Origin: Dehalococcoidia bacterium
Lineage (GTDB): Bacteria > Chloroflexota > Dehalococcoidia > Bin125
Assembly: GCA_965203995.1 (NCBI GenBank)
Contig: OZ241962.1
Coordinates: 1,092,782 to 1,156,781, forward strand
Direction of reading: 5' to 3'
DNA length: 64,000 nt
In this document: piece by piece, positions 1 to 64,000 of the stretch
Position numbering within the stretch: the first letter of the stretch is position 1
How the letters are laid out: each line of letters begins with the position of its first letter
The notes under the pieces: generated by a model
Seen by the model: only the letters and a program-made list of their open reading frames with translations
Databases searched by the model: none
What the model was told of the DNA's origin: nothing
Program-made: the position numbers and the translations under genes

Positions 1-135
1 ACAGAGCTGGACGAAACTGGACGACGTTGGACGACATCGGACCCAGCCGGTCTCACTCCGGACTCCCATACCGAACTCGCTTGCCGAAGTCCTATATTGA
101 TCACGCCCGCACTCCCGATCGGAAAAGGAACTCCC

Positions 136-1845
136 ATGCACGATCTCGTCATCCGCAACGGCCTCGTCGTCGACGGCACCGGCGCGCCCGCCCGACGCGC
201 CGATCTCGCCATTGACGACGGCGTCGTCGCCGCCGTCGGCGAAGTCAACGACCTCGGCCGCGAGGAAATCGACGCCCACGGCCTGCTCGTCACCCCAGGC
301 TTCGTCGACATCCACACCCACTTCGACGGTCAGATCACCTGGGACCCGCTGCTCACCCCCTCCTTCTGGCACGGCGTCACCACCGTCGTCTTCGGCAACT
401 GCGGCGTCGGCTTCGCCCCCGCCGCGCCCAACCGCCGCGACTGGCTGATCGGCCTCATGGAGGGCGTCGAGGACATCCCCGGCTCCGCCCTCGCCGAGGG
501 CATCCAGTGGAACTGGGAGTCCTTCCCCGAGTACCTCGACTTCCTCGACACGCTGCCCAAGGCAATCGACATCGGCACGCAGGTGCCCCACGGCGCCGTC
601 CGCGCCTACGTCATGGGCGACCGCGGCGCGCGCAACGAGGACGCCAACCCCGAGGACATCCAGGAGATGGCCGCCATCGTCAAGGAAGGCCTGCAGGCCG
701 GCGCGCTCGGCTTCACCACCTCGCGCACCCTCGCCCACCGCGCCATCGACGGCGAGCCCGTGCCCGGCACCTTCGCCGCCGAGGACGAGCTGTTCGGCAT
801 CGGCCAGGCGCTCAAGGAGCTCGGCACCGGCATCTACGAGGTCGCTCCGGCCGGCGTGACCGGCGACGACGCCAACGCGCCGGAGCTCGAGATTGCCTGG
901 ATGCGCAAGCTGTCGGCCGAGATCGAGCGCCCGGTCAGCTTCGCCATGGTCCAGTTCGACAACGAGCCCGAGGCCTGGCGCGACGCCCTGGACCGCTCGC
1001 TCGAAGCGCTCGAAGACGGCGCGGAACTCTACCCGCAGGTCGCCGCCCGCGGCATCTCGCTGCTCCTCACCCTGCGCGGACGCCACCCCTTCATCCACTC
1101 GCCCAGCTACCGCGAGCTGGACGAACTCGACTGGGCCGGGCGGGCCGAAGCCATGCGCGACCCGCAGCGCCGCGAGAAGATCCTGGCCGAGGTCGAAGCA
1201 CCCGACGCCGCCCTCGGCTTCATCATGTGGCACAAGCTCTACCCCATGACCGAACCGCCCAACTACGAGCCGACCGCCGACGATTCCGTCGCCGCTCGCG
1301 CCGAGGCCGCCGGTCAGACCCCGCTCGAGTTCGCCTACGACTTCCTCAGCCGGGACGACGGCCAGAATGTGCTCTTCGCGCCGCTCTTCAACTACGCCCA
1401 CAACAACCTCGACGCGACCCGCGAGATGATGATGCACCCCCGCGTCGCCATGGGCCTCTCCGACGGCGGCGCACACTGCGGCGTGATCTGCGACGCGTCA
1501 ATGCCCACCTTCATGCTCACCCACTGGTCGCGCGACCGCAGCCGCGGCGACAAGCTGCCGCTCGAATGGGTCGTCAAGCGCATGACCAACGACACGGCCG
1601 AGCTCTACGGTCTCGGCGACCGCGGCACGCTCGAAGTCGGCAAGAAGGGCGACGTCAACCTGATCGACTACGACGCCCTCCAGCTCGAGCCGCCGCAAGC
1701 CGTCCACGACCTCCCCACCGAGGCCATGCGCCTGATCCAGAAATCGCGCGGCTACGTCGCCACCATCGTCAGCGGCGAAGTCATCTCCCGCCACGGCGAA
1801 GAAACCGGAGCCCGCCCCGGCCAACTCATCCGCGGCGCCCGCTAA
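136..1845 (+). CDS. N-acyl-D-amino-acid deacylase (D-aminoacylase) family amidohydrolase
   Basis: ORF 97..1845 (582 aa). Amidohydrolase metal-binding signature DIHTHFDG near the N-terminus. Start is probably MHDLVIRNGLVVDGTG at 136. GC3-rich codon usage typical of this genome. Confidence 0.75.
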   Translation: MHDLVIRNGLVVDGTGAPARRADLAIDDGVVAAVGEVNDLGREEIDAHGLLVTPGFVDIHTHFDGQITWDPLLTPSFWHGVTTVVFGNCGVGFAPAAPNRRDWLIGLMEGVEDIPGSALAEGIQWNWESFPEYLDFLDTLPKAIDIGTQVPHGAVRAYVMGDRGARNEDANPEDIQEMAAIVKEGLQAGALGFTTSRTLAHRAIDGEPVPGTFAAEDELFGIGQALKELGTGIYEVAPAGVTGDDANAPELEIAWMRKLSAEIERPVSFAMVQFDNEPEAWRDALDRSLEALEDGAELYPQVAARGISLLLTLRGRHPFIHSPSYRELDELDWAGRAEAMRDPQRREKILAEVEAPDAALGFIMWHKLYPMTEPPNYEPTADDSVAARAEAAGQTPLEFAYDFLSRDDGQNVLFAPLFNYAHNNLDATREMMMHPRVAMGLSDGGAHCGVICDASMPTFMLTHWSRDRSRGDKLPLEWVVKRMTNDTAELYGLGDRGTLEVGKKGDVNLIDYDALQLEPPQAVHDLPTEAMRLIQKSRGYVATIVSGEVISRHGEETGARPGQLIRGAR

Positions 1846-1854
1846 CCCACGAGC

Positions 1855-2075
1855 CCGGGAAGGCGGGGGGTGAGGGCCCTCCGATCCCCTCTCCCCGAGG
1901 GAGAGGGTTAGGGTGAGGGCCACCGCGCAGGCGGAGGGTATGGGCCTTCCGGTTCCCTCTCCCCGAGGGAGAGGGTTAGGGTGAGGGCCCTCCGTGGGCA
2001 GCGCGGACCCTCACCGCCCCGGGACCTTCACCCCGTCCCTCTCCCAGAGGGAGAGGGAGAAGAGTTCCCGAGTCG
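1855..2075. repeat. Intergenic array of about 2.5 copies of a ~70-bp unit containing the palindrome CCCTCTCCCCGAGGGAGAGGG and GGGTGAGGGCCCTCC
   Basis: Directly visible: ctctccccgagggagagggttagggtgagggcc occurs at ~1890 and ~1958, with a variant ccctctcccagagggagaggg at ~2037. Each unit can fold into GC hairpins. Confidence 0.8.
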
Positions 2076-2096
2076 CTCTTGCCTCATTAGCAGAAC

Positions 2097-2954
2097 ATGT
2101 GTACCTTAGTACGCATGTTGCAACTCTCCCTCTTCGACCCCAACCCCACACCCACCCGGCCCGCAACCCAGGGCAGCGCCGACGTCATCTACGCCGACGC
2201 CTCCGCCATCCTCGCCCGGCCCACCGGCCGGCTCGCCGACCTCGACTTCGTCATCAACCCCTACCAGGGCTGCACCTTCGCCTGCACCTACTGCTACGCC
2301 GCCTTCTTCGTCGCCGAGGAAGAGCAGCGCGAACGCTGGGGACAGTGGGTCCGCGTCAAGACCAACGCAATCGCCAAGCTGCGCAACTCCCGACACGACC
2401 TGCGCGGCCGCACCGTGCTGATGAGCAGCGCCACCGATCCCTATCAGCCGATCGAATCGAAGCTGGAGCTGACCCGCTCGCTCTTGCCCATCCTCGCCGA
2501 GCGCGGCGCGCACCTGGCCGTGCTCTCGCGCAGCCCGCTCGTCACCCGCGACATCGACCTGTTCAAGTCGTTCGACCACATCAACATTACGATCAGCATC
2601 ACCACCGACGACGACGCGATTCGCCGCCGCTTCGAGCCTCAGTGCGCCAGCATCGACCGCCGCTTCGAAGCGCTGCAGGAACTCGCCGAGGCAGGCTTGC
2701 GCACTCGGATCAACGTCGCCCCCCTGCTGCCCCTGCGCGATGTCGCCGGCTTCGCCCAGCGCATCCTCGACAGCGGCGTCTCCCGCGTCCACATCAACAC
2801 CTTCCACGAGTCAAGCGGCCCCTTCGCCTCCGGCACGCGCCCGCCCGCGCTCAAGATCGCCCGCGAACTGGGCTGGACCGAGGCACGCCGCGAGCATGTG
2901 CAGGAGGAGTTGCGCAACTATCTCAACCGCGAAGGTCGGCGTCTTGCCGCGTGA
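2097..2954 (+). CDS. Radical SAM protein, SplB/COG1533-like (DNA repair photolyase family)
   Basis: NPYQGCTFACTYCYAAFF gives a CxxxCxxC 4Fe-4S/SAM cluster motif. 285 aa. Alternative start MLQLSLF at 2115. Confidence 0.75.
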   Translation: MCTLVRMLQLSLFDPNPTPTRPATQGSADVIYADASAILARPTGRLADLDFVINPYQGCTFACTYCYAAFFVAEEEQRERWGQWVRVKTNAIAKLRNSRHDLRGRTVLMSSATDPYQPIESKLELTRSLLPILAERGAHLAVLSRSPLVTRDIDLFKSFDHINITISITTDDDAIRRRFEPQCASIDRRFEALQELAEAGLRTRINVAPLLPLRDVAGFAQRILDSGVSRVHINTFHESSGPFASGTRPPALKIARELGWTEARREHVQEELRNYLNREGRRLAA

Positions 2955-2958
2955 CCAG

Positions 2959-3186
2959 CTACAGGCTCGCGTAGACGGCGTCGATCATCGGCTTCCAGCG
3001 CGGATCCGCCCCGAGCCCGGCCGACATCTGGTTCATCACGTAGCCAAGCCCGATCCCGGCGTCAGGATCAGCAAAGCCCAGCGATCCGCCCGCTGAAAGG
3101 GAGGCAAAATCAGCACCAAGCGCACCCGGATCGCCAGGCCCATAGCTGCCCATTTCACTGGCAACTCCGCCTTCGTCGAGCAGCAA
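2959..3186 (-). pseudogene. Orphan 3'-terminal fragment of a beta-lactamase-like serine hydrolase gene (paralogous copy of the end of the 3599..4735 gene)
   Basis: About 135 bp (2958-3092) are ~93% identical to 3598-3732. The 75-aa frame ends ...GGSLGFADPDAGIGLGYVMNQMSAGLGADPRWKPMIDAVYASL like the intact gene but has no N-terminal catalytic part. Confidence 0.7.
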
Positions 3187-3348
3187 TCAGCCTGCTTCCA
3201 ATGTGCCAAACGGCTTGGGTGAATGGCTAAAGCAATAGTCTGACTGCCAGGCCAAGTCTACGGAGCGGCGAATGGATGTGCCGCCGCTCACCACTCTCGA
3301 CTGGCATTTGGCCACCAACTAACTTGGCTGACAGCTACCAACGACTGA

Positions 3349-3546
3349 CTAAGTACGATTGCGGCGCCTGTACCACACTATTGCTAGCGCAAGCGCAGCA
3401 GGTATCACCGCTGTGGTCCACGTCACGCTGAACGGTTCATTCTGAATTCCTAGATCGATCACAGCCCTAGTTGCAAACGTGACGGCATACATCAGGACAA
3501 GCGCCCAAAAGACCTCACTCACGATTAAGCGACTGATGAATCGCAC
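3349..3546 (-). CDS. Hypothetical small two-TM membrane protein inside a low-GC insert (coding status doubtful)
   Basis: 65-aa ORF with GTG start and two hydrophobic segments (VFWALVLMYAVTF, TAVIPAALALAIVW). Codon usage is AT-rich (tta, agt, ttt, aat), unlike all neighbouring genes. No clear SD. Confidence 0.25.
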   Translation of the reverse strand: MRFISRLIVSEVFWALVLMYAVTFATRAVIDLGIQNEPFSVTWTTAVIPAALALAIVWYRRRNRT

Positions 3547-3598
3547 GATTACTATGTTCGACTTCCCGTTCTCAGTTTGTTTGACGATACAGAGCTTG

Positions 3599-4735
3599 CT
3601 ACAGGCTCGCGTAAACGGCGTCGATCATCGGCTTCCAGCGCGGATCCGCCCCGAGCCCGGCCGACATCTGGTTCATCACATAGCCGAATCCGATCCCGGC
3701 GTCGGGATCGGCAAAGCCCAGCGAGCCCCCAGCTCCCGAATGTCCAAACGTCCGCGGATTCGGACCCCACTCGTAGCGCCCCCCGGCGGTGCTCAGGATG
3801 AAGCCCAGCGATCGCCGCACGAGGAATCCCAGCACCATGTCCTCCCGAGCCGCGTGCTCGGTCGCCCCGCAAGCCTCGACGGCGTCGCGCGAGCACAGCT
3901 CGCCGCCGCCCTGCGCGAGCGCCGAGTAGATCGTCGCCAGCGAGCGTCCGTTGCCGTGGCCGTTGGCCGCCGGCAACTCCGCCGCCCGCCACTCGCGCGA
4001 GTTGACCGTCCCAGCCAGCCGTGGCGCAGCCAGCCCCAGCGCCCGCGCCGCCAGGTTGTCTTCGCTGCTGACGCCGATTGGACCCGCGCCCGGCGCGGCA
4101 ATCAGGTCGGCGGTTCGCGCGTCTTCCGACTCCGGCAAGCCGATGAAGAAGTCAATACCGAGCGGTTGGGCGATCTCGTTGCGCACGAATTCGCCGCAGC
4201 TACGCCCGTCGATCCGGCGAATCACTTCGCCCACCAGCCAACCGTAGGTGATCGCGTGATAGCCCATGCCCTCGCCCGGCGTCCACATCGGCGCCTGACG
4301 CTCGAGCGCGCCGATCATCCGCTCCCAGTCGAGTACCGCGCCGTCCGGCAGCTCCTCGTCGACGCCGGCCAGACCCGCCTCGTGCGTCAGCAGGTGACGC
4401 ACCGTGATCTCCGACTTGCCCGCCTGCCCGAACTCGGGCCAGTAATCGACCACCGGCCGCTCGACATCGAGCTGCCCCCGGTCGACCAGCATCGCCGCGG
4501 CGGCCGCCGCAATGCCCTTGGTCGACGAATACACGTTGGTGATCGTGTCCGGCTCCCAGGCGCGCGCACGCGCTTCGTCGGCGAACCCGCCCCACAGATC
4601 GACCACGACCTCACCGCCCACGATCACGCAGAGCGACGCGCCGACCTCGTCGTGCTCGGTCCAGTTGGCGGCAAACGCGTCGCGAACCGCGCCGAAGCGC
4701 GGCTCGCAGGCGCCGTGCAGCTCGACGGTGCTCAT
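3599..4735 (-). CDS. Beta-lactamase-family serine hydrolase / esterase (class C-like, SxxK)
   Basis: SSTKG (S-x-x-K) active-site motif. 378 aa. YxN-like downstream elements. Confidence 0.75.
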   Translation of the reverse strand: MSTVELHGACEPRFGAVRDAFAANWTEHDEVGASLCVIVGGEVVVDLWGGFADEARARAWEPDTITNVYSSTKGIAAAAAAMLVDRGQLDVERPVVDYWPEFGQAGKSEITVRHLLTHEAGLAGVDEELPDGAVLDWERMIGALERQAPMWTPGEGMGYHAITYGWLVGEVIRRIDGRSCGEFVRNEIAQPLGIDFFIGLPESEDARTADLIAAPGAGPIGVSSEDNLAARALGLAAPRLAGTVNSREWRAAELPAANGHGNGRSLATIYSALAQGGGELCSRDAVEACGATEHAAREDMVLGFLVRRSLGFILSTAGGRYEWGPNPRTFGHSGAGGSLGFADPDAGIGFGYVMNQMSAGLGADPRWKPMIDAVYASL

Positions 4736-4738
4736 CGG

Positions 4739-5911
4739 TTAGTCCGCGGAGACGGGCTCGGCGACCGCCCGGCCGGAGAGCTCCTCGGGCATCGAACCTT
4801 CCAGTTCGTGGATCGCCGGCAGCACCTCGGACGCGAACAGGCGCATGCTGCGCTCGGCGGTCTCCGCCGGCACGCCGCCCGAGATTCGGAAGTTCATGAT
4901 CATCTCTTCCGCCGCCGTCATCTGCTGGATGTGCTTGAGCTTCTCGATCACCTGGTCCGGCGTGCCCCAGGCCTGCGGCGTCGCCGCGTACTGCGCCCGC
5001 TGCTCCGGCGTCGTCCGCGCGTTGGTCTTGCCGAACTCGGCGTAGTACTTGTAGCCCTTGGTCTGCTCAAAGCGCGCCGACTCGCTGAACAGGTAGTGAC
5101 GCTCGACGCTCTCCTGGAACTCTCCCGTGCCCTGCAGCATCACGTCCCAGGCCTCTGCCTCCGTGTCGAAGCAGGCGACGTTGGCGACCACGGTTGGCTG
5201 CCGCGGCTCCCAGCCGTTGCCGACCCGAATCTCGTTGAATCGGCGCACATCGGCCTGGTACTCGTCCCACTTCTTCGAGTTGGTGAACAGCATCCCCAGC
5301 CCGGCGTTGGCCGCAATCTCCAGCGTCTCGGGAGAGATCCAGGCGACCCGCATCGAGTCGAGCAACTGCTGCGGATTGCGCGGCCGCGGCCGGATCGTCG
5401 TCTCCGGAATCGTGTAGAAGTCGCCCTCGTGCGAGAAGTACTCCTGCGTCAAACCCTTGCGCACCACCTCGAGCGACTCCATGAAGCGGTCGCGCGACTC
5501 GCCCATCGGCGAGCGGAACGCTTCGAACTCGCGCTTGGCCGCGCCCCGGCCGAGGCCGAGTGTCAGCTTGCGGCCCTGCAGCATGTTGTCCAGCACCGTG
5601 ATCTGCTCGGTGATCGCCACCGGGTCGTACCACGGCAGCACGATCACCATTGTGCCGAAGTCGATCCGCTCGGTCTTCCCGGCGAAGTAGGTCAGGTTCT
5701 GCAATGCGCCCGAAGTCATGATGTAGGGCGAGAAGTGGTGGTCGATGCACCAGTAGGAGTCGAAGCCCAGCGGCTCAACCAGGCCGCCCAGGTGCAGGTC
5801 TTCCTCGTAGACCTGCTGATCGCTGACCGGCATCTCTTCGGCGACCGCATGCGCCTCGAATCGATCCCAATCGGTGTAGTTCTGGAAGTTGAAGTGAACG
5901 CCGACCTTCAT
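4739..5911 (-). CDS. LLM-class (luciferase-like) flavin/F420-dependent oxidoreductase
   Basis: N-terminus MKVGVHFNF is typical of the LLM TIM-barrel family. 390 aa. 4-bp gap to the upstream-strand neighbour. Confidence 0.7.
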   Translation of the reverse strand: MKVGVHFNFQNYTDWDRFEAHAVAEEMPVSDQQVYEEDLHLGGLVEPLGFDSYWCIDHHFSPYIMTSGALQNLTYFAGKTERIDFGTMVIVLPWYDPVAITEQITVLDNMLQGRKLTLGLGRGAAKREFEAFRSPMGESRDRFMESLEVVRKGLTQEYFSHEGDFYTIPETTIRPRPRNPQQLLDSMRVAWISPETLEIAANAGLGMLFTNSKKWDEYQADVRRFNEIRVGNGWEPRQPTVVANVACFDTEAEAWDVMLQGTGEFQESVERHYLFSESARFEQTKGYKYYAEFGKTNARTTPEQRAQYAATPQAWGTPDQVIEKLKHIQQMTAAEEMIMNFRISGGVPAETAERSMRLFASEVLPAIHELEGSMPEELSGRAVAEPVSAD

Positions 5912-5973
5912 GCGAGTTGCCTCATCTCTGGATGGGGAGTTGACGGTCTAACCAGCGCAGGATACGGCAACTC

Positions 5974-5994
5974 CGCCCCCCCTTGCAGGGGGAG
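5974..5994 (-). terminator. GC hairpin (C7-TTGCA-G5) between trxA and the LLM gene; weak candidate terminator/attenuator
   Basis: ccccccc ttgca ggggg at 5976-5992. No U-tract follows on the transcribed strand. Confidence 0.2.
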
Positions 5995-6040
5995 CTGCCG
6001 CATGCTGAGGGGGTCCAGCCGGCGGAGAAAGCGGGTGACG

Positions 6041-6367
6041 TTAGGTCAGGACCTCGTCGAGGCGCTTGGCGAGGTCGCTCTTGGGACGGAAGCCGACGAT
6101 CTGGCCGGCCACTTCGCCGCCCTTGAACACCAGCAGCGTGGGGATGCTGCGAATCCCGTACTCGGTCGCAATGCCCGGGTTCTCGTCGGTGTTGAGCTTG
6201 TAGAAGGCGACCCGGCCGTCGTACTCGTCCGAGAGCTCGTCCACGATCGGGGCCACCATGCGGCAGGGACCGCACCAGGGCGCCCAGAAGTCGACCAGCA
6301 CCGGCAGGTCGTTGTCCTTCACGTCGGCCTGGAAGCTCGCGTCGGTCACTTCCTGGGGCTTTGCCAT
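6041..6367 (-). CDS. trxA: Thioredoxin
   Basis: WAPWCGPCR active site. 108 aa. Confidence 0.95.
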   Translation of the reverse strand: MAKPQEVTDASFQADVKDNDLPVLVDFWAPWCGPCRMVAPIVDELSDEYDGRVAFYKLNTDENPGIATEYGIRSIPTLLVFKGGEVAGQIVGFRPKSDLAKRLDEVLT

Positions 6368-6448
6368 CTGACTCCTCCAAGCGGTCTGTGTTCAATCAGT
6401 CTCTCACCCGTCAAATGTAACGCATCGGCGGGCGCTCCCGACCTGCGA

Positions 6449-7552
6449 TCAGCGCCGTTCGTAGCGCCAAGTGTCGCTCACCTCACCGTCCGAGCGCGCA
6501 GGCTCGGACCACTCCGACTCGTCCTCGACCGGAGCCGTCCCGGCCACCGCGTCGCGGATCGCCTGCACCACGCCCGATTGCACCACGCTGCGCGCCGATC
6601 GGATCCCGCTGGTCACGGCCTCGGCGTTGGCCCGCCCGTGTCCGACCAGCACCGCGCCGTCGATCCCGAACAGCGGGGCAGACCCGACCTTGGCGTAGTC
6701 CCAGTGCGAGCGCAGGCTGCGGAACGCGCCGCGCATCAGCCAGGCACCGGCCATGTGCAGCATGTTCGCCTGAATGCTGCGCCGCAGCTCGCCGAAGAGC
6801 TGCTCGGCCACGCCCTCGGTCAGCTTGACCGCCACGTTGCCCGTGAATCCGTCCGAGACGATCACGTCGGCCGCGCCGGCGACCATCCGGTTCGCCTCGA
6901 TGTTGCCCACGAAGTTCTGTTCCTGCCGCGCCAGGAGCTGGTACGCCTCCTGGTGCAGATTGGTGCCCTTGAGCTCTTCCTCGCCCACGTTGAGCAGGCC
7001 CACGCTGGGATTGCGGTGGCGCAGCACGCGCTCCACGTAGGCGCGGCCCATCGTCGCGAACTGGCAGAGATACTGCGGCCGCGCCTCGACATTGGCGCCC
7101 ACATCCAGCAAGAGCGAGGTCGTGCCGCGCCCGTTGCGGAAGAGCGCTCCCAGGGCGGGACGCGCGACCCCGGGAATCCGGCCCAGCGTGAACAGCGAGC
7201 TGGCCATCACCGCGCCGGTGTTGCCGAACGAGAGAAACGCGTCCGCGTCGCCGTCGGCGAGCAGGCCGAGCCCGACCATGATCGAGGAGTCCGGCATTCG
7301 CCGCACCGCCGTCGGCGGCGCGTCCATCGAGATCGCTTCCGAGGCCTCCTGGATCCGCAGGTTGCGCTGGGCGGCGGGCATCAGACTGCGAATCTCGCGG
7401 CCCCGCCCGACCAGGATGATGTCGACGTCGAGTTCGTGCGCCGCGCTGAGCGCGCCCTTGACGACCGCAGCCGGCGCCTGATCGCCGCCCATCGCATCAA
7501 GCGCAACGGTGATCGGCCGCTGCCCCTGCCCGCTCTCGATCCTCCGCTGCAT
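6449..7552 (-). CDS. plsX: Phosphate acyltransferase PlsX
   Basis: ITVALDAMGGDQAP... matches the PlsX N-terminus. ORF extends to 7609. Start chosen at MQRRIESG (7552). Confidence 0.85.
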   Translation of the reverse strand: MQRRIESGQGQRPITVALDAMGGDQAPAAVVKGALSAAHELDVDIILVGRGREIRSLMPAAQRNLRIQEASEAISMDAPPTAVRRMPDSSIMVGLGLLADGDADAFLSFGNTGAVMASSLFTLGRIPGVARPALGALFRNGRGTTSLLLDVGANVEARPQYLCQFATMGRAYVERVLRHRNPSVGLLNVGEEELKGTNLHQEAYQLLARQEQNFVGNIEANRMVAGAADVIVSDGFTGNVAVKLTEGVAEQLFGELRRSIQANMLHMAGAWLMRGAFRSLRSHWDYAKVGSAPLFGIDGAVLVGHGRANAEAVTSGIRSARSVVQSGVVQAIRDAVAGTAPVEDESEWSEPARSDGEVSDTWRYERR

Positions 7553-7592
7553 GTCACCCCCAGGCGTCCAATGGCCTTCTCGACTGGAGAGT

Positions 7593-8843
7593 CTATTCGT
7601 CCGCCGCATCGCCCGCAGCGCTGCAACGGAAACTTGAAATCAACGGTAGTGCAACCGACTCGGGGTCCTCCGGATCGAGCACGTGCAGGACGAACTCCCG
7701 CCCGCTGTCGTTGCAGTACCAGGCGTACGACTGGATCATCATCACGCCTTCGCCAAACGGCGTCTCGGTCTCGCCGGTCCGCGCCGCGCGCCCGTCGACC
7801 ACACCGGCGTCGCGGAACCCGCTCACGTTCTCGATACCGAGGGAGTCCCGCAGCGACTGGGTGATCGCGGTGTCGCCGTCATAGAACGCTTCGCCCAGGA
7901 TCTGCCAGGTCAGCACGGCCTTGAGCGCCGTCGTGGTCTGCAGGACCAGGATGCCGGCCTGTTCGTTCGGCGGATTGTCGGTTGGCTGACCGAACTCCTG
8001 CGCAAAGTCGGCCGTGTCGTAGTCGAGCACGAAATCGAAGCGCTCGTAGCGACCCGGACGGGCGGCAATCTCGCGGGGCAGGAAGAACGAGTCAATCGCC
8101 CGTTCCAGCGCATCCGCGACCGAGTCGTAGTCGTCGAGCACCGCCCCGGCGCGAAGCACGATCGCCAGATCGTTCGCCCGCACCAGCACCGCGTGCCAGC
8201 GCACCTGGAAGCCTCCCGTCGCGCGGCGATCCTCTTCCCAGTCGAATCGTTGCGCTTCGTCCCCGGTGACCGTCACCGTCTGTTCAATCGAGGCGAACTC
8301 GACGCTCTCGAGGTCGAGCCGCGACCTGACGAACCCTTCGGCGTCGGAATCGTCGTCAACGTAGACATCCACGCCAATCAACGCCCGACCCGTCTCGGAG
8401 CCGAAGCTGACGCGATCGATGCCGTTCGACGTCGGCGAGCAGAAGGGCGAACAGATCAACTCCAGCGAGTAGCCATAGGTCGGACTCGTGTAGCGGCGGA
8501 TAATGTCCTCCGCCGTCTGCAGGGTGCTGTCGTCTGCTTCGTCATCCTGCTGCGCATCTGCGGGCTGCTCCTCTTGCGACGGCGCCGTCTGCTGCTCCTG
8601 GCCCGCTGCCTGCTGCGGTTCATCCGCCGGCGCGGACTCGGCATCCTGCTCGGGTTGCGAGGACTGGGCGTCGCCGTCGTCGCCCTCGGTGTCTGCGGCG
8701 CTGGCTTGGTCCTCGGCCGACGGCGCCGACGGACGGAAGAATTCGTTCGATTGCACGTGCTCATTCGGGTTCTCGGCACAGGCCAGGACGCCGGCGGCGA
8801 GCAGCAGCAACAGCGCAGCCAGGAGCGTGGTCGGTCGGATCAT
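7593..8843 (-). CDS. Secreted lipoprotein with a long acidic/Q-rich disordered linker and a C-terminal globular domain (hypothetical)
   Basis: Signal peptide MIRPTTLLAALLLLLAAGVLAC (lipobox-like VLAC), then about 100 aa rich in E/Q/D/A. ORF extends to 8900. Confidence 0.55.
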   Translation of the reverse strand: MIRPTTLLAALLLLLAAGVLACAENPNEHVQSNEFFRPSAPSAEDQASAADTEGDDGDAQSSQPEQDAESAPADEPQQAAGQEQQTAPSQEEQPADAQQDDEADDSTLQTAEDIIRRYTSPTYGYSLELICSPFCSPTSNGIDRVSFGSETGRALIGVDVYVDDDSDAEGFVRSRLDLESVEFASIEQTVTVTGDEAQRFDWEEDRRATGGFQVRWHAVLVRANDLAIVLRAGAVLDDYDSVADALERAIDSFFLPREIAARPGRYERFDFVLDYDTADFAQEFGQPTDNPPNEQAGILVLQTTTALKAVLTWQILGEAFYDGDTAITQSLRDSLGIENVSGFRDAGVVDGRAARTGETETPFGEGVMMIQSYAWYCNDSGREFVLHVLDPEDPESVALPLISSFRCSAAGDAADE

Positions 8844-9651
8844 GCCGCCTCCGCCGACACGATCAGGCGGTCGCCCTCGCCGGGTTCGTCGAACTGCCAC
8901 GAGCCGAACCAGTCCACCGCCCGCAACCCCGCTTCGTGCAGCAGACCCGACATCTCGCCCGCCGACAGATTCACCCGCAAGGGGAAGCGCGCCAACGAGC
9001 GCTCGACCGAACCGGAGTCGTCGACCGCGTCGTACTGATACGTGATCCAGGCAATCGGCGAGGCGCGGTCGATCGCGCTGCCGCAGGATCGATCAAGCGC
9101 CAGCTCCTGCGCGGCGTGCTTGGTCACCCACTCTTCCGCGTCCGTGCGCCGCATCCACTCGAACTGCATCGGACCGGGAGCCGGATCCAGGTCGTCCGGG
9201 CGCGGCGCGGTCCAGTCAATCAGCAACCGGCCTCCGGCGGCGAGATGCGTCCTCGCGCCGCCCAGGACGGCGAGCTGATCCTCGCGCCGCAGCAGGTGCT
9301 GGAAGGTCGACAGACCGATCAGGACCAGGTCGTAGCGCGCCTCGAGGCTCAGGCAGCGCATGTCGCCGCGCCTGGGATCGACGCCGGCCTCGCGCATCCG
9401 CGGCTCGCCCAGCGCGAGCATCGCCGGCGATGAATCCACGGCCGTCACGCGGTGACCCGACGCGGCCAACGGCGACGCGATCCGGCCGCTCCCGGCGCCC
9501 AGTTCCAGCACTCGCTCGCGGCCGGAAGCCAACTCCAAGATCATCTCCAGATCGTCGGTCAGCGGGCCGAAATCAAGGTCGTACCAGCGGGAAATCGTGC
9601 GCAGCGCGCGCTCCTGGTCGGCTGACGACCAGCGCAGAGGATCGTCCAACG
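8840..9651 (-). CDS. Class I SAM-dependent methyltransferase
   Basis: Motif I VLELGAGSGRIA, and DSSPAMLAL post-I. The track ORF runs to 10315 but overlaps apt. TTG at 9651 preceded by GGAGG is the likely start. Its stop abuts the lipoprotein start. Confidence 0.65.
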
Positions 9652-9680
9652 TTGGCCTCCGCTCGCCCGCGACACCACTC

Positions 9681-9740
9681 CTGGTCAGCCTACCAGTGAT
9701 ACCCGGCCCCGCACGCGGGGCCCGTACCAGGTCAGTTGGT
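9681..9740. promoter_or_regulatory. Extended imperfect palindrome in the divergent MTase/apt intergenic region (candidate operator)
   Basis: Core perfect inverted repeat GGCCCCGC-AC-GCGGGGCC at 9705-9722, flanked by TACCAGTGATACC / GGTACCAGGTCAG arms. Confidence 0.35.
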
Positions 9741-9751
9741 ACGCTGACGAC

Positions 9752-10282
9752 ATGACCGATACGCCGACCCTCAGCGACCTCGTCGCGCAGTACATCCGCG
9801 CGATTCCCGACTTCCCCGAGCCGGGCATCCTCTTCCGCGACATCACCCCGTTGCTGGCCGAACCGACCGCATTCGCCCGCGCCCTGGACTGGCTGGCCGA
9901 GTCCTGCGAGGGCGCGGACGCCGTGGTCGGGATCGAGTCTCGAGGCTTCATCCTCGGCGCGCCGGTAGCCCAGCGGCTCAACCTGCCCTTCATCCCGATC
10001 CGCAAGGCGGGCAAGCTGCCTGCCGAGAAAATCGCCCGTTCCTACGATCTCGAGTACGGCTCGGCCACGATCGAGATGCACGCCGATGCGTTGTCGCTCG
10101 GTCACCGCGTCGCAGTGGTCGACGACTTGCTCGCCACCGGCGGGACCGCCGAGGCGGCCGTTCAGCTCATCCTCCAGTCCGGCGCCGCGGTCGAGCAGGT
10201 CGCCTTCCTGATCGAACTGGAGGCGCTCAACGGCCGCGACCGGCTGCGGCCACACACCGTCGATTCGATGCTGATCTACTAA
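9752..10282 (+). CDS. apt: Adenine phosphoribosyltransferase
   Basis: EPGILFRDITPLL and VVDDLLATGGTAEAA PRPP-binding motif. 176 aa. Confidence 0.95.
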   Translation: MTDTPTLSDLVAQYIRAIPDFPEPGILFRDITPLLAEPTAFARALDWLAESCEGADAVVGIESRGFILGAPVAQRLNLPFIPIRKAGKLPAEKIARSYDLEYGSATIEMHADALSLGHRVAVVDDLLATGGTAEAAVQLILQSGAAVEQVAFLIELEALNGRDRLRPHTVDSMLIY

Positions 10283-10304
10283 CCCGACCAGCGAAGCGTC
10301 AGAG

Positions 10305-11192
10305 GTGCCGCGCATGACCAGCGATCCACCGACCGTCCAGCTCGCCGTGATCGGCGGCTCCGGCTTCTACCAGATGCCGGGACTCAGCGATGTCCGCCGC
10401 TGGAGCACAGACACACCGTTCGGACCGCCCTCGGACGAGCTCGTGATCGGCGATCTGCACGGCAGGTCCGTCGCCTTTCTGCCTCGGCACGGCGTCGGAC
10501 ACCGGCTGATGCCGCACGAGATTCCCGTGCGAGCCAACATTTGGGCGCTCAAGTCGCTCGGCGTGCAGGGCATCCTGGCCGTCTCCGCCGTCGGCTCATT
10601 GAAGCAGGACATCGTCCCGGGACACATGGTCGTGCCCGATCAGATCATCGACCGTACCCGCGGCCTCCGGCCGACCACCTTCTTCGGCGACGGCCTCGTC
10701 GTCCATGTCGGGTTCGCCGATCCGTTCTGCGCCGACCTCAGCGCCCGGCTGATCGAGAGCGCCGGACGCGTCGGCCAGACGGTCCACTCCGGCGGCGCAT
10801 ACATCGCGATGGAGGGCCCGCTGTTCAGCACCCGCGCCGAGTCGCACCTCTATCGCTCCTGGGGCGCATCGATCATCGGCATGACCGCCGTGCCCGAAGC
10901 CAAGCTCGCCCGCGAGGCCGAGATCGCCTACGCAATGCTCGCCACAGCCACCGACTACGACGTCTGGCACGAGTCGGAAGCCGACGTCACCGCCGCCGCC
11001 GTCGCGCAGATCGTCGCCCAGAACGTGCAATCCGCGCAGCGCATCATCGCCGACCTCGCCCGGCATCTGCCTGAGGGCTGGACCTCGACGGCCGAGGGCG
11101 CGCTCGAGGGCGCGATCATGACCGACCCTCGACGCATTCCCGACGCCGCCCGAGCACGGTACGAGCTGCTGATCGCAGGCCGGCTGCCGTGA
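10305..11192 (+). CDS. mtnP: S-methyl-5'-thioadenosine phosphorylase (MTAP/PNP family)
   Basis: AVIGGSGFY ... GMTAVPEAKLAREAEIAYA is typical of MTAP. 295 aa. Confidence 0.85.
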   Translation: MPRMTSDPPTVQLAVIGGSGFYQMPGLSDVRRWSTDTPFGPPSDELVIGDLHGRSVAFLPRHGVGHRLMPHEIPVRANIWALKSLGVQGILAVSAVGSLKQDIVPGHMVVPDQIIDRTRGLRPTTFFGDGLVVHVGFADPFCADLSARLIESAGRVGQTVHSGGAYIAMEGPLFSTRAESHLYRSWGASIIGMTAVPEAKLAREAEIAYAMLATATDYDVWHESEADVTAAAVAQIVAQNVQSAQRIIADLARHLPEGWTSTAEGALEGAIMTDPRRIPDAARARYELLIAGRLP

Positions 11193-12136
11193 ACGCGGCC
11201 GAGATCGACCTGGCCGTCGTCGGCGCGATCGCCCTCGACGAAATCCACAGCCAGGCCGGCGACATCGACCAGATGCTCGGGGGCTCGGCGATCTACTCCT
11301 GCCTGGCCGCCTCGCTGCTGGCAACCAGCGCGCCCGTCTCGGTGATCGGCAGCGACCTCGACCGCGGACTGCTGCAGCCGCTGCACGACCGCGGCGTGCG
11401 CATGGACAGCGTGATCGAGGCCGACGGCCCCAACTTCCGCTGGGGCTGCCGCTATTCGTCCACGGGCGACGTCCGCGAGACGCTGTACACCCGCGCCGGC
11501 GTCTACGACACCGTGCCGGTCGTCGTCGCGCCGGCGCTGCAATGCGCTCGCCTGCTGCTGTTGACCGCCGGCAATCCCGACCAGAACCGCCGCGCGCTTG
11601 AGCAGATGAGCGAGCCCGACCTGGTCGCGATCGACACGATCGAGCGCGAAGTGGCCGAGCGCCGCGACGAGTTCCGCGATCAGTTGCGCCGCGCGGATCT
11701 GGTCTCGATCAACACCCTCGAAGCCGCCCACCTGATCCAGTGGCCCGGCAGCGACGACGATCCGGCGCTCCCCGAGGCCGCCTGGAACGAGATCCGCCGC
11801 ATGGGACCGCGCATCTTCGTGCTCAAGAAGGCTTCCCAGGGAGTCGAGGTGTTCCAGGATGACCGACGCACCCTCGTCGGAGCGGTACCCGATATCGACG
11901 CCGTCGACCCGACCGGTGCGGGCGATTCGTTCGCCGGCGCGCTGCTCAGTTGCCTGGCTCGCGGCCAGGACCTGATCGAAGCCACGGTCTGGGGCTGTGC
12001 GGTCGCCTCCTTCGCGATCGAGCGCTTCGGCACCGAAGGCTTGCTCCGGGCCGCGCCGGACGCGGTCCGCTCGCGCGCTGCGAGGATCACCGTCCAGGAG
12101 CAGGTCGAACACACGCCAAACAGAGGCAGCGGTTAA
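11189..12136 (+). CDS. PfkB-family carbohydrate/nucleoside kinase (possibly adenosine kinase)
   Basis: DPTGAGDSFAGALL ribokinase-family ATP motif. GTG start overlaps the mtnP stop (GTGA). Confidence 0.7.
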   Translation: MNAAEIDLAVVGAIALDEIHSQAGDIDQMLGGSAIYSCLAASLLATSAPVSVIGSDLDRGLLQPLHDRGVRMDSVIEADGPNFRWGCRYSSTGDVRETLYTRAGVYDTVPVVVAPALQCARLLLLTAGNPDQNRRALEQMSEPDLVAIDTIEREVAERRDEFRDQLRRADLVSINTLEAAHLIQWPGSDDDPALPEAAWNEIRRMGPRIFVLKKASQGVEVFQDDRRTLVGAVPDIDAVDPTGAGDSFAGALLSCLARGQDLIEATVWGCAVASFAIERFGTEGLLRAAPDAVRSRAARITVQEQVEHTPNRGSG

Positions 12137-12145
12137 CGTTCCCAC

Positions 12146-15515
<3,370 letters not shown>

Positions 15516-15562
15516 CCCGACCGCCGACGCCGTCGTATCTGAAGCAGCGCTCCGGCCGCCGC

Positions 15563-15964
15563 CTAGCGCTTTGTGTACTGCGGCGCCTTGCGAGCCCGCT
15601 TGAGACCGGGCTTCTTGCGCTCCTTGGCCCGCGGATCTCGGGTCAGCATGCCTGCCTGTCGCAGCGGCCGGCGCAGCGTCTCATCGCTGGCCAGCAGCGC
15701 CCGAGCGATGCCCAGTCGAATCGCGCCGGCCCAGCCGTTCATCCCGCCGCCGCTGCAACGCACCATGGCCGAGAAGCTGTTCTGCATGCCCGTATGGCGC
15801 AACGGCTCCTCAATCAAACGGCGCTGCTCCGGGCGGCGGAAGAGTTCATCGGCCGGCTTCCCGTTGACCGTGATCTGTCCGTTGCCCGGGTAGAGCCGGA
15901 CCCGTGCGATCGCCGTCTTGCGCCGTCCCAGTCCGTAGTAGTAGTTGCCCGCTGCGGTGGTCAT
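15563..15964 (-). CDS. rpsI: 30S ribosomal protein S9
   Basis: GRRKTAIARVRLYPGNG ... KAPQYTKR. Confidence 0.95.
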   Translation of the reverse strand: MTTAAGNYYYGLGRRKTAIARVRLYPGNGQITVNGKPADELFRRPEQRRLIEEPLRHTGMQNSFSAMVRCSGGGMNGWAGAIRLGIARALLASDETLRRPLRQAGMLTRDPRAKERKKPGLKRARKAPQYTKR

Positions 15965-15967
15965 CGG

Positions 15968-16396
15968 TTACTCCGCTCCCTGTTCGGCCATCTGGCCGGC
16001 GTGCGGGTGATCGGGGCCCGCGTAGACCCGCAGGTGCCGGTACTGCGTGCGGCCCAGCGAATTCTTGGGCAGCATGCCGCGCACGGCGTGCTCGATCACG
16101 CGCTCCGGACGCTTGGCCAGCATCTCCTTCAGCGAAGTCTCTTTCAAGCCGCCCAGGTAACCCGAGTGCCGGTAGTAGATCTTCTGCTCAAGCTTCTTGC
16201 CGGTTACCGCGACCTTGCCCGCGTTGACGACGACCACGTAGTCGCCGACATCCTGGGAAGGATGAAACACCGGCTTGTGTTTGCCGCGCAGTAGCGTGGC
16301 CACCTGCGTCGCGACGCGTCCCAGCGGCCGATCGGCCGCGTCGATCACGTGCCATTGCCGTGGGACCTGATGTCGTCCCAGTACGGTCGTCGTCAT
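15968..16396 (-). CDS. rplM: 50S ribosomal protein L13
   Basis: [28 protein letters not shown]. Confidence 0.95.
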
Positions 16397-16399
16397 CCG

Positions 16400-17224
16400 T
16401 CACGCTCCCTCACGTTGCCCTGCACAGGGTGATTCGTTGATGTCCGGATCGGCCGGCTCGTTTCGCCCGAACAGCGGCCGCTCGTACCTCACTTCTGACA
16501 GCACCAGACCGCAGGCGGGCGCCGTCGGTCCCATCGATCCGGGTTCTGCCCGAGCGAACTCGCGGCAAAACTGTTCGACCGATTCCCGACCGCGGGCCAC
16601 CTCGCTGATCGCTCCCGCCATGCGCCGCACCTGGTGTTGTAGAAACGAGTCCGCGCGAAAGCGTATCGCGACCGAATCGCCCTGCATGTCCAGCGACGCG
16701 TCGAGCATGTGCCGCAGCGTCGACTGCTCGGTTGTGGGCGGCGTGAACGCTGCGAAGTCGTGCTCGCCCTGCAGGGTTTGCAACGTCTCGCGTGCGGCCT
16801 CCCCGCTGAAGGGCGGCGGCAAGATCCAGGCGTGCCGCGTCCACAGCGGCTGGCGCTGCCGCGACAGCCGGATCCGATAGGTGTACGTGCGTGATGCGGC
16901 GTCGCGGCGAGGATCGAACCGGTCGTCGACCGGCGCCACCGCTTGCACGGCGATCGCCTGAGGCAGAAAGTGATTCAAGCCGCGAACCCAGCGCGGGCCC
17001 GGCATCGCCAACTCGTCCCATTCCGAGACCCACGAGCCAACCTGCCCGGTCGCGTGCACGCCGGCGTCCGTGCGACCGGCCAGCGACAGCGGCGTCTCGA
17101 CGCCGGTCAGCGATTGCAGCGCGTCTTGCAGCGCACCCTGCACGGTTGGACGATTCGGCTGCCATTGCGACCCTGCGAACTCCGTGCCCTCGTACTGCAG
17201 TAACAGCGCCCAACGCTGACTCAC
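16400..17224 (-). CDS. truA: tRNA pseudouridine(38-40) synthase TruA
   Basis: LLLQYEGTEFAGSQWQ ... RTDAGVHATGQV (catalytic Asp). Confidence 0.9.
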   Translation of the reverse strand: MSQRWALLLQYEGTEFAGSQWQPNRPTVQGALQDALQSLTGVETPLSLAGRTDAGVHATGQVGSWVSEWDELAMPGPRWVRGLNHFLPQAIAVQAVAPVDDRFDPRRDAASRTYTYRIRLSRQRQPLWTRHAWILPPPFSGEAARETLQTLQGEHDFAAFTPPTTEQSTLRHMLDASLDMQGDSVAIRFRADSFLQHQVRRMAGAISEVARGRESVEQFCREFARAEPGSMGPTAPACGLVLSEVRYERPLFGRNEPADPDINESPCAGQREGA

Positions 17225-17239
17225 TGGTCGGTTCCGCGA

Positions 17240-17641
17240 CTACTCTTCCGAGGTCTCCTCGTCGGTCTCGACCGGCTCCGGAGCCGCGCGCTCGACGAGT
17301 TCAATGTGCGCCATCTGCGCGCCGTCGCCGCGCCGAGGTCCCAGCTTGATGATTCTGGTGTAGCCGCCGTTGCGCTCCGCGAACCGGGGCGCAATCTCGT
17401 CGAACAGGGTGCGCAAGACCTTGCGATCGGTGAGCACCGCTCCGGCCTGACGGCGGGAATGCAGGTCGCCGCGCTTGCCCAGCGTGATCATCCGCTCGGC
17501 CACGGGCCGGATCGACTTGGCTTTCGCCTCGGTGGTCACAATCGCCTCGTGCCGCAACAGGTCGGTGACCTGGTTGCGCACCAGCGCGGTGCGATGCGAT
17601 CTGCTGCGACTCAGCGCGCGACCGCTCTTTCGATGCCGCAT
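17240..17641 (-). CDS. rplQ: 50S ribosomal protein L17
   Basis: [23 protein letters not shown]. Confidence 0.95.
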
Positions 17642-17722
17642 CCGTTCACCCCTTCAATCCCACCCGACCGCGTGCGGAATCAGCCGCGCTGCGTGTCGCT
17701 CGGGCGGACCCTGTCTGTTCAG

Positions 17723-18892
17723 CTACTCGTCGACTCCGCTGCCGGCCTCGCGCAACGCCTCCAGTAGCGCCGCGCCAAGCGAACCGGTGATCTCGGGATC
17801 CTCTTCGCTCTGGCCGACCTTCTCCGGTTCCTCTGTCTCGGCCTCGCTCAACGAGGGCGCCTCGGTGGTCTCCTCCTGCGGCGGAGGCAGCTTGGTCAGC
17901 ACTTCGTCGCTGCTCGGCGCAAAGACGCCGTCACGCGCTCGGCGCACGCGCGGATCGTCGTCCTCAATCAGACTCATCTCGAGCAGCTTGTCGATCAGCT
18001 CGATGTAGGACTTCTCTCCGAAGTTGCGCAACGTCAGCAACTCGTCGTCGCTCTTCTCGAGAATCTGACCGACCAGCATCAACCCGCTGCGCTTCAGGCA
18101 GTTGTGGGCCCGCACCGAGAGTTGCAGTTCCTCGATCGGCATGTCGTACTGTTCGGCAGTCAAACCAACCCGCGCGTGCGCAGGAAGTTGGCGCGTCGTG
18201 ATCGGCTGACCCATCGTCTCGAACAGTTCCAGCTCAGTACGCAGTGAGCGCGCCGCCGCCTGCACCGCATCGACGCCGGATATCGTGCCGTCCGTCCAGA
18301 CCTCAATCAGTAGCTGTTCGTACTCGCTGCCGCGTCCGCCCGAGGCGGGCAGCACCTCGTACGACACCTTGCGCACCGGCGTGAACACCGCGTCCAGCGG
18401 AATCAGGCCGAGCAGGTGCTCGCCGTTCTTGTTCTGTTCAGAGGGTCGGAAGCCGAAGCCGGTCTCAACGTCCATGACGACGTCGAGTCGGCCTTCTTCG
18501 CTGTCCAGCGTGGCCAGGTAGTGGTCGGGATTGACGATCTTGTAGTCGCCGGGCACTTCGATGTCGCCGGCGGTGATCTGGCCGGCGCCGGTCACATTGA
18601 GATGCATCTCGGCCGGGCGGTCGGCGATCGCGTGGATCCGGATCTCGCGCAGGTTGAGCAGGAACTCGGTCGTGTCTTCCTTCATCTGCGGGATCGTCGA
18701 GAACTCGTGCTGAACCTGATCGATCCGTACGGAAGTGATCGCCGCGCCGCGGATACCGCTGAGCAGCACCCGCCGTAGCGCGTTGCCCTCGGTGTGCGCG
18801 AACCCTCGCGTGAGCGGCTCGACTGCGATCCGGACGTAGTCGTCGCGTTCTTCCTCAATCGAGAGCTTGGGAGTTTCGGTAGCCAGGATCAC
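17723..18892 (-). CDS. rpoA: DNA-directed RNA polymerase alpha subunit (with ~60-aa acidic C-terminal extension)
   Basis: GNALRRVLLSGIRGAAITSVRIDQVQHEFSTIPQ (NTD); alpha-CTD HNCLKRSG...; 389 aa. Confidence 0.9.
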   Translation of the reverse strand: MILATETPKLSIEEERDDYVRIAVEPLTRGFAHTEGNALRRVLLSGIRGAAITSVRIDQVQHEFSTIPQMKEDTTEFLLNLREIRIHAIADRPAEMHLNVTGAGQITAGDIEVPGDYKIVNPDHYLATLDSEEGRLDVVMDVETGFGFRPSEQNKNGEHLLGLIPLDAVFTPVRKVSYEVLPASGGRGSEYEQLLIEVWTDGTISGVDAVQAAARSLRTELELFETMGQPITTRQLPAHARVGLTAEQYDMPIEELQLSVRAHNCLKRSGLMLVGQILEKSDDELLTLRNFGEKSYIELIDKLLEMSLIEDDDPRVRRARDGVFAPSSDEVLTKLPPPQEETTEAPSLSEAETEEPEKVGQSEEDPEITGSLGAALLEALREAGSGVDE

Positions 18893-18937
18893 GTTGGTGC
18901 GTCCCTCCCTGGGACTGGGTGGTGCTGCGCGCAGGGA

Positions 18938-19564
18938 TTAGCGCGAGTAGTACTCGACGATCGCGTTCTCGTCGACTCGCATGTCCAGGTCTTCTCGGGC
19001 AGGTACGGCCGTCAGCTCGCCTTCCAATTGGATCGGGTCGATGCGCAGCCAGCCGGGCACCTCGCGAGACCCCTGCCAGGTGCGCGCCATCTCGTAAAAC
19101 TTGCTCTTGCGGCCGCGATCGGTCCAGCCGATCTTGTCGCCGATGCGGGTTTCGATGGATGGAATGTCGGCCTTCTTGCCGTTGAGCGTGATGTGTCCGT
19201 GGCGCACGAGCTGACGCGCCTGCGCGCGCGACTCGGCAATGCCCAGGCGGTAGACCACGTTGTCGAAACGCAGCTCCAGCATCTGCAGCAGGTTCTCGCC
19301 CGTCGCGCCGGGCCGGCGGTTGGCCTCGCTGAACATTCGTCGGAACTGACGCTCCAGCACGCCATAGGTCTTGCGGACCTTCTGCTTCTCCTTGACCTGC
19401 TCGCCGTAGTCGGAAATCTTGCGCCGGCGCGGCGATCGCTGTCCGGGCGGTTGGTTGCGGCGCTCGATCGCGCACTTGGGGCCAACGCAGCGTTCGCCCT
19501 TCAACATCAGCTTTTCCCCCGCCCGACGACAGATGCGGCAGACGGGTCCGGTATATCGAGCCAT
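18938..19564 (-). CDS. rpsD: 30S ribosomal protein S4 (Cys4 zinc-type)
   Basis: MARYTGPVCRICRRAGEKLMLKGERCVGPKC. Confidence 0.95.
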   Translation of the reverse strand: MARYTGPVCRICRRAGEKLMLKGERCVGPKCAIERRNQPPGQRSPRRRKISDYGEQVKEKQKVRKTYGVLERQFRRMFSEANRRPGATGENLLQMLELRFDNVVYRLGIAESRAQARQLVRHGHITLNGKKADIPSIETRIGDKIGWTDRGRKSKFYEMARTWQGSREVPGWLRIDPIQLEGELTAVPAREDLDMRVDENAIVEYYSR

Positions 19565-19623
19565 GAGCGTGTCTCTCTCTGGTTCGGTTCGCGTAGAGCC
19601 TGCGGCCCTGTTCCTGATCGCTG

Positions 19624-20022
19624 CTAGACCCTGCGGCGCTTGCGCGGCCGGCAGCCGTTGTGGGGAATGGGCGTCACATCACGGATCGAGAGCAGCGTCA
19701 GACCCTGCGCCTGCAACGCCCGCACGGCCGACTCGCGACCCTGTCCCGGTCCCTTGACGTACACGTCGACCTGGCGCATGCCGTGGCTCATCGCCTTCTG
19801 CGCAGCGTCTTCGGCCGCGAGTTGCGCGGCAAACGGCGTGCCCTTGCGCGAACCGCGCGTCGCCGAGGTGCTCCCCGCCGACGCCCAGGCAACCGGGTTG
19901 CCTGCCAGATCGGTCATCGTGATGATCGTGTTGTTGTAGGTCGACTGGATGTACGCGCGGCCGTGGGGCACGTTCTTGCGTTCACGCCGCCGACGCGCCC
20001 GTTCTCGTCGTTGAGTGCTCAT
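19624..20022 (-). CDS. rpsK: 30S ribosomal protein S11
   Basis: [25 protein letters not shown] extends to 20049. Start at MSTQRRE is likely. Confidence 0.9.
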
Positions 20023-20079
20023 CCCGTTCCCTTCTCGTCGGCGCCGCACCGCGTTCGGCGGGCGCCGCAGCGTAGGTCG

Positions 20080-20460
20080 TTAGCGCTTGACCGCGCGGCG
20101 ACGGCCGGCGACCGTCTTCTTCGCGCCGCGGCGGGTCCGCGCGTTGGTTCGCGTTCGCTGCCCGTGCATGGGCAGGTTGCGCCGGTGGCGCTGGCCGCGA
20201 TAGCAGTTGATGTCGATCAGCCGCTGGACATTGCCGCGCACGACGCGCCGCAAATCGCCCTCGACCAGGTAGTCGCGATCGACCACTTCGCGGATCCGAG
20301 CGAGATCGGCGTCCGACAGTTCGCGGATTCGAGACTCGGGGTCAATGTTCGCCTTGTCGACGATCTCTTTCGCCCGGGTGGCACCGATGCCGTAGATGTA
20401 GCGCAGCGCGTAGGGCGCCTTCTTGTTGTCGGGGACGTCCACGCCCGAGATTCTCGCCAT
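20080..20460 (-). CDS. rpsM: 30S ribosomal protein S13
   Basis: MARISGVDVPDNKKAPYALRYIYGIG. Confidence 0.95.
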   Translation of the reverse strand: MARISGVDVPDNKKAPYALRYIYGIGATRAKEIVDKANIDPESRIRELSDADLARIREVVDRDYLVEGDLRRVVRGNVQRLIDINCYRGQRHRRNLPMHGQRTRTNARTRRGAKKTVAGRRRAVKR

Positions 20461-20530
20461 CCGACCTGTCCTCTCGCCTCAGATCCCGCCGTCCCGCTCT
20501 CACATCGCGCGGGGCGCGGTCCGTTATTCG

Positions 20531-20815
20531 TCAGCTCTTGAACCGATACACGACCCGGCCTCGGGTCAGGTCGTACTCCGACAACTCAACCAGCACGCGG
20601 TCACCGCGCAGGACGCGGATGTGGTGCTGTCTCATCTTGCCTGCCAGGTGCGCCAGCACTTCGTGACCATTGGGAAGCTCGACTCGGAATGTTGCGTTGG
20701 GCAACAGTTCCTTGACGACGCCTTCGACTTCGATCTTGTCCTGCTTGGGCGGAGGCGAAGGCGACGCCGCGCGCCGATCTCGCCGTCCCGACCTCGTGTT
20801 CCGATTTCTCGCCAC
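20531..20815 (-). CDS. infA: Translation initiation factor IF-1 (with ~22-aa basic N-terminal extension)
   Basis: [36 protein letters not shown]. No in-frame start codon lies between 20815 and the conserved core. Confidence 0.85.
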
Positions 20816-20884
20816 CGAACCCCCGTTGCTTGTTCGTGCTTTGCCAGTCCGTCGTCGTGCTGACCGGACTGCTGATCGTTCTGG

Positions 20885-21658
20885 TCAGGCCCGAGTCAAA
20901 ATCTCCGCCGGACCGTCTTCGCGCAGTGCGACCGTGTGCTCAAAGTGAGCTGACAGACTGCCGTCCGCGGTGACGACGGTCCAGCCGTCGTCCAGCACGG
21001 CGGTCGCCGGATCACCGACGGTCGCCATCGGCTCAAGGGCAACGACCATCCCACGGCGCATGGTCATTCCGGAGCCTTGCCGACCATAGTTGGGCATGCT
21101 CGGCGGCTCGTGCATGTCACGCCCGACGCCATGCCCTACATATCCTCGGACTACTCCGTAACCCGCTGATTCTATCACTTCCTGAATCGCTGCTCCGATA
21201 TCACCTTTACGTACACCGACACGAGCCGCGGATATGCCCGCCGCCAGGGATTCCGAGGTCACATCCAGCAACCGCCGCGCCTCGGCCGAGATCGTCCCCA
21301 CGCCCTCCGTCCGCGCCGAATCGCCGACCCAACCGTCGATCGTCGCGCCCAGGTCAATCGTGAGGATGTCTCCTTCCTCCAGCACCCGCTCTGTCGCGAA
21401 GCCGTGCACGATCTCATCGTTCACGGACGCGCAGATTGTGTGCGGGAATCCCTGGTAACCCAGGAATGTGGGAATCACGTCCAGCCGTCCGAACTTGTCC
21501 AGCACATACCGGTCCAGCTCCGACAGCTTGCGGCCCGGCTTGACCATCTCAAACAGCTCGTTCAGTGTCTCGCCGACCATCTGCCCGGCCGGACGCATTT
21601 GCGCGATCTCGTCCTCGGTCTTGAGGATCACTTGCCGTGGTCGCTGCCCGTTCGCCAT
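20885..21658 (-). CDS. map: Type I methionine aminopeptidase
   Basis: LKTEDEIAQMRPAG ... metal-ligand D/D/H/E/E pattern. 257 aa. Confidence 0.9.
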   Translation of the reverse strand: MANGQRPRQVILKTEDEIAQMRPAGQMVGETLNELFEMVKPGRKLSELDRYVLDKFGRLDVIPTFLGYQGFPHTICASVNDEIVHGFATERVLEEGDILTIDLGATIDGWVGDSARTEGVGTISAEARRLLDVTSESLAAGISAARVGVRKGDIGAAIQEVIESAGYGVVRGYVGHGVGRDMHEPPSMPNYGRQGSGMTMRRGMVVALEPMATVGDPATAVLDDGWTVVTADGSLSAHFEHTVALREDGPAEILTRA

Positions 21659-21697
21659 CTCAGTTTCTTCCGATTCCAGTGCTCGCGTGGCTGTTTG

Positions 21698-22348
21698 CTA
21701 GTTGCCAATCGCCTCCAGCGCCGAGAGCAGATCCTGACCTACGGCCTCAGGCGACTGCTCGCCGTTGACCGTTGAGAGCTTGCCCGCCGCCGTGTAGTAG
21801 GCCACCAGCGGCTCGGTCTGGTCCGTATAGACCTGGAGCCGATTCGCGATCGCCTCCGGTTTGTCGTCGTCTCGCTGAATCATCTTGATCACGCCACAGC
21901 AGGGCTCCGATGGATCGGGCGGATTGAAGACCTCGTGAAACACGCTGCCGCAGGTGGCGCAGCTCACTCGACCGCCGAGGCGCCGCGTGATCTCCTCGTT
22001 CGAGACATCGATCAGCACCGTGACCGCGATCTCCTGGCCCTGGGCGGTCAGGGCCTCGTCCAGCGCGCGGGCCTGCTCAACTGTGCGAGGGAAGCCGTCG
22101 AACAGGCATCCGGCCCGCGCGTCGTCGCGGCCGATCCGCTCCAACAGCATGCCGATCGTGACATCGTCCGGCACGAGTTCGCCGGCGTCCATGTAAGTTT
22201 TGGCCAGGTTGCCCAGTTCGGTGCCGTTGCGCAGGTTCTCGCGGAACATGTCGCCGGTCGAAAGGTGCAGCAGACCAGTCCGTTCGGCGATCTGCACCGC
22301 CTGAGTACCCTTGCCCGCGCCCGGGGGTCCCAGCAGGATGACGTACAT
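21698..22348 (-). CDS. adk: Adenylate kinase (zinc-lid type)
   Basis: ILLGPPGAGKGTQA. Lid CATCGSVFH...PCCG Cys4. ORF extends to 22372. Confidence 0.9.
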   Translation of the reverse strand: MYVILLGPPGAGKGTQAVQIAERTGLLHLSTGDMFRENLRNGTELGNLAKTYMDAGELVPDDVTIGMLLERIGRDDARAGCLFDGFPRTVEQARALDEALTAQGQEIAVTVLIDVSNEEITRRLGGRVSCATCGSVFHEVFNPPDPSEPCCGVIKMIQRDDDKPEAIANRLQVYTDQTEPLVAYYTAAGKLSTVNGEQSPEAVGQDLLSALEAIGN

Positions 22349-22374
22349 GGTCTGGCGCTCGGTGTCTGACATGG

Positions 22375-24123
22375 CTAGCGAATAAACCCTTCGTAATTGC
22401 GCATCAGCAGTTGCGCTTCAATCTGTCGCATCGTGTCCAGCGCGACCCCGACAACGATCAGCAGGCCGGTCGAAGAGATCGTCAAGGCCGTGGAGTCGGG
22501 AATGAACTCCGTCGCCAGGAACGGAACCACCGCGACAAAGCCCAGGAACAGCGCTCCCGCCCAGGTGATCCGAGCCAGCACGCGGTTGATGTAGTCCTGC
22601 GTGGGACGGCCCGGCCGGATGCCGGGAATGAACCCGCCCTGCTTCTGCAGATTCTCGGCCAGGTTCTGTTGCTGGAAGGTGACGAACGTGTAGAAGAACG
22701 TGAACCCGACGACCAGCACGAACGAGAGCGCCCAATACGCCGGTCGTCCCGGCGAGAGATTCAACTGGACCCAATCGGCCACCCGAATGATCCAGCCTGG
22801 ACGCTCGCCCAGCGTCTGACCCTCGGCGATGTCCGGCGTCAACGGATTGTCGGCCGGATCCTCATGCGTCTTGATCTCCGAGACCGCGATGAAGTTGCCC
22901 TCGCGATCGGAGAGCCGGATCGGATCCTCGGAGATCTCGTTGGCATCGATACGCCAGGCATAGAGCGTCTCCTGCGTGGCCTGGATCGTCGTCGTCTCGA
23001 CCTGGGTCAGGACGTTGGCGTCGGAGTTGGAGTTGATCCGATCCAGTACGTCCTGGAACGTGTCCTCTTCCTTGTCCCACTCGACGATGCCTTCATTGAC
23101 CGTGAACTCGCCGGAGTCGTCCAGCTCGGGCAGCAGCGTGGCCAGCGGCTGCTCCACGTCATCACGAGTGAACGGCAGCTCGACTGCGACCTGGGTCTGC
23201 GCTTCCTCGCCCGCCGCTCCGGTCACCCAGCCGGCCAGGACGGAAGGGAAAATGATGATCGAGAAAGCGAAGATCAACGGGATCATGCCGGCCGAGTTCA
23301 CCCGCAGCGGGATGTAGGATTGACCGCTCTGGCGGTACATCCTCCCTCCGCGGAACACCGATCGGGCGTATTGAACGGGAATCCTCCGCTGCGCCTCCTG
23401 GAAGAACACGATCAGGGCAACGAGGGCGATCGCAATCGCGATCACCACGGCGATGCCCGACCAACCAATGTCGGACAGCCGCACCGAGTTGAACAGCGTG
23501 GGGAAGCTGGCCACGATCCCGGCGAAGATGATCAGCGAGATGCCGTTGCCGACGCCTTTCTCCGTGATCAGTTCGCCCAGCCAGATCAGGAACATGGTGC
23601 CGGCTGTCATCGTCATCAGCGCCGACAGCGTGGGCAGCCACTCTTCGGCGCCGAAGCCAATCCCGGTGATCGCCCGGGCATTCTCGAGCAGCAGCAACTG
23701 ACCGTAACCCTGCACCACCGACATCGGCACTGCCAGCCAGTAGGTGTAGAGCTGAATCCGGTTACGGCCCGACTCGCCTTCCTGCGCCAGCGCTTGCAGG
23801 CGCGGCACGACCGGTTGCATCAGGTTCATCACGATCGACGCCGTGATGTAGGGATAGACGCCCAGGGCGACGATCGACAGGTTGTCCAACCCGCCGCCCG
23901 AGAACAGATTGAGGAACCCAAGCACCGGATTGTTGTCCAGCGCGTTCTCGAGCTGGGTCTTGTTGATGTCGGGAATCGGGACATGCGCGACCAGCCGGAA
24001 CACGACCAGCATGGCCAGGGTGAACGCGACTTTCTGGCGAACGTCCGGCTGACGCCAGGCGTCGACCAGGGCCTGCAGCAGCTTAGGCCTCGTCGGCCCC
24101 GCCGCTGTCTGGGCTCTCTGCAT
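22375..24123 (-). CDS. secY: Preprotein translocase SecY (582 aa, with ~140-aa insertion in an external loop)
   Basis: LSIVALGVYPYITASIVMNL, GNGISLIIFAGIV and GGFIPGIRPGRPT hallmark segments. Insert lies between ...FPSVLAGWVTG and RPAYWALSFVLVV. Confidence 0.9.
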   Translation of the reverse strand: MQRAQTAAGPTRPKLLQALVDAWRQPDVRQKVAFTLAMLVVFRLVAHVPIPDINKTQLENALDNNPVLGFLNLFSGGGLDNLSIVALGVYPYITASIVMNLMQPVVPRLQALAQEGESGRNRIQLYTYWLAVPMSVVQGYGQLLLLENARAITGIGFGAEEWLPTLSALMTMTAGTMFLIWLGELITEKGVGNGISLIIFAGIVASFPTLFNSVRLSDIGWSGIAVVIAIAIALVALIVFFQEAQRRIPVQYARSVFRGGRMYRQSGQSYIPLRVNSAGMIPLIFAFSIIIFPSVLAGWVTGAAGEEAQTQVAVELPFTRDDVEQPLATLLPELDDSGEFTVNEGIVEWDKEEDTFQDVLDRINSNSDANVLTQVETTTIQATQETLYAWRIDANEISEDPIRLSDREGNFIAVSEIKTHEDPADNPLTPDIAEGQTLGERPGWIIRVADWVQLNLSPGRPAYWALSFVLVVGFTFFYTFVTFQQQNLAENLQKQGGFIPGIRPGRPTQDYINRVLARITWAGALFLGFVAVVPFLATEFIPDSTALTISSTGLLIVVGVALDTMRQIEAQLLMRNYEGFIR

Positions 24124-24574
24124 TGATCACCTCGACGCTGCCGCCAGCGGCAACGATCTTTGCTTCGGCTGCCGACGAGATCCGTTCCACGCGCACCTGC
24201 AGGGCAGTGGAGATCTCACCGCCCGCGAGCACTTTGAATCGCTGCGACGCACGCCGCAGCAGTCCGGCTGCGACCAGCGCCTCGCTATCGACCGTATCAC
24301 CATCGGCGAAGCGTCGATCCAGATCGACGACGTTGATCGGTTGCGCTTCCACGCGGAAGGGGGCCTTGAAGCCCTTGCGCCGCGGCAGCGTGCGCATCAT
24401 CGACATCGCCCCGCCCTCGAACACCGAGTTGTAGTCGCGGCCCGCCCGTGATCGCTGTCCCTTGAGACCGCGACCCGAGTACGTGCCCTTGCCCGAGGCG
24501 TTGCCCCGGCCGACCCGCTTGCGCTTCTTCCGCGAACCGGGCGCCGGCCGCAGATCGTTGAGTCGCAGCACCAT
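24083..24574 (-). CDS. rplO: 50S ribosomal protein L15
   Basis: LNDLRPAPGSRKKRKRVGRGNASGKG. Confidence 0.95.
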   Translation of the reverse strand: MVLRLNDLRPAPGSRKKRKRVGRGNASGKGTYSGRGLKGQRSRAGRDYNSVFEGGAMSMMRTLPRRKGFKAPFRVEAQPINVVDLDRRFADGDTVDSEALVAAGLLRRASQRFKVLAGGEISTALQVRVERISSAAEAKIVAAGGSVEVINAESPDSGGADEA

Positions 24575-24762
24575 CAGGCGTCCTCGACTTCCGTCACCGT
24601 GACGAGATGGGAGACCTTCTGAATCATCCCGCGCACGTCCGGGGTGTCATCCTTGACCGTGCTCTGACCCAGCCGCCGCAGACCCAACGAGCGGATCGTG
24701 TGGCCCTGGTCGGACCGATAGCCGATCGCCGACTTCGTGTACGTGATCTTCAGTTGTGACAT
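24574..24762 (-). CDS. rpmD: 50S ribosomal protein L30
   Basis: [31 protein letters not shown]. Confidence 0.9.
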
Positions 24763-24768
24763 GACCTG

Positions 24769-25380
24769 CTACTCGCTCGTTCCGGCGGCAGCGAGTTCGG
24801 CCTCTGGCGCCTCGGATTGCTCAACAGGCTCGGCCGCCGGCTCGTCGGGCACGCGGCCGGCCAGCCGCAGACGCTCGCGCCTTACCTGGACCGGATCGCG
24901 CAGTTGCTCGAGGGCACGCAGCGTGGCCTGAACCACGTTGACCACGTTGTTCGAACCCAGCGACTTGGACAGCACGTTGCGCAGTCCCGCCGCCTCCAGG
25001 ACGGCACGTACACCGCCGCCGGCGATCACACCGGTCCCGGGCGCCGCCGGCTTGAGCAGCACCTGCGACGCGCAGAATCGCGCAGTGATCGGATGGGGAA
25101 TCGTGCCATTGCGAATCGGCACGCTGACCATCTCACGCCTGGCAATCGTCGAACCCTTGCGAATCGCGTCCGGGACCTCGTTCGCCCGGCCAATCCCGAT
25201 GCCCACGCGCCCGGCGCCGTCGCCGACCACGACGACCGAGGTGAATGAGAACCGTCGACCGCCCTTGACCACCTTGGCCACGCGCGAGACCGCGACGACC
25301 TTTTCGATAATGTCGTCCTGCGGCTCGTCGCGGTCACGGCGGCGGCCTCTGCCGCGTCCGCCGTCTCGCTGTTGCACCAT
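24769..25380 (-). CDS. rpsE: 30S ribosomal protein S5
   Basis: [29 protein letters not shown]. Confidence 0.95.
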
Positions 25381-25413
25381 GTCCTGCTCCTGTTTCTCGC
25401 CTTCGGTCGGCGG

Positions 25414-25797
25414 CTAGAAGACGAGTCCCGCCTCACGCGCGGCCTCGGCCAGCGCGCGGACGCGTCCGTGATACTGATACCCGGCGCGGTCGAAGACCAC
25501 GGTCGAAATGCCGGCATCCTGCGCCGTTTGAGCGAGTTGTCGGCCTACGGCGCGAGCGCTGGCCCGTTTGCCCGAACCGTCATCTTCGGTTGCTTGCGCC
25601 GCGCCGTCGCCCAGATCCGATGCGCTGACCAGGGTCACACCCAGATCGTCGTCGATGATCTGGCCATAAATGTGCCTGGCCGAGCGAAACACACAGAGCC
25701 GCGGACGCTGGGCCGTGCCGTGCACGCGCTTGCGCACCCGCAAGTGCCGACGCTTGCGCGCGGCATGGTTCGTCAGCCGCTTGCTGCGTACCGTCAT
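25414..25797 (-). CDS. rplR: 50S ribosomal protein L18
   Basis: [18 protein letters not shown] ... [14 protein letters not shown]. Confidence 0.95.
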
Positions 25798-25857
25798 CGT
25801 TTGTTCTCCAGATCAACGAGCTCCGGCCTGGGATTCCGGCGCCGATGCGCCGTGGCC

Positions 25858-26394
25858 CTAGCCGATTGCGCTCTTGCCCTGCTTGCGGCGAACCCATTCG
25901 CCCTGGTAGCGGATGCCTTTGCCCTTGTACGGCTCGGGCGGCCGCACCGCGCGAATCTCCGCCGCCTGCTGGCCAACGACTTGCTTGTTCGCTCCCCGCA
26001 CGTGGACCAACTGGCCCTCGACGGCAAACTCGATGCCGTCCGGCGGCTCTTTGCGCACCAGGTGCGAATAACCCACGCGCAGCACCAGCGTGCGGCCGTC
26101 CATTTCGGCCCGGTAACCCGTGCCCTGGATCTCCAGCGTCTTCGTCCAACCCTCGGACACGCCGGTCACCATGTTCTGGATCAAGGACCGCGCCAGACCG
26201 TGCTGGGCTCGATGCTCGCGCCGATCGCTGGGCCGTGTGACGACGATCTCGCCTTCATCCAGCGCCACGTGCAGATCTCGGTGCAGGTCCTGCGCCAGTT
26301 CGCCGCGCGGTCCCTTGACCGACACGTGGCCGGGCTCGATCTCCACGCTCACACCGGCCGGAACCGGCACGGGTAGACGACCCACTCGACTCAT
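25858..26394 (-). CDS. rplF: 50S ribosomal protein L6
   Basis: MSRVGRLPVPVPAGVSVE ... VSVKGPRGEL. Confidence 0.95.
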   Translation of the reverse strand: MSRVGRLPVPVPAGVSVEIEPGHVSVKGPRGELAQDLHRDLHVALDEGEIVVTRPSDRREHRAQHGLARSLIQNMVTGVSEGWTKTLEIQGTGYRAEMDGRTLVLRVGYSHLVRKEPPDGIEFAVEGQLVHVRGANKQVVGQQAAEIRAVRPPEPYKGKGIRYQGEWVRRKQGKSAIG

Positions 26395-26425
26395 CGTCCC
26401 ACTCCCGTCCTGAATGCTCGACTGC

Positions 26426-26830
26426 TCACCAGACGAAGCACAGCACTTCTCCGCCCACGTTTTCGCGACGCGCCTGCGCGCCGGTCATGACGCCTCGCGG
26501 CGTCGTCAGAATCGCCACGCCCAGACCGCCGTACGGCCGCGGAATCTCGCGCTTCTGCACGTAGACCCGCAGACCCGGGCGCGAGACGCGCTTGAGACCC
26601 GTCACCACCGAGGTTCCTTCTTCGTCGTACAACAACTCGACATCGAGATCGCGACCGGCACGGCCGGCGCGCTCGCGGACCTCGTACGAACGGATGAAGC
26701 CTTCCTCTTCGAGCACACTGGCAATCGAGATCTTCATCTTCGACGCCGGAATCTCCACGCGCGGATGTCCCGCGTGGATCGCATTGCGAATGCGCGTCAG
26801 CATGTCGGCGACGGGATCGGTCACTGGCAT
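26426..26830 (-). CDS. rpsH: 30S ribosomal protein S8
   Basis: MPVTDPVADMLTRIRNA. Confidence 0.95.
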   Translation of the reverse strand: MPVTDPVADMLTRIRNAIHAGHPRVEIPASKMKISIASVLEEEGFIRSYEVRERAGRAGRDLDVELLYDEEGTSVVTGLKRVSRPGLRVYVQKREIPRPYGGLGVAILTTPRGVMTGAQARRENVGGEVLCFVW

Positions 26831-26903
26831 TACGAATCCTGCCTGCTAGCACAGTTCCTGGATGCTCTGACTGTGCTGGACGTTCGGTCTCTCATGTCGG
26901 CTC

Positions 26904-27488
26904 TCACTGCGTCCGCTCGAAGGGAAAGCCGAGCAGCTCCAGCAGCCGTCGGCCCTCCGCGTCGGTCCGCGCCGTGGTAATGATGTTCACCTGCAGCGAG
27001 CGCACCTTGTCGACGTTGCCGTAATCAATCTCGGGAAACACGATCTGCTCGCGAATCCCCAGCGAGTAGTTGCCGCGCCCGTCGAACGCCGTCCGCGAGA
27101 CGCCCTGGAAGTCGCGAATACGCGGCAGCGCCGCGTTAATCGTTCGGTCCAGGAACTCCCACATCCGTGCGCCGCGCAGAGTGCACGAGACGCCGACGTT
27201 GTTGCCTTCCCGCAGCTTGAAGTTCGCGATCGACTTCTTCGCCTTGTTGATCACCGGCTTTTGACCGGTGATCGCAGTGATGTCGGCCACACAGTTCTCG
27301 AGGATTGCCGCGCCACCCTGGCCCAGCGCCTCGCCGACGCCCGAGTTGACCACCACCTTCACCACCCGTGGCACCTGCATCACGTTCTCAAAGCGGAACT
27401 CCTCGAACAGCCGCGGCGCGATCTCATCGTCGAAGCGCTGCTTCAGACGTGGGGCCTCGACGCTGTGCTCGGTTGCCTGTGTCGTCAT
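26904..27488 (-). CDS. rplE: 50S ribosomal protein L5
   Basis: RLKQRFDDEIAPRLFEEF ... VPRVVKVVVN. Confidence 0.95.
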   Translation of the reverse strand: MTTQATEHSVEAPRLKQRFDDEIAPRLFEEFRFENVMQVPRVVKVVVNSGVGEALGQGGAAILENCVADITAITGQKPVINKAKKSIANFKLREGNNVGVSCTLRGARMWEFLDRTINAALPRIRDFQGVSRTAFDGRGNYSLGIREQIVFPEIDYGNVDKVRSLQVNIITTARTDAEGRRLLELLGFPFERTQ

Positions 27489-27802
27489 CAGTCAATATCC
27501 CCATCGCACTTGCGGCAGACCCGCGTCTTCACGCCATCGGCCCGTTCGCGGAAACCGACCCGGCTCGGCAGATCGCAGATCGGACAGACTACGGCCACCT
27601 TCGACTCGTGCAGCGGCGCCTCACGCTCGATGATTCCGGCGGGTGCGCCGAGCTGCGTCGCCTGCATGTGCCGCTTGACCATGTTGAGACCGGTGACAAT
27701 CACGCGCTGCTCTCTCGGCAGCACTTGCCGCACCTGACCGCGGCGGCCTCGATCTTTACCGCTCCGCACTTCGACCAGGTCGTCACGCTGTATTCGACGC
27801 AT
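27488..27802 (-). CDS. rplX: 50S ribosomal protein L24 (C-terminal CxxC...CxxC)
   Basis: RDDLVEVRSGKDRGRRGQV KOW motif. C-terminus VVCPICDL...RVCRKCDGDID. Confidence 0.9.
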   Translation of the reverse strand: MRRIQRDDLVEVRSGKDRGRRGQVRQVLPREQRVIVTGLNMVKRHMQATQLGAPAGIIEREAPLHESKVAVVCPICDLPSRVGFRERADGVKTRVCRKCDGDID

Positions 27803-28174
27803 CTAGACCACCTCCGGCGCCAGCGAGACGATGCGCATGAAGTCTCGCTCCCTCAACTCCCGCGCGACGGGTCCGAGGATCCGGGTTCCGGTCGGGTTCT
27901 GACCGTCGGCGCCCAGAATGACGGCCGCGTTGTCGTCGAATCGAATATAGGAACCGTCCACGCGCCGATACTGCTTGGCCACCCGCACGATCACCGCGCG
28001 AACGACCTGGCCGGCGCGAACCTCGCGGTTGGGATCGGCTTGCTTGACCGTCGCCACAATCGTGTCGCCGACCGAGGCGTAGCGCCGCTTGGTCCCGCCC
28101 AGCACGCGGATGCACTTGATCACCCGGGCGCCCGAGTTGTCCGCGACACGCAGGGATGATTCCTGCTGGATCAC
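27803..28174 (-). CDS. rplN: 50S ribosomal protein L14
   Basis: [27 protein letters not shown]. Confidence 0.95.
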
Positions 28175-28515
28175 TCCGAATCCTCACTCCCCGTGGCCGC
28201 TTCCGCCGCAGCGGCCGAGGTTGCTTCGTCCAGCGACGGCGCCCCGATCTCCTGCGGCTGAATCTCGGCCACCTCGCGGCGCTCGAGGATTTCAACCACT
28301 CGCCACGACTTGCGCTTCGATAGCGGACGGCATTCCTCGATCACCACACGGTCGCCAATCTTGCAGTCGTTCAGCTCGTCGTGCGCCAGGTAGCGCTTGC
28401 GACGGCGCATCACTTTCTTGTACAGCGGGTGACGCACAGTGCGCTCCACGTGAACCGATACGGTCTTGTGCTGTGCATCGGCGACAGCAAATCCGACACG
28501 TCGTTTGCGAGCCAT
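28171..28515 (-). CDS. rpsQ: 30S ribosomal protein S17 (with ~30-aa acidic tail)
   Basis: [29 protein letters not shown]. Confidence 0.9.
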
Positions 28516-28518
28516 CGG

Positions 28519-28845
28519 TTACGCTTCCTCGCTCGGCGAACCGGACTCCGGCTCTGCCTGGTTCTCAGGTTCGTCTTCGGTCTCCGGTTCGTCCGCGACG
28601 GATTCGGCGACCCGGGCGAGTGGCTCGATCGGCTCGCCGCGCGCCTCGGCCAGTTGGCGCTCACGCAGAATCGTACGCAGCCGCGCGACCTGCCGTTTCG
28701 CCTGTCGCATCGCCATCGGATTCTGCAGTTGCCGCGTGCCGCGCTGGAACTGCAGATTGAACACCTCGCGATAGGCCTCGTTGATCGCCTCGCCCAACTC
28801 GCCATCGGTCATCGAGCGGGCCTCGTCGGCCAGTGGATTCGGCAT
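28519..28845 (-). CDS. rpmC: 50S ribosomal protein L29 (with ~40-aa acidic tail)
   Basis: MTDGELGEAINEAYREVFNLQFQRGTRQLQN. Confidence 0.9.
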   Translation of the reverse strand: MPNPLADEARSMTDGELGEAINEAYREVFNLQFQRGTRQLQNPMAMRQAKRQVARLRTILRERQLAEARGEPIEPLARVAESVADEPETEDEPENQAEPESGSPSEEA

Positions 28846-28847
28846 CG

Positions 28848-29267
28848 CTAGACCACCTCCGCCTCTCGCACCACCACACGCGTGCGCACCGGCAGCTTGT
28901 GGCTCGCGCGGCGCAGCGCCTCACGGGCATCCTCCTCTGGCACGCCGGCCAGCTCGAACAAGACCCGTCCCGGCTTGACCACCGCAACCCACTTCTCGGG
29001 CGCGCCCTTGCCTTTGCCCATCCGCGTCTCGGCCGGCTTCTGCGTCACCGACTTGTCCGGGAACACGCGAATCCAGACCTTGCCGCCACGGCGGACATAG
29101 TGGGTGATCGCACGCCGCGCCGCCTCGATCTGGCGCCCGTCGATCCAGGCTGCCTCCAATGACTGCAAGCCGATCTCGCCGAACGCGACCGAGTTGCCCG
29201 TCTGGGCCATGCCGCGGCGTCGACCGCGGTGATGCTTGCGCCACTTGACTCGTCTCGGCTGAAGCAT
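28848..29267 (-). CDS. rplP: 50S ribosomal protein L16
   Basis: [21 protein letters not shown]. Confidence 0.95.
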
Positions 29268-29977
29268 CAGCGGCCTCCCCGTCCACCGGCGACCGGCGGC
29301 TCAATCGCCTGGGCCGGTCCGCCCGTGCCGTCCGGTTCCGCGCCGAAGGGCAGAATCTCGCCCTTGTAGATCCACACCTTCACGCCAATCTTGCCAAACA
29401 CGGTGTTGGCCTCGGCGAAGCCGTAGTCGATGTCGGCCCGTAGCGTGTGCAAGGGCACCCGGCCCGACATCTCTTGCGCCTTGCGCGACATCTCGGCCCC
29501 GCCCAGGCGGCCCGAAATGATGATCTTCGCTCCCTGCGCGCCCCGCTGCATCGTCCGCTGCACTGCTTGCTTGATCGCCCGACGGAACGCGATCCGGCGC
29601 TCCATCTGCTCGGCCACGTTGCGCGCCACGAGCTGCGCATCCAGCTCCGGCACGCGAATCTCGGAGACGTCTACGCGCAGCCGAATCGGACGCGCGATCA
29701 ACCGCTCCAGGTCCTTGCGCAGCTCCTCGACGTTTTGTCCGCCCCGGCCAATCACGATGCCTGGCTTCGCCGTATGCAGCTTGACCCCGAGCTGATTCGC
29801 GTTTCGCTCGATGTCGACCCGCGAGATCATCGCCTCGTTCAGTCGCTCGTTGATGAAGTCGCGGATCTTGCGATCCTCGGCCAGCAACTCCGCATACTGC
29901 TTGTCCGAGTACCACTGCGAGCGCCACTCGTAGATCGTGCCGATGCGAAAACTGGTGGGATGTACTTTCTGTCCCAT
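29267..29977 (-). CDS. rpsC: 30S ribosomal protein S3
   Basis: [25 protein letters not shown]. Confidence 0.95.
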
Positions 29978-30000
29978 GGCGAGTTCCGTCCCCTGCGTCC

Positions 30001-30342
30001 CTATTGGTCGTTGCCGTCGGACACGACGACGGTGATGTGCGCGGTGCGCTTCAGAATCCGGCCAACCCGCCCACGCGCCTTCGCCTTGAACCGGCGCAGC
30101 GTGCGGCCGTCGCCGGCCTCGATCGAGTGAATGTGCAGGTCGCGGGCGTCGAGCCCGTAGTTGTTCTCCGCATTCGCCACCGCCGAGTCCAGCACCTTCG
30201 CCACGTCACGGGCGATTGGCTTGGGTGTGAAGCGAAGCTGCAACCGCGCGTCCTCAACCGGCATCCCACGCAGTCCCTGCATGACAAGTCGGACCTTGCG
30301 CGGCGAGGTGCGCACGAACTTGGCGCTGGCCTGTACCTGCAT
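30001..30342 (-). CDS. rplV: 50S ribosomal protein L22
   Basis: [26 protein letters not shown]. Confidence 0.95.
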
Positions 30343-30626
30343 CAGCGCACCCGCGTCCCACGGTCGGAACGACCGATGTGCCCGCGGAAGGTCCGCGTGG
30401 GCGCAAACTCGCCCAGCTTGTGACCAACCATGTTCTCGGTCACGAAGACCGGCACATGACGCCGCCCGTCGTGCACTGCGATCGTCAGGCCGACCATCTC
30501 GGGCACGATTGTTGAGGCGCGCGCCCAGGTCTGGATCACCGTTCGCGCGCCCGCCGCGCGGACCCGCTGCACCTTCTGCATCAGCTTGTGGTCCACGTAG
30601 GGACCCTTCTTCGTCGATCGGGACAT
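30342..30626 (-). CDS. rpsS: 30S ribosomal protein S19
   Basis: [19 protein letters not shown]. Confidence 0.95.
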
Positions 30627-30647
30627 CGCGATAGACCTCTGTCTTCC

Positions 30648-31484
30648 TTAGCGCCGTCGGCCGCGGCGGCGAACGATGTACTTGTCGGACTGCTTCTTGC
30701 CGCGCGTGCGGCGGCCCAGCGTGTACCAGCCCCAGGGCGATTTGGGCCCGGGCAGGCCAATCGGCGCCTTGCCCTCGCCGCCGCCGTGCGGGTGATCGAC
30801 CGGGTTCATCACCGATCCGCGAACCTGCGGCCGCCGGCCGCGGTGTCGGTTGCGCCCGGCCTTGCCAAGCTTGATGTTGGAGTGCTCGACGTTGCCCACC
30901 TGGCCAATCGTCGCGTAACAGGCTGAGCGCACTCGCCGCATCTCGCCCGACGGCAGACGCAGCAGCGCGTAATCGCCTTCCTTCGCCATGATCTGCGCCG
31001 ACGCCCCGGCGGAACGCACCATCTGCGCACCACGGCCTTCGGTCAGCTCCACGTTGTGCACCTGCGTGCCGTTGGGAATCGCCGCCATCGGCAGCGCGTT
31101 ACCCACTCGGATCGGCGCTTCCGGACCAGACATCACCCGGTCGTCCACCTTGAGACCGTTCGGCGCCACGATGTATCGCTTCTCGCCGTCGGTGTAGAAG
31201 ATCAGCGCGATCCGCGCTGTGCGGTTCGGGTCGTACTCAATCGCCGCCACCCGGCCTTCGATTCCCGCTCGGTCGCGCCGCTTCCAGTCGATGATCCGGT
31301 AACGCCGCTTGTGTCCGCCACCGCGATGACGGACGGTCACCCGACCCTTGTTGTTGCGTCCCGACTTCTTCTTGAGCGGAGCCAGGAGGCTCTTCTCCGG
31401 CTTCTTCTTGGTGATCTCCTCAAACGTGTGGCCCGAGGAGTTGCGTCGACCGGGAGATGTCGGTTTGAAGTTCTTGATTGGCAC
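30648..31484 (-). CDS. rplB: 50S ribosomal protein L2
   Basis: [19 protein letters not shown] ... [15 protein letters not shown]. Confidence 0.95.
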
Positions 31485-31485
31485 G

Positions 31486-31785
31486 TCAGACCCCCTCGAA
31501 CAGGCGGATCTCGTAGCCGTCTGCTAACGTCACGATCGCCTTTTTCCAGTCGCGCTCCCGACCCGGACGGCCGCGACCGATCCGCTTCGTATCGCCGCGC
31601 ACGTTGATCACATTCACCTTGGTCACCTGCACCGAGAACGCAATCTCGATGGCCTCGCGAATCTGTAGCTTGTTCGCCCGAGGATCGACCTCGAACACGT
31701 ACTTGCCATGCTCCGCCAACTCGGTCGATTTCTCAGTGATGATCGGTTCGCGCAGCACCGCGTAGGGATGAATGTCCTTAGGCAT
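31486..31785 (-). CDS. rplW: 50S ribosomal protein L23
   Basis: [17 protein letters not shown]. Confidence 0.9.
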
Positions 31786-32434
31786 CGCCAGCCTCCTCCG
31801 CCCCGTCCGATTCGACTGCCCACATTGCCTCGCAGCGGCGCACCGCAGCCTCGGTCATGACCAACTGGTCGTGCGTGAGGATCAGATAACTGCTCAACGT
31901 CTGCGCCGGCATCGCCTGAATGTTGGGCAGATTCTTCGTACCCCGCAGCAACGCCTCGTCTACACCGTCCGACACAACCAGCGCCGTGCGCTCGATGCCC
32001 AGTGTTCGGCAGAGGCTCGCCATCGCCGACGTCTTCGCCTCGAACTCGACGTCCGGAGCGGCCACGATCACGCCGCCCTCGGCCGCCCGTTGCGAGAGCA
32101 AGGAGCGAATCGCCAGCCGTCTCATGCGCTTGGGCAGGCGCTGCCGGTACGAGCGCGGATGCGGCCCGTGCGCCACGGCTCCACCGATCCGGGTCGGCGA
32201 CGATGGCGTGCCCATCCGAGCCCGACCGCCGCCCTTCTGACGCCCGGTCTTCTTCGACGCCTGGCGAATGTCTGACCGATTCATCGTCGAACTGGTGCCC
32301 TGGCGCTCGTTCGCGCGTTGCGCGGTCACCGCCTGATGCACCACCGCGAGGTTTGGCTCGATGCCAAAGACCGAATCGTCCGCGTCGATCTCGCCGGCGG
32401 CCTGACCCTGCGCGTCAATCAGCGGGAGTTTCAT
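31778..32434 (-). CDS. rplD: 50S ribosomal protein L4
   Basis: VHQAVTAQRANERQGTSSTMNRSDIRQASKKTGRQKGGGRAR. Confidence 0.95.
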   Translation of the reverse strand: MKLPLIDAQGQAAGEIDADDSVFGIEPNLAVVHQAVTAQRANERQGTSSTMNRSDIRQASKKTGRQKGGGRARMGTPSSPTRIGGAVAHGPHPRSYRQRLPKRMRRLAIRSLLSQRAAEGGVIVAAPDVEFEAKTSAMASLCRTLGIERTALVVSDGVDEALLRGTKNLPNIQAMPAQTLSSYLILTHDQLVMTEAAVRRCEAMWAVESDGAEEAGDA

Positions 32435-33081
32435 CGCTTGCCGCCTCGCCGCTTGGTCTGCCGAATGCGGACCAGACCGTTCGTCGCGCCCGGCACCGAT
32501 CCCTTGACGAAGACCAAGTGCCGATCCGCGTTGATGTTTACCACTTCCAGGTTCATCGACGTCGTCGTCTTGCCGCCCATCCGACCGGCCATTCTTGTGC
32601 CCTTGAGCACGCGGCCTGGGGTCGTTCCCGCGCCCACCGAGCCCGGAGCACGATGCCGATCGCTCTGGCCGTGCGTCCGCGGACCGCCGCGGAAGCCGTG
32701 CCGCTTGACCACACCGGCAAAGCCCTTGCCCTTCGACACGCCCTGGATGTCCACCCGGTCACCGACCGAGAACACTTCGCTCGCGTTGACGACCGTGCCG
32801 ACTTCCACCTCCGACAGCTCGTCGCTGCCGGCCTTGAACACTGTCAGGTGCTTCAGCGGGCCGTTGGCCTTGGTGTGGCCGAGCTCGGCGCCGTTGATCC
32901 TCCAGGGCGGCGCCTCACCGAAGCCGATCTGCACGCCGGAGAACCCGTCGCGCGAATCCGTCATGATCTGCGTGACTGGACAGGGCCCAACCTCGAGCAC
33001 CGTGCAGCCTACGACCGCACCGTCCTCGCCGATGACCTGGACCATGCCCAACTTCTTACCGAGGAGTCCGGGTATCGCCAT
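32431..33081 (-). CDS. rplC: 50S ribosomal protein L3
   Basis: GLLGKKLGMVQVIGEDG ... FKAGS. Confidence 0.95.
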   Translation of the reverse strand: MAIPGLLGKKLGMVQVIGEDGAVVGCTVLEVGPCPVTQIMTDSRDGFSGVQIGFGEAPPWRINGAELGHTKANGPLKHLTVFKAGSDELSEVEVGTVVNASEVFSVGDRVDIQGVSKGKGFAGVVKRHGFRGGPRTHGQSDRHRAPGSVGAGTTPGRVLKGTRMAGRMGGKTTTSMNLEVVNINADRHLVFVKGSVPGATNGLVRIRQTKRRGGKR

Positions 33082-33083
33082 GG

Positions 33084-33392
33084 TTAGAGCTTGATCTCAA
33101 CGTCGACGCCCGATGACAGCTGCAGCCGCATCAGGGAATCGACGGTTCGGCCGGTGGGTTCAATGATGTCGATCAATCGCTTGTGCGTGCGAATCTCGAA
33201 CTGCTCGCGCCCGTCTTTGTGGACGAACGGTGATCGAATCACCGTGTACTTGCGAATCTCGGTCGGCAGCGGAATCGGTCCGGCCACGCCAGCGCCCGTC
33301 TTCTCGGCCGTGTCCAGAATGTGGGCCGCCGACTCATCCAGCACACGATGATCGTATGCCTTGAGCCGGATGCGAATCCTCTGCCGAGCCAT
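33084..33392 (-). CDS. rpsJ: 30S ribosomal protein S10
   Basis: [40 protein letters not shown]. Confidence 0.95.
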
Positions 33393-33431
33393 AATGTCGT
33401 CTCTCTGCCCTGGGCCTCTGGCGGTTTGCCG

Positions 33432-34634
<1,203 letters not shown>

Positions 34635-34698
34635 CTTGCTGTCTCCTACCTGTCGTCTTGCTGGTTGACGGTCGTGGTTTCGCGCACCGGCAGGCGCC

Positions 34699-36753
34699 TC
34701 AGCGGGCCTCCGCCAGGACGCTCTGCGGCACTTCCTCGTAATGGTCGAACTCGATGCTCGCTGTAGCGCGGCCCTGCGTCATCGAACGCAGCGCCGTCGT
34801 GTATCCGAACAGGTTGGCGAGCGGCATCTGCGCCTGGATAATCTGCACCGTGCCGCGTTCCTCGGTGCCGTGTACCGAGCCCCGACGGCTGGACAGGTCG
34901 CCCGCCACCTCGCCGAAATACTCGCGCGGCGTTGAGATTTCCACGCGCATCATCGGCTCGAGCTGCACCGGCGCCGCCTTGCGCAGCGCCTCGCGGAACC
35001 CGATCGACGCGGCCGTTGCAAACGCCATCTCACTCGAATCGACTTGGTGATACGAACCGTCCGTCAGCGCCACCTTGACATCCACCACAGGGAAGCCGCC
35101 GACCACGCCCGAACGCATAGCGTCCTCGACCCCTTTGCGTACCGAGCTGATGTACTGATGAGGCACAGCGCCCCCCACGGTCTCGTCCTCGAACTCGAAG
35201 CCCTTGCCCGGTTCGTTCGGCTCCACCCGCAGCACGACGTGTCCGAACTGTCCGCGACCGCCGGTCTGTCGCACGAAGCGGCCTTCCGACTCCGACGTGC
35301 GTCGGATCGTTTCGCGGTACGACACCTGCGGGCGGCCGACGTTGCACATCACCTTGAACTCGCGCCGCAACCGGTCCGCGATCACTTCAAGGTGCAACTC
35401 GCCCATTCCCGAAATTACGGTCTGAGCGGTCTCGTCGTTGTACTCCACCCGGAAGGTCGGGTCCTCTTCGGCGAGCTTGCGCAAGGACGCACCCAGCCGG
35501 TCCTGATCATCGGCGCTCTTGGCTTCGATCGCAATCGAGACGACCGGCTCCGGGAACGAGATCTGGTCCAGCAGGATCGGCGCCTTGCGGTCGCACAGCG
35601 TGTCCCCGGTAAAGGTTTCCTTGGGTCCCACGAACGCCGCGATGTCGCCAGCCGAGACGTGGTCAATGTCCTCGCGTGAATCCGCATGCACGCGCAACAA
35701 GCGGCCCACGCGCTCATTCTCGTCGCGCGAGGAATTGTAGATCGCCTCGCCGGCCTTGAGTGTGCCTGAGTAGATCCGCACATAGGCGATGCGGCCTACA
35801 TATGGATCGGTGACGATCTTGAACGCCAGCGCTGCCAGCGGCTCCGACAGGTCGGCCAACCGCGACTCCGCCCCGTTCCGTCCCACGCCCTCCACCGGCG
35901 GCACCTCGTCGGGCGCCGGCAGATAGTCCACAATCGCGTCCAGCAACCGCTGCACGCCCACGTTCTTCAGCGCCGAGCCGCACAGGACTGGCGTAAAGGC
36001 GTTTGTGATCGTGCCCCGCCGCACCGCCTTGACAATCTCGTCCACCGACAATTCGTGACCCTCGATGTACGAGATCATCACCTGCTCGTCGAAATCGGCA
36101 ATCCGCTCGATCATCGTCTCCCGCCAACGCCCGGCGTCGGCGACGTAGTCCTCGGGAATATCGCCCTCGGTCGGCGGTGCGTCGCGGTCTGGACTGAAGA
36201 ACCAGGCCCGTTGTCGAATCAAATCGATCACGCCCTGGAAATTGTCCTCGGAACCGATCGGAATCTGCACCGGTACCGGGGTCATGCCCAGTCGTTCACG
36301 GATCATCTCCATCGTCCGCCAGTAGTCGGCTCCGATTCGGTCCATCTTGTTGACAAAGCAAATGCGCGGCACCTCGTACTTGTCCGCTTGCCGCCAAACC
36401 GTCTCCGACTGGGGTTCGACGCCGGCTACAGCGTCGAACACGACCACGCCGCCGTCCAACACCCGCAACGAGCGCTCGACTTCGACCGTGAAGTCGACAT
36501 GTCCCGGCGTGTCGATGATGTTGATTGTGTGGTCAGCCCACTCGCAGGTCGTCGCGGCAGCCATAATCGTGATGCCGCGCTCCCGCTCCTGGTCCATAAA
36601 GTCCATCACAGCGGTGCCTTCGTGCACCTCACCGATCTTGTACGTGATCCCCGTGTAGTAGAGGATCCGCTCGGTCACGGTGGTCTTACCCGCGTCGATA
36701 TGGGCAATCACGCCGATGTTGCGCAATGAAGAGATTGGCAGGTCAGCAGGCAT
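34699..36753 (-). CDS. fusA: Elongation factor G
   Basis: [25 protein letters not shown]. 684 aa. Confidence 0.97.
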
Positions 36754-36887
36754 GTCCGTAGCTTCCTCTGCTCAGCTCTCTGATCGATCTTCAACTGGCG
36801 CCGTTTCGCAGGCTGCAACCTGTCGCGGAATCGTCGTGACCTGATTCTCGCCGGCGTGTCTCTGTTTCGCTCCCGCAGCGCCGCGCC

Positions 36888-37358
36888 TTACCAGCGGTAG
36901 TGCGCGAATGCGCGGTTGGCTTCCGCCATACGGTGCGTTTCCTCCCGCCGCCGCACGGCGGCGCCGGTGTTGCTGTATGCGTCGAGCAGCTCATCCGCCA
37001 GCGATAGGTGCGCCGGTCGGCCCTTGCGCGACTGCGCCGAGGTCACCAACCAACGGATCCCCAGCGAGGTCCGGCGGTCGTGCCGAATCTCCACCGGGAC
37101 CTGGTAAGTCGCCCCGCCCACGCGCCGGGGACGCACTTCCATCTCCGGCGTGATATTGTTCAGCGCCTGGTCGAACACCTCCAGCGGATCCTGCCGTACA
37201 CGCTCTTCGAGGATGTCGAGCGCCTTGTACACGATTCGTTCCGCGGTGCCCTTCTTGCCGTTGCGCATCAGCCGATTGATCACCATCTGCACCCGCTGCG
37301 ATCCATAGACCGCATCCGGGCGAATCTCGTGTCGGTCGGGCCGTCGTCGTCGCGGCAC
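36888..37358 (-). CDS. rpsG: 30S ribosomal protein S7
   Basis: MPRRRRPDRHEIRPDAVYGSQRVQMVINRLMRNGKKGTAERIVY. Confidence 0.95.
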   Translation of the reverse strand: MPRRRRPDRHEIRPDAVYGSQRVQMVINRLMRNGKKGTAERIVYKALDILEERVRQDPLEVFDQALNNITPEMEVRPRRVGGATYQVPVEIRHDRRTSLGIRWLVTSAQSRKGRPAHLSLADELLDAYSNTGAAVRRREETHRMAEANRAFAHYRW

Positions 37359-37433
37359 GCTGCGTCATCCATCTCTAACGCGAGTCGGTCGGACCCATGC
37401 CCGAACCGCCCGCAACACTAAAGCGACCACCCG

Positions 37434-37871
37434 TCAGTGGGTGGCCGCGGTCGTCAATCCTGCCGTCTTGCGAGTTCCGTACTTGGAACGCCCTCGCTTC
37501 CGCTCGGCGACGCCAAGCGCATCGAGCGCTCCGCGTACCACCTGATAGCGAACGCCGGGCAAGTCACGAACGCGACCGCCGCGCACCAGCACGATTGAGT
37601 GCTCCTGCAAGGTGTGACCCTCGCCGGGGATGTAAGCCGTGACTTCGATCCCATTGGTCAGCCGCACACGGCAGACCTTGCGCAAGGCGGAGTTCGGCTT
37701 CTTGGGCGTCACCGTGCGCACGGCCGTGCAGACTCCGCGCTTCTGCGGCGAACCTGAGTCCTGCGACGTCCGGCTGGTCAACGCGTTGTAGCGGAACCGC
37801 AAGGCCGGCGCCTTCGCCTTCTTGCGGGTCTTCTTGCGTCCCTTGCGGGCCAACTGATTGATGGTCGGCAC
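37434..37871 (-). CDS. rpsL: 30S ribosomal protein S12 (with ~13-aa insertion and C-terminal extension)
   Basis: [18 protein letters not shown] ... [19 protein letters not shown]. Insertion [15 protein letters not shown] precedes GSPQKRGVC. Confidence 0.93.
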
Positions 37872-38053
37872 GGTCGCTGCTCGATTTCCGCCTCGTAGTC
37901 CTCCAGGCCGGCGCGCTCACGCGGGCTCTGGCACGAATACAGGGTCAAAGCCGCTGGTTGATCGAACCGGCGCTGGCCGGTGGTCATCAACCGCTGGTCG
38001 GCCTCGACCCTTCCCCGCGCCCGACCGCCTCTGCGACAGGCGCGTGAAACGCC

Positions 38054-38082
38054 ACGATAACCCATTCCTGACCCGACCTGCA
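38054..38082 (-). promoter_or_regulatory. Candidate sigma70-type promoter of the str operon (TTGCAG-17-TTATCGTG)
   Basis: AT-richer hexamers in the 273-bp ccsA/rpsL intergenic region. Same motif architecture as the candidate rplI promoter. Confidence 0.3.
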
Positions 38083-38144
38083 AGATGCCTGACCGAGCCC
38101 CCCCGACACTTCCGCTGCTGTGTGTTGCCAAGCTTTCAGACCAC

Positions 38145-39065
38145 TCAGACGCCTGCATACGAGTGCAACCCCGTGATCCACAGATTCACGCCCAAATAGG
38201 TGAACATCACAGCGAAGAAGCCCAGTACCACGATCCATGCCTTGCGCGACCCGCGAAACAGCCGCAGCCAGCGACCATGGATGTAGACCGCAAAGATCAA
38301 CCAGGTCACCAGCGCCGCCGTCTCCTTCGGATCCCAGCCCCAGTAGCGACCCCAAGCGTCGTTCGCCCAGAACGCTCCCAGGGCAATCCCCGCCCCGAGC
38401 AAGGGAAATCCCACCAGCACGGCGCGATAGGTCAGCTCGTCGCATCGTTCCTCGGATGGCAACCAGGCATAGCGTCCGCCACGTTCCGCCCCCGCGTCCG
38501 GAAACCCTTGCAGCAGATGCATGGCCGCCCCGCCGAATGCCACTGCCAGCACCGCGTACGAGAGGATCATCAACGCCACGTGAATCGTCAGCAGAGTCGG
38601 ACTTTGCAGGGCCGGCACCAGGATCTCCTGCCCCTCGCTGGGAAACGCCAGCGCCGACCCGTACAGCCCGCAGGCGACCGGCAACACGAACGCCCCCGGC
38701 AACCTCGTCCCCGACCTCAGCTCGAAGATGCCGTAGAGCAGTACGATCGCAATGCCGAACGCCATGGAGAACTCAAACAGGTTGCTGTACGGCGCGTGAT
38801 TCAGCGCCACCGTGCGCATCACCAGACCGACAATCCCCAGTACCGCCGCCGTCCACACGCTCAGCGTCGCTACTCCGCCCAGTGTCGGCGAACGCAGCGG
38901 CGCCGGTTCCGCAGTGCCGAACGAGGATGGTTCCGTGGCAAGCACCCGCCGCGGCGCCCAGCCCAGCCGCAGCTTCGGTTGCACGGCGTACACCACGTAG
39001 GTCAGCGCCGCGCAGCCGGCCGCGACGAAACTCGCCCAGAGCATGAACAGGGCGCCGTCAGCCAT
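38145..39065 (-). CDS. ccsA: Cytochrome c-type biogenesis protein CcsA/ResC (system II heme handling)
   Basis: WWD-domain signature WGRYWGWDPKETAALVTWLIFAVYIHGR. Multi-TM. 306 aa. Confidence 0.85.
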   Translation of the reverse strand: MADGALFMLWASFVAAGCAALTYVVYAVQPKLRLGWAPRRVLATEPSSFGTAEPAPLRSPTLGGVATLSVWTAAVLGIVGLVMRTVALNHAPYSNLFEFSMAFGIAIVLLYGIFELRSGTRLPGAFVLPVACGLYGSALAFPSEGQEILVPALQSPTLLTIHVALMILSYAVLAVAFGGAAMHLLQGFPDAGAERGGRYAWLPSEERCDELTYRAVLVGFPLLGAGIALGAFWANDAWGRYWGWDPKETAALVTWLIFAVYIHGRWLRLFRGSRKAWIVVLGFFAVMFTYLGVNLWITGLHSYAGV

Positions 39066-39861
39066 CGCGATCCCGCTCCGATTCCTCGGCCTTCGCCTCA
39101 GCGCGCAGCGCGTCTGCTCGGCGTGGCGGCTGCGACCCGCCGAAGGTCAGACGGCGGAACCCCTCGGCCCAAGGCACCCGCCCTGCCCGTGCCGCCTGCT
39201 CCGATCGACGCTGCATCCGCTTCGCCATCTCGTCGCGATTTGCCGCCTGCACCTGAGAGGCATGGCGCAGCAGCGCGTCGATCCTGCGGTCCTGCTGGTC
39301 CGAGACATCGACAAAGAAGTTCGCTTCATTGCTGCCTGCGAGCAGCACCGTGTTCACCCGTACGGGTTCAACGCCGCTCGCCACCTGCTCCGCATACGAG
39401 TTCGCGTTGCGCGACAGCGGGAACACCGCATCCAGCGCCGCAATCCCTACCGTTCGGTGATCGCGATGGTTGAACCCTCGATACCCGTCCCACGTGATCA
39501 TGAGCTCGGGCCGTACTTCACGCAGCACACGGACCATTTGTCCACGAAACTCCGAGCCGTCCTCAACGTGTCCGTCCGGTACGCGCAGAAAGATGCAGCG
39601 CTTGATCCCCAGCTCCCTCGCCGCCGCCTCCTGCTCGGCCTCGCGCAGCGCCCCCAAGTCGGCCGGACCGAGCTTGGGATCCTTCGTCCCCTTGTCACCA
39701 CTCGTGACCAGGCAGAAGGTCACATCCCAACCCTCGTCCGAGAGCTGCGCAACCGTGCCGCCGCAGGTGAACTCGATATCGTCCGGGTGCGCCATCACGA
39801 CCAGCGCCCGCCGTGTTTCCGCAGCCGTCTCGGCGTCTGGCATCTCGACTCCTCGACCCAA
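39058..39861 (-). CDS. PIG-L/LmbE-family N-acetylglucosaminyl deacetylase (MshB/BshB-like)
   Basis: AHPDDIEFTCGG (HPDDE-type) and downstream H-x-D-H (FNHRDHRTVG) zinc-ligand motifs. 267 aa. 8-nt overlap with ccsA. Confidence 0.75.
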   Translation of the reverse strand: MGRGVEMPDAETAAETRRALVVMAHPDDIEFTCGGTVAQLSDEGWDVTFCLVTSGDKGTKDPKLGPADLGALREAEQEAAARELGIKRCIFLRVPDGHVEDGSEFRGQMVRVLREVRPELMITWDGYRGFNHRDHRTVGIAALDAVFPLSRNANSYAEQVASGVEPVRVNTVLLAGSNEANFFVDVSDQQDRRIDALLRHASQVQAANRDEMAKRMQRRSEQAARAGRVPWAEGFRRLTFGGSQPPRRADALRAEAKAEESERDRDG

Positions 39862-39873
39862 ACTGCAGCGAAA

Positions 39874-41175
39874 TCAGCTCGCCGCCACCAGCAGCGATTC
39901 TGCCGGATCCGGACAGCACGACTCCCGCTGCCAATCCGACATCGCCCGTTCGCGCAGCAGAGCCTCGTAAACATCCAGAATACTGGCGGCCACGCATTGC
40001 CAGGAGTACACGGACATCGCGTTTGCTGCAGCCCCGCCCATCCGGACTCTCAACGGCTCATCCGAGAGCAATCGCCCGATGGCCGAAGCAAACTGCTCGG
40101 GCCTTCGCTGCGACACCAGCATCCCCGTCCTCCCATGCGCGATCGTGCTCGCCAGGCCGCCTACACGGGTCGCCACCGCCGGCGTTCCCGAAGCCATCGC
40201 TTCGACCGCGACCAATCCAAACGACTCATATGCGGACGGCACCGCACAGACGCTTGCCGCCCGGTACAGGTCCGGCAACTGCTCACGTCCGACCGCATTG
40301 ACGAAGCGCACTCGGCCGCCGACGCCGCCGTCCTCGGCGAGCTGTCGCAAGCGCGATCGCTCCGCTTCGTCCCGTTCGTCACCGCCCACGATCCACAGCG
40401 TGGCGTCGGGCCGCGCCTCAATCATCGGCAGCGCCTGGACCAGCAGGTCGACTCCCTTGGCCGGCTCCAACCGTCCCACGAACAGGATTCCGGGACCATC
40501 GAAAACACCCAGCTCCGGCAACGCCTCGGCCACGCGTCGCCGCGCCGCCTTCAGCCCGTTCGGGTGGAACTTCTCCAGGTCCAAACCGCAAGGGACGACC
40601 TGTACTCGCGACGCTTCCGCGCCATACTGGCCGATCAGGAATGCTCGTTCATGCGAAGTCGCGCCAATCACCACGTCGGCACAGTTCACCACACGGCGTT
40701 CGCCCGCGATCCGATACTGCGGCTCCGGTTGCTGGAACATCTGCTTAACCGCGCCCAGCGTGTGGAACATCGCGGCGTGCGGAATCTGCCATCGCCGGGC
40801 CAACTCAATGCCGCTCAGGCCGGATACCCAATAGTGAGAATGCACCAAGTCGTAACCGCCGCCGCGTTGCGTGACTTCGGCAACGCCGTCGGTGAACTCC
40901 GAGACATGCCCGGCTACCTCCATCGGCGTCAACGGCGCCGTCGGTCCCGCCGCGACGTGGAACAGGCGCACGCCCGGCGCGAGCTCCTCAACGAGCGGCG
41001 CGTCCACCCGATCGCGCCGGGTGAACACATCAACCTCCCAGCCAAGCCGTCCCAACTGGCGGGACAGCTCAGCGACATACACGTTCATTCCGCCGGCCTT
41101 GGTTGTACCCGCCCGGGCCAACGGAGATGTATGCGTCGAAATCACGGCCAGACGCCGCTGCGGCCGCAACATCAC
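39874..41175 (-). CDS. GT4-family retaining glycosyltransferase, MshA/BshA-like
   Basis: N-terminus ISTHTSPLARAGTTKAGGMNVYVAELSRQLG resembles MshA-type N-domains. C-terminal GT4 E-x7-E region (ESFGLVAVEAMASGTPAV). 433 aa. Confidence 0.8.
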   Translation of the reverse strand: MMLRPQRRLAVISTHTSPLARAGTTKAGGMNVYVAELSRQLGRLGWEVDVFTRRDRVDAPLVEELAPGVRLFHVAAGPTAPLTPMEVAGHVSEFTDGVAEVTQRGGGYDLVHSHYWVSGLSGIELARRWQIPHAAMFHTLGAVKQMFQQPEPQYRIAGERRVVNCADVVIGATSHERAFLIGQYGAEASRVQVVPCGLDLEKFHPNGLKAARRRVAEALPELGVFDGPGILFVGRLEPAKGVDLLVQALPMIEARPDATLWIVGGDERDEAERSRLRQLAEDGGVGGRVRFVNAVGREQLPDLYRAASVCAVPSAYESFGLVAVEAMASGTPAVATRVGGLASTIAHGRTGMLVSQRRPEQFASAIGRLLSDEPLRVRMGGAAANAMSVYSWQCVAASILDVYEALLRERAMSDWQRESCCPDPAESLLVAAS

Positions 41176-42162
41176 TCGCCCTCCCGAGTGAGTCGCATCC
41201 GGCGCACCACAGCGTCGCGGCCGCCCAGTTCATACTTGTATGGCTCGTCACCGCGCAGGAAGTTCACGCTCGACATCCCCCGCTCAACCGCATCTCGAAT
41301 GCACAGCACTTTCGATCCCAGCCCGGCCGACAGCTCCCGGAACTTAGGATCGTAGCCACTGTTGTACAGCAGCAGCTGATTTCGAGCCACGAAGCACAAC
41401 ACCATCGCCGCCGCCTCGCCCGAAATCGACATCACATATAGCCGCAGCAAACCGGCCTCGGACAGCGATCCTGTCAGGCGCTTGAAAAATGCGCGCATCT
41501 CGTCGGTCAGGAAGACCGCCTTGTCGCCTCGCGAGTCGGCCATCATCGCTATGAACTCCGGCATCCGCCCGGCGACCTCGTCGGGCGTCTCCGCCGCTTC
41601 GAACGCGACAGCGCCGCGCAACTGCCGCAACGGTCGCAGCTTGCGCCGCACCTCACGACGATCACGCGATCGCAGATTCGCCACGTAATCGTCCCATCCG
41701 TGCCCGATCTCGACGGTGGGACAGACCGCCTCGTCCGAGACATCCAGCCGCCAGCCACGTCCGATCGCGACCGCAAAGGCGTCCACCCAGGCCGATCCGG
41801 GCTCGAGACCTCGGAACTCCGCTGTCAGCGCGCCCGCATCCTCCAGACGATCCAAGACCGCCTCCGCCAGCGCGGGTTCTTGTCCCCGCATCGCCGTCGG
41901 ACCCAGGTAATCTGAGACTTCATGATCGCCGGCAAATGACCAGTGCGTACCGCAGCGCTTGAGCGGCGCCAGTCCGACCAGTTCTCCGGAACCGTTCTCG
42001 AGGCCCAGCAACTCGACCTCGGCCGTGCTCGACTCACCAAACACCGACCACCAGGCTTGTCCAAACTCCGGCGTCGAGAACGGCATCGCCTCGGCCGAGC
42101 GGCTCAATGCGCTCCAGCGCTCGCTCAGTTCGGCGAACCCCCCGCGTACGACCGTCAGACTC
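41172..42162 (-). CDS. CelD/BioF2-like GNAT-fold acyltransferase (Acetyltransf_6/FemAB-like superfamily)
   Basis: FSTPEFGQAWWSVFG...LYNSGYDPKFRELSAGLGSKVLCIRDAVERGMSSVNFLRGDEPYKYELGG matches the CelD-like GNAT architecture. The track ORF (to 42503) overlaps folE. GTG at 42160-42162 overlaps the folE stop (GTGA). Confidence 0.65.
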
Positions 42163-42736
42163 ACAGCCGCTGCGTCCCAACCAGCGAGAGGAACTCCGCC
42201 CGCGTCTCCTGCTGCTCTCGGAAACTGCCCCGCATGGCCGATGTCAGCATGCGCGAGCCCGGTTTCTTGATCCCGCGCATTTGCATGCACAGATGCTCTG
42301 CTTCGACAGCCACGCCGGCACCCTGCGGTTGCAGCGTCTCCATCAGCATGTCCGCAACCTGGGCCGTCAATCGCTCCTGCAACTGCGGCCGCCGCGCGAT
42401 CGCGTCGACGAGTCGGGCCAGCTTCGACAGGCCGACCACCCGGCCGTTCGGCACGTAACCCACGTGCGCCACTCCGTGAAACGGCATCAAGTGATGCTCG
42501 CACATTGAGAAAAACGGCACATCTCTGAGGATCACCATCTCGTCGTGACCTTCTTCGAACCCCACCGACAGCAACCTGGGAATGTCCACGTCGCGGCCGC
42601 CCAGCGTCTCCTCAAAGGCCGCCACCACCCGCCGCGGCGTTTCCAGCAAACCCTCGCGCGCCGGATCCTCGCCGAGCGCCAGCAACAACTCGCGCACCGC
42701 CGCCTCGGCCCGCTCCCGATCCACCAGGCTGCTCAT
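42161..42736 (-). CDS. folE: GTP cyclohydrolase I
   Basis: [12 protein letters not shown]...[34 protein letters not shown]. 191 aa. Confidence 0.93.
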
Positions 42737-43824
42737 GCGAGCCCCTCCCTGATCACCGCCTCCGCCTCTTCGTACTCGGGTCCGATCTCCACCACATCGG
42801 CCTGAATCGACTCAATTGCTCGTTCCGGATCCTTCAAGCCGTGCCCGGTGATGGTGCAGACCACGCGCCAGCCGGCCAACGACCCGTCGCCGTGCCGCGA
42901 GAGCAGTCCGGCTACCGAGGCCGCCGAGGCCGGCTCACAGAACACGCCTTCCTCGCCGGCCAACGTGCGATAGGCATGCAGAATCTCGTCATCGCCGACG
43001 GCGATGATTGCTCCCCGCGACTCATCGCGCGCCGCCACGGCGCCATCCCATGACGCCGGCGATCCAATCCGGATCGCGGTCGCAATCGTCTCCGGCTGTT
43101 CGACCGGCCGGCCCAGCACCAGTGGTGCTGCGCCCGCTGCTTGCACGCCCAGCATCCGCGGATGCCTCGACGATCGTTCGGCCTGGAAGTACTCCCGATA
43201 TCCACGCCAGTACGCCGTGATGTTGCCCGCGTTGCCCACCGGGATGCAGTGCAGATCCGGTGCGTCGCCGAGTTCATCGACGATCTCCATCGCGGCCGTC
43301 TTCTGACCGTCGATCCGGTACGGATTCACCGAATTGACCAACGCCACCGGCAGGTGTTCGGTCAGTCTCTGGGCCGAACGCAGCGCATCGTCGAAGTTGC
43401 CGTCGACAGCCAGGATCTTCGCCCCGTGTGCTGCCGCTTGGGCCAGCTTGCCCTTGGCGATCCGCCCTTCCGGAACCAGCACGAACGCTCGTAATCCGCA
43501 GCGGGCCGCGTACGCCGCCGCCGACGCGCTCGTGTTTCCCGTTGACGCACAGAGCACCGCCGTCGCCCCCTGTTCGATCGCCTTCGCCACCGCCACCGCC
43601 ATGCCTCGATCCTTGAACGACCCGGTCGGGTTGCACATTTCCAGTTTCAGCCAGACCTCGTCCGCTCCGGTCGCCCGTTCCAGGCTCCTCGCTCGCACCA
43701 GGGGCGTGCTGCCTTCGCCCAGCGACACGCGGGGCGTCGATGCATCGATCGGCAGCCAATCGGCGTAGCGCTCCAGCACGCCGCCGCTGGCCCACGGCTC
43801 CGACCTGACCGCGCTGCTAGTCAT
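42733..43824 (-). CDS. thrC: Threonine synthase
   Basis: PLP-binding [21 protein letters not shown]. 363 aa. Confidence 0.9.
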
Positions 43825-44863
43825 CGCCGCGCACCCGCAGGTAGGACTTCAACTCTCGGATCTCCTGCTCCAGCTCTTCGATCTGCCGCCGCCGGATCTG
43901 CTCCTGCAACGACACGAATCGTTCCTGCTCCTGGGCTGTCAGACTCGACACGCCGTCGATCCGATCGCCCAGCGACGCCACGGCGCGCTCGCGCCGCGCA
44001 TCGCGCGCGCGAAGCTGCTCCCCCATTCGTTCGATGTTGCCAATTCGCTCCTCGATCGCCTCAAAACCACGCTGAACCGACGAGACAACTGCTTTGGACG
44101 CGTCCAGAGCCTGCAGCGATTCCTCCACACGGCCGCGCAGCGCCTCCACGTTCGTGCTCAGATCCTCCCACTGCTCGGCCGTCTCCTGCACGCGCCGCAA
44201 GCTCTGATACGACAGCTCCAGCCGCTCGGTCAGACTGCCCACCTGACGCTCAAGCGAATCTACTCGCGTCTCCAGCGCGCTGCCGTCGCTCGCCGACCGC
44301 CGGATCCCGTCCGCGTTCGCCGAGATCCGCGCGCCCAGCGCTACCTGGCTATTCTCGATCTGCGACATACGGTGCGCGGTCTCGCCGCTCTCCGCGTTGA
44401 CTCGGCGGATCGACTCGTCGAACACTTCCAGCCGCTCGCGCAAATCGTTCAGCGCCTTTTCGCTCGCCTGCAGCCGCCGCAGCGAATCATTACCCGACTC
44501 ACGCACCCCATCGAGTTCCTGCCGCGCCTGGCGGACCGACGCGTCCACCAGCTCCCGATGCTCGGCCAGATCGGCGTTGAACCGGTTCATCCGCTCGCGC
44601 AGGTTTTGTAGCTCGTCGAGCTGGCGCGCGGCCGCGCCGATCTCAGCGGACAGCGACAGCGCCTTCCCCTCCAGCTCGCGCATGCGCTGATCCAGCGCGT
44701 CAATCTCCCGCTCCTCGCGCACCCGCGACTGCGCCAACTCGGCCGTTCTGCTCTGCAGGCCGGTCAGCGACTCCTCGAAGCGCAGCCAGCGCCCTTCACT
44801 ACCCTCGCCCGGGTTACTGGTCGTCACGGCCGTCCTCGATCCGCAGCCGCACGCCCAATTCAA
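43817..44863 (-). CDS. Coiled-coil protein of unknown function (inserted between hom and thrC)
   Basis: 348 aa, almost entirely heptad-like E/R/L/Q-rich sequence (e.g. [26 protein letters not shown]). Overlaps thrC start by 8 nt and hom end by up to 50 nt. Confidence 0.6.
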
Positions 44864-46121
44864 TCAGGCTGCTCGAGTGGGCCAGCTTGTCGAGCACCCG
44901 GTCGATCGCCCCATCGGTACAGGCATGAGTCGTCACGATCAGATCCGCCGACCGGCTGCGCTCGGGGTGCGGAGTCTGCAACACCGAAGCGATGCTCACG
45001 CTCTCGGCGGCGAACACCGCTCCCAGCTCCGCCAGCACCCCGGCCCGGTCGGGAACCTCCAGCCGCAGATATGCGGGTACGCAGATGTCTTCGAGCGAAG
45101 CCAGCAGCGGCGACGACTCCAGTCGTCGCTGTTGGCGCGGCTGCTGGCTTGACGCCATGCGGCCGGCGACGTCCAGGATGTCCGCCACCACCGCGCTCGA
45201 TGTCGCGCCCGACCCCGCGCCCGCTCCTTCCAGCATCACCGAACCAATCAGATCGCCCGACACCGACACCGCGTTCAGTACGCCCTCCACGCCGGCCATC
45301 GGATCCTCGAGCGGCACCAGCGTCGGATGCACGCGTAGGTCAAGCCCGGTCGGCGTACGCCGAGCTGTCGCCAGCATTCGGATCGCATAGCCCAGATCGC
45401 GCGCGTGGACGAAGTCCCGCGCCGCCAGCGAACGAATACCCTCGCGGTACACGTCGTCCGGCGCGACCTCCGCGTGAAACGCCAACGATGCCAGGATCGC
45501 CAGCTTGTACGCCGCATCGATCCCGTCCACGTCGTTGGTCGGATCGGCCTCGGCGTAGCCGAGTCGCTGGGCATCACCCAGGGCGTCGGCATAACTCAGC
45601 CCGTCGCGAGACATCGCCGTGATCATGTAGTTCGTGGTGCCGTTGATGATCGCCCGAACTGACGACACCTCATTCGCCTGCAGTTCCCGCTGCAACACTC
45701 CGATGATCGGGATCCCGCCGCCCACACTCGCCTCGTAGCGCAGTTCCACCCCCCGCGACTCGGCCAGCGACAACAGCGCCGACCCTCGCTTGGCCATCAC
45801 TTCCTTGTTGGCGGTCACTACCGACTTGCCAGCCGACAGCGCCGCCTCGATACACTCTGAGGCTGGCGTCTCCCCGCCCATGAGTTCCACGATGATGTCG
45901 AGATCGTCGCGCGTCGCCACCTCCGCAGGGTCGGTAGACAGCGACAGCCCATTCGCCGCTAACGCCGACCGCGACGACACGTCTCGCACCGCCGCCGCGC
46001 GGACTTCCAACCCGCGGCCGCAGCGTTGTTCGTAAGCCTGCGCATTCGCTTGCAACGCCTCTAGGACGCCGCCTCCGACGACCCCCAGTCCCAGCAAGCC
46101 AATGCCCAGCGACTCACCCAT
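44814..46121 (-). CDS. hom: Homoserine dehydrogenase
   Basis: [23 protein letters not shown]-binding region. C-terminal ACT domain. 435 aa. Confidence 0.9.
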   Translation of the reverse strand: MGESLGIGLLGLGVVGGGVLEALQANAQAYEQRCGRGLEVRAAAVRDVSSRSALAANGLSLSTDPAEVATRDDLDIIVELMGGETPASECIEAALSAGKSVVTANKEVMAKRGSALLSLAESRGVELRYEASVGGGIPIIGVLQRELQANEVSSVRAIINGTTNYMITAMSRDGLSYADALGDAQRLGYAEADPTNDVDGIDAAYKLAILASLAFHAEVAPDDVYREGIRSLAARDFVHARDLGYAIRMLATARRTPTGLDLRVHPTLVPLEDPMAGVEGVLNAVSVSGDLIGSVMLEGAGAGSGATSSAVVADILDVAGRMASSQQPRQQRRLESSPLLASLEDICVPAYLRLEVPDRAGVLAELGAVFAAESVSIASVLQTPHPERSRSADLIVTTHACTDGAIDRVLDKLAHSSSLIELGVRLRIEDGRDDQ

Positions 46122-46897
46122 CAGGCGCCGGATTCCTCGTCCGCCGGCGGGTCCGCCGTTTCCTGCGGCGCGTCCATCGCTTCAGCAGCTTCCGTTGTTT
46201 CGGTTGGCTCCTCGGTCGAAGCCACGCTGGGCGCCGGCTCCGCCGCTTCCTGCGGTGCGTCCGTCGCTTCAGCAGCTTCCGTTGTTTCGGTTGGCTCCTC
46301 GGTCGAAGCCACGCTGGGCGCCGGTTCCGCCGCTTCCTGCGGCGCGTCCGTCGTTTCAGCGGCTTGCGTTGTTTCGGTTGGCTCTGCAGCTGGGACGACC
46401 GTGGCCGACTCCAATATCTCCGCCACCGCAGCCGCAGGCGCCTCGGACGCGGCAGACTCAGCCTCGGCGCCGTCAGGCGCCGCCTCGGACGGCGGCGCGT
46501 CGTCCAACTCCGCTCGCATCGCTCGCTGCGCCATCCGCGTCACCATCCGGAACCGCGAGGTTTGGCGCATGTGCTCGGCCGTGTAGGGCAACAGCGCCAC
46601 TTGCCGGGCCCGCTTGATCTCGCGCGCAATCTTGCGCTGATCCTTGGCCGTCAATCCCGTCTTGCGTCGCGGCTCGATCCGGCCCCGATCTGAGATCAAC
46701 TTGCGCAGCCTGTCCACGTCCTTGTAGTCGATGGTCGCCACCTCTTGCGGGGTGAACACCGGCGCACGCCGCCGCCGACCACGACGCCGCGTACGCTCGA
46801 TCATCTGCGGCAGCCGCTCGCCCGCTTCGGGCGCAGGCCGGATCACCGGCGCCGGGGACGGCGCCGCCTCAATGTTCGGTTCCGGTTCAGTCGTCAT
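46121..46897 (-). CDS. rpsR: 30S ribosomal protein S18 with long tandem-repeat C-terminal tail
   Basis: Core [59 protein letters not shown]. Followed by 3x [29 protein letters not shown]. An alternative start at MIERTRRRG (46804) is possible. Confidence 0.9.
46150..46395. repeat. 3x 87-bp near-perfect tandem repeat inside rpsR coding sequence
   Basis: Unit ccgccgcttcctgcggtgcgtccgtcgcttcagcagcttccgttgtttcggttggctcctcggtcgaagccacgctgggcgccgg[c/t]tc, repeated from ~46152. Confidence 0.9.
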
Positions 46898-46950
46898 TCG
46901 TACATCTCCTGAGAACAGTCTCCAGCGCTCATCTCAGAGCGCAGCATCGC

Positions 46951-47388
46951 CTACTCAAACGGCAAATCCCCGGCATCGGGTCCGCCGCCAGGGTCTCCAG
47001 GTCCTTCATCCCAGTTACCGCCGCCACTGTCGCCGAAATCTCCGCCCCCACCACCTCGGCCGCCCAAGAATTGAATGTCGTTGGCGACGACCTCGGTGGT
47101 GTAGCGATTGTTTCCTTCGCGGTCCTGCCACTGCCTCGTCTGCAGGCGACCTTCCACGAACACGGGGCGGCCCTTGCTCAGGTACTGTCCACAGAGCTCA
47201 GCAAGTCGCTGCCAAGCGACAATCGTGACCCACTCGGTTACCTCCTGGCGCTGCCCCTCCCGATCGGTGTAGGAGCGACTGCACGCGATCCGGAAGTTGG
47301 CGACCGCCGCTCCGTTGGCGGTAAAGCGCAACTCCGGGTCGGCGCCCAGGTTGCCGATCAACATCACCTTGTTCAGTCCAGCCATCAA
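46951..47388 (-). CDS. ssb: Single-stranded DNA-binding protein
   Basis: [22 protein letters not shown]. Gly-rich linker. Acidic tip ...DLPFE. Confidence 0.95.
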
Positions 47389-47416
47389 TGCACCCCCGCG
47401 CTCATGCGTCCGCAGG

Positions 47417-47719
47417 CTAACGGTCGCGACGGACGATCAGGTGACGCAGCACCTGCTCGTCGATCAACAGCGACTGTTCCAGCTCATCACGGCGCGAATC
47501 CGGCCCGCCGTCGTAATGCGCCAGCAGGTAATGACCCTCGTACGACTGCTTGATCGGATACGCCAGCCGGCGCCGGCCCCAATCGATCACCTCAGTCACG
47601 TCGTTGCCGTACTCGGTCAGCGTGCCGCGCAGATGCGCCATCCGCTCTTCCACCTGCTCACCCGCGACATCGGGGTGCAGCACCACCATGATCTCATACT
47701 CAGTGTCGCCCTGCGCCAT
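47417..47719 (-). CDS. rpsF: 30S ribosomal protein S6
   Basis: [18 protein letters not shown] ... [14 protein letters not shown] extends to 47767. Confidence 0.9.
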
Positions 47720-47763
47720 GTCTCGCTCCTCCGGTTGCGTTCGGTTGTCTGGTTCGTCTCGGC

Positions 47764-49026
47764 TCAACTGCCAATCCCGGGAATCGGGAAGCCCGACGCC
47801 AGTTCGCGCACCTCTGCGCCCACGCGCCGGTGCTCGTCCGCGTCGTCAATGTGATCCAGCACGCGGCCAATCAGTCCTGCCACCTGCGACATCTCGTCCT
47901 CGCCCATCCCCCGAGTCGTCAGCGCCGGCGTGCCGATCCTGATGCCCGACGTCACCGTGGGACGCCGCGTGTCGTAGGGAATCGTGTTCTTGTTCACCGT
48001 GATCCCCGACGCGTCCAGCGCCGCCTCCGCCGCCTTGCCGGTCAGCCCCTTGACGCCCACGTCCAGCAACAGCAGGTGATTGTCGGTCCCGCCCGAGACC
48101 ACCCGCCAGCCCTCTGATTGCAACCCAGCCGCGAGCGCGCGAGCGTTCGCCACGATCTGCGCGGCATAAGTCGCGAACTCCGGTGTCGACGCCTCCTTCA
48201 GCGCGACCGCCTTCGCCGCAATCGTGTGCATGTGCGGACCGCCCGAGGTGCCCGGGAAGATCGCGCGATCGATCGGCCGCGCCATCTCGTCGTTGGTCAG
48301 GATCAACGCCGAGCGGGGCCCGCGCAGGGTCTTGTGCGTCGTCGTCGTCACCACCGGCGCATACGGCACTGGCGACGGATGCACGCCGCCCGCGACCAGG
48401 CCCGCAATATGCGCCATGTCGACCATCAGCACCGATTCCACTGACACTGCAATCTCGGCCGCGAGAGCGAAATCGAAGATCCGCGGATAGGCCGTCGCGC
48501 CGACCACGATCACTTTGGGTCGGTGCTCGCGGGCCAACTCGGCCATGGCGTCGTAATCGATCTGTTCCGTCTCCGGATCCACCCCGTAGGACACGAACTC
48601 GAACCAGCGGCCGGAAATGTTGACCGGCAGCCCGTGCGTCAAGTGGCCGCCGTGATTCAGCTCCAGACCCATCGCGGTGTCGCCAGGCGAGAGCAGCGCA
48701 AAGTAGGCCGCAATGTTCGCCTGCGTGCCCGAATGCGCCTGCACATTCGCGTGGTCTGCGTCGAACAGCGCCTTGGCCCGTTCGATCGCCAACTCCTCCA
48801 CCACGTCCACGAACTCACAGCCGCCGTAGTAACGCTTGCCCGGATAGCCCTCGGCGTACTTGTTGGTCAGCACAGACCCCATCGCCGCCAGGACCGGCTC
48901 GGATGGATAATTCTCCGACGCGATTAGCTCCAGGCCGTCCCGCTGCCGCCCGGCCTCCCGCTCGATTGCCGAGGCGATCTCCGCATCGGCCGCATCCAGA
49001 GCAGCCCCTGCCAACGTCAGCGCCAT
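47764..49026 (-). CDS. glyA: Serine hydroxymethyltransferase
   Basis: [40 protein letters not shown] ... [12 protein letters not shown] (PLP Lys). Confidence 0.95.
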
Positions 49027-49141
49027 CTCTCACCTATTCGCGTTCCGGAGACCCGCTCGACGCGGGCCGCCGCCGAGTCACACGCCCGACAGCACACGAA
49101 CCACGGTCGATCTCAGCTTACACGCGCTCAAGACGCCTCAG

Positions 49142-50248
49142 TCAACCAGGCAACCCCCGCCCGGCTTCCCGCCGCGTCCAGGCCGCATCGATCCCCGCCA
49201 GCATGCCACCGCTAACCAACGAGTGCCCACCCATCATCACCGTCGAATCCTCCAACATCGACACCAGTCCCCGCATCCGCTGATCTGTGATTTGCTCCGA
49301 GCAGCCGAGATCGGCCCAGAACCGGTCGCAGCGCGAGATGTCCCAGCCGAGGTGAGACTGGAACGGCCGCGTGTCCCAGATCATTGCGTCGCCCATCCCC
49401 TCCAGCGCCAGAAGAAATCCGTCCCGACCACCCCACTCGAACAGCTCGCCCAAAAGGGACCGCGCCCGGCGCCGACGGGTTCGCATGCCCCGTTCCTCCG
49501 ACAGCACCCTCACGCGACAAGAGGTGTCGCGATCCACGACCGCCCAGTCGGATCCGCTGACCCGGCCCGCAATCATCAATTCTCCGTCACGGCGGGTCAT
49601 CACGTCGAAGACCTTCAACGCTTGCTGTACCGACTCATCTAGCTCTGGCCAGTTGGATAGCGCAGCGGCGGTGGCAGCGCCAAGCTCCATCGATGCGACG
49701 CTCAATGCAGCCTTCAGCACCGTCAGGTCTGCCGGCGTATCCACGTCCAGCAGTGACCGCGCCGATCGGGCGAACGACTGAACCCTCACCTCCGTACGGT
49801 CCCGGACGAGTAAGGCAAAGCGGTTGTCGACCGGCTCACCGGCCAGGCTCTTCAAAAGCCCCCCATCCGGTACACCAATCCAGTCACATGAAAACATGCG
49901 ATTCGCCGTCGCATGTCCCGATTCGATCGTCCCGCGAACCGCCGACCAGTCTTCGGCGGTCATCGCTGGCATCCCCGAACCTGCGTAACAGACTGGTCCG
50001 GCCGTATCACCCGACGCCGTCGCCACGATGTCCCCGATCGACTGGTCCGCACGCGTCGCTTCGACCGCTAGGTCGGCAATCGATTCGCTGGCAAACACCC
50101 GCACGCGGTCGAACCCGGCTTCACGCGCGCGCGCCGCCGTATCTTGCAACACCGCACTCCGCACCTCATTGACCATCCGCACCGGAACACAGTCTTCCGC
50201 AAGTGGGCGATGGCACAGCCAGAACTCCGAGGGTCGCGTCCCCGACAT
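49142..50248 (-). CDS. Hypothetical protein with possible MobA/CofC-like nucleotidyltransferase N-domain plus uncharacterised C-domain
   Basis: DVDTPADLTVLKAAL resembles the [DN]V[DN]TPxxL motif of MobA-like NTP transferases. The ~150-aa C-terminal part has no recognisable motif. Start placed at MSGTRPSEF just after the comF stop. Confidence 0.4.
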   Translation of the reverse strand: MSGTRPSEFWLCHRPLAEDCVPVRMVNEVRSAVLQDTAARAREAGFDRVRVFASESIADLAVEATRADQSIGDIVATASGDTAGPVCYAGSGMPAMTAEDWSAVRGTIESGHATANRMFSCDWIGVPDGGLLKSLAGEPVDNRFALLVRDRTEVRVQSFARSARSLLDVDTPADLTVLKAALSVASMELGAATAAALSNWPELDESVQQALKVFDVMTRRDGELMIAGRVSGSDWAVVDRDTSCRVRVLSEERGMRTRRRRARSLLGELFEWGGRDGFLLALEGMGDAMIWDTRPFQSHLGWDISRCDRFWADLGCSEQITDQRMRGLVSMLEDSTVMMGGHSLVSGGMLAGIDAAWTRREAGRGLPG

Positions 50249-50249
50249 G

Positions 50250-50990
50250 TCAGTGCGCCCGCGCCGCTGTCCAGGCATCAACCACTCGCGCTCCGGCCGC
50301 CAGCAGCGTGCGCGCCGCCTCCGACAGAGTCGACATCGTCGTCGCCACGTCATCCACCAGCAGCACGCCGCGCCCGGCGACGCGGTCTTCCCTGGCCGCG
50401 AACGCGCCCCGTACGATCCGTGACCGATCCGCCCGTGACGCCGCCTGCGCTTGCCGCGGACCCCACCAACCCCTCCGCCTCAGGGCGGCAGCGTCCAGGT
50501 CCAGGCCCGTCCGAGATGCGACGGCCCGAGCCAGGTACTCCGCCTGGTTCCCGCCGCGCCGCCGCCGGCGCAGCAGCGGGATCGGAATCGGCACGACCAT
50601 GTCGATGTCGTCGGCGGCCCGAATCTCCCCCGACAGTTCCACCAGCTCTTCCGCCAGTCCCACGACGCCGCGATGCTTCAACGCCAGCACCGCCGCCCGC
50701 GCCGGACCGTCGTAGACAATCCCGGAGCGCAGCTCACGCACGGCCAGCGCCTTCGAATGGCACTCGCGGCAGACCGGCGAGTCCGACGCCAGCCAGCAGT
50801 GACGGCAGCGCCGACCATCTGCTTGCCGCATCAATATCCGACAAGCCAGGCAGATCAGCGAGCCCGGCGCCCCGCAGGAGACACAGTGAGACGGCAACGC
50901 AAGGTCAATCAACGCCCCTGCAGCGGCCTTGGCCAACTCGCTCGACCGATACACTGCCTTCATGAGCCTCACCGTACAACTCTTCGCCAA
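50250..50990 (-). CDS. ComF-family protein (ComFC-like phosphoribosyltransferase domain protein)
   Basis: N-terminal Cys4 (CVSCGAPG...CRHCW...CREC) and PRTase motif VLLVDDVATTMSTL. 246 aa. Confidence 0.8.
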   Translation of the reverse strand: MAKSCTVRLMKAVYRSSELAKAAAGALIDLALPSHCVSCGAPGSLICLACRILMRQADGRRCRHCWLASDSPVCRECHSKALAVRELRSGIVYDGPARAAVLALKHRGVVGLAEELVELSGEIRAADDIDMVVPIPIPLLRRRRRGGNQAEYLARAVASRTGLDLDAAALRRRGWWGPRQAQAASRADRSRIVRGAFAAREDRVAGRGVLLVDDVATTMSTLSEAARTLLAAGARVVDAWTAARAH

Positions 50991-51666
50991 CCTCGCCGAG
51001 TCCTGCGGGACGCGACAGGTCGAACTCAGCGACCTGCCTCAGCCGCTCACCGCACGGCAGGTCATGGACGCCTTCATCGGTCGCTTTCCGCATGTCGGTC
51101 CGATGCGAGACTCGATCATGTTCGCCGTCAATGCCGAGTACGTCTCGCCTGACCATCCTGTCTGCCTGGCCGACGAAGTCGCCCTGATCCCGCCGGTCAG
51201 TGGCGGGGCAACAGACGACCCATTCTTCAAAATCACTCGAGCCGAGCTCGATCCCAGCGAGTTACACGGCCTCGTGCTCTCCAATCAGGCCGGAGCGGTC
51301 TCACTCTTCCTCGGCGTCGTGCGTAACAACAACCTGGGCCGTGAGGTCGATTACCTCGAGTACGACGCTTACCCGGCTATGGCCACGAAGGTCATGCGCC
51401 AGATTGCCGGTGAGATTCGCCAGCGTTGGGACGTGCTCGAGATAGCCATGCACCACCGCATTGGACGCCTCGAGATCGGCGAAGCCTCCGTCGCTGTAGC
51501 CGTCGCCTCGGCCCACCGCTCCGAGGGCATCGAGGCCTGCCATTACGGGATCGACCGGCTCAAGGCCATCGTCCCGATCTGGAAGAAAGAAGTCTGGGCG
51601 GACGGCGAAGAGTGGATCGAAGGCTCGCTCACCCCCGCCGCGGAGATCGACGCCGCTTCTGATTGA
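50962..51666 (+). CDS. Molybdopterin synthase MoaD-MoaE fusion protein
   Basis: ThiS/MoaD-like N-domain ending ...EVALIPPVSGG. MoaE-like C-domain HRIGRLEIGEASVAVAVASAHRSEGIEACHYGIDRLKAIVPIWKKE. Confidence 0.8.
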   Translation: MSLTVQLFANLAESCGTRQVELSDLPQPLTARQVMDAFIGRFPHVGPMRDSIMFAVNAEYVSPDHPVCLADEVALIPPVSGGATDDPFFKITRAELDPSELHGLVLSNQAGAVSLFLGVVRNNNLGREVDYLEYDAYPAMATKVMRQIAGEIRQRWDVLEIAMHHRIGRLEIGEASVAVAVASAHRSEGIEACHYGIDRLKAIVPIWKKEVWADGEEWIEGSLTPAAEIDAASD

Positions 51667-53026
51667 TCACCATCGCCGGCTGATCGGTCCGATAGTCCTT
51701 CGCCTTGACGTACTGCACAGTGCCCCGCTGACTATCCAGCAAGCGCGACGCCAGCCTTGGGTCCAAACTCTCAGGCGCCACGTTTGTCGTGATCAACGTT
51801 GGCGCTCGACGCAGGTATCGCGAAGCGCAGAGCTGGTACAGCTTCTCGCTCGCCCACTCCGTTGACTGGTGAGCCCCCAAGTCGTCCAGCACGAGCAGAT
51901 CGACATCCTTGAGCCAGGCGAAGATCGCCTCGAACGACGCCTCCCCTTCGTCGCGATACGAAGCGCGCAGCGCATCCAGCAGCTCCGGTACCACGGCGAA
52001 GCAGACGCGGTCGCCGGCGGCAAGCCGGTCGTTCGCCGCAGCCGCCGCCAGGTGCGTTTTACCCACGCCGGTGCCGCCGATCAAGGTCATCCAGCCCGCC
52101 GGCTGCTCTGCCCAGGCCACCACTAGCGACTTCGCACCAGGCAGATTCTCCGCGTCGCCACGGCCGCCTAGCCCCTGCTCGCGGAAGTTGTCGAACGTGT
52201 ACTGGGCAAGCACCAACTCCGACATCCCGCCGTACTCCCGATAACGCGCTCCCGGCGACGACTCAGCCAGCTCCAGTCGCGCGACGTCGAGCGTCAGGAA
52301 TGATTGCAAGCCGATCGCCGACAGGTCGGCCGTCTCCGCCACCAACACTGTCCGGCGACCGGTGTTGCGCCGGTGGTTGAGCAACTGGAACAGCTTCTCG
52401 CGAGCCCAGTCGGTGGGCGAGATGCAATCCAGGTCGTCCAGGATCAGGAACGGCGCGTCGCGCACGTGCTCGAACAGCAAAGCGAACGAGAAGTCGCCCC
52501 CGCTTGATGCGTTCATCGCCGCACGCAGCCGATCCAGCAGATCGGCGGTGACGAAGTACAGCGCCGCCCGTCCTTCCGCGATCCGTCGATTCGCCATCTC
52601 CGCCGACAACCGCGTTCGTCCCGATCCCGCGGCCCCAGTCAACACCAGCCAGCCCGGTTCCTCGTCGGGCGCGTCGGCGAAGGCGCAGGCCGCCGCCGCA
52701 GACTCGCTTGACGTATCTGCAGCGTCCAAGCGCGCGTCCGAAAGCGGACCGAGATTGCTCAGACGCTGCAGGCGTGCCGCCTCCCTCGCTTCCTGTTCCA
52801 GACGCCGGCACTCGCAGGGCTGCACGCGACCGAACTCTGGATCGCCGACCGGCCGTGATACGCGCACATAGCCCGCTCCGCCACAGATGTCGCAGTCAGC
52901 AGAGCCGTCACGCGTCCAGAGGGAGTCGTCGCGCTCCAGCTCCTCTTCAGTCTCGGAAGAGGTGCCGGTAGCGCGACGACTCCAGTCCGCCAGCAGCGGT
53001 CCCAGCCGTTGCATCTCCGCCATCGC
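51629..53026 (-). CDS. Tandem AAA+ DnaC/DnaI(IstB)-like helicase loader with N-terminal Cys-rich module
   Basis: N-terminus CDICGGAGYV...QPCEC. Domain 1: LVLTGAAGSGRTRL (Walker A K->R) and FLILDDLD. Domain 2: YTFDNF...LIGGTGVGKTHLAAAAA and LLVLDDLG. Track ORF to 53239. Start chosen at 53026 (M72) or 53014 (M75), overlapping the dnaD-like gene by ~70-80 nt. Confidence 0.7.
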   Translation of the reverse strand, partial: AMAEMQRLGPLLADWSRRATGTSSETEEELERDDSLWTRDGSADCDICGGAGYVRVSRPVGDPEFGRVQPCECRRLEQEAREAARLQRLSNLGPLSDARLDAADTSSESAAAACAFADAPDEEPGWLVLTGAAGSGRTRLSAEMANRRIAEGRAALYFVTADLLDRLRAAMNASSGGDFSFALLFEHVRDAPFLILDDLDCISPTDWAREKLFQLLNHRRNTGRRTVLVAETADLSAIGLQSFLTLDVARLELAESSPGARYREYGGMSELVLAQYTFDNFREQGLGGRGDAENLPGAKSLVVAWAEQPAGWMTLIGGTGVGKTHLAAAAANDRLAAGDRVCFAVVPELLDALRASYRDEGEASFEAIFAWLKDVDLLVLDDLGAHQSTEWASEKLYQLCASRYLRRAPTLITTNVAPESLDPRLASRLLDSQRGTVQYVKAKDYRTDQPAMVINQKRRRSPRRG

Positions 53027-53636
53027 GTCCCTCCGTCTCCCAGCGCTCGAGGATGGCCCGCGCATAACGCCAGCTGTGCGCATTGTTGGCCGCGGCTTCG
53101 ACGAAGGCGTCATGCAGCCAATCGGTGCCGTAACGCGCCTCTGCCGCCTTGAGCTCCTCCGCCAGAATCGGCGGCATTGGTGTCCCAAACGCACTCTGCC
53201 AGATCTCGGGCGCCGTGCCGTAAACCGCCTCCCGCCCATGTACCCGAGCAGAGTCGGGAGGCATTGGAGCCGACGCCATCGCCCTGCGGCCGTCCGCGTC
53301 GTTCAACGCCAGCCACTCAACCCATCGGCCTGCCGACTGCGCTCGACCAATCAACAACGACCCACGCCGGATCGCGGCTGATAGTCCCTGCTCGAACGCC
53401 TCGTTGACCTCCCGATCCACGCACATGCCGGCAAGCGCCTCAATCAGCGGCCGCTCTTCTCGCAAACCGGCCGTCGACACCCGCCTCGGAAACCGGCGTT
53501 GTCGACCAATCGCCTCAACAGCGAACAGCGTCACAATCAGCTCCGCAGGGTCACTCATCGCAGGCGCCAGGTCCCGTAACAGCGCCTGCGGCAGCGGCGT
53601 CACCGGAGCGCCCGAGGGAAATCCGTCGAAATCCAT
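52947..53636 (-). CDS. DnaD-domain replication initiation/helicase-loading accessory protein (DnaD/DnaB2-like)
   Basis: C-terminal DnaD-type motif LAEELKAAEARYGTDWLHDAFVEAAANNAHSWRYARAILERW. ATG overlaps the dnaB stop (ATGA). Confidence 0.6.
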   Translation of the reverse strand: MDFDGFPSGAPVTPLPQALLRDLAPAMSDPAELIVTLFAVEAIGRQRRFPRRVSTAGLREERPLIEALAGMCVDREVNEAFEQGLSAAIRRGSLLIGRAQSAGRWVEWLALNDADGRRAMASAPMPPDSARVHGREAVYGTAPEIWQSAFGTPMPPILAEELKAAEARYGTDWLHDAFVEAAANNAHSWRYARAILERWETEGRDGGDATAGTAAGGLESSRYRHLFRD

Positions 53637-55123
53637 CAGAACTCGCCCACTCCCGGTTCAGGCTGCGCATAGAAGTCCTCAAACTTGGCGATCGTCGAGA
53701 CGAAACGCACATCCACACGACCCACTGCGCCATGCCGATGCTTGGCCACGAGCAACTGCGCGACTTCATGGTCGCCCATTCGCGAGGCGTCGCTGACCAG
53801 GTCGTCCTGGTAATCGTCGCGGTCGTACATGTCCTCTCGGTAGATGAAAATCACTACGTCGGCGTCCTGCTCAATCGAGCCGCTTTCACGCAGGTCCGAC
53901 AGTTGCGGCACCGGCGGATGCCGACGCTCCACCGCCCTCGACAGCTGCGAGAGGGCCAGGATCGGCACCTGTAGCTCGCGGGCAATCTCTTTCAACGTGC
54001 GGGAGATCAGAGAGATCTCGCTGACCCGGTTCGTGTCCGACTGCGCTCGTGCCCAACCGTGTACGAGCTGAATGTGATCAACGATGATCAGCCCCAGACC
54101 TGCCCGCTCGTCGCCCTGTCTGTGCGCCCGCTCCTGGAGACGCGTGTGCAGATTCCGCGACTTCGCCCGGATCTCCGCCAGCGACTGACCCGCCGTGTCG
54201 TCGATGTAGATCTCCGCCCGGCTCAGCAGCCCGATCGCCTGCGAAATCCTGGCGCCCTGGTCTTCCGTATGCCGACCCAACCGAAGCCGCGAGTGCTCGA
54301 CGCCCGATTCCGCCGAGACCAGACGCGCCGCCACCTGCTCGGCCGACATCTCCAGGGAGAAAATCGCCACCGGCAGCGTCTGACCGATCGCCGCGTTGCG
54401 CGCCACCGTGAGCGCCAGCGCCGACTTGCCGACCGAGGGTCGCGCCGCCAGCACGACCAGGTCCGAGGCGTGCATCCCTTCGTTGAGCAGCGTGTCCAGA
54501 TCGGTGAAGCCCGTCCGCGTCGGTCCGTCGACGCCGAGTCCCGACTCGCCCTCTTCGCCCAACACGTCGCTGAGCAGATCCTCCAGGACACGGAAGTCCT
54601 GCCGCCGATCCGCGCCGCGAATGCCGTACAGAATCTCGACTGCCCGAGTCAGCGATTCACCCACATTCGGGTCCGCCTGGTAGGCCAGTTCGCCAATCTC
54701 GCCCGCCGCGCGGATCATGTCCCGATACGTCGCCGACCGCTGCACCAGCCGCGCGTAGTGTTCGGCACCGACCGTGGCCGGCAGTTCATAGACAAGCTGG
54801 TTCAGATACGCCTGGCCGCCCGCCTCCTGCAGGCGGCCCTGGTTCGATAGATCGGCCGCCACCGTGATCTGGTCGATCGCCTCATAACGCTCAAACACCG
54901 CCACGACCGCCGCGAAGATCGCTCGGTGACGCGGATCCATGAAGTCGTTCGGTTCCAGCATCCCCGCCAGGCGCTCGTACACGCCCGGTTCGGCCAGGAT
55001 CGCGCCCAACACCGACTCCTCCGCCGCCTGGTCGTGCGGCACTCCACGAGGCGCCGACCGCCCCCGCCCATTCGGCCCACCCGCTTGCGCCTGCTCGTCA
55101 TATGTCGGATCAGAGGAGACCAT
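53636..55123 (-). CDS. dnaB: Replicative DNA helicase DnaB
   Basis: ESVLGAILAEP N-domain. Walker A ARPSVGKSALALTVA. RecA-like H2-H4 motifs. ORF extends to 55168. Confidence 0.93.
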   Translation of the reverse strand: MVSSDPTYDEQAQAGGPNGRGRSAPRGVPHDQAAEESVLGAILAEPGVYERLAGMLEPNDFMDPRHRAIFAAVVAVFERYEAIDQITVAADLSNQGRLQEAGGQAYLNQLVYELPATVGAEHYARLVQRSATYRDMIRAAGEIGELAYQADPNVGESLTRAVEILYGIRGADRRQDFRVLEDLLSDVLGEEGESGLGVDGPTRTGFTDLDTLLNEGMHASDLVVLAARPSVGKSALALTVARNAAIGQTLPVAIFSLEMSAEQVAARLVSAESGVEHSRLRLGRHTEDQGARISQAIGLLSRAEIYIDDTAGQSLAEIRAKSRNLHTRLQERAHRQGDERAGLGLIIVDHIQLVHGWARAQSDTNRVSEISLISRTLKEIARELQVPILALSQLSRAVERRHPPVPQLSDLRESGSIEQDADVVIFIYREDMYDRDDYQDDLVSDASRMGDHEVAQLLVAKHRHGAVGRVDVRFVSTIAKFEDFYAQPEPGVGEF

Positions 55124-55228
55124 CAACGGCCTCCCCACGATCAACATCCCGTGAGAACCCGGACACACAACTGGCGGACGGCCAGCGAATCGGAATCTGT
55201 CTCAGGACTGCAGGACAGAAACGCGCGC

Positions 55229-55819
55229 CTACTCTTCGGCGTCCTCGACGTCCACTGCTGCTTCGCCAGCATCCTCCTCCTCGGCAGCCTCTAACTCCGC
55301 CGCCTCGGCTTCCTCCACCTCCGCCACCACTTCGTCGAAGCTCAGCTCCGCGCTTTCTGCGTCCGGCTCGACGATCACTCGTACCTCGGCAGACACATTG
55401 CGAGTCAACCGGACTCGCACATCCTCGGCGCCCAGCGATCGCAGCGATTGCGCCAGCAACACCTGACGGTGTTCGATCACCGCCTCCGGCACGCTCGACG
55501 CTGCGATCTCCGTCAGGCGTTCGGCGATGTCGCGGGCCGTGATCGAGCCGAACAACCGGCCCTGCTCCCCGACTCGCGCCTGGAAGGTCAACTCCTGCCC
55601 CGCAATCGCCAGCGCGACCGGACTCGCGTCGCCGTCCAGCTTCTCCTGTCGGATCGCGTCGGCCTTCGCCAGCCGCTCCGCCCGGGACAGGTTGTTCTTC
55701 GTTGTGGGACCAGCCAGGCCCCGCGGCAGTAGGTAGTTGCGCGCGAACCCGTTCTTGACTTCCTTGACCTCGCCCACCAACGCAGTCCCTTCGACCTCTT
55801 CGAAAAACACGACCTTCAT
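55229..55819 (-). CDS. rplI: 50S ribosomal protein L9 (with ~40-aa acidic tail)
   Basis: MKVVFFEEVEGTALVGEVKEVKNGFARNYLLPRGLA. Confidence 0.93.
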   Translation of the reverse strand: MKVVFFEEVEGTALVGEVKEVKNGFARNYLLPRGLAGPTTKNNLSRAERLAKADAIRQEKLDGDASPVALAIAGQELTFQARVGEQGRLFGSITARDIAERLTEIAASSVPEAVIEHRQVLLAQSLRSLGAEDVRVRLTRNVSAEVRVIVEPDAESAELSFDEVVAEVEEAEAAELEAAEEEDAGEAAVDVEDAEE

Positions 55820-55914
55820 CTGTTTGCTCCGCTCGATCCGTCAGCGATTCCAGACAACCATACCGATCCATGCGATACCGCCAAACACATGCCGACACAA
55901 ACGAACGCACGTTC

Positions 55915-55943
55915 ACGATAGAACCTCTGTACATCCCTTACAA
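55915..55943 (-). promoter_or_regulatory. Candidate sigma70-type promoter for rplI-dnaB operon (TTGTAA-17-TATCGTG), -35 overlapping the dnaE stop codon
   Basis: Lower-GC 118-bp intergenic region. Hexamers spaced 17 bp. GGAG RBS 7 nt before the rplI ATG. Confidence 0.3.
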
Positions 55944-58900
55944 CCCTGCCGCCGAGTCGCCTGCCGGCACGGTCGCTGCCGGCGACGCGGAAATCGTCGC
56001 GCTGCCGCGTTCGCCCAGCGTGCGGCTGACCATCTGCACAACCTGCTCGTTTGCATCCAACCGCCACTCGTCCGAGCAAACCATGACGTCCACTCGATCA
56101 CCCTGTCGAATCCGCAGAAACACCGGATCCGACCCGGCGTGCATCAACTTCATCGACGTCAACCCTCCCTCGAGCTGCTCCATCAGTTCGAAGTCCGCCG
56201 CTTCGTTGCCTGATGCATCGATCGTGATCCATAGCGCCGGTGCGGGCTCCGCGGCCGCCGGACCCGCGACCGGAATCGGCGCCGGCTCGGTCGCCGATGC
56301 CTTCGGCGCAGATATCTCTGCGACCGTCGACTCTGCCACTGCCGTCTCCGGCAAGGAACGCCTGGGCTTCAACATCCACGGCGGCGGTGGCGCGTTCCGG
56401 ATCGGCGGAACGACGATCGGTGCACGCCCACCCAGTGGATCGGGCGTTTCCGAGGCGGCCGCCGGGACTGACGCCACCTGCTCGTTCCAGGCCTCAACCG
56501 ACTCCACAGCCAGGGTCAGGCGATCCATCCGTACCCGGATGTTCACGCGCGTGACCACGATCTGGTTGGGCTGCCACAACTCCCGCGTTAACGCCCATTG
56601 GTCCGGCCAGACCGTCACTTCGGCCGTGCCCGAGAGGTCCTCCAGTATCACCGCGGCAAACGGATCGCCCTTGCGCGTGGTCAACTGACGAACGCTGTTG
56701 ACCAGCCCTGCCACGGTCTGTGTGCGTCCCGCCATCTCCTCGGTCAACTCCGACAACTGCGCATCGACCCGTCCCTGCAGCGCTCGGGTGGCCGCCTGCA
56801 GCGGATGCTCCGACACGTACGCGCCTAACAGCTCCCGCTCCCAGTTGAGCTGCTCGTGCGGCGTCGCGTCCATGCCCTCCTCGAGTTCCACTGCCGGCGT
56901 CGGCGTCGCCACCTCGGCCCCGAACAGATCGAACATCGAGGTCTGACCGCTGTCCCGCAACTCCTGCGCCCGCCGCGCCCGCTTGATGATGTCCTCTGCC
57001 GCCGCGACCATTGCGCCGCGAGGCTCGATCGCATCAAACGCCCCGGTCTTGGCCATCGCCTCAAGCGCGCGCCGGTTCATCGATTTCGTATCCAGACGTT
57101 CAGCCAGGTCGGTCGCGCTCTGGATCGGACCGTGCTCTTTGCGTTCCGCAATCAGCGGCTCGACCGCGGCCCGCCCCACGCCCTTGATCGTGCCCAACCC
57201 GAAACGGATCGCGCTGCGGCCGTCAGCCATCTGCTCGAGCGTGAACGTCGCCTCCGACCGGTTCACGTCCGGCAACAACAGCGGAATTCCCATCCGCCCG
57301 CACTCGGCCGCCGCCTCCCGCACCCGATCGCCGTTACCCGATGCCGCGCGCATCACTGCCGCCATGTAGGGTGCCGGATAGTTCGCCTTGAACCAGGCCG
57401 TCTGATACGCAATCGCCGCATACGACACCGCGTGCGCCTTGTTGAATGCGTAGCCGGCGAACGGCTCGATCAACTCGAAGATCGTCGCCGCGTCCCGCTC
57501 CGTGTATCCCTGCTCTACCGCGCCGCTCAGGAAGTTGCCCCGCTCGGCCTGCATGACCGCGGCAATCTTCTTGCCCATCGCCTTGCGCATGATGTCCGCC
57601 TGCCCCAGCGTGTAGCCGGCAAACTTCCTGGCAATGTGCAGCACCTGGTCCTGGTAGACGATGACCCCGTAGGTGTCGTCCAGAATCTCGCCCAGGTCGT
57701 CATGCGGATAGGTCACGTCCACACGACCGTGCTTGCTCTGGATGAAGCGGGGTATGTGCTCCATCGGCCCAGGTCGGTAGAGCGCCAGCAGTGCCGCCAG
57801 GTCGGGGATCGATGTCGGCTTCAGGTCCTCCACCACGCGCCGCATCCCGCCCGACTCGAGCTGGAACACCCCAAACGTGTCGCCCGTCGCGAGTCGCTCG
57901 TACGTCTTGTGGTCGCCGTCCGGCAGATTCAGATAGTCGATCTCGACGCCTTCGTGTTGCTGTACCAGCGCCACCGCTTCTTCAAGGATCGTGAGGTTGG
58001 TCAGGCCGAGGAAATCCATCTTCAGCAGCCCTACCGCTGCCACCTCGTCCATGCCCCACTGCGTCATCGGAATCCAATCACCGTCCGCCGACTCGTTCAC
58101 CGGCCGCCGCAACGGCACGTTCTCCGCCAGCGGCTCCTGCGAGATCACCACTCCCGCCGCGTGCGTCGACGTGTTCCGCACCACTCCGAATAGACGCTGC
58201 GCGTAGGACAGCAGCTCCGCCACGTTCGGATCGTCGCGCTGCGCCTGCTGAAGGTCCTGCGACTGCGAGATCGCATCGGACACCGAGATGTTGAGCTGGT
58301 TGGGCACCATCCGTGCCACGCGGTCGGTATCGCCCAGTGGAACCCCCAGCGCTCGGCCCGAGTCGCGGATCGCCGCCTTGGCCCCCAGCGTGCCGAACGT
58401 GATGATCTGCGCCACGCGGTCTCGCCCGTACTTCTCCGCCACGTAACGGATCACCTCGTCGCGGCGATTGTCGGCGAAGTCCATGTCGATATCGGGCATC
58501 TCCCGGCGTTCGAGATTGAGAAACCGCTCGAAGACCAGTTTGAACGCCATGGGATCGATGTCGGTGATGTCCAGGCAATACAACACCAGACTCGCCGCCG
58601 CCGAGCCACGCACCGCCCGGGCGATGCCGCGCCGCTTGGCGAACAGCGCGAAGTCCATCACGATCAGGAAGTACTCGGCAAACCCGGTCTCCTGGATCAC
58701 GTGCAGCTCATACGCCAGCCGATCCCGATGGCTGTCCGGTGGATGTCCGTAGCGCTGCTCGAGTCCGCGATAGGCGATATCGGTCAAATGCTCGAGCGCC
58801 GTCTTGCCCTCAGGAATGTCGGGCTGCGGCAGCATCATCCGGTCGAAGTCCAGCTTCACGCTGCAGCGCTCCGCCACCATCTGCGTATTCGTCACCGCCT

Positions 58901-59678
58901 CCGGCAAGTCCCGAAACGTTCTCAGCATTTCCTCTTCCGAGGTGAGATAGAAGTCCTCGCCGTCGAAGCGGAACCGCTTCTCATCGGTGCGCACCGCGTT
59001 GGTGCCGATGCAAAGCAGCAGATCGTGCGCGTCGTGATCGCCCGGCTCGCAATAGTGCGCGTCCTGGGTCGCCACGATCGGCACGCGCAGTTCGTTCGCC
59101 ATCGCCACGGTGCGCTCCAGGAGCGGCTCGAACTGCGGTAGTCCCTGGTGCCGCTGAATCTCGAAGTAGTAGCGGTCTTCAAACACGTTCCGGTACCAGT
59201 CGACCACCCGTTGCGCTTCGGCGAAGTCCTCCTGCCTCAACGCTCTCTGCAGCTCGGACGACGGGCACCCGGACAGCACGATCAGGCCTTCCGAGTACTC
59301 GGCAAGCAGTTCTCGATCCAGGCGCGGCCGGTAGTAGAAGCCTTCCAGATGCCCGCGCGTCGAAAGCTGGACCAAGTTGCGCCAGCCGCGTTCGTTTTCC
59401 GCCAGCAACACCAGGTGGTACGAGTTCGATGCCGCCTCGCGGCCGTCCGACCGGTCGTACCGGCTGCCCGGAGCGACGTACGCCTCCATCCCCAACACCG
59501 GCCTGATCCCCTCCGACTCACAGGCTTTGTAGAACTCGACCGCCCCGTACAGATTGCCGTGGTCGGTGATTGCCAGCGACTCCTGCCCCAGCGAATGCGC
59601 CCGCGCCGCCAGCGCCGAGATCTTCGACAACCCATCCAACTCCGAGTACTCGGTGTGCGTATGCAGATGAGCGAACAT
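55938..59678 (-). CDS. dnaE: DNA polymerase III alpha subunit (DnaE1) with ~150-aa C-terminal extension
   Basis: PHP domain MFAHLHTHTEYSELDG...AITDHGNLYGAVEF. 1246 aa. AAGGA SD before the ATG. Confidence 0.95.
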   Translation of the reverse strand: MFAHLHTHTEYSELDGLSKISALAARAHSLGQESLAITDHGNLYGAVEFYKACESEGIRPVLGMEAYVAPGSRYDRSDGREAASNSYHLVLLAENERGWRNLVQLSTRGHLEGFYYRPRLDRELLAEYSEGLIVLSGCPSSELQRALRQEDFAEAQRVVDWYRNVFEDRYYFEIQRHQGLPQFEPLLERTVAMANELRVPIVATQDAHYCEPGDHDAHDLLLCIGTNAVRTDEKRFRFDGEDFYLTSEEEMLRTFRDLPEAVTNTQMVAERCSVKLDFDRMMLPQPDIPEGKTALEHLTDIAYRGLEQRYGHPPDSHRDRLAYELHVIQETGFAEYFLIVMDFALFAKRRGIARAVRGSAAASLVLYCLDITDIDPMAFKLVFERFLNLERREMPDIDMDFADNRRDEVIRYVAEKYGRDRVAQIITFGTLGAKAAIRDSGRALGVPLGDTDRVARMVPNQLNISVSDAISQSQDLQQAQRDDPNVAELLSYAQRLFGVVRNTSTHAAGVVISQEPLAENVPLRRPVNESADGDWIPMTQWGMDEVAAVGLLKMDFLGLTNLTILEEAVALVQQHEGVEIDYLNLPDGDHKTYERLATGDTFGVFQLESGGMRRVVEDLKPTSIPDLAALLALYRPGPMEHIPRFIQSKHGRVDVTYPHDDLGEILDDTYGVIVYQDQVLHIARKFAGYTLGQADIMRKAMGKKIAAVMQAERGNFLSGAVEQGYTERDAATIFELIEPFAGYAFNKAHAVSYAAIAYQTAWFKANYPAPYMAAVMRAASGNGDRVREAAAECGRMGIPLLLPDVNRSEATFTLEQMADGRSAIRFGLGTIKGVGRAAVEPLIAERKEHGPIQSATDLAERLDTKSMNRRALEAMAKTGAFDAIEPRGAMVAAAEDIIKRARRAQELRDSGQTSMFDLFGAEVATPTPAVELEEGMDATPHEQLNWERELLGAYVSEHPLQAATRALQGRVDAQLSELTEEMAGRTQTVAGLVNSVRQLTTRKGDPFAAVILEDLSGTAEVTVWPDQWALTRELWQPNQIVVTRVNIRVRMDRLTLAVESVEAWNEQVASVPAAASETPDPLGGRAPIVVPPIRNAPPPPWMLKPRRSLPETAVAESTVAEISAPKASATEPAPIPVAGPAAAEPAPALWITIDASGNEAADFELMEQLEGGLTSMKLMHAGSDPVFLRIRQGDRVDVMVCSDEWRLDANEQVVQMVSRTLGERGSATISASPAATVPAGDSAAGL

Positions 59679-59700
59679 CGGGATCAGCCGTCCTTAACAG

Positions 59701-59832
59701 ATCATTGCACGTTGGACCCGTGAATGATCCGCCACTCCAACGATCTGGCGAAACGGCGGAGACGTGGGTTCGTGGGCAGCTAGTGGGACGGTCGTGGACG
59801 ATTCGTGGGCAACCGCCGCGAGATGTGGACGT
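59701..59832. promoter_or_regulatory. dnaE upstream region: imperfect inverted repeat ATCATTGCACG/CGTGAATGAT plus six CGTGG(G/A)-type direct repeats
   Basis: gacgtgggttcgtgggcagctagtgggacggtcgtggacgattcgtgggcaacc... at 59763-59832. IR at 59701-59729. Confidence 0.3.
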
Positions 59833-59834
59833 CC

Positions 59835-61061
59835 CTAGACCGCTTCGTCCAACCGAAACGCCGCGTGCAACACGCGCACCGCTTCTTCGCCGTGCGCTGC
59901 ATTGACCAGGCAGGTGATCCGAATCTCCGAGGTCGTGATTAACTCGATGTTGATCCCCGCCTCCGAGAGCGAACGGAACATCGTCGCTGCGTAGCCCGGA
60001 CCCGACTGCATCCCCGTGCCGATCAGCGACACCTTCACCAGGTCGTGCTTGAACAGCACATCGGCGGCGCCCAACTCCTCGGCCAGCGGCCTGCTGATCT
60101 CGCGCGTCTCTTCCCAGTCGGACTGCGAGACCGTGAAGGTCAGGTCCGTAAGCTGCAACTCCGAGGCGTTCTGCACGATCGTGTCCACCGAGATGCCCGC
60201 ATCAGCCAGGGGACCGAACAACTGAGACGCAATCCCAGGCCGGTCGGGCACGTGCCGCAGGGTGACCGACGCCACGTCGCGGTCCAGGGCAATGGTTCGT
60301 ACTCGGTTCTCGGGTTCCATCTGAACCTCCCTGCGAATCAAGGTGCCGCCGCCGGAGCCAAACTCCGCCTGCGACGACGCCACCAGGATCGGTATGTCAT
60401 ACAGCAGCCCCAGCTCGACCGCCCGTGGATGCATCACGCCGGCGCCCTGCGCCGCCGCCTCAAGCATCTCCTCCGAGGCAATGTCCTGTAAACACCGCGC
60501 CTGCGGCTCGATGCGCGGATCAGTCGTGTAGATCCCTGGCACATCGGTGTAAATCTCGACCTGAGAGGCGCGCAACGCAGCGCCCAGGGCTACCGCCGAA
60601 GTGTCCGAGCCGCCGCGCCCCAGCGTCGCGTAGTCGCCTTGCGGGCTCTGACCCTGGAATCCGGCCACGACCACCACGTGACCTTCGGCAAACTCCTCCT
60701 CAACCCGCCAGGTATCGATGCCGCGAATGCGCGCACGGCCGAACGTCGCGTCGGTGAACACGCCGGCCTGCGCGCCGGTCAGCGCCACCGCCGGGCAGCC
60801 CAGCTCGACCAGCGCCATGGTCAACAGGGCACTGGAGACCATCTCGCCGGTTGCCATCAGCAGGTCGGTCTCGCGCCGCGGCGGTCGCGGATTGATCTCC
60901 CTCGCCAGGTTGAGCAGATCGTCCGTCGTCTTGCCCATCGCCGAGACCACCACCGCGACCTGTTCCCCGTCCGCCGCCCGCGATGCCACGCGGCGCGCGA
61001 CGTTCCGCAGCCGCTCGACGGAACCGACCGACGTCCCACCAAACTTCTGAACAACGGTCAC
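59835..61061 (-). CDS. lysC: Aspartate kinase
   Basis: MTVVQKFGGTSVGSVERL...VVVSAMGKTTDDL. C-terminal ACT domains. Confidence 0.93.
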   Translation of the reverse strand: MTVVQKFGGTSVGSVERLRNVARRVASRAADGEQVAVVVSAMGKTTDDLLNLAREINPRPPRRETDLLMATGEMVSSALLTMALVELGCPAVALTGAQAGVFTDATFGRARIRGIDTWRVEEEFAEGHVVVVAGFQGQSPQGDYATLGRGGSDTSAVALGAALRASQVEIYTDVPGIYTTDPRIEPQARCLQDIASEEMLEAAAQGAGVMHPRAVELGLLYDIPILVASSQAEFGSGGGTLIRREVQMEPENRVRTIALDRDVASVTLRHVPDRPGIASQLFGPLADAGISVDTIVQNASELQLTDLTFTVSQSDWEETREISRPLAEELGAADVLFKHDLVKVSLIGTGMQSGPGYAATMFRSLSEAGINIELITTSEIRITCLVNAAHGEEAVRVLHAAFRLDEAV

Positions 61062-61984
61062 AGAATCTGCGCCCCGCCCGTATCGATCCCCGTCACAAAA
61101 CCGCGACCCATAATCCCTCGCGCCGCCCCCGCCGACTCGAACGCCGCCTGCACCTGCGGCGCCCGATCCTCGCTCGTCAGCGCCATCAGTGTCGAACCGC
61201 CGCCGGACAGGTAGGCCGCATATGCGCCCGCCGCGACGACCGCTTCGAACAACTCAAACATCTCCGGAAACAGCTTCGAGCGGGGAATCTGGTGCAGGCG
61301 ATCATCGACCGCGGTCGGCAGCGTGTCCCACGAGCCCGTAGTCAGCGCCGCCACCAGCAGCGCCGACCGGCACGAGTTATGTACCGCGTCCTTGCGGCTC
61401 AGCTTGTTCGGCAACAGCGCTCGGCCCTTCTTGGTCGACATGTTGAAGTTGGGCGTAAAGCCAACGAATCGCAGCCCGTCCGCCACCGGCAGCGCCACGC
61501 GGGACACCTCGGCGCCGGACATCGCAACCACCTGGCAGCCGCCGAACAGCGCCGGCGCCATGTTGTCCGCGTGACCCTCGAGGTCCGAACCGAGCTCCAA
61601 CACCCGATGCGCCGACAACTGACCGCCCAGCAGCGCGTTTGCCGCGACCAGTCCCGCCCCGCGGCAGGCTGCGCTCGCCCCGAGCCCGCGACCCAGTGGA
61701 ATGTCGGCCTCGACCGACACCTGGATCTCTTCCGCCTCGGGTCGTTCCAGATCCAGTTCTCGATACACCTCGCGCACAGCCTTGCGCACATGACGAGACA
61801 TCGGCGAGCGCTCGCCCTCGTCGCCGGCGGCCACTGCCACGGTAACCGTCGCATAGCGCTGCAGGGCCACGCCCAACGCATCAAACCCGGTGCCCAGGTT
61901 CGCCGTCGACGCGGGTACGCGAACCGTGATCGGCCCCAACGGCTCGATCGCTTCCGCACGTTCCGGCCAAGTCTCAACTGTCAT
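61058..61984 (-). CDS. thrB: Homoserine kinase (GHMP family)
   Basis: VRVPASTANLGTGFDALG GHMP motif. ORF extends to 62026. 61984 start avoids overlap with tmk. Stop overlaps the lysC start (ATGA). Confidence 0.85.
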   Translation of the reverse strand: MTVETWPERAEAIEPLGPITVRVPASTANLGTGFDALGVALQRYATVTVAVAAGDEGERSPMSRHVRKAVREVYRELDLERPEAEEIQVSVEADIPLGRGLGASAACRGAGLVAANALLGGQLSAHRVLELGSDLEGHADNMAPALFGGCQVVAMSGAEVSRVALPVADGLRFVGFTPNFNMSTKKGRALLPNKLSRKDAVHNSCRSALLVAALTTGSWDTLPTAVDDRLHQIPRSKLFPEMFELFEAVVAAGAYAAYLSGGGSTLMALTSEDRAPQVQAAFESAGAARGIMGRGFVTGIDTGGAQIL

Positions 61985-61995
61985 CGCGCCACATT

Positions 61996-62649
61996 CTATG
62001 ACCGAGATCCCCGTGCATCCAACCACTTGTTCACAACCTGCAGAGCCTCCGTCAACACCGCCGCCGCCGCTTGGCGAGCGTCAATCACTCGGACCCGCCC
62101 CGGTTGCTCTGCTGCCAGCCGGCGGAAGCCGGCATTGACCCGCTCATGGAACGCCAGGTCCGCATCGCCGATTCGGTCGCCCTGCGAGGATCGGGCCCGT
62201 GTGCGGGCCAGGCCCTCCTCCGCCGAAATGTCCAGCATCAGCGTCAGATCCGGCGACAGCCCCTGTGTCGCCTCACGGTTCAGAGAAGACAACCGCTCCA
62301 GATCCAGGCCGCGTCCGTAGCCCTGATAGGCCAGTGTCGAGTCCGAATAGCGGTCGCTCAACACAATCTCGCCCGCCTCCAGCGCGGGAATCAACACCTC
62401 ATGCACGTGCGACGCCCTCGCCGCCAGGAATAGCCAGGTCTCGTCCCAGTCGCTCATCGTCAACTCGGGATCCAGCACCAGACTCCGCAACCGGGTCCCC
62501 AGGGCGGTGCCGCCTGGTTCGAACGTCAGCCGCGCCGTATGGCCGGACTGCCCCAGACACTCCGCCAGCGACCGGGCCAGCGTGGTCTTCCCCGCGCCGT
62601 CTCCACCTTCGACGGTGATGAACACGCCCGACCGAGCGTCAGCCGGCAT
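61996..62649 (-). CDS. tmk: Thymidylate kinase
   Basis: [15 protein letters not shown]-loop and [12 protein letters not shown]. 217 aa. Confidence 0.9.
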
Positions 62650-63979
62650 GGATCCGCACCCGACGGTTCGGCTCGCGGCCCCGGCTGACCGACTCCAGCG
62701 CCTGATCGCTCGCCAACTGGTGTTGCAGTTTGCGAATGTACGGATTCTGAGGCGCCAGGTCGATCGATGACTGACGCCCGGCGTGAATCTGCGAAATCGC
62801 GTCCTCGGCCTCCGACAGCGCGGCCGTCACCGTATCGCTGGGAGCGTCGCCCTTCGACAGCGCGCGCAAGCTCTTCTCCATCTGCAGCACTGTGTTGTGC
62901 TTCAGCACGACCACCGGCAGCCGGCGCGACTCGGCCAGCCGCAGTTCCGGCGGACGCCGACGGAATCCCGCGCGCAGCGTCATCACCACATCCGCTTCCT
63001 CGACCCGCTCCGCGATCGACACATTCGCCCCCGTCTCGCGAATCGCCTCCCGCAGCCGCGACAGCGAAACCCCCAACGGATACACCTTGCGATGCGGTCC
63101 TGACGACATCGATGTCGAACGCCCACCTCGTCGCCGCCGCAGCGGCGCCTCATGCTCCGATCCGTTACCGAACGACGCACCGTTGCCCCGGCCGTGACCG
63201 TTGCCGAACTCGCGGTTGAAGATGTCGTTGGTGGAGGGCTCCAGCCCCGACCAGACGCCGTCCGCCACGCTCGATTCCACCGCATCGGAGGACGTATGCA
63301 CCGCCCCGTCGTCGTCGACCTCGCGAATCTCGGCCGCCACCGACTCGCCCCGCAGAAGTGCATCCACCGTGTGGCCAATCTCGGAATGCACGGCCACCCG
63401 CGTGAACGATTGAATCTCGACCAGCGCCTCGAAGGTCGGCGGCGCCTTGCGCTCGAGCACCGACTTGCGCGTTCCCCGCCGCCGCGCCTCCTCGTCCGAA
63501 AGCGTCACCGTTTGAATCCCGCCGATCAGGTCGACGAGTGTTGGATTCAGCATCAGGTTGGCCAGCGTGTTGCCGTGCGCCGTGGCGACCAGTTGGACCC
63601 CGCGCTCGGCGATCGTGCGCGCCGCCTGTGCCTCAAGCTCCGTGCCGATCTCGTCGATCACGATCACTTCCGGCATATGATTCTCGACCGCTTCGACCAT
63701 CACCGAGTGCTGCAACTCCGGGCGTTCGACCTGCATTCGCCGCGCCCGCCCGATGCCGGCGTGAGGGATGTCGCCGTCGCCGCCGATCTCGTTTGAGGTA
63801 TCGACGATCACCACCCGCTTGCCCTCGTCCGCCAGCACTCGCGCCGCTTCGCGCAGGATCGTCGTCTTGCCCACGCCCGGCCGCCCGAGCAGCAGAATCG
63901 AACTGCCCGCCTTGACGAAGTCCTCAATCACCGCCACCGACCCCGAGACCGCCCGACCCACCCGCATCGTTAACCCCAC
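62639..63979 (-). CDS. P-loop ATPase with C-terminal R3H-like nucleic-acid-binding region (SpoIIIAA/Ycf45-like family)
   Basis: [32 protein letters not shown] and VIVIDEIG. 446 aa, close to the window end. Confidence 0.6.
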
Positions 63980-64000
63980 GACCTCGCGCTGCCGGTTGCG

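Follow-up and report, generated by a model that had tools for sequence, protein, structure and literature searches.

The 64,000-nucleotide stretch of DNA analyzed here (the window) comes from a metagenome-assembled genome of a Dehalococcoidia bacterium, and its structure is known here from the assembly, not from reads. An intact gene for a 378-aa serine hydrolase of the beta-lactamase/CubicO family lies on the minus strand at 3599 to 4735 (Pfam Beta-lactamase PF00144, E = 4e-72), and it is convergent with a radical SAM gene on the plus strand at 2097 to 2954. Orthologs of the hydrolase share 72 to 98% amino acid identity and a conserved synteny. Between these two genes are a second, displaced copy of the end of the hydrolase gene and an insert of low GC content.

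The duplicated gene end and its insert

The end of the hydrolase gene is present as two direct repeats on the minus strand. Copy 1 (3598 to 3734) is the attL-like end of the intact gene and runs on into the insert; copy 2 (2958 to 3094) is an attR-like orphan gene end, found to be mosaic by strain comparison, whose stop codon lies 4 nt from that of the radical SAM gene. The copies align without gaps over 137 nt with 127 identities (92.7%; BLAST E = 2e-55), which confirms the roughly 135-bp repeat at about 93% identity noted in an earlier reading of the sequence alone, and each starts one base beyond the minus-strand TAG stop. Because 9 of the 10 differences between them are at third codon positions (eight synonymous codons and one L/F), the two copies appear to have diverged as parts of working genes.

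A 75-aa open reading frame (ORF) runs over the orphan at 2959 to 3186 on the minus strand and is annotated in the source genome as protein P0126. It had been read as an orphan C-terminal fragment of the hydrolase, and this holds for its C-terminal 46 to 51 residues only (hydrolase residues 330 to 378 by tblastn and positions 327 to 377 of the family hidden Markov model [HMM]), whereas its first ~25 codons read on into the insert and bear no relation to the hydrolase. The sole genuine match of this protein in searches was itself. Short matches to P0128 and P0130, considered as further orphans, were rejected, as these are frameshift-split hydrolase genes. The appearance of P0126 in the deposited annotation shows no more than that this sequence is present in the deposited assembly. 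At the 3094/3095 joint, the repeat homology stops abruptly within a codon run that has no special feature, and no sequence similarity able to cause a false overlap was found there.

The insert proper (3095 to 3597; 503 bp) has a GC content of 53.7%, with a gradient from 60% (3095 to 3186) to 41% (3547 to 3597), and is the sole place in the 64 kb at which any 300-bp interval falls below 57% GC. The low-GC segment that had been pointed out earlier, 3187 to 3597, has a GC content of 52.3% and is indeed a unique dip, but the mean of the window is 66.1% and not the 68% that had been given for the surroundings. A putative 65-aa ORF with a GTG start, two hydrophobic segments, and an RRRNRT tail lies at 3349 to 3546 on the hydrolase strand, 52 nt after the hydrolase stop and in the insert frame with the fewest stops; its GC3 is 0.57 versus 0.87 for the hydrolase, in keeping with its earlier description as an AT-biased ORF for a peptide with two transmembrane segments. 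The small ORFs of the insert (65, 43, and 75 aa) all share this one frame, which has only 3 stops.

No true homolog of the 65-aa peptide was found among about 15 billion proteins, and a word-indexed search of 5.8 billion clusters returned no match. Looked up by exact sequence, neither the hydrolase nor this peptide nor P0001 had a recorded entry. HMMER matches from an exhaustive search of 1.84 billion representatives were rejected as spurious, since they were long repetitive proteins with scores summed over the repeats. The back-translated peptide had no match in metagenome and viral scans, the peptide itself had none in Pfam or PADLOC, and a six-frame scan of the insert had none in PHROGs. 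The lack of a true homolog leaves the earlier suggestion of a toxin-like cargo without support, and a role of the putative ORF as a small membrane toxin (a type I toxin or holin-like protein) has no support, as no conserved family, antitoxin, or regulatory RNA was found.

The insert DNA is without a relative in phage, plasmid, viral, or metagenome collections. Three exact 23- to 24-mers from it were absent from viral contigs, and no second copy was found in the window or in the 80 related loci compared. An insertion sequence or miniature inverted-repeat element (MITE) was rejected on the grounds that there are no terminal inverted repeats, that the duplication is 137 bp long, and that the insert occurs once in the window and in none of the related loci. 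An RNA gene was likewise rejected: there was no tRNA, relaxing the threshold to E = 1 brought up no Rfam match, and the folding z-scores were −0.1 and +0.2. A promoter and terminator scan gave no more than chance. The insert now has no demonstrable function, and at about even odds it is an inert scar.

The site in related strains and the ancestry of the repeats

In the sister strain L081, which is 98% identical, the site is empty: the hydrolase stop is followed by 4 nt and the radical SAM stop. Relative to L081, the window has gained exactly 640 bp and lost no base, and L081 positions 7002 to 7138 align to both repeat copies. Where the orphan meets the radical SAM gene, the hydrolase strand reads TAG CTGG TCA, exactly as at the empty L081 site. 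The site is likewise empty in about 30 of 36 more distant orthologous loci, and in the sister strain L082 a two-gene cassette fills it. Across the loci, this hydrolase/radical SAM site is mostly empty, holds the two-gene cassette in seven sequenced loci, and holds the present insert in one. The arrangement of the window was not found in any relative, although the sequence-only reading had allowed that relatives might share it, and it is unique among all genomes and proteins searched.

The start of the insert (3541 to 3597, minus strand) appears to be what remains, in diverged form, of the L082 two-gene cassette's leader and first codons. Positions 3597 to 3579 are identical to L082 7139 to 7157 at 15 of 19 sites, and positions 3573 to 3541 match L082 7177 to 7208 at 24 of 33 sites with one gap (shuffle p about 0.01). 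This apparent likeness to a cassette leader, placed after an intact gene end, speaks no less for related-chromosome DNA and ordinary recombination than for an integrase.

The orphan carries six states between 3048 and 3094 that are foreign to the species cluster. Five of these (at 3091, 3088, 3085, 3070, and 3064) are unlike all three close strains and are third-position states present in more distant orthologs. Over these 47 nt, the orphan is 13 to 15% diverged from the species cluster, which is far above strain-level variation, and from 2958 to 3047 it is identical to L081. Counted against L081, the first 47 nt of the orphan hold 7 differences (one of them private to L081) and the 105 nt that follow hold none (within the repeat, Fisher p = 4e-4). 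The orphan is clearly a mosaic of foreign and native sequence. The intact copy shows the converse arrangement: it matches L081 and L082 over 3690 to 3734 and departs from L081 at 3689, 3686, 3680, and 3614; these 4 differences in its last 92 nt are near the gene-wide 3.5% and are not significant on their own. Positions 3689 and 3048 interleave, which calls for one additional point mutation. Elsewhere the three close strains differ by about 3% and are related in a star-like way, and a three-strain informative-site test of the flanks for a breakpoint was star-like on both sides.

A perfect 9-4-9 palindrome of 22 bp, CCGATCCCG-GCGT-CGGGATCGG, is located at 3690 to 3711 and overlaps the ancestry-switch interval at 3687 to 3703. 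No other palindrome in the hydrolase gene has arms of ≥9 bp; the frequency is 0.16 per kb across the window, and 0.8% of repeat shuffles contain one. The counterpart in the orphan (3050 to 3071) has two mismatches in one arm. Homologous recombination would give the same pattern of hybrid repeats as an exchange at an att core.

Recombinase searches and known integrative systems

No integrase or transposase domain was found by Pfam in 37 likely genes of the window (97 to 15964 and 38145 to 63979); the block between these two scanned parts, 15968 to 37871, looks by gene sizes like ribosomal protein and elongation factor operons. Six-frame scans of the insert against PHROGs and Pfam gave no credible match and showed no recombinase gene or pseudogene remnant, and the earlier observation that no integrase is present stands for the insert and for the 37 genes scanned. 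None of about 40 orthologous loci carried an integrase-bearing element at the hydrolase-end site, and tRNA and Rfam scans of the window gave no match. Sequence searches found no circular or free form of the insert, and neither metagenome nor viral contigs contained the donor allele as rebuilt across the presumed crossover, GCTGATCCTGACGCNGGNATCGGNYTYGG.

The closest known parallel is the insertion of e14 (and phage 21) at the 3′ end of icd in Escherichia coli K-12, where, as in the window, the incoming copy keeps the gene intact and the original end (icdC) is displaced to the far side. When measured on NC_000913, icd and icdC share a 165-bp direct repeat that is 92.7% identical, with 11 of 12 differences at third positions and with identity ending at the stop; the 137-bp repeat of the window is likewise 92.7% identical, has 9 of 10 differences at third positions, and ends at the stop. 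The window shares with insertions of this type the direct repeats of a gene 3′ end flanking the insert, the intact 378-aa target ORF, and the empty site in relatives; no recombinase gene was found inside the insert or among the 37 genes scanned, and no related element recurred at this target in the loci compared. Whereas e14 is 15.2 kb long with an integrase, an excisionase, and phage genes, the insert of the window is 503 bp with no recombinase or recognizable gene, and its flank resembles a chromosomal cassette, unlike the phage DNA of e14. The differences between the e14 repeats span the whole repeat, which fits a crossover at its 5′ edge, whereas the switch in the window is in the middle of the repeat, with an extra 31 to 47 nt of upstream homology. 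The geometry proposed from the sequence alone, a gene 3′ end and its displaced copy bracketing foreign DNA, is backed by the L081 empty site, the mosaic, the almost entirely synonymous differences, and the e14/icd signature. No finding shows, as had also been proposed, that a site-specific integrative element took part: no recombinase was found in the insert or the scanned genes, no related element at the site or in the collections, and the insert starts like a chromosomal cassette.

CIMEs, decayed ICEs or IMEs that keep their att sites and have lost their integration and transfer genes, offer a second comparison; they have been described in Firmicutes, whereas the window is from Chloroflexota. 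By definition a CIME descends from a known ICE or IME, and its att sites are used by the cognate integrase. The insert of the window has flanking repeats and no such genes, but nothing marks these repeats as att sites of any recombinase, and no parent element, integrase, or related att site was found for it.

Origin of the arrangement

We suggest, with evenly balanced confidence, that a circular DNA bearing a diverged gene end was inserted by one crossover (Campbell-type integration) and that the locus is the resulting recombination scar. The ancestral chromosome would have had the empty arrangement seen in L081, and the 640 bp would have been gained through one reciprocal crossover within the last 137 bp of the hydrolase gene. 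The partner, presumably a circular DNA, would have brought a version of the gene end that had diverged by about 7% and, behind it, ~500 bp of lower GC content. The hydrolase would have been kept at full length, its last ~30 codons coming from the incoming DNA with all of the changes there synonymous, and the original gene end would have been displaced beside the radical SAM gene as the orphan, with its first ~31 to 47 nt from the incoming DNA. The exchange would have occurred at repeat positions 32 to 48 (3687 to 3703 of the intact copy), overlapping the 22-bp palindrome. Because a remnant of an L082-type cassette leader comes after it, the incoming gene end may have been a related chromosome's version of this variable site. 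As for the agent, RecA-type homologous recombination may have acted, at less than even odds; a site-specific recombinase, working in trans or since deleted, is less likely still.

Events of this kind have been produced in E. coli lacZ, where single crossovers between a circle with a partial gene end and the chromosome gave duplications of 109 to 950 bp (PMC3240628). As in the window, a direct duplication of the gene end flanks the inserted DNA and no site-specific recombinase takes part, but the lacZ system used a laboratory plasmid with 100% homology, whereas the homology in the window is 93% and the circular intermediate would be a postulate. Counting against the single-crossover reading are the weak reciprocal half of the mosaic and the fact that no recombinase, circle, or relative of the insert was found.

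An alternative that we regard as unlikely, and yet the strongest of the competing explanations, is homology-facilitated illegitimate recombination between two alleles of the variable site, a mechanism documented in several bacteria and described in naturally competent ones (PMC3240628). Linear DNA would have been anchored by homology in the hydrolase gene, or in the radical SAM and amidohydrolase genes, with its other end joined illegitimately at 3094/3095, so that a cassette-type allele (gene end, leader, and low-GC DNA) was placed beside an empty-type allele starting 137 nt before its stop; the orphan would then stem in full from a single parent, and no crossover would have taken place within the repeat. 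The locus does read as a join of two alleles, a cassette-type one giving its left part and an empty-type one its right part, its homology ends abruptly in the featureless codon run at 3094/3095, the foreign DNA adjoins a homologous anchor and has a single nonhomologous joint, and no recombinase was found, all of which this mechanism would accommodate. However, it typically causes deletion or replacement at the illegitimate end and predicts neither a hybrid orphan nor an exact gain. The parent allele of the orphan would itself have to be mosaic, 13 to 15% diverged over 47 nt and then identical to L081 over 105 nt, and the gain of exactly 640 bp without loss of a host base would be a coincidence. 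Most such duplications in the E. coli experiments were single crossovers with circles rather than genuinely illegitimate events (PMC3240628).

It is improbable that the arrangement is an assembly artifact, in which two coexisting strains, one with a variant cassette and one with an empty site, were stitched in tandem with false duplication of the shared 137 nt. Such an error could be entertained for a metagenome-assembled genome from long reads (a 3.1-Mb contig) in which the arrangement is unique and for which close relatives carry alternative alleles at exactly this hydrolase/radical SAM site. Against it, the 3094/3095 joint has no similarity that could produce a false overlap, the 10 differences between the copies are not those of a collapsed or expanded identical repeat, and the 5′ part of the orphan is too diverged for strain-level variation.

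Still less credible is a miniature integrative element of about 640 bp, integrase-less and CIME-like (a recognized class; PMC5704250), that remains mobile through an att core at the palindrome, is moved in trans by a recombinase encoded elsewhere in the genome, and carries the 65-aa membrane peptide as cargo. The att-like hybrid repeats, the position of the switch interval on the palindrome, and the intact two-helix ORF just past the hydrolase stop would suit such an element. It would have to be reconciled with the absence of a second copy or of a relative in any collection, a peptide without a homolog, an insert that begins with the remnant of a chromosomal cassette, and the lack of an integrase among the window genes scanned. 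We find it, if anything, slightly more doubtful that the 640-bp unit would be a live miniature element of sponge-type Chloroflexota that recombines at the 22-bp palindrome and restores the gene with its own last codons.

An internal tandem duplication, or a second hydrolase gene that decayed in place with the low-GC DNA as its decayed remainder, is very improbable, even with three insert ORFs in one frame with few stops and a tandem duplication copying 56 nt of the hydrolase gene end in the relative L036: past the last 51 residues, the family HMM detects no hydrolase-like sequence, which rejects a decayed-paralog origin of the orphan, an orphan/radical SAM junction identical to that of the empty allele cannot arise if gene end and insert are duplicated in tandem, and the copies differ by synonymous changes that correspond to natural alleles, unlike neutral decay. 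An intact paralog as the source, a possibility raised in the sequence-only reading, was not found either; the window contains no second hydrolase copy, and the paralogs in related metagenome-assembled genomes are only ~49% identical.

The proposed scar is a known kind of recombination product, like that of e14 in icd, and the result is a modest and mostly ordinary one; the locus opens no new mechanism and makes no outstanding question testable. It does carry a caveat for annotation, in that displaced gene ends are entered as proteins when they form orphan ORFs, as with the 75-aa P0126. For the organism, the locus represents a very small strain-specific insertion in the genome of an uncultured symbiont that may be traced to a single recombination event, a tracing made possible by a sister strain that lacks the insert and by the codon positions at which the repeat copies differ. 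For this clade of Chloroflexota, the junction of the hydrolase and radical SAM genes is a variable site within an otherwise conserved housekeeping region.

The duplicated gene end and its insert

The end of an intact serine hydrolase gene encoding 378 aa (3599-4735, minus strand; Pfam Beta-lactamase PF00144, E = 4e-72) occurs twice in the window as a gap-free direct repeat of 137 nt, 127 of which are identical (3598-3734 and 2958-3094; BLAST E = 2e-55). Both copies finish one base beyond the TAG stop on the minus strand. The displaced copy underlies a 75-aa open reading frame (2959-3186, minus strand) that is hydrolase-like in its last 46 to 51 residues only, the sole match to the hydrolase-family HMM covering its last 51. 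This frame is annotated in the source genome as P0126, which is the displaced gene end fused to read-through from the insert. The sequence-only reading had described the repeat, the orphan, and the low-GC insert correctly apart from small numbers: the repeat is 137 rather than 135 nt, the GC content of the window is 66% rather than 68%, and the insert measures 503 bp. Nine of the 10 base differences between the copies occupy third codon positions, and in codon terms eight are synonymous and one exchanges Leu and Phe; the copies therefore diverged as parts of working genes and not by decay after an internal duplication.

The insert (3095-3597) has a GC content of 53.7%, versus 66.1% for the window, and is the only spot in the 64 kb where any 300-bp interval falls below 57%. 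As had been claimed, it contains a 65-aa open reading frame (3349-3546, minus strand) with two hydrophobic segments; its GC3 is 0.57, compared to 0.87 in the hydrolase. Relatives of the insert were found neither by blastn in 80 related loci nor in phage and plasmid collections, exact words from it were absent from viral contigs, PHROGs and Pfam searches of its six-frame translations returned nothing related, and its RNA folding was no better than that of shuffles. The peptide had no match among 5.8 billion protein clusters, was absent from the metagenome and viral contigs searched, and returned nothing from PADLOC. An exhaustive HMMER search against 1.84 billion representatives gave no genuine match, its sole matches being discarded as repeat inflated and spurious. 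Searching with the insert and the peptide, proposed earlier as a check, found nothing related, and the idea of a toxin-like cargo is without support.

Alleles of the site in related genomes

Relatives place the organism among Chloroflexota/Dehalococcoidia metagenome-assembled genomes (MAGs), and several related MAGs have isolate names which we take to look like marine-sponge symbiont bin names. The order of luciferase-like monooxygenase, hydrolase, and convergent radical SAM and amidohydrolase genes is kept in about 36 species-level relatives; the convergent stops are 4 to 30 bp apart in about 30 of these, and about 800 to 850 bp is present at the site in 6. A protein search gave two closest hydrolases (98% identity), and the flanks of these two strains' contigs are 94 to 97% identical to the window. 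Comparison of related loci, as the sequence-only reading had suggested, found an empty site in the sister strain L081. Positions 1-7138 of L081 align to window 10735-3598 and positions 7002-8020 to window 3094-2076; since L081 7002-7138 aligns twice, the window amounts to L081 with exactly 640 bp added and no base missing. Where the orphan meets the radical SAM gene, the sequence (TAG CTGG TCA) is the same as at the empty site.

Another sister strain (L082 and L083, the same allele) carries at this site a two-gene cassette and no repeat, the products being a 113-aa protein of no assigned function and a 151-aa retropepsin-like protein. Such cassettes occupy the same site in seven related genomes, or eight sequenced loci (L082 7165-7958; L083 2180-2973; L019 11154-11959; and L028, L005, L015, L035, and L040, about 11138-11970 each). 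They encode a 113- to 116-aa protein without a family and a protein of ~151 aa that has a DTGS motif and matches retroviral aspartyl protease weakly (RVP, E = 0.003). The latter are just 39 to 74% identical to that of L082, whereas the flanking genes are 80 to 95% identical; cassette GC is about 5 points under that of the genome, and PADLOC found no match in the cassettes. At L082 7100-7137, 5 of the 48 hydrolase differences from L081 cluster in the 26 nt that precede the stop, which suggests that cassette and empty alleles are exchanged by recombination with a breakpoint inside this same gene end.

At the beginning of the insert, 3597-3579 agrees with the leader of the L082 cassette at 15 of 19 positions, and 3573-3541 matches codons 5 to 15 of the first cassette gene at 24 of 33 with one gap (shuffle p about 0.01). 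From this resemblance, the hydrolase-attached gene end would have arrived together with DNA that derives from a cassette-type allele of the same chromosomal site.

Three other arrangements were seen at hydrolase loci. In the more distant relative L036 (11222-14637), two paralogs in tandem (492 and 582 aa) lie downstream of the hydrolase with a 56-nt second copy of its 3' end between them (12820-12875); this is a tandem duplication that took the gene end along. A JGI metagenome contig (L087, 1465-2240) carries a frameshift-split hydrolase homolog (62% identity) and then a MazE-antitoxin/PIN-toxin pair, which is another small accessory module directly downstream of the hydrolase family. In two assemblies (L085 and L086, 7052-8237), gene calling splits the orthologous hydrolase into two overlapping genes (320 and 78 aa), which looks like a frameshift or sequencing error and not an orphan copy.

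A hybrid orphan and the proposed recombination event

Differences between the copies were polarised against 35 other orthologs as well as L081 and L082. Only at 3091, 3088, 3085, 3070, 3064, and 3048 does the orphan differ from the species cluster, and its states at the first five are found in more distant orthologs. From 3047, past the stop and into the radical SAM gene, it equals L081 over 105 nt. Within the repeat, all seven of its differences from L081 (one private to L081) fall in the first 47 nt, and the following 90 nt have none (Fisher p = 4e-4); the window strain, L081, and L082 are otherwise ~3% apart in a star-like relation. Because the foreign states are confined to the first part and are followed by 105 nt identical to L081, the orphan is, judged by these states, a hybrid, part foreign and part native. 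In the intact copy the pattern is reversed: the sequence matches L081 and L082 at every base down to 3690, has its own states at 3689, 3686, 3680, and 3614, and continues into non-L081 DNA, although this half does not reach significance alone (4 differences in 92 nt versus 3.5% gene-wide). The ancestry switch lies between repeat positions 31 and 48 (3687-3703), a placement requiring one extra point change at either 3689 or 3048. Overlapping this interval is a palindrome, CCGATCCCG-GCGT-CGGGATCGG (3690-3711), the only one in the 1,137-nt hydrolase gene whose arms reach 9 bp or more; such palindromes occur at 0.16 per kb across the window and in 0.8% of repeat shuffles.

We hypothesize a Campbell integration, in which a single reciprocal crossover would have joined the chromosomal hydrolase end to a circular DNA with a diverged version of the gene's last 137 bp. 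Such a crossover accounts for the clean gain of the insert and one repeat, for a hybrid orphan in the exact empty-site configuration, and for the synonymous divergence of the copies and the intact target gene; we give a Campbell-type event about an even chance. RecA-type recombination is a tentative candidate for making the crossover: in the experiments of PMC3240628, single crossovers between the chromosome and circles with a partial gene end produced 109- to 950-bp duplications. A site-specific recombinase is unlikely as the agent. In its favor are a geometry resembling that of e14 and the palindrome that overlaps the switch interval, but no recombinase gene or remnant was found in the insert or the 37 scanned genes, none of about 40 orthologous loci has an integrase-bearing element at the site, the 31 to 47 nt of homology upstream of the switch is unneeded for gene restoration, and the flank resembles a chromosomal cassette.

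The geometry has a measured counterpart in Escherichia coli K-12, where prophage e14 is bracketed by the terminal 165 bp of icd on one side and by the pseudogene icdC on the other; the two are 92.7% identical, with 11 of their 12 differences falling at third positions, and the identity stops at the stop codon. The locus works in the same way as e14/phage 21 at icd and resembles a CIME in the sense of PMC5704250, but no recombinase and no recurrence of the element, both of which membership calls for, were found. The proposal of an integrative element targeting the gene's 3' end thus stands as to geometry but not as to a recombinase or recurrence of the element in relatives.

Homology-facilitated illegitimate recombination between cassette-type and empty-type alleles would explain both the chimeric structure of the allele and its abrupt joint at 3094/3095; it is nonetheless doubtful, as the orphan's parent allele would already have to be mosaic and the exact 640-bp gain would be a coincidence. 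An assembly artefact stitching two strain alleles in tandem is improbable, with no similarity at the joint to give a false overlap and copies 7% different. We think it quite improbable that the locus is a live mini-element lacking an integrase. A decayed paralog or tandem duplication is contradicted by the L081 alignment, the polarised differences, and the family HMM matching only the orphan's last 51 residues, and merits almost no credence.

Genomic setting

The window is a housekeeping region with Pfam matches to thioredoxin, PlsX, SAM synthetase, AdoHcy hydrolase, ribosomal proteins S9 and L9, SSB, DnaB, DnaE, and others; gene sizes in 15968-37871 suggest operons for ribosomal proteins and elongation factors. 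Among the 37 likely genes scanned with Pfam outside that block, none had an integrase or transposase domain, in line with the sequence-only reading, and the window held no tRNA or Rfam family. A 536-aa protein with IstB/DnaA-like AAA domains adjoining DnaB (51629-55168) is the sole match in the window resembling a mobile-element protein and probably serves as a helicase loader, not as an IS21 helper. At 1855-2057, in the amidohydrolase/radical-SAM spacer, two tandem 67-nt units (88% identity) and an inverted partial copy are organised around the palindrome CCCTCTCCCCGAGGGAGAGGG. Neither L081 nor L082 aligns over this spacer; the same 33-mer is present in L008 and, in L011, at the corresponding spacer, and the units look like REP-like intergenic repeats of the clade.

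The locus is a new instance of a known scar type. To our knowledge, such recombination scars are little documented in the host lineage, and this one occupies a small variable site inside a conserved region.

Follow-up and report, generated by a model that had tools for sequence, protein, structure and literature searches.

Channels of the SecY/Sec61 family are among the most conserved membrane machines, and their outer face is normally almost bare, the helpers on the exit side being separate proteins. In other bacteria, these separate exit-side proteins include PpiD/YfgM, the periplasmic (P1) domains of SecDF and YidC, and PrsA-like foldases. The lumenal loop L7 of Sec61-alpha, the connector of TM7 and TM8, is comparatively long and structured and is a contact site for BiP. 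In Sec61, L7 couples the movement of TM7 and TM8, and mutations in the loop delay gating (PMC3164448). Extracellular folding machinery seated on a Sec translocon has been described as a PrsA-like "dome" on the SecYEG-SecDF of Mycoplasma pneumoniae (bioRxiv 10.1101/2025.04.25.650208), and in the flagellum FliD sits as a plate where unfolded subunits leave their export channel (PMC7316729). Here we describe a SecY with an additional domain, predicted to be of the FliD-head type, at the same TM7-TM8 connector position as L7, and we classify it as a translocon of canonical type into which a novel domain has been inserted.

The gene, secY (22375..24123, minus strand; 582 aa plus stop), is located in the window, by which we mean the whole 64,000-nucleotide stretch of DNA that was analyzed. 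Its surroundings have the order rplO-secY-adk-map, which is also present in a relative (L080). Directly upstream is rplO (L15; 24083..24574, minus strand; TIGR01071, 138 bits), which has a 41-nt overlap with the secY start, and the two downstream genes, adk (21698-22372, minus strand; NF001380, 265.8 bits) and map (20885-21658, minus strand; TIGR00500, 271.4 bits), together form the canonical end of the spc operon (20885..22372). The 582-aa protein was assigned to PF00344 with a score of 330.6 bits (cut-off 32.2) that was split into two stretches, and it scored 351 bits with the TIGR00967 equivalog (cut-off 253.6), covering model positions 1-414 of 414; both SecY2 equivalogs were below their cut-offs (NF009082, 158.5 bits vs 353; TIGR02920, 153.5 bits vs 249.6). 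Hydropathy and the AF2 model each revealed ten hydrophobic helices, the number of the 10-TM SecY fold, and the model superimposed on 5aww_Y (T. thermophilus), 2zjs_Y and 5nco_g with target-normalised TM-scores of 0.77-0.78. All the tests of SecY membership gave the same answer: the window SecY is a housekeeping SecY, having the 10-TM channel, plug region, C4/C5 loops and operon position in common with the canonical SecYs of T. thermophilus (5aww), G. thermodenitrificans (5eul) and E. coli.

What distinguishes this SecY is the segment between its two canonical parts. Residues 1-302 (23218..24123, minus strand) comprise TM1-TM7 including the plug region and C4 loop, as judged from AF2 helices and alignment to PDB SecY residues 7-284, and residues 448-582 (22378..22782, minus strand) comprise TM8-TM10 with the C5 loop (GGFIPGIRPGRPT), aligned to PDB SecY residues 291-424. 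In the alignment to the Geobacillus SecY (5eul_Y), residues 7-284 correspond to window residues 21-299 and residues 291-424 to window residues 449-582, so that six 5eul_Y residues stand opposite 149 in the window SecY, a net insertion of ~143 aa. The insert therefore occupies the TM7-TM8 (P4/L7) extracytoplasmic loop at residues 303-447 (22783..23217, minus strand), and neither the solved SecYs nor 58 related Dehalococcoidia SecYs have it; compared with the nearest of these insert-free Dehalococcoidia SecYs, the indel proper spans residues ~305-443 (22795-23211, minus strand). The TM7-TM8 loop has between a few and ~25 residues in canonical SecYs and in the nearest Dehalococcoidia SecYs (~25 residues in the short forms of the latter), whereas that of the window SecY is ~165 residues long and includes a domain that is predicted to fold. 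The insert is thus a defined indel rather than a statistical signal.

These results bear out the original prediction. It had proposed a 582-aa SecY with ~140 extra residues at 22775-23225 (residues ~300-450), for which the ORF, Pfam and 5eul_Y alignments are in agreement, and had assigned the conserved flanks of the insert to the TM7-TM8 region. We located those flanks at residues 290-302 (IIFPSVLAGWVTG) and 460-479 (RPAYWALSFVLVVGFTFFYT), and hydropathy and AF2 helices place TM7 at residues 280-302 and TM8 at residues 461-496 with the insert segment between them. Its description of the segment as acidic and hydrophilic was equally accurate, as the 157 residues between the flanks have 35 D+E versus 9 K+R and no hydrophobic stretch. 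The inserted domain should lie outside the membrane because SecY has 10 TMs with its N terminus inside, and because the net charge of the insert is about -26; the neighboring loops also follow the positive-inside rule.

To establish how widely the insert is distributed, we scanned genomes for SecY using one genome per GTDB species, and recovered and translated 79 SecY loci, all of which were from Chloroflexota or Dehalococcoidia MAGs. The loci split cleanly into 21 that encode SecYs of 581-584 aa and 58 that encode SecYs of 443-467 aa, and an alignment of the 79 revealed that the long forms share an insertion at window residues ~305-443. The 58 closest other Dehalococcoidia SecYs, which are 56-67% identical to that of the window, have no insert. 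The original prediction had raised the possibility of a lineage-wide insert, and this holds in part: the insert is clade-wide (21 genomes), but it is not universal in the lineage, as those 58 SecYs demonstrate. Further long forms were found by a full-length protein search, bringing alignment A2 to 97 insert-bearing sequences (~97 protein clusters). Several of the insert-bearing genomes have sponge-metagenome bin names (SB0664, RHO3, COS3), and the SB06xx series appears among sponge-associated bins in PMC7883664; one more divergent member derives from a JGI metagenome whose habitat is unverified.

In neighbor-joining trees based on 399 non-insert columns, the insert-bearing sequences formed one split in 200 of 200 bootstraps. 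This result indicates a single acquisition, in uncultured Dehalococcoidia (Chloroflexota) whose insert-bearing members form one monophyletic group. Since then the insert has diverged considerably, evolving ~5x faster than the SecY core, with insert identities as low as 43-46% in pairs whose cores are still 82-85% identical. Nevertheless, in pairs whose cores are at least 93% identical, restricted to those with unsaturated synonymous divergence, dN/dS was 0.04-0.16 for the insert versus 0.007-0.06 for the core. These ratios show that purifying selection has preserved the insert, in frame, since its acquisition. In keeping with this, the insert has been retained without loss in 21 of 21 species-level genomes and ~97 clusters in which its identity is as low as ~41-45%.

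The same data bear on whether the segment is real, since a frameshift, mis-assembly, internal duplication, intein or mobile-element remnant might each produce extra residues in a conserved protein. One result is of the kind that an artefact would give, as insert-alone and profile searches of word-indexed proteins retrieved only six short frameshifted ENA fragments. On inspection, these were the same secY gene called with frameshifts, and they gave no information on the distribution of the insert; they do indicate that noisy assemblies can yield wrong gene calls in this region. The frame encoding 581-584 aa is, however, intact in 21 independent insert-bearing assemblies, complete chromosomes among them, and the insert is under purifying selection; the frameshift or duplication artefact that the original prediction had named as its undoing was looked for and is absent. 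Duplication was rejected, as the insert does not resemble any other part of SecY. A recent origin by HGT or from a mobile element was also rejected, as the GC content of the insert equals that of its flanks and a repeat search around secY found no repeats flanking the insert. An intein would require junctions of a kind that the insert lacks: its junctions are variable (TG/VG/SG...AAGEE; ...R.AD W) without an N-terminal Cys/Ser or a C-terminal His-Asn followed by Cys/Ser/Thr, there was no intein Pfam match for the window insert or for 36 diverse inserts, and the predicted fold is FliD-like and not HINT. We consequently assign a negligible probability to an artefact or selfish element.

Structure prediction provided one line of evidence on what the insert is. 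In the full-length AF2 model, which was based on a 121-sequence alignment, the highest confidence of the whole model lay inside the insert (block means of 82-92 for residues 311-420), and in a model of the insert alone, based on 36 diverse inserts, pLDDT was 80-93 for insert residues 10-110. Both models agree on the predicted secondary structure: an initial strand leads into a pair of short helices and a beta-hairpin, after which come an alpha-helix, three long strands and a final short helix. The original prediction of a folded external domain in this extracytoplasmic loop is hence supported by a predicted fold with pLDDT of 80-93 and by a location fixed by the alignments. When the insert model was used for Foldseek, the top eight matches were all FliD or flagellin; with the full-length model, FliD chains were the only recurring matches outside SecY/Sec61. 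Like the D2/D3 domains of FliD, the predicted model has a head-type beta fold. The models thus show the insert as a predicted single beta domain of FliD-head/Flagellin_IN type (~110 aa; residues ~309-417, 22873..23199, minus strand) followed by a conserved return linker of ~30 aa (residues 418-447, 22783..22872, minus strand; THEDPADNPLTPDIAEGQTLGERPGWIIR). The linker had a pLDDT of ~73-77 within full-length SecY versus <50 in the insert-alone model, and this higher confidence in the SecY context suggests that the linker packs on the body of SecY.

Sequence searches reached the same families by way of intermediates. An exhaustive phmmer search with the 145-residue insert as query against 1.84 billion representatives identified ten non-SecY matches (E = 1.7e-8 to 6e-4), each with several matching stretches, and a Pfam scan was applied to seven of the ten. 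Two of the scanned matches pass Flagellin_IN (PF07196), P0129 (phmmer E = 1.7e-8) with seven repeats and P0133 (1.6e-6) with nine, and a third (P0137) is a genuine FliD that has both FliD_N and FliD_C and is encoded within a flaG-fliD-fliS operon. A Flagellin_IN-like motif was delimited from BLASTP and HMM alignments at insert residues 337-383 (22975..23115, minus strand; SGEFTVNEGIVEWDKEEDTFQDVLDRINSNSDANVLTQV...), with G340, N345, N366 and V373 being invariant. That motif aligns to residues 876-922 of P0129, over a Pfam Flagellin_IN stretch at about 881-926, and also onto the head region of P0137; in the same way, the insert segment SGEFTVNEGIVEWDKEEDTFQDVLDRINSNSDANV aligns onto a Flagellin_IN repeat unit, and the whole ~81-residue unit aligns onto the FliD head. 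Comparison of the insert profile to the P0137 head using hhalign gave a probability of 94.5% (E = 8e-8) over FliD residues 244-324. The Flagellin_IN signature, a G-x-F-x-(V/I)-N hairpin and a post-helix "IN" pair, is present as G340, F342 and N345 together with N366, which is the Asn of the "IN" pair and belongs to an RIN366 triplet that is invariant over the 36 diverse inserts.

Direct searches with family models were negative. The Pfam Flagellin_IN model had no match at E <= 10 in the window insert or at E <= 1 in the 36 inserts, Pfam scans of the window insert alone and of the 36 inserts gave no meaningful family, and the insert profile produced chance-level matches only (E = 0.1-0.3) among PDB sequences, where the FliD sequences were not found. 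The homology of the insert to Flagellin_IN and FliD is consequently remote, since neither the Pfam model nor the PDB FliD sequences reach it, and it rests on the sequence intermediates, the signature residues and the fold, which support it independently. Likewise, the insert belongs to the Flagellin_IN family through its links to proteins that match the Pfam model, through its signature residues and through its fold, and not through a match of its own to that model. We rejected the idea that an insert-bearing SecY is itself a FliD: FliD_N and FliD_C had no match in the window SecY, the gene context is the spc operon and not flagellar, and the D0/D1 legs are absent with only the head-type module being shared. 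Proteins with Flagellin_IN repeats are a likely donor pool of the inserted domain. This identity, of FliD-head/Flagellin_IN type, is what our analyses add to the original prediction.

The joint explanation that best accounts for these findings is that a FliD-head-like domain with its linker was inserted into SecY and has been maintained by selection as a built-in accessory on the exit side of the channel, and we consider this explanation to have a probability of roughly 0.6. The specific function is more tentative, and we regard a role as an exit-side accessory as possible rather than established. We prefer it because the homologous L7 loop of Sec61 couples TM7/TM8 movement and sets gating kinetics. 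Under this proposal, the conserved linker would attach to SecY on its outer face, and the FliD-like domain would present a surface next to the pore and lateral gate. That surface might contact emerging unfolded chains or extracytoplasmic partners, bias the dynamics of the gate, or both.

Conservation within the insert is relevant to this proposal and also to its main rival, that the insert is a passenger. In the alignment of 97 sequences, the linker was the most conserved part, with a mean majority frequency of 0.75 versus 0.55-0.69 elsewhere; residues 321-336 were the most variable, and the IN-motif and sheet were intermediate. Five linker residues are invariant (T431, E436, G437, Q438 and G441), and the next invariant residue, R449, is just beyond the end of the linker in the approach to TM8. 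Within the domain, conserved positions are mostly generic determinants of the Flagellin_IN fold (G.F.VN, DTF..IN, ANV.T, GNF). This last observation is what would be expected if a Flagellin_IN module, of a type prone to nested insertion, had entered an outer SecY loop that accepts insertions and had no role in translocation, with selection merely preserving its folding and frame so that an essential channel is not jammed. The ~5x faster evolution of the insert relative to the core fits a spacer as well as a binding module, and the same type of domain is nested in other proteins, namely the FliD head and the giant repeat proteins. Yet the insert has never been lost over the deep divergence of its 21 genomes and ~97 clusters, and the invariant EGQ..G motif of the linker lies outside the FliD-like fold. 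Moreover, the site is a gating loop whose perturbation has phenotypes in Sec61 (PMC3164448), and a neutral insertion of 140 aa is not the default expectation there. On balance, we consider a passenger to be somewhat unlikely.

Elsewhere on the protein, the differences that are diagnostic of the clade are F62L, A78G and A85V, all close to the plug, and, in the outer TM9-TM10 loop, an extra F540 together with P542 and S544. As these clade-specific changes fall on other outer loops, they weakly favor a co-adaptation of the outer SecY face with the insert, which would be compatible with an exit-side accessory.

A more explicit version of the accessory role would draw on the flagellar cap itself, although the analogy between the FliD cap and the SecY insert is suggestive only. 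In that version, a flagellar-cap-type domain was co-opted to act outside the cytoplasm as a lid or holdase that is part of the translocon itself. Located at the pore exit and lateral gate, and perhaps self-associating, it would receive emerging unfolded chains or would seal and tune the channel. We consider this unlikely as it stands. If true, however, the insert would be a covalent counterpart of separate exit-side chaperones, and the exits of the Sec and flagellar export systems would be functionally convergent. Self-association is also central to a further possibility, that the inserts associate as FliD D2-D3 domains do and thereby cluster SecY channels or form a cap-like chamber above them. 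The fold match to FliD D2-D3 is in accord with such a scaffold, as is the crystallization of isolated FliD heads as tetramers, pentamers and hexamers (PMC7316729), but the 4-, 5- and 6-membered rings of FliD use both D2 and D3 of neighboring subunits and the insert is a single domain. In addition, a single copy of SecY suffices for translocation in E. coli (PMC3432775). An oligomeric scaffold is accordingly very improbable.

The matches to surface proteins raise the alternative that the domain binds a glycan, S-layer or wall component, and so anchors translocons in the envelope or aids adhesion to the sponge matrix. The fifth-ranked Foldseek match of the insert model was 2zbi, a cell-surface flagellin from Sphingomonas A1 that is part of a surface system binding alginate (PMC9751261), and heparin is bound by the FliD of C. 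jejuni (PMC7316729). The sponge bin names in the clade, with the sponge association of the SB06xx series (PMC7883664), point the same way. Against these, heparin binding in C. jejuni was tentatively ascribed to an extra domain, D4, and not to D2-D3 (PMC7316729), and no conserved surface patch was identified in our conservation analysis of the insert. A membrane-tethered domain of 15 kDa would also have difficulty in reaching a host matrix, and the clade includes the JGI metagenome sequence of unverified habitat. Envelope or host-matrix binding is therefore improbable, and the exit-side accessory continues to be the reading that we favor.

The insert appears to have gone unremarked although the sequences are public and annotated only as SecY. 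At NCBI the insert-bearing proteins are named simply "preprotein translocase subunit SecY", and the full-text literature that we searched contained no account of a SecY/Sec61 with such an insertion, nor of the named MAGs. Its existence demonstrates that the TM7-TM8 loop can tolerate an insertion of 15 kDa and that a whole clade maintains it. The SecY of this clade consequently offers a natural experiment on the coupling of L7/P4 to the dynamics of the lateral gate, and its insert is a possible built-in extracytoplasmic chaperone or dock. The range of the Flagellin_IN/FliD-head module is also extended past flagella and giant surface proteins. A further consequence concerns the biogenesis of SecY itself. 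In E. coli, SecA is needed for long periplasmic loops; SecY biogenesis in the clade must export an acidic loop of 140 aa, and by the E. coli rules this would need SecA and pre-existing translocons.

Comparison with known systems underscores the unusual combination of features in the window SecY. The lumenal L7 of Sec61-alpha is ~40 residues with a mini-helix, whereas the insert at that position is predicted to be an independent beta domain of ~110 aa that is unrelated to L7 in sequence and fold. FliD (HAP2), which serves the flagellar type III system, has D0/D1 coiled-coil legs and two head domains, D2-D3; the insert, in contrast, is legless, consists of one domain and forms part of a Sec membrane protein. 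Its closest sequence relatives outside SecY are the Flagellin_IN (PF07196) giants, each with 4-15 repeat units, but these have tandem arrays in soluble or secreted proteins and the SecY insert is single-copy. In placing a folded extracytoplasmic mass at the exit of the translocon, the insert would resemble the PrsA-like dome of M. pneumoniae, PpiD/YfgM and the P1 domains of SecDF and YidC. However, the dome and the other exit-side partners are separate polypeptides with foldase or other folds, whereas the insert is covalent to SecY and has a predicted fold of flagellar type.

Diagnostic changes of the insert-bearing clade were identified in two further extracytoplasmic parts of SecY. Around the plug (window 23866-23940, SecY residues 62-86) the clade has the changes F62L, A78G and A85V, while the loop between TM9 and TM10 (window 22495-22512, residues 538-543) has F540, which represents a one-residue insertion, as well as P542 and S544. 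The changes in both regions may reflect co-adaptation with the new SecY domain or may be no more than lineage drift.

The nearest relatives of the insert outside SecY are giant proteins, P0129-P0136 (958-2452 aa), that are themselves uncharacterised. Each is a tandem array of Flagellin_IN-like units, 4-15 in number and ~100 aa long. The gene for P0129 has a non-flagellar context, with glutaminase, cytochrome c and Ser/Thr kinase genes as its neighbours.

When the insert was used as a stand-alone query in the word-indexed protein search, the sole database matches were P0001-P0006, gene calls of only 121-259 aa from ENA contigs of 6-68 kb. In all of them the SecY insert is read in frame at first, after which the call degenerates into out-of-frame garbage; the underlying assemblies, which are probably long-read, are evidently riddled with indels that have broken secY into fragments. 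These fragmented calls are a warning for the automated annotation of insert-bearing secY genes. P0103, an insert-bearing SecY homolog called at 779 aa on a 3.4 kb JGI contig, has 69% identity to the query over 73% of the query's length. The extra length of P0103 is probably due to a mis-called start, or to the L15 gene upstream being fused to it, rather than to a further domain.

In the window, the rplO (L15) ORF, which ends at 24083, extends past the ATG annotated as the start of secY (24123), giving an overlap of 41 nt (24083-24123), unlike the locus of a more distant relative, L080, in which L15 ends at 2989 and secY starts at 3017 without overlap. The annotated start at 24123 is probably correct, since conservation of the N-terminus MQRAQTAAGPTRPKLLQ extends to every one of the 21 insert-bearing loci.

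Ribosomal protein S5 (window 24769-25380, minus strand) has 203 residues, versus a bacterial norm of ~165, with an N-terminal extension rich in Arg and Gly and an acidic C-terminal tail. Two ORFs, of 403 aa (49142-50353, minus strand) and 770 aa (39043-41355, plus strand), had no Pfam matches at E <= 1e-5; the latter, which is overlapped by opposite-strand ORFs in sequence of 63% GC, may be spurious. Adjacent to the gene for the replicative helicase DnaB (53636-55168, minus strand) is that of a 536-aa protein (51629-53239, minus strand), in which an AAA-type region at residues 182-300 accompanies an IstB/DnaC-like AAA+ module at residues 384-490. This protein is unusually long by comparison with loaders of the DnaC/DnaI type.

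What the first reader, a model, noticed from the sequence alone, without database searches (positions are those of the whole stretch)
39058..42736. Translationally coupled folE / CelD-Fem-like acyltransferase / MshA-BshA-like GT4 / LmbE deacetylase module: candidate undescribed glycoside-thiol (bacillithiol/mycothiol-like) pathway
Four consecutive minus-strand genes share 4-nt or near-zero overlaps. thrC/folE and folE/acyltransferase overlap as GTGA-type junctions. The GT4/LmbE pair has a 12-nt gap, and LmbE overlaps ccsA by 8 nt. A retaining GT4 with an MshA-type N-terminus (ISTHTSPLA...GGMNVYV) followed by a PIG-L/LmbE deacetylase (HPDDxE, HxDH) is the defining BshA-BshB / MshA-MshB pair of low-molecular-weight thiol biosynthesis. 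Where a cysteine-adding enzyme (BshC/MshC) would be expected, there is a CelD/BioF2-like GNAT-fold protein of the superfamily that includes Fem aminoacyl-tRNA-dependent transferases. This combination suggests aminoacylation or acylation of a glucosamine-aglycone intermediate by a non-canonical enzyme. The folE and ccsA genes at the two ends hint at pterin and cytochrome c maturation links.
Basis: partly seen in the sequence, partly recalled or inferred. Interest (0 to 1): 0.72.

Follow-up and report, generated by a model that had tools for sequence, protein, structure and literature searches.

The report
Mycothiol-like cassette with Fem-type transferase
A Chloroflexota genome carries a conserved three-gene set (sugar transferase, de-acetylase, Fem-type transferase) that probably builds a mycothiol-like amino-acid–glucosamine compound, with a tRNA-dependent enzyme doing the step that known pathways give to a dedicated cysteine ligase; the product has not been identified.

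Summary
On the minus strand lie thrC, folE, a PF13480 protein ("AcT6", 330 aa from GTG 42164), a GT4, a PIG-L/LmbE deacetylase and ccsB, joined by overlaps or short gaps.

- **GT4:** MshA-like. It scores 363.6 bits on the MshA model (cutoff 462.5); the next family scores 135.6. It is about 40% identical to C. glutamicum MshA. Nine of ten ligand residues are invariant; K78 is Pro.
- **AcT6:** a confident AlphaFold model (pLDDT 94.5) matches only aminoacyl-tRNA-dependent transferases over its full length. These are FemA/FemX, MprF, and Sbb17/Sba18, which aminoacylate an amino sugar. It has an invariant basic helix and a Tyr-Lys pair.
- **Triad conservation:** AcT6–GT4–LmbE recurs in four different genomic contexts. 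In one lineage an MshD-like tandem GNAT sits inside it.
- **folE and ccsB:** both are only lineage-specific neighbours.

Best reading: GlcNAc-aglycone synthesis, then de-N-acetylation, then tRNA-dependent aminoacylation of the glucosamine amine. Cysteine is the favoured but untested amino acid.

I could not check whether mshC, bshC or ino1 exist elsewhere in the genome. I rate this a new variant of a known kind.

The parts
41172..42164 (-). AcT6: a 330-aa PF13480 (Acetyltransf_6) protein with a Fem/MprF-type tandem-GNAT fold. Proposed aminoacyl-tRNA-dependent N-acyltransferase acting on the freed glucosamine amine.
39874..41172 (-). MshA-like retaining GT4 glycosyltransferase (432 aa). Proposed UDP-GlcNAc:acceptor alpha-GlcNAc transferase.
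   Evidence: Pfam Glyco_transf_4 + Glycos_transf_1. TIGR03449 MshA 363.6 bits, below the 462.5 cutoff; next family 135.6. PDB 3c48 CgMshA 275 bits, then TeSPS 232 bits. N25, Y110, H133, T134, R154, R231, K236, E316 and E324 are invariant; K78 is Pro.
39058..39843 (-). LmbE/PIG-L family zinc de-N-acetylase (261 aa from ATG 39843; the alternative start is TTG 39861).
   Evidence: PF02585, 111.9 bits. Best NCBIfam match is BshB1 at 98.4 bits, below the 182.5 cutoff. Best PDB matches are LnmX 5bmo and diacetylchitobiose deacetylases. AHPDD and HRDH motifs are present. GAGGAG at 39854-39849 lies upstream of the ATG.
38145..39065 (-). ccsB (system II cytochrome c biogenesis, ResC-type). It overlaps LmbE by 8 nt. 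It is a conserved neighbour only within the Dehalococcoidia lineage and is probably not part of the pathway.
   Evidence: TIGR03144, 224.5 bits, above the 187.6 cutoff. Adjacent in L001-L037 and L084-L086. Absent in L040, L088/89 and L095/96.
42161..42736 (-). folE (GTP cyclohydrolase I). Upstream neighbour, coupled through a GTGA junction. Not part of the conserved module.
   Evidence: NF006826, 264.3 bits, above cutoff. folE is missing beside the triad in L084, L085, L040 and L088/89.
42161..42164 (-). GTGA junction: the folE stop overlaps the AcT6 GTG start.
   Evidence: Sequence read.
41170..41175 (-). GTGATG junction: the AcT6 stop (TGA 41174-41172) overlaps the GT4 start (GTG 41175 or ATG 41172).
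   Evidence: Sequence read. Across lineages the AcT6/GT4 junction ranges from a 4-nt overlap to a 28-nt gap.

Best explanation
AcT6-GT4-LmbE is a cytoplasmic three-enzyme cassette. It makes a small N-aminoacyl-glucosaminyl glycoside built like mycothiol or bacillithiol.

- Step 1 (inferred from family and conserved active-site residues): the MshA-like GT4 transfers GlcNAc from UDP-GlcNAc to an anionic small acceptor. myo-Inositol-1-phosphate or a close analogue is most likely.
- Step 2 (inferred from family and motifs): the LmbE zinc hydrolase removes the N-acetyl group and exposes the C2 amine.
- Step 3 (inferred from fold, conserved motifs and gene order): the Fem-type AcT6 transfers an aminoacyl group from an aminoacyl-tRNA to that amine. 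This is the amide-forming step that MshC does in mycothiol synthesis and that is assigned to BshC in bacillithiol synthesis. Sbb17/Sba18/Orf11 do the same chemistry on the amino sugar of streptothrisamine.

Cysteine is the favoured amino acid by analogy with both known GlcN-based thiols, but its identity is untested. folE and ccsB are co-transcribed neighbours, not demonstrated pathway members.
For: - The GT4 matches MshA far better than any other family in every lineage: 355-416 bits against 159 or less. CgMshA is the top PDB sequence match.
- Nine of ten CgMshA ligand positions are invariant in 120 homologues.
- LmbE has the PIG-L domain and the metal and catalytic motifs.
- An invariant Arg/Lys helix sits at the start of GNAT domain 2, and an invariant Tyr309-Lys310 near the C-terminus. 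This fits the tRNA-binding helix and the aromatic-Lys pair described for FemXWv (Lys305) and DhpH-C (Phe328-Lys329) in PMC12945691.
- The triad order is kept in 37 close loci and in L084-L086.
- The triad is also kept in two other contexts: next to the dcw cluster in L040 and L088/89, and in L095/96.
- In L095/96 a tandem GNAT lies between the GT4 and PIG-L genes. Its best NCBIfam hit is mycothiol synthase MshD: 81.6 bits, full length, below the 163.1 cutoff.
- All three window proteins lack strong hydrophobic segments.
Against: - No biochemical data exist. The product, the amino acid and the aglycone are unknown.
- The GT4 is below the MshA equivalog cutoff and sits in a separate branch of a large star-like radiation.
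- The residue equivalent to CgMshA K78 is Pro in 117 of 120 members of this clade. From my memory of the CgMshA structure paper, K78 is a phosphate ligand. The acceptor may therefore differ.
- PF13480 is not the curated FemAB family. It includes BspF, which NCBIfam names a crotonyl transferase, so an acyl-CoA donor is not excluded.
- The equivalence of K310 to FemX K305 was not checked by superposition.
- AcT6 homologues in Anaerolineales are solitary.
- The rest of the genome could not be searched for ino1, mshC, bshC or mshD. None is in the 64-kb window.
- No dedicated tRNA gene is in the window.
Confidence: 0.5

Rival explanations
1. The pathway logic is the same (GlcNAc-glycoside, de-N-acetylation, re-N-acylation), but AcT6 uses an acyl-CoA or acyl-ACP donor. 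The product is an N-acyl-glucosaminyl glycoside such as a compatible solute, not an aminoacyl conjugate.
For: - PF13480 is annotated as a GNAT acetyltransferase family.
- The only NCBIfam hit is BspF, named a crotonyl transferase, at 36 bits.
- AcT6 keeps a Gly-x-Gly/Ala segment (A280-G281-L282-G283) after beta4 of domain 2 that resembles the GNAT pyrophosphate loop (sequence; G281 is invariant).
- Deacetylate-then-reacylate logic with acyl donors is established knowledge (LpxC/LpxD, NodB/NodA).
Against: - The invariant basic helix and the Tyr-Lys pair fit the Fem mechanism.
Confidence: 0.2
2. GT4 and LmbE are simply the mshA/mshB (or bshA/bshB) equivalents of a canonical thiol pathway whose ligase (mshC/bshC) is encoded elsewhere. 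AcT6 does an unrelated or accessory job, for example branching of a peptidoglycan precursor as FemX/MurM do.
For: - Fem-type enzymes classically act on peptidoglycan precursors.
- In L040 and L088/89 the triad lies directly upstream of mraZ-rsmH-ftsL-PBP-murE.
- In Anaerolineales the AcT6 homologue occurs without an adjacent GT4 or LmbE.
- The rest of the genome was not searchable.
Against: - AcT6 is the gene most tightly joined to the GT4 in all lineages, from a 4-nt overlap to a 28-nt gap.
- The AcT6-first order is kept in four contexts, three of them without dcw genes nearby.
- More distant AcT6 paralogues (about 30% identical) are also always paired with a GT4.
Confidence: 0.12
3. The cassette builds a membrane or envelope glycoconjugate. 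This would be a GlcN-phosphatidylinositol-type or GlcN-lipid head group (PIG-A/PIG-L logic) that is then aminoacylated in the manner of MprF to tune surface charge.
For: - PIG-L is the name-giving GlcNAc-PI de-N-acetylase family.
- The change of K78 to Pro could reflect a phosphodiester rather than a phosphomonoester acceptor (inference).
- A membrane protein gene (ccsB, or DUF502 in L095) is adjacent.
Against: - The GT4 scores far higher on soluble MshA than on lipid-acceptor GT4 models: GlcN_PG_synth 68 bits, and PimA-type PDB entries about 82 bits.
- None of the three proteins has a hydrophobic anchor.
- No flippase or polyprenyl-phosphate genes are nearby.
- The L040 and L089 GT4s keep K78.
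Confidence: 0.1
4. The cassette is an aminoglycoside-type secondary-metabolite fragment (a GT4 plus deacetylase pair as in the 2-deoxystreptamine pathways). Alternatively, the adjacency is inherited synteny with no shared function.
For: - From memory, GT4/LmbE pairs occur in aminoglycoside clusters.
- The whole region glyA...tuf is strongly syntenic in this lineage, so some adjacency is inherited.
Against: - The neighbourhood holds no other biosynthetic genes. The module sits among core housekeeping genes in every genome examined.
- The triad persists when all flanking genes change.
Confidence: 0.04

Closest known systems
Mycothiol biosynthesis (MshA, MshA2, MshB, MshC, MshD) of Actinobacteria
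   Same: An MshA-type GT4 with conserved donor and acceptor residues. An LmbE-family deacetylase follows it. Then comes an enzyme positioned to form an amide on the GlcN amine. One related lineage adds an MshD-like tandem GNAT.
   Different: - The ligase position is filled by a Fem-type tandem-GNAT transferase, not the CysRS paralogue MshC.
- The GT4 and LmbE are below the MshA and MshB equivalog cutoffs.
- The GT4 lies outside the actinobacterial clade, and K78 is Pro.
- The three genes are clustered and translationally coupled.
- The organism is a Chloroflexota (Dehalococcoidia) MAG.
Bacillithiol biosynthesis (BshA, BshB, BshC)
   Same: GT4 followed by an LmbE deacetylase followed by addition of an amino acid to GlcN. 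The LmbE's best NCBIfam match is BshB1. As with bshB1/bshA in B. subtilis (from memory), the genes are embedded among housekeeping genes.
   Different: The GT4 scores only 89 bits on the BshA model (cutoff 273.7). There is no BshC-like gene in the locus. The transferase has a different fold.
Orf11/Sba18/Sbb17 of BD-12 (streptothricin-type) biosynthesis: Gly-tRNA-dependent aminoacylation of the amino sugar of streptothrisamine
   Different: - It is a secondary-metabolite enzyme from Streptomyces.
- There is no sequence-level relationship detectable by HMMER.
- The acceptor scaffold is different.
- AcT6 belongs to Pfam PF13480.
FemX/FemA/MurM peptidoglycan branching enzymes and the MprF aminoacyl-phosphatidylglycerol synthase domain
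   Same: A double-GNAT fold, a basic helix on domain 2, and an aromatic-Lys pair near the C-terminus.
   Different: AcT6 has no coiled-coil insertion and no membrane domain. It has no gathering-score hit to Pfam FemAB. Its genomic partner is a soluble MshA-like GT rather than Mur or lipid genes.
PIG-A/PIG-L (first two steps of GPI anchor synthesis) and aminoglycoside GT/deacetylase pairs
   Same: A GT4 GlcNAc transferase followed by a PIG-L-family de-N-acetylase.
   Different: Those acceptors are lipid or cyclitol. Neither system has a Fem-type partner. The GT4 here is much closer to MshA.

Membership tests
MshA (D-inositol-3-phosphate glycosyltransferase, TIGR03449) | GT-B GT4 architecture (Glyco_transf_4 + Glycos_transf_1) | tested here: met
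   PF13439 99.1 bits and PF00534 145 bits.
MshA (D-inositol-3-phosphate glycosyltransferase, TIGR03449) | Score at or above the curated equivalog cutoff (462.5 bits) | tested here: not met
   363.6 bits for the window protein, and 355-416 bits for GT4s of other triad lineages. MshA is nevertheless the best family by more than 200 bits.
MshA (D-inositol-3-phosphate glycosyltransferase, TIGR03449) | Conservation of the UDP and inositol-phosphate ligand residues of CgMshA (N25, K78, Y110, H133, T134, R154, R231, K236, E316, E324). The residue roles are from my memory of Vetting et al. 2008; the numbering was checked. | tested here: inconclusive
   Nine of ten are invariant in 120 homologues. K78 is Pro in 117 of 120. 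It is kept as Lys in the L040 and L089 triad GT4s.
MshA (D-inositol-3-phosphate glycosyltransferase, TIGR03449) | Placement inside the clade of characterised actinobacterial MshA | tested here: not met
   In the NJ tree of 150 representatives the window clade is separate from the CgMshA cluster, within a star-like radiation (1583 representatives at E<=1e-30).
MshA (D-inositol-3-phosphate glycosyltransferase, TIGR03449) | UDP-GlcNAc + 1L-myo-inositol-1-phosphate activity, and presence of ino1 in the genome | not testable with these tools
   There is no enzyme assay. No ino1 is in the window.
LmbE / PIG-L de-N-acetylases (MshB, BshB) | PIG-L domain above the gathering score, with the AHPDD and HxDH metal/catalytic motifs | tested here: met
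   PF02585 111.9 bits against 28.2. AHPDDIE and HRDH are in the translation.
LmbE / PIG-L de-N-acetylases (MshB, BshB) | Equivalog-level match to BshB1, BshB2 or MshB | tested here: not met
   BshB1 98.4 against 182.5; BshB2 73.5 against 195.25; MshB 56.3 against 224.35. The best PDB matches are LnmX and diacetylchitobiose deacetylase.
Fem/MprF-type aminoacyl-tRNA-dependent transferases | Double-GNAT fold with full-length structural similarity to solved members | tested here: met
Fem/MprF-type aminoacyl-tRNA-dependent transferases | Positively charged (tRNA-binding) helix on GNAT domain 2 | tested here: met
   Helix 166-181 (RDRREVRRKLRPLRQL) carries invariant R169, R173, R174, K175 and R177 in 231 homologues. 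The criterion comes from PMC12945691. tRNA binding itself was not tested.
Fem/MprF-type aminoacyl-tRNA-dependent transferases | Catalytic Lys preceded by an aromatic residue near the C-terminus (FemXWv Lys305; DhpH-C Phe328-Lys329) | tested here: inconclusive
   Y309-K310 is invariant, within F302-L303-x-G305-x-E307-x-Y309-K310. Its spatial equivalence to Lys305 was not verified, because coordinates could not be superposed.
Fem/MprF-type aminoacyl-tRNA-dependent transferases | Sequence membership in Pfam FemAB (PF02388) or FemAB_like (PF04339) | tested here: not met
   Only PF13480 passes for the window protein. Some homologues carry weak PF04339 or PF02388 hits. No PDB relative is found by sequence or by profile.
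Fem/MprF-type aminoacyl-tRNA-dependent transferases | Use of an aminoacyl-tRNA donor | not testable with these tools
   This needs an in-vitro assay with aminoacyl-tRNA and an RNase control.
GlcN-based low-molecular-weight thiol pathway (mycothiol/bacillithiol type) | Cysteine is the residue attached to GlcN, and a thiol product accumulates | not testable with these tools
   No specificity code exists for Fem-type enzymes, and there is no metabolite data.
GlcN-based low-molecular-weight thiol pathway (mycothiol/bacillithiol type) | Presence of a canonical ligase (MshC or BshC) and of MshD | tested here: inconclusive
   Neither is encoded in the window or in any triad locus. The exception is the MshD-like GNAT in L095/96, at 81.6 bits against a cutoff of 163.1. 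Whole genomes could not be searched.

The most novel reading that the evidence does not exclude
Many Chloroflexota (Dehalococcoidia-type lineages, some from sponge microbiomes) make an undescribed low-molecular-weight thiol, Cys-GlcN-inositol or an analogue. They do so by a tRNA-dependent route: ordinary Cys-tRNA(Cys) plus a Fem-type transferase replace the dedicated ATP-dependent ligases MshC and BshC. The tight coupling to ccsB in one lineage might then reflect a use of this thiol in cytochrome c maturation.
Probability: 0.3. Interest if true: 0.85.

Novelty: new variant of a known kind. Interest (0 to 1): 0.62.

Why it matters
**A third solution for an amide-forming step.** Both known glucosamine-based redox buffers, mycothiol and bacillithiol, are built by a GT4, an LmbE deacetylase and a dedicated cysteine-adding enzyme. 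The BshC step, to my recollection, has not been reconstituted in vitro. A conserved cassette in which a Fem-type transferase takes that position would be a third, mechanistically distinct way to form this amide bond.

**A wider role for Fem enzymes.** It would extend aminoacyl-tRNA-dependent Fem chemistry from cell walls, lipids and antibiotics to a soluble primary metabolite.

**A gap in Chloroflexota biology.** It would give a testable candidate for the unknown thiol or solute of a large, mostly uncultured phylum. A full-text search found no paper that mentions both Dehalococcoidia and mycothiol.

**Directly testable.** The three genes are short and predicted soluble, so they can be expressed heterologously.

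Tried and rejected
**Searches that found nothing**
- A sequence search and a profile search of AcT6 against the PDB gave no real hits. Only the fold comparison was informative.
- Literature searches for Chloroflexi or Dehalococcoidia with mycothiol, bacillithiol or FemAB found no description of this cassette. The BcsL/CelD search was uninformative.
- The CgMshA structure paper was not held, so the residue roles rest on memory. The numbering was verified.
- The promoter and terminator scan of 37300-47800 was at background level.
- There are no tRNA genes in the window.
- The metagenome scan with the L040 AcT6 returned one truncated locus.
- The afdb50 fold library was unavailable.

**Readings considered and rejected**
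- folE as part of the pathway: its adjacency is lost in four lineages.
- ccsB as a core member: it is lost in three lineages.
- A BshA identity for the GT4: it scores 89 bits.
- A generic glycogen or LPS GT4.
- A defence-system GT4: the PF20706 hit is generic to GT4 proteins.
- A secondary-metabolite cluster: there are no accessory genes.

**Not possible with the available tools**
- Searching the rest of the genome, or closed relatives such as OZ242948.1, for ino1, mshC, bshC, mshD or gshA.

Full report
**1. Observation**

The minus strand of 38145-43824 carries six tightly packed genes.

| Gene | Coordinates | Family evidence |
|---|---|---|
| thrC | 42733-43824 | TIGR00260, 287.6 bits |
| folE | 42161-42736 | NF006826, 264.3 bits |
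| AcT6 | 41172-42164 | PF13480, 107.7 bits |
| GT4 | 39874-41172 | Glyco_transf_4 + Glycos_transf_1 |
| LmbE | 39058-39843 | PF02585, 111.9 bits |
| ccsB | 38145-39065 | TIGR03144, 224.5 bits (cutoff 187.6) |

The junctions were read directly:
- thrC/folE is ATGA.
- folE/AcT6 is GTGA. This sets the AcT6 start at GTG 42164, so the protein is 330 aa. That agrees with database protein P0001.
- AcT6/GT4 is GTGATG.
- LmbE most likely starts at ATG 39843, preceded by GAGGAG.
- LmbE and ccsB overlap by 8 nt.

Overlapping junctions also join unrelated upstream genes: cc/thrC overlap by 8 nt and rpsR/hom by 1 nt. Coupling alone is thus weak evidence for a shared function.

**2. Setting**

The window is about 66% G+C. 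It is otherwise core housekeeping: dnaE, dnaB, aspartokinase, a GHMP kinase, tmk, glyA, hom, ribosomal protein operons, rpoA, metK, ahcY and plsX. No ino1, mshC, bshC or mshD-like gene is in the window, and no tRNA gene either.

Close homologues come from Dehalococcoidia/Chloroflexota MAGs. By their isolate names, many appear to come from sponge metagenomes.

**3. Conservation**

The order AcT6-GT4-LmbE was found in four contexts.

| Context | Loci | Flanking genes |
|---|---|---|
| (i) | 37 loci of the close lineage, plus L086 | glyA...hom-cc-thrC-folE-[triad]-ccsB-rpsL |
| (ii) | L084, L085 | folE and rpsL replaced by other genes; triad-ccsB remains |
| (iii) | L040; a contig assigned to Cand. 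Handelsmanbacteria (L088/89) | [triad]-(NIF3)-CT398-(mraZ)-rsmH-ftsL-PBP-(murE); no folE, no ccsB |
| (iv) | L095, L096 | folE-AcT6-GT4-DUF502-(tandem GNAT, opposite strand)-PIG-L; no ccsB |

Further observations:
- The GT4s of these lineages are only 39-50% identical to one another. AcT6 identities fall to about 30-40%.
- Anaerolineales homologues of AcT6 are solitary.
- Paralogues about 30% identical, in Limnocylindria-type MAGs, always precede a different GT4 inside polysaccharide-type clusters.

The triad is therefore the conserved unit. folE and ccsB are lineage-specific neighbours.

**4. The glycosyltransferase**

- It scores 363.6 bits on the MshA model TIGR03449. That is below the 462.5 cutoff but far above the next family at 135.6; BshA scores only 89.
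- GT4s of the other triad lineages behave the same way, at 355-416 bits.
- The best solved relatives are C. glutamicum MshA (275 bits, about 40% identity) and the Thermosynechococcus sucrose-phosphate synthase (232 bits). Both act on phosphorylated small acceptors.
- Of ten CgMshA ligand positions, nine are invariant in 120 homologues. K78 is Pro in 117 of 120 but remains Lys in L040 and L089. The residue roles come from my memory of Vetting et al. 2008; the numbering was checked.
- An exhaustive search found 1583 representatives at E<=1e-30. A neighbour-joining tree of the best 150 is star-like. The window clade is distinct from the CgMshA cluster, and K78-to-Pro changes are scattered across the tree.

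Conclusion: this is a member of the broad MshA-like radiation, not a demonstrable MshA orthologue. The donor is probably UDP-GlcNAc, since a deacetylase follows. The acceptor is probably an inositol-phosphate-like anion, but this is uncertain.

**5. The deacetylase**

It has the PIG-L domain and the AHPDD and HRDH motifs. It is below every equivalog cutoff; BshB1 is the best at 98 bits. Its nearest solved relatives are LnmX and archaeal diacetylchitobiose deacetylases. It is a generic LmbE-family enzyme whose role is inferred from context.

**6. AcT6**

- No solved relative is detectable by sequence or by profile.
- An AlphaFold2 model built on 40 homologues is confident: pLDDT 94.5, pTM 0.91.
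- Foldseek agrees. FemXWv gives TM 0.63-0.65; Sba18/Sbb17 give TMt 0.69-0.72 with the highest identity, 21%. CoA-dependent tandem GNATs give 0.51 or less.
- Across 231 homologues a basic helix (R169, E171, R173, R174, K175, R177) is invariant, as is the C-terminal F302-L303-x-G305-x-E307-x-Y309-K310.
- A 2026 review lists the family hallmarks as two GNAT domains, a positively charged tRNA-binding helix on domain 2 and a catalytic Lys (FemXWv Lys305; DhpH-C Phe328-Lys329). It records Orf11 as a Gly-tRNA-dependent enzyme that acylates the amino sugar intermediate streptothrisamine (PMC12945691).
- AcT6, GT4 and LmbE lack strong hydrophobic segments.

**7. The MshD-like gene**

In L095/96 a 301-aa tandem GNAT lies between the GT4 and PIG-L genes. 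Its best NCBIfam match is mycothiol synthase MshD: 81.6 bits against a cutoff of 163.1, aligned over its full length. Its best PDB sequence matches are tandem GNATs (MAB_4324 and a Sphaerobacter GNAT), then MshD itself.

This is weak but independent support for a mycothiol-like end product. In such a product, an amino acid attached to GlcN is itself N-acetylated.

**8. Mechanism proposed**

1. The GT4 makes GlcNAc-alpha-aglycone.
2. LmbE removes the acetyl group.
3. AcT6 transfers an aminoacyl group from an aminoacyl-tRNA to the GlcN amine.

All three steps are inferred. None is shown.

The logic mirrors mycothiol and bacillithiol synthesis. In mycothiol synthesis the amide is made by MshC, a CysRS paralogue that works without tRNA (PMC2922099). 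Here the ordinary aminoacyl-tRNA synthetase plus a Fem-type ligase would do the job. Cysteine is the favoured amino acid by analogy only.

Rivals are an acyl-CoA donor, a canonical ligase elsewhere with AcT6 doing something else, a membrane glycoconjugate, or a secondary-metabolite fragment or mere synteny. They are listed separately with estimated probabilities.

**9. Comparison and novelty**

The cassette works like the first three steps of mycothiol or bacillithiol synthesis. It fails the equivalog tests for MshA, MshB and BshB, and it uses a different ligase family. No curated NCBIfam model covers AcT6. The literature searches found no description of such a cassette. I class it as a new variant of a known kind.

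**10. Limits**

- The rest of the genome could not be searched.
- The amino acid, the aglycone and the donor type are untested.
- The equivalence of K310 to the Fem catalytic lysine was not verified by superposition.
- Part of the observed conservation is inherited synteny within one phylum.

Noticed in passing
L089 1302-1375 (also L088 1310-1383): A tRNA-Ile gene with anticodon TAT lies about 135 nt upstream of the Fem-like AcT6 gene of the triad, on the contig assigned to Cand. Handelsmanbacteria. To my recollection tRNA-Ile(UAU) is uncommon in bacteria. Its position next to a putative tRNA-dependent transferase may be coincidence.
   Followed up: no
window 43817-44863 (-): A coiled-coil protein of about 340 aa, with no Pfam family above cutoff, sits between hom and thrC in nearly all relatives of this lineage examined (absent in L095/96). 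It overlaps thrC by 8 nt.
   Followed up: partly
window 46121-46897 (-): The ORF containing ribosomal protein S18 is 258 aa, but the S18 domain covers only residues 54-103. In several relatives a separate no-Pfam gene of 239-330 aa lies at this position. The ORF is therefore either S18 with a long extension or two genes merged by the mechanical ORF call.
   Followed up: no
window 38145-39065 (-): ccsB (ResC-type) has no resB/ccs1 partner next to it, here or in relatives. In much of the Dehalococcoidia lineage it follows LmbE closely, from an 8-nt overlap here to gaps of 1-2 nt, though gaps reach 39-140 nt in L002, L084 and L085.
   Followed up: partly
L038-L083 (e.g. L047 7944-10336): AcT6 paralogues about 30% identical, in Limnocylindria/'Chloroflexia' MAGs, are always followed by a different GT4. 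In L047 this lies within a polysaccharide-type cluster (GT87, UDP-glucose dehydrogenase, epimerase, GT2). Pairing of Fem-like PF13480 proteins with glycosyltransferases may be a wider theme.
   Followed up: partly
L040 3488-4270: In L040 the triad is followed by a NIF3/DUF34 gene and a CT398-type zinc-ribbon gene, then rsmH-ftsL-PBP. The Handelsmanbacteria contig shows the same dcw-adjacent placement.
   Followed up: no
L004 6489-7409 and 12132-15140: One relative has a diacylglycerol-kinase-like gene inserted between thrC and folE, and a type ISP restriction-modification gene inserted between ccsB and rpsL. The syntenic block therefore tolerates insertions at its edges but not inside the triad.
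   Followed up: no

Follow-up and report, generated by a model that had tools for sequence, protein, structure and literature searches.

The long acidic C-terminal extension of ribosomal protein bS18 in a clade of Dehalococcoidia, and an in-frame 87-bp tandem repeat in the extension of one lineage

Background

Among the core proteins of the 30S platform, bS18 is small, very basic and highly conserved, and its gene, rpsR, serves as a marker both for phylogeny and for completeness. Other proteins are known to have flexible acidic arms that end in a conserved tip, for example the bL12 hinge, the P-stalk tails of archaea and eukaryotes, and the linker of SSB, which has an acidic tip. Docking tips of this kind, such as D-D-D-I-P-F in SSB and GFGLFD in the P-stalk, carry a hydrophobic anchor and bind partner proteins.

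The gene for bS18 has been described in an rpsF-(ssb/priB)-rpsR operon organisation (PMC10931766). Its product forms a heterodimer with bS6 on the platform, where lineage-specific extensions shape the groove that holds the 3' end of 16S rRNA (PMC10931766, PMC7797042). In Bacteroidia the C-terminal helix of bS6, together with bS18 and bS21, sequesters the anti-Shine-Dalgarno (anti-SD) sequence (PMC7797042), and in E. coli the C-terminus of bS6 is acidic, with glutamates added by RimK (PMC10931766). An S18 gene containing a repeat is known from grass chloroplasts, where rps18 encodes the heptapeptide SKQPFRK in 6 or 7 copies, depending on the species (Weglohner & Subramanian 1991; PMC2695775). 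We found no description in the literature of a C-terminal or acidic extension of S18, either in Chloroflexi or in bacteria generally. Here we describe rpsR of a Dehalococcoidia bacterium, located in a 64-kb stretch of DNA that we refer to as the window, and compare it with its relatives and with these systems.

Results

The rpsR gene and its operon

The features of the locus are as follows.

46121..46897, (-) strand: rpsR, full CDS of 258 aa, with stop codon TGA at 46121-46123 (ORF, PF01084, TIGR00165)
46906..46910, (-) strand: Shine-Dalgarno-like AGGAG, 8 nt before the rpsR ATG, read from the sequence
44814..46121, (-) strand: homoserine dehydrogenase gene (hom), whose ATG overlaps the rpsR stop (TGATG)
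46951..47388, (-) strand: ssb, upstream of rpsR in the operon (Pfam SSB, E 6.1e-40)
47417..47719, (-) strand: rpsF, encoding bS6, the partner of bS18 (Pfam S6; the open frame reaches 47767)

The window contains one S18 copy, encoded by a single unbroken ORF. It matches Pfam PF01084 (S18) over aa 54-103 (E 5.8e-22; 78 bits against a cut-off of 21) and the NCBIfam equivalog TIGR00165 over aa 41-107 (85.3 bits against a cut-off of 38.75). Sixty-six PDB sequences also match, covering aa 36-111 (best E 4.7e-19; 3j9w_AR among the solved bS18 chains). An identical 258-aa rpsR gene call is present in an independent NCBI assembly. The adjacency of rpsF, ssb and rpsR, all on the (-) strand, agrees with the described bS18 operon; the synteny glyA-rpsF-ssb-rpsR-hom is kept in 39 loci, with rpsR followed by hom in 39/39 related loci. 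Judged from homology and gene order, the ORF is the genuine, operon-encoded bS18 of this Dehalococcoidia bacterium. The overlap of the hom ATG with the rpsR stop suggests that the two genes may be translationally coupled. The rpsF gene of a sister strain is called as a 100-aa gene, and since bS6 here ends in ...LIVRRDR, it is without an acidic tail. An Rfam scan of positions 44000-50000, at E values up to 1, detected no S6:S18 leader or other RNA. An antisense ORF (46102-46617, (+) strand) was considered and rejected, being without independent support.

Anatomy of the protein

46760..46897, (-) strand: N-terminal extension, acidic and Pro-rich in aa 1-27, then very basic in aa 28-46 (net +8)
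46589..46759, (-) strand: S18 core fold, aa 47-103 (Pfam match aa 54-103; aligns to solved bS18 chains)
46505..46588, (-) strand: clade-specific basic helix extension, aa 104-131, net +4 (conservation, AlphaFold2)
46124..46504, (-) strand: acidic tail, aa 132-258, net -34, predicted to be disordered (charge, composition, pLDDT)
46460..46504, (-) strand: conserved tail start, aa 132-146 (conservation over 116 tails, alignment)
46124..46138, (-) strand: conserved C-terminal tip EESGA, aa 254-258 (conservation over 116 tails)

The protein is divided sharply by charge. Residues 1-131 have a net charge of +16 and, taken alone, a pI of 11.6, whereas the C-terminal 127 residues have a net charge of -34, contain no Lys or Arg, and bring the pI of the whole protein to 4.65. 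AlphaFold2 predicts helix up to aa 132 with pLDDT 72-87; the tail that follows has pLDDT 40-50 and no DSSP elements, and the model as a whole has a pTM of 0.21. On this low-confidence prediction and on its composition, the tail is probably intrinsically disordered, and it has the properties of the intrinsically disordered polyanionic tails, which are a functional class and not a homology family.

The helix and tail matched no Pfam or NCBIfam family and concealed no domain recognised by either collection. No solved bacterial bS18 chain aligns past about aa 111, and none has such an extension. A search of 1.84 billion protein cluster representatives found just 2 that match the helix. An origin of the tail from rplI, the ancestral neighbour of rpsR, was rejected: BLASTP of aa 104-258 against the window bL9 gave E = 21. 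In the window rplI lies 9 kb from rpsR, adjoining dnaB.

GC content at the third codon position (GC3) is 0.71 in the repeat units described below and 0.83 in the core, and GC2 is high in the tail because of its Ala, Pro and Thr codons. Codon-position GC fails to identify the reading frame of the tail, so that the case for its translation rests on comparative evidence.

The tandem repeat

46301..46387, (-) strand: repeat unit 1, aa 171-199; 7/87 nt differ from unit 2
46214..46300, (-) strand: repeat unit 2, aa 200-228; full 87-bp unit
46148..46213, (-) strand: partial repeat unit 3, aa 229-250; 66 nt, of which 4/66 differ from unit 2
46440..46496, (-) strand: weak imperfect 21-bp repeat (~AASEAEP, 2.7 copies) in the proximal tail (TRF score 61, 73% matches)

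The tail contains an array of an 87-bp (29-aa) unit at 46148-46384 (TRF score 418, 2.7 copies, 94% matches). This is the strongest repeat of the window; 50 composition-matched simulated windows gave a maximum TRF score of 80 and no array with a period of at least 30. Three exact occurrences of the 18-mer GAGCCAACCGAAACAACG, spaced at 87 bp, are the only ones that the window contains. Unit 3 passes after 66 nt into the conserved terminus PPADEESGA.

An earlier note on this DNA had described a bS18 with a translated acidic C-terminal tail holding an in-frame tandem repeat, and this description is borne out. It had also given the repeat as three perfect 29-aa copies. The 87-bp repeat in rpsR is real, but its perfection is not: there are two full units, which differ by 7/87 nt and 3 aa, and a 66-nt partial one, and the repeat peptide quoted in that note is exact for unit 2 only.

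Alleles and strains

Clustering at 90% identity groups four allelic proteins from four different contigs. All are 258 aa long with the same architecture, and they differ by point substitutions only. Over 4,777 bp the DNA of a second strain is collinear with the window and differs from it by 55 SNPs but by no indel, and in this two-strain comparison the SNP density of the tail equals that of neighbouring genes. The collinear second strain and the four 258-aa alleles on different contigs rule out an assembly artefact as the source of the repeat, and the uninterrupted ORF leaves no stop or frameshift between the S18 core and the repeats. In the strains sampled the 87-bp array is fixed. The copy-number variation between strains that had been expected is absent among the four alleles and between the two strains, and the four alleles sampled do not show the behaviour of a variable-number tandem repeat or contingency locus. 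The repeat units have diverged by ~8% and the strains by only ~1.2%, indicating that the duplication predates the strain split.

Metagenome contigs were scanned with the repeat 18-mer for more alleles or copy-number variants; the scan returned 32 single matches and no tandem array, so that all of these are regarded as chance matches. An exact-protein look-up of the window bS18 returned no record.

Conservation and variation in the clade

Among the best 120 of 369 homologues, which are 143-273 aa long and come from Dehalococcoidia MAGs, the basic helix extension (aa 104-131) is near-invariant. In nearly all of these 120 it is followed by an Ala/Glu/Pro tail with almost no Lys or Arg and no aromatic residues. 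In an alignment of 57 homologues, aa 28-131 are nearly invariant, with the helix invariant or nearly so, and the N-terminus MTTE... is kept, M1 and T3 being invariant. Neither the conserved basic helix extension nor the conserved end motif had appeared in the earlier note.

The two ends of the tail are conserved. Over 116 tails the consensus at the start is DDAPPSxPAEGGAE, from which the window deviates in its proximal motif (EAAPDGAE, against EPAEGGAE in the clade). At the other end E occupies position -5 in 105 of the 116 tails and position -4 in 109, and S occupies position -3 in 84, giving the tip pattern EES[GD][AD]. The tail as a whole is constrained in composition (A 29%, E 19%, P 16% and K+R 0.4% of 9,044 tail residues, with no aromatics or Cys) and carries a median net charge of -0.22 per residue in the clade. 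The shortest tails have a few residues and the longest 134 aa, and between species they defy alignment. In the deeper-branching relatives (L030-L035) the tails are rich in Ala and Pro and close to neutral, which indicates that acidity is derived and not universal.

A tail of this kind, long and bearing lineage-specific in-frame repeats, is no isolated oddity and is found in 27/38 related loci. The TRF periods in these 27 tails range from 9 to 87, and every one is a multiple of 3; different lineages bear different repeat units. Among the loci compared, rpsR genes of this Dehalococcoidia clade normally encode such tails. A comparison of copy number across relatives, as the earlier note had proposed, does reveal variation in a sister species, where S18 proteins of 227, 234, 241 and 248 aa correspond to 4-7 copies of the 7-aa unit PAETAPT. 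In 14 closely related pairs, the only ones with alignable tails, tail dN/dS was 0.15-0.87 (median ~0.25, conserved end motifs included), against 0-0.09 for the core. That the tail is translated is indicated by the frame open to the conserved end in 116 homologues, by the repeat periods in multiples of 3, and by the hom/rpsR overlap.

Acidic tails are not confined to bS18. In the window bL9, RpoA, uS5 and uS17 bear them likewise, and that of bL9 is also clade-wide. The window ssb product ends in ...DLPFE, the classic arrangement of a spacer and an acidic tip.

Discussion

We consider it probable, with some reserve, that the bS18 proteins of this clade carry a clade-specific two-part extension, a helix and then a polyanionic tether, disordered and placed at the 30S platform, whose length is changed by in-frame duplication. 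The first part, aa 104-131, is an invariant Arg-rich segment, predicted as a helix that prolongs the last helix of S18, and probably makes extra rRNA or protein contacts on the platform. The second, aa 132-258, is a polyanion of Ala, Glu, Pro, Thr and Val, predicted to be disordered and conserved at its start (DDAPPS..GGA) and its tip (EESGA), with a composition-constrained spacer in mid-tail. Tandem duplication and deletion in frame, by replication slippage or unequal recombination, alter the length of this spacer, the 87-bp, 2.7-copy array being the instance of this process in the window lineage. The data show the anatomy, its conservation, the frame of translation, the selection, the repeat dynamics and the predicted disorder; for the position on the ribosome and the function we infer an electrostatic tether that mimics nucleic acid. 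It could neutralise the very basic free bS18 ahead of assembly and, on the ribosome, form a flexible negative arm near the bS6/bS18 platform and the mRNA-exit region, presenting the EESGA tip. Given its variable sequence and length, much of the tail may have no specific function.

That last consideration can be carried further. There is a real, if clearly minor, chance that the variable tail is tolerated, functionless low-complexity sequence, generated by slippage and codon bias in a 67% GC genome at a solvent-exposed terminus, where selection would act only against harmful residues. Its range of length and its unalignability between species agree with such an origin, but essentially every clade member retains a tail, and the variable spacer is flanked by a conserved DDAPPS..GGA start and a conserved EESGA tip. 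Similarly, close relatives vary in copy number and the SNP density matches that of neighbouring genes, yet the median dN/dS is ~0.25 and not ~1. Tails of similar kind on other window proteins, the neutral Ala/Pro tails of deeper relatives and the lower GC3 of the repeat units also favour tolerance; against these stands the near exclusion of Lys and Arg from the tail, although the rest of the protein is Arg-rich.

A more elaborate proposal, which we regard as doubtful, is that the clade made bS18, in parallel with bL9 and other ribosomal proteins, carriers of long polyanionic arms. On the 30S platform a new helix binding rRNA would anchor the bS18 arm, and the arm would end in EESGA as a conserved docking tip. 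It would serve as a built-in regulator of translation initiation or ribosome assembly, through mimicry, in the bS6/bS18 groove, of mRNA or of the 3' tail of 16S rRNA, or through recruitment of a clade-specific factor, with repeat-driven changes in length tuning its reach. We find it improbable that the tail is a specific regulatory arm tuning translation initiation, whether by docking of the EESGA tip to a clade-specific factor or by the polyanion competing at the platform with mRNA or with the 3' tail of 16S rRNA. A conserved tip that closes a variable-length spacer would suit such an arm, as would an invariant extra basic helix adjoining platform proteins; however, the tip is short and without a hydrophobic anchor. 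The precedent would be the sequestration of the anti-SD by bS21, bS6 and bS18 in Bacteroidia, with lineage-specific features of bS6/bS18 binding the 16S 3' end (PMC7797042), but rpsR of the window has a normal AGGAG Shine-Dalgarno, so that SD use is not obviously abolished.

Finally, that the repeat is a contingency locus of recent expansion which varies between strains, or an artefact of assembly or annotation (an ORF fusion, or a repeat that was collapsed or expanded), is very improbable and already largely refuted, for although the units are 92-94% identical and the sister species varies in copies of a 21-bp unit, the four alleles on four contigs share one 258-aa architecture with point substitutions only, the second strain is collinear without indel over 4.8 kb, unit divergence (~8%) exceeds strain divergence (~1.2%), and the frame is open to the conserved terminus in all relatives.

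If the probable two-part extension has a functional tail, bS18 of this clade, which at three times the usual size is acidic overall (pI 4.65 in the window), would be a clear example among bacteria of a ribosomal protein that has gained a eukaryote-style disordered extension, and the spacer lengths found in the clade would form a natural series on which to test such tails. Should the tail be no more than tolerated low-complexity sequence, the finding is an ordinary one. A repeat-prone tail of variable length on rpsR in uncultured Dehalococcoidia affects gene calling, clustering and strain typing.

Comparison with known systems

Mitochondrial and plant bS18m/bS18c (PDB 9evs, 6xyw, 4v61) resemble the window protein in being far longer (237-261 aa) than an S18 of 75-90 aa. 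Their S18 core lies at residues 128-229, so that their extra length is mostly N-terminal, and they have no sequence similarity to the window helix or tail. The bL12 hinge, the P-stalk tails and the SSB linker share with the window tail a flexible Ala/Pro/Glu-rich spacer, variable in length, with a short conserved motif at its C-terminal end. They belong to other proteins and other ribosome sites, and the tip of the bS18 tails, EES[GD][AD], has no hydrophobic anchor comparable to GFGLFD of the P-stalk or IPF of SSB, the tails being without any aromatic residue.

The platform proteins of Bacteroidia offer a phylum-specific helical C-terminal extension of a bS6/bS18 protein that contacts rRNA, as the helix described here may do. 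The protein and the sequence are different, however, a polyanionic tail is lacking there, and the window gives no sign of anti-SD occlusion. In E. coli bS6, as in the window bS18, a negative and flexible C-terminal tail is carried by the bS6:bS18 heterodimer of the 30S platform; the E. coli tail is short and partly post-translational, whereas that of the window is gene-encoded, 127 aa long, and on bS18.

In grass chloroplast rps18, too, a tandem repeat in frame has lengthened the S18 gene, and the copy number of this repeat varies between related species. The N-terminal basic SKQPFRK repeats of the chloroplast protein are not found in the window bS18. In place of a basic 7-aa unit at the N-terminus, the window has an acidic 29-aa unit at the C-terminus, set inside a much longer tail, predicted to be disordered, which is preceded by an extra conserved helix.

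The rpsR gene and its operon

The gene under study lies on the minus strand, and its S18 core is followed by a helix extension and a tail carrying the repeat units:

46121-46897 (-), rpsR, bS18 of 258 aa (basic helix extension aa 104-131, acidic tail aa 132-258)
46301..46387 (-), repeat unit 1
46214..46300 (-), repeat unit 2
46148..46213 (-), partial repeat unit 3

The open frame of rpsR is single and uninterrupted, with AGGAG 8 nt 5' of the ATG, and no stop or frameshift divides core from tail, a possibility raised in the earlier note. Judged at the sequence level, every membership test places the product in the bS18 family: the Pfam S18 domain spans aa 54-103 (E 5.8e-22), the NCBIfam equivalog TIGR00165 is matched with 85.3 bits (cut-off 38.75), and aa 36-111 are covered by solved bS18 chains.

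The surrounding gene order is glyA, rpsF, ssb, rpsR, hom. Together with a coiled-coil ORF after hom (43817-44863), this order is kept in all 39 of the closest related loci (L001-L039). The hom ATG overlaps the rpsR stop codon in the sequence TGATG; such coupling of an amino-acid biosynthesis gene (homoserine dehydrogenase) to a ribosomal-protein operon (44814-46123) is unusual. An Rfam scan of 44000-50000, with E up to 1, returned no families around the operon, the S6:S18 autoregulatory leader included. At 47720-47767 the open frame of rpsF meets or overlaps the stop codon of glyA, so that hardly any leader sequence is left.

The 87-bp tandem repeat

The strongest repeat of the 64-kb window by Tandem Repeats Finder (TRF), with a score of 418, lies at 46148-46384; its period is 87 bp, and its 2.7 copies show 94% matches. 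In 50 composition-matched simulated windows the maximum score was 80, and no array had a period of at least 30. One 18-mer of the repeat has exactly three occurrences in the whole window, spaced 87 bp apart. Between units 1 and 2 there are 7 nucleotide differences in 87 and 3 amino-acid differences; unit 3 departs from unit 2 at 4 positions over 66 nt, where the match ends and the protein continues as PPADEESGA. The feature is thus real, but the "three perfect 29-aa repeats" of the earlier note are correct only in part, because the copies are imperfect and the third is partial.

A protein cluster at 90% identity holds four sequences from four different contigs, each of 258 aa and identical architecture, with 1-3 pairwise substitutions, all within the tail. 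The DNA of one of the four, from a second strain (GCA_022825855.1, locus L112), runs collinear with the window for 4,777 bp; 55 SNPs and no indels separate the two, and SNP density in the tail equals that of adjacent genes. The repeat is therefore not an assembly artefact. The repeat units differ by ~8% and the two strains by ~1.2%; the duplication therefore predates the strain split, and the recent expansion first proposed is not borne out. Nor was the suggested copy-number variation between strains seen among the four alleles sampled. The repeat is an ordinary by-product of the evolution of a low-complexity tail, stable in the strains sampled.

A separate repeat of the window, a 68-bp unit present 1.9 times at 1855-2057, lies between ORFs 97-1845 and 2097-2954. 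This region contains three copies of a 21-nt palindrome, CCCTCTCCC-NN-AGGGAGAGGG, that is absent from the rest of the window (0 expected by chance), and this intergenic element looks REP-like or terminator-like.

Distribution of the C-terminal extension

A protein search yielded 369 homologues, of which the best 120 are all long (143-273 aa); all 39 of the closest genomic loci belong to MAGs of Dehalococcoidia or Chloroflexota. Across 57 aligned homologues aa 28-131 hardly vary, and this conserved region includes a 28-residue arginine-rich stretch past the usual end of S18, whereas the C-terminus of every solved bacterial bS18 lies only a few residues from the LPY motif. When aa 100-146 were compared with 1.84 billion cluster representatives, there were two matches, both to the same S18 family. 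The AlphaFold2 model built on this alignment of 57 sequences has a helix that runs as far as aa 132 (pLDDT 72-87), and the rest of the chain is predicted to be unstructured (pLDDT 40-50).

The helix is kept in deeper-branching relatives (L030-L035) with almost neutral Ala/Pro tails; a strongly acidic tail with the EESGA tip is therefore a derived state, belonging to a subclade. A short S18 with no tail and with a CxxC (CxFC) motif is found in Dehalococcoidia loci L073, L075 and L076 and in Anaerolineae loci L045 and L051. The window S18 (46760-46897) lacks cysteines where CxFC sits in these proteins, so that the tailed clade has the Cys-free form and its short-tailed relatives the Cys-containing form, which may bind zinc. 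In two more distant Dehalococcoidia loci (L037, L039) an Ala/Pro/Thr-rich open frame of ~195-226 codons precedes the S18 core; some lineages may have very long N-terminal extensions, or these ORFs may merely be over-extended.

Composition and evolution of the acidic tail

Statistics were pooled from 117 tails (9,044 residues). Ala (29%), Glu (19%), Pro (16%) and Val (9%) predominate, Lys and Arg together make up 0.4%, at most one per tail, Cys and aromatics are absent, and the median net charge is -0.22 per residue. In the window protein, net charge is -34 for the tail and +16 for aa 1-131; the pI of the whole is 4.65.

The start of the tail, DDAPPSxPAEGGA, is conserved, as is its end, EES[GD][AD]: among 116 tails, 105 have E at -5, 109 have E at -4 and 84 have S at -3. 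The stretch that separates the two motifs is unalignable across species; the shortest tails have a few residues and the longest 134. Of 38 related tails, 27 contain tandem arrays by TRF, with lineage-dependent units and periods (9 to 87) that are all multiples of three. In a sister species, S18 proteins of 227, 234, 241 and 248 aa correspond to 4-7 copies of PAETAPT. Two of these proteins, P0127 (234 aa) and P0133 (241 aa), are one 7-aa repeat apart, and the longest contig is 4,974,375 bp for both; they may represent two alleles or copies within one assembly, or mixed strains.

For 14 closely related pairs, dN/dS was 0.15-0.87 in the tail (median ~0.25) and 0-0.09 in the core. That the tail is translated is shown by its conserved end in frame, by array periods that are always divisible by three and by the hom start overlap; this comparative evidence also shows that purifying selection on the tail is relaxed and acts on composition. 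The main rival explanation is that the unalignable spacer is low-complexity sequence, merely tolerated; for the conserved tip, a specific docking or regulatory role is possible but less likely.

Acidic tails on other proteins

Acidic C-terminal tails also occur on other window proteins that act in translation or transcription:

55229-55819 (-), bL9 (rplI), Pfam L9_N and L9_C to aa 151, then a 45-aa acidic tail
17723-18892 (-), RpoA (rpoA), ~70-aa acidic Ala/Pro/Glu-rich tail past the Pfam domains
24769-25380 (-), uS5, ~33-aa tail of the same kind
28171-28515 (-), uS17, ~39-aa tail of the same kind
17240-17641 (-), bL17, shorter acidic end
24083-24574 (-), uL15, shorter acidic end
31778-32434 (-), uL4, shorter acidic end

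These extensions across the ribosomal-protein cluster suggest a genome-wide or clade-wide tendency. The bL9 tail has its own 24-bp tandem repeat (TRF array 55272-55325), and rplI adjoins dnaB (53636-55168) rather than lying downstream of rpsR. This tail, too, runs through the clade: a typical bL9 has roughly 150 aa, whereas 120 clade homologues have 166-207, with tails that begin with a conserved EPDADSxDLSFDEVxAE (containing DLSFDEV) and continue as a variable Ala/Glu/Asp stretch free of Lys. bS18 is the extreme among the tailed proteins, with by far the greatest length variability (standard deviation 20 aa, against 5 aa for bL9).

Proposed role and comparison with known systems

The analysis shows a conserved anchor helix, a polyanionic spacer, predicted to be disordered, that is remodelled in length through in-frame tandem duplication, and a conserved tip. 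bS6 and bS18 bind the 30S platform as a heterodimer (PMC10931766), where the basic helix would add contacts. As a precedent, the groove for the 16S 3' end is known to be shaped by lineage-specific features of bS6 and bS18 (PMC7797042). The tail would act through its charge: in free bS18 it could offset the strongly basic part of the protein, as a self-chaperone or nucleic-acid mimic, and in the assembled ribosome it could be a flexible, negatively charged arm. No C-terminal extension of this kind on S18 was found described in the literature searched. The helix and polyanionic tail are a clade-wide addition to a core ribosomal protein.

In the tethers of SSB, bL12 and the P-stalk, an acidic and flexible spacer leads to a conserved tip with a hydrophobic anchor. 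These tethers are among the nearest functional analogues of the bS18 tail, although its tip lacks such an anchor; another is the C-terminus of E. coli bS6, which is acidic and extended by RimK (PMC10931766). For a repeat within S18 itself, the closest precedent is grass chloroplast rps18, which also bears a tandem repeat, there an N-terminal, basic heptapeptide in 6-7 copies (PMC2695775).
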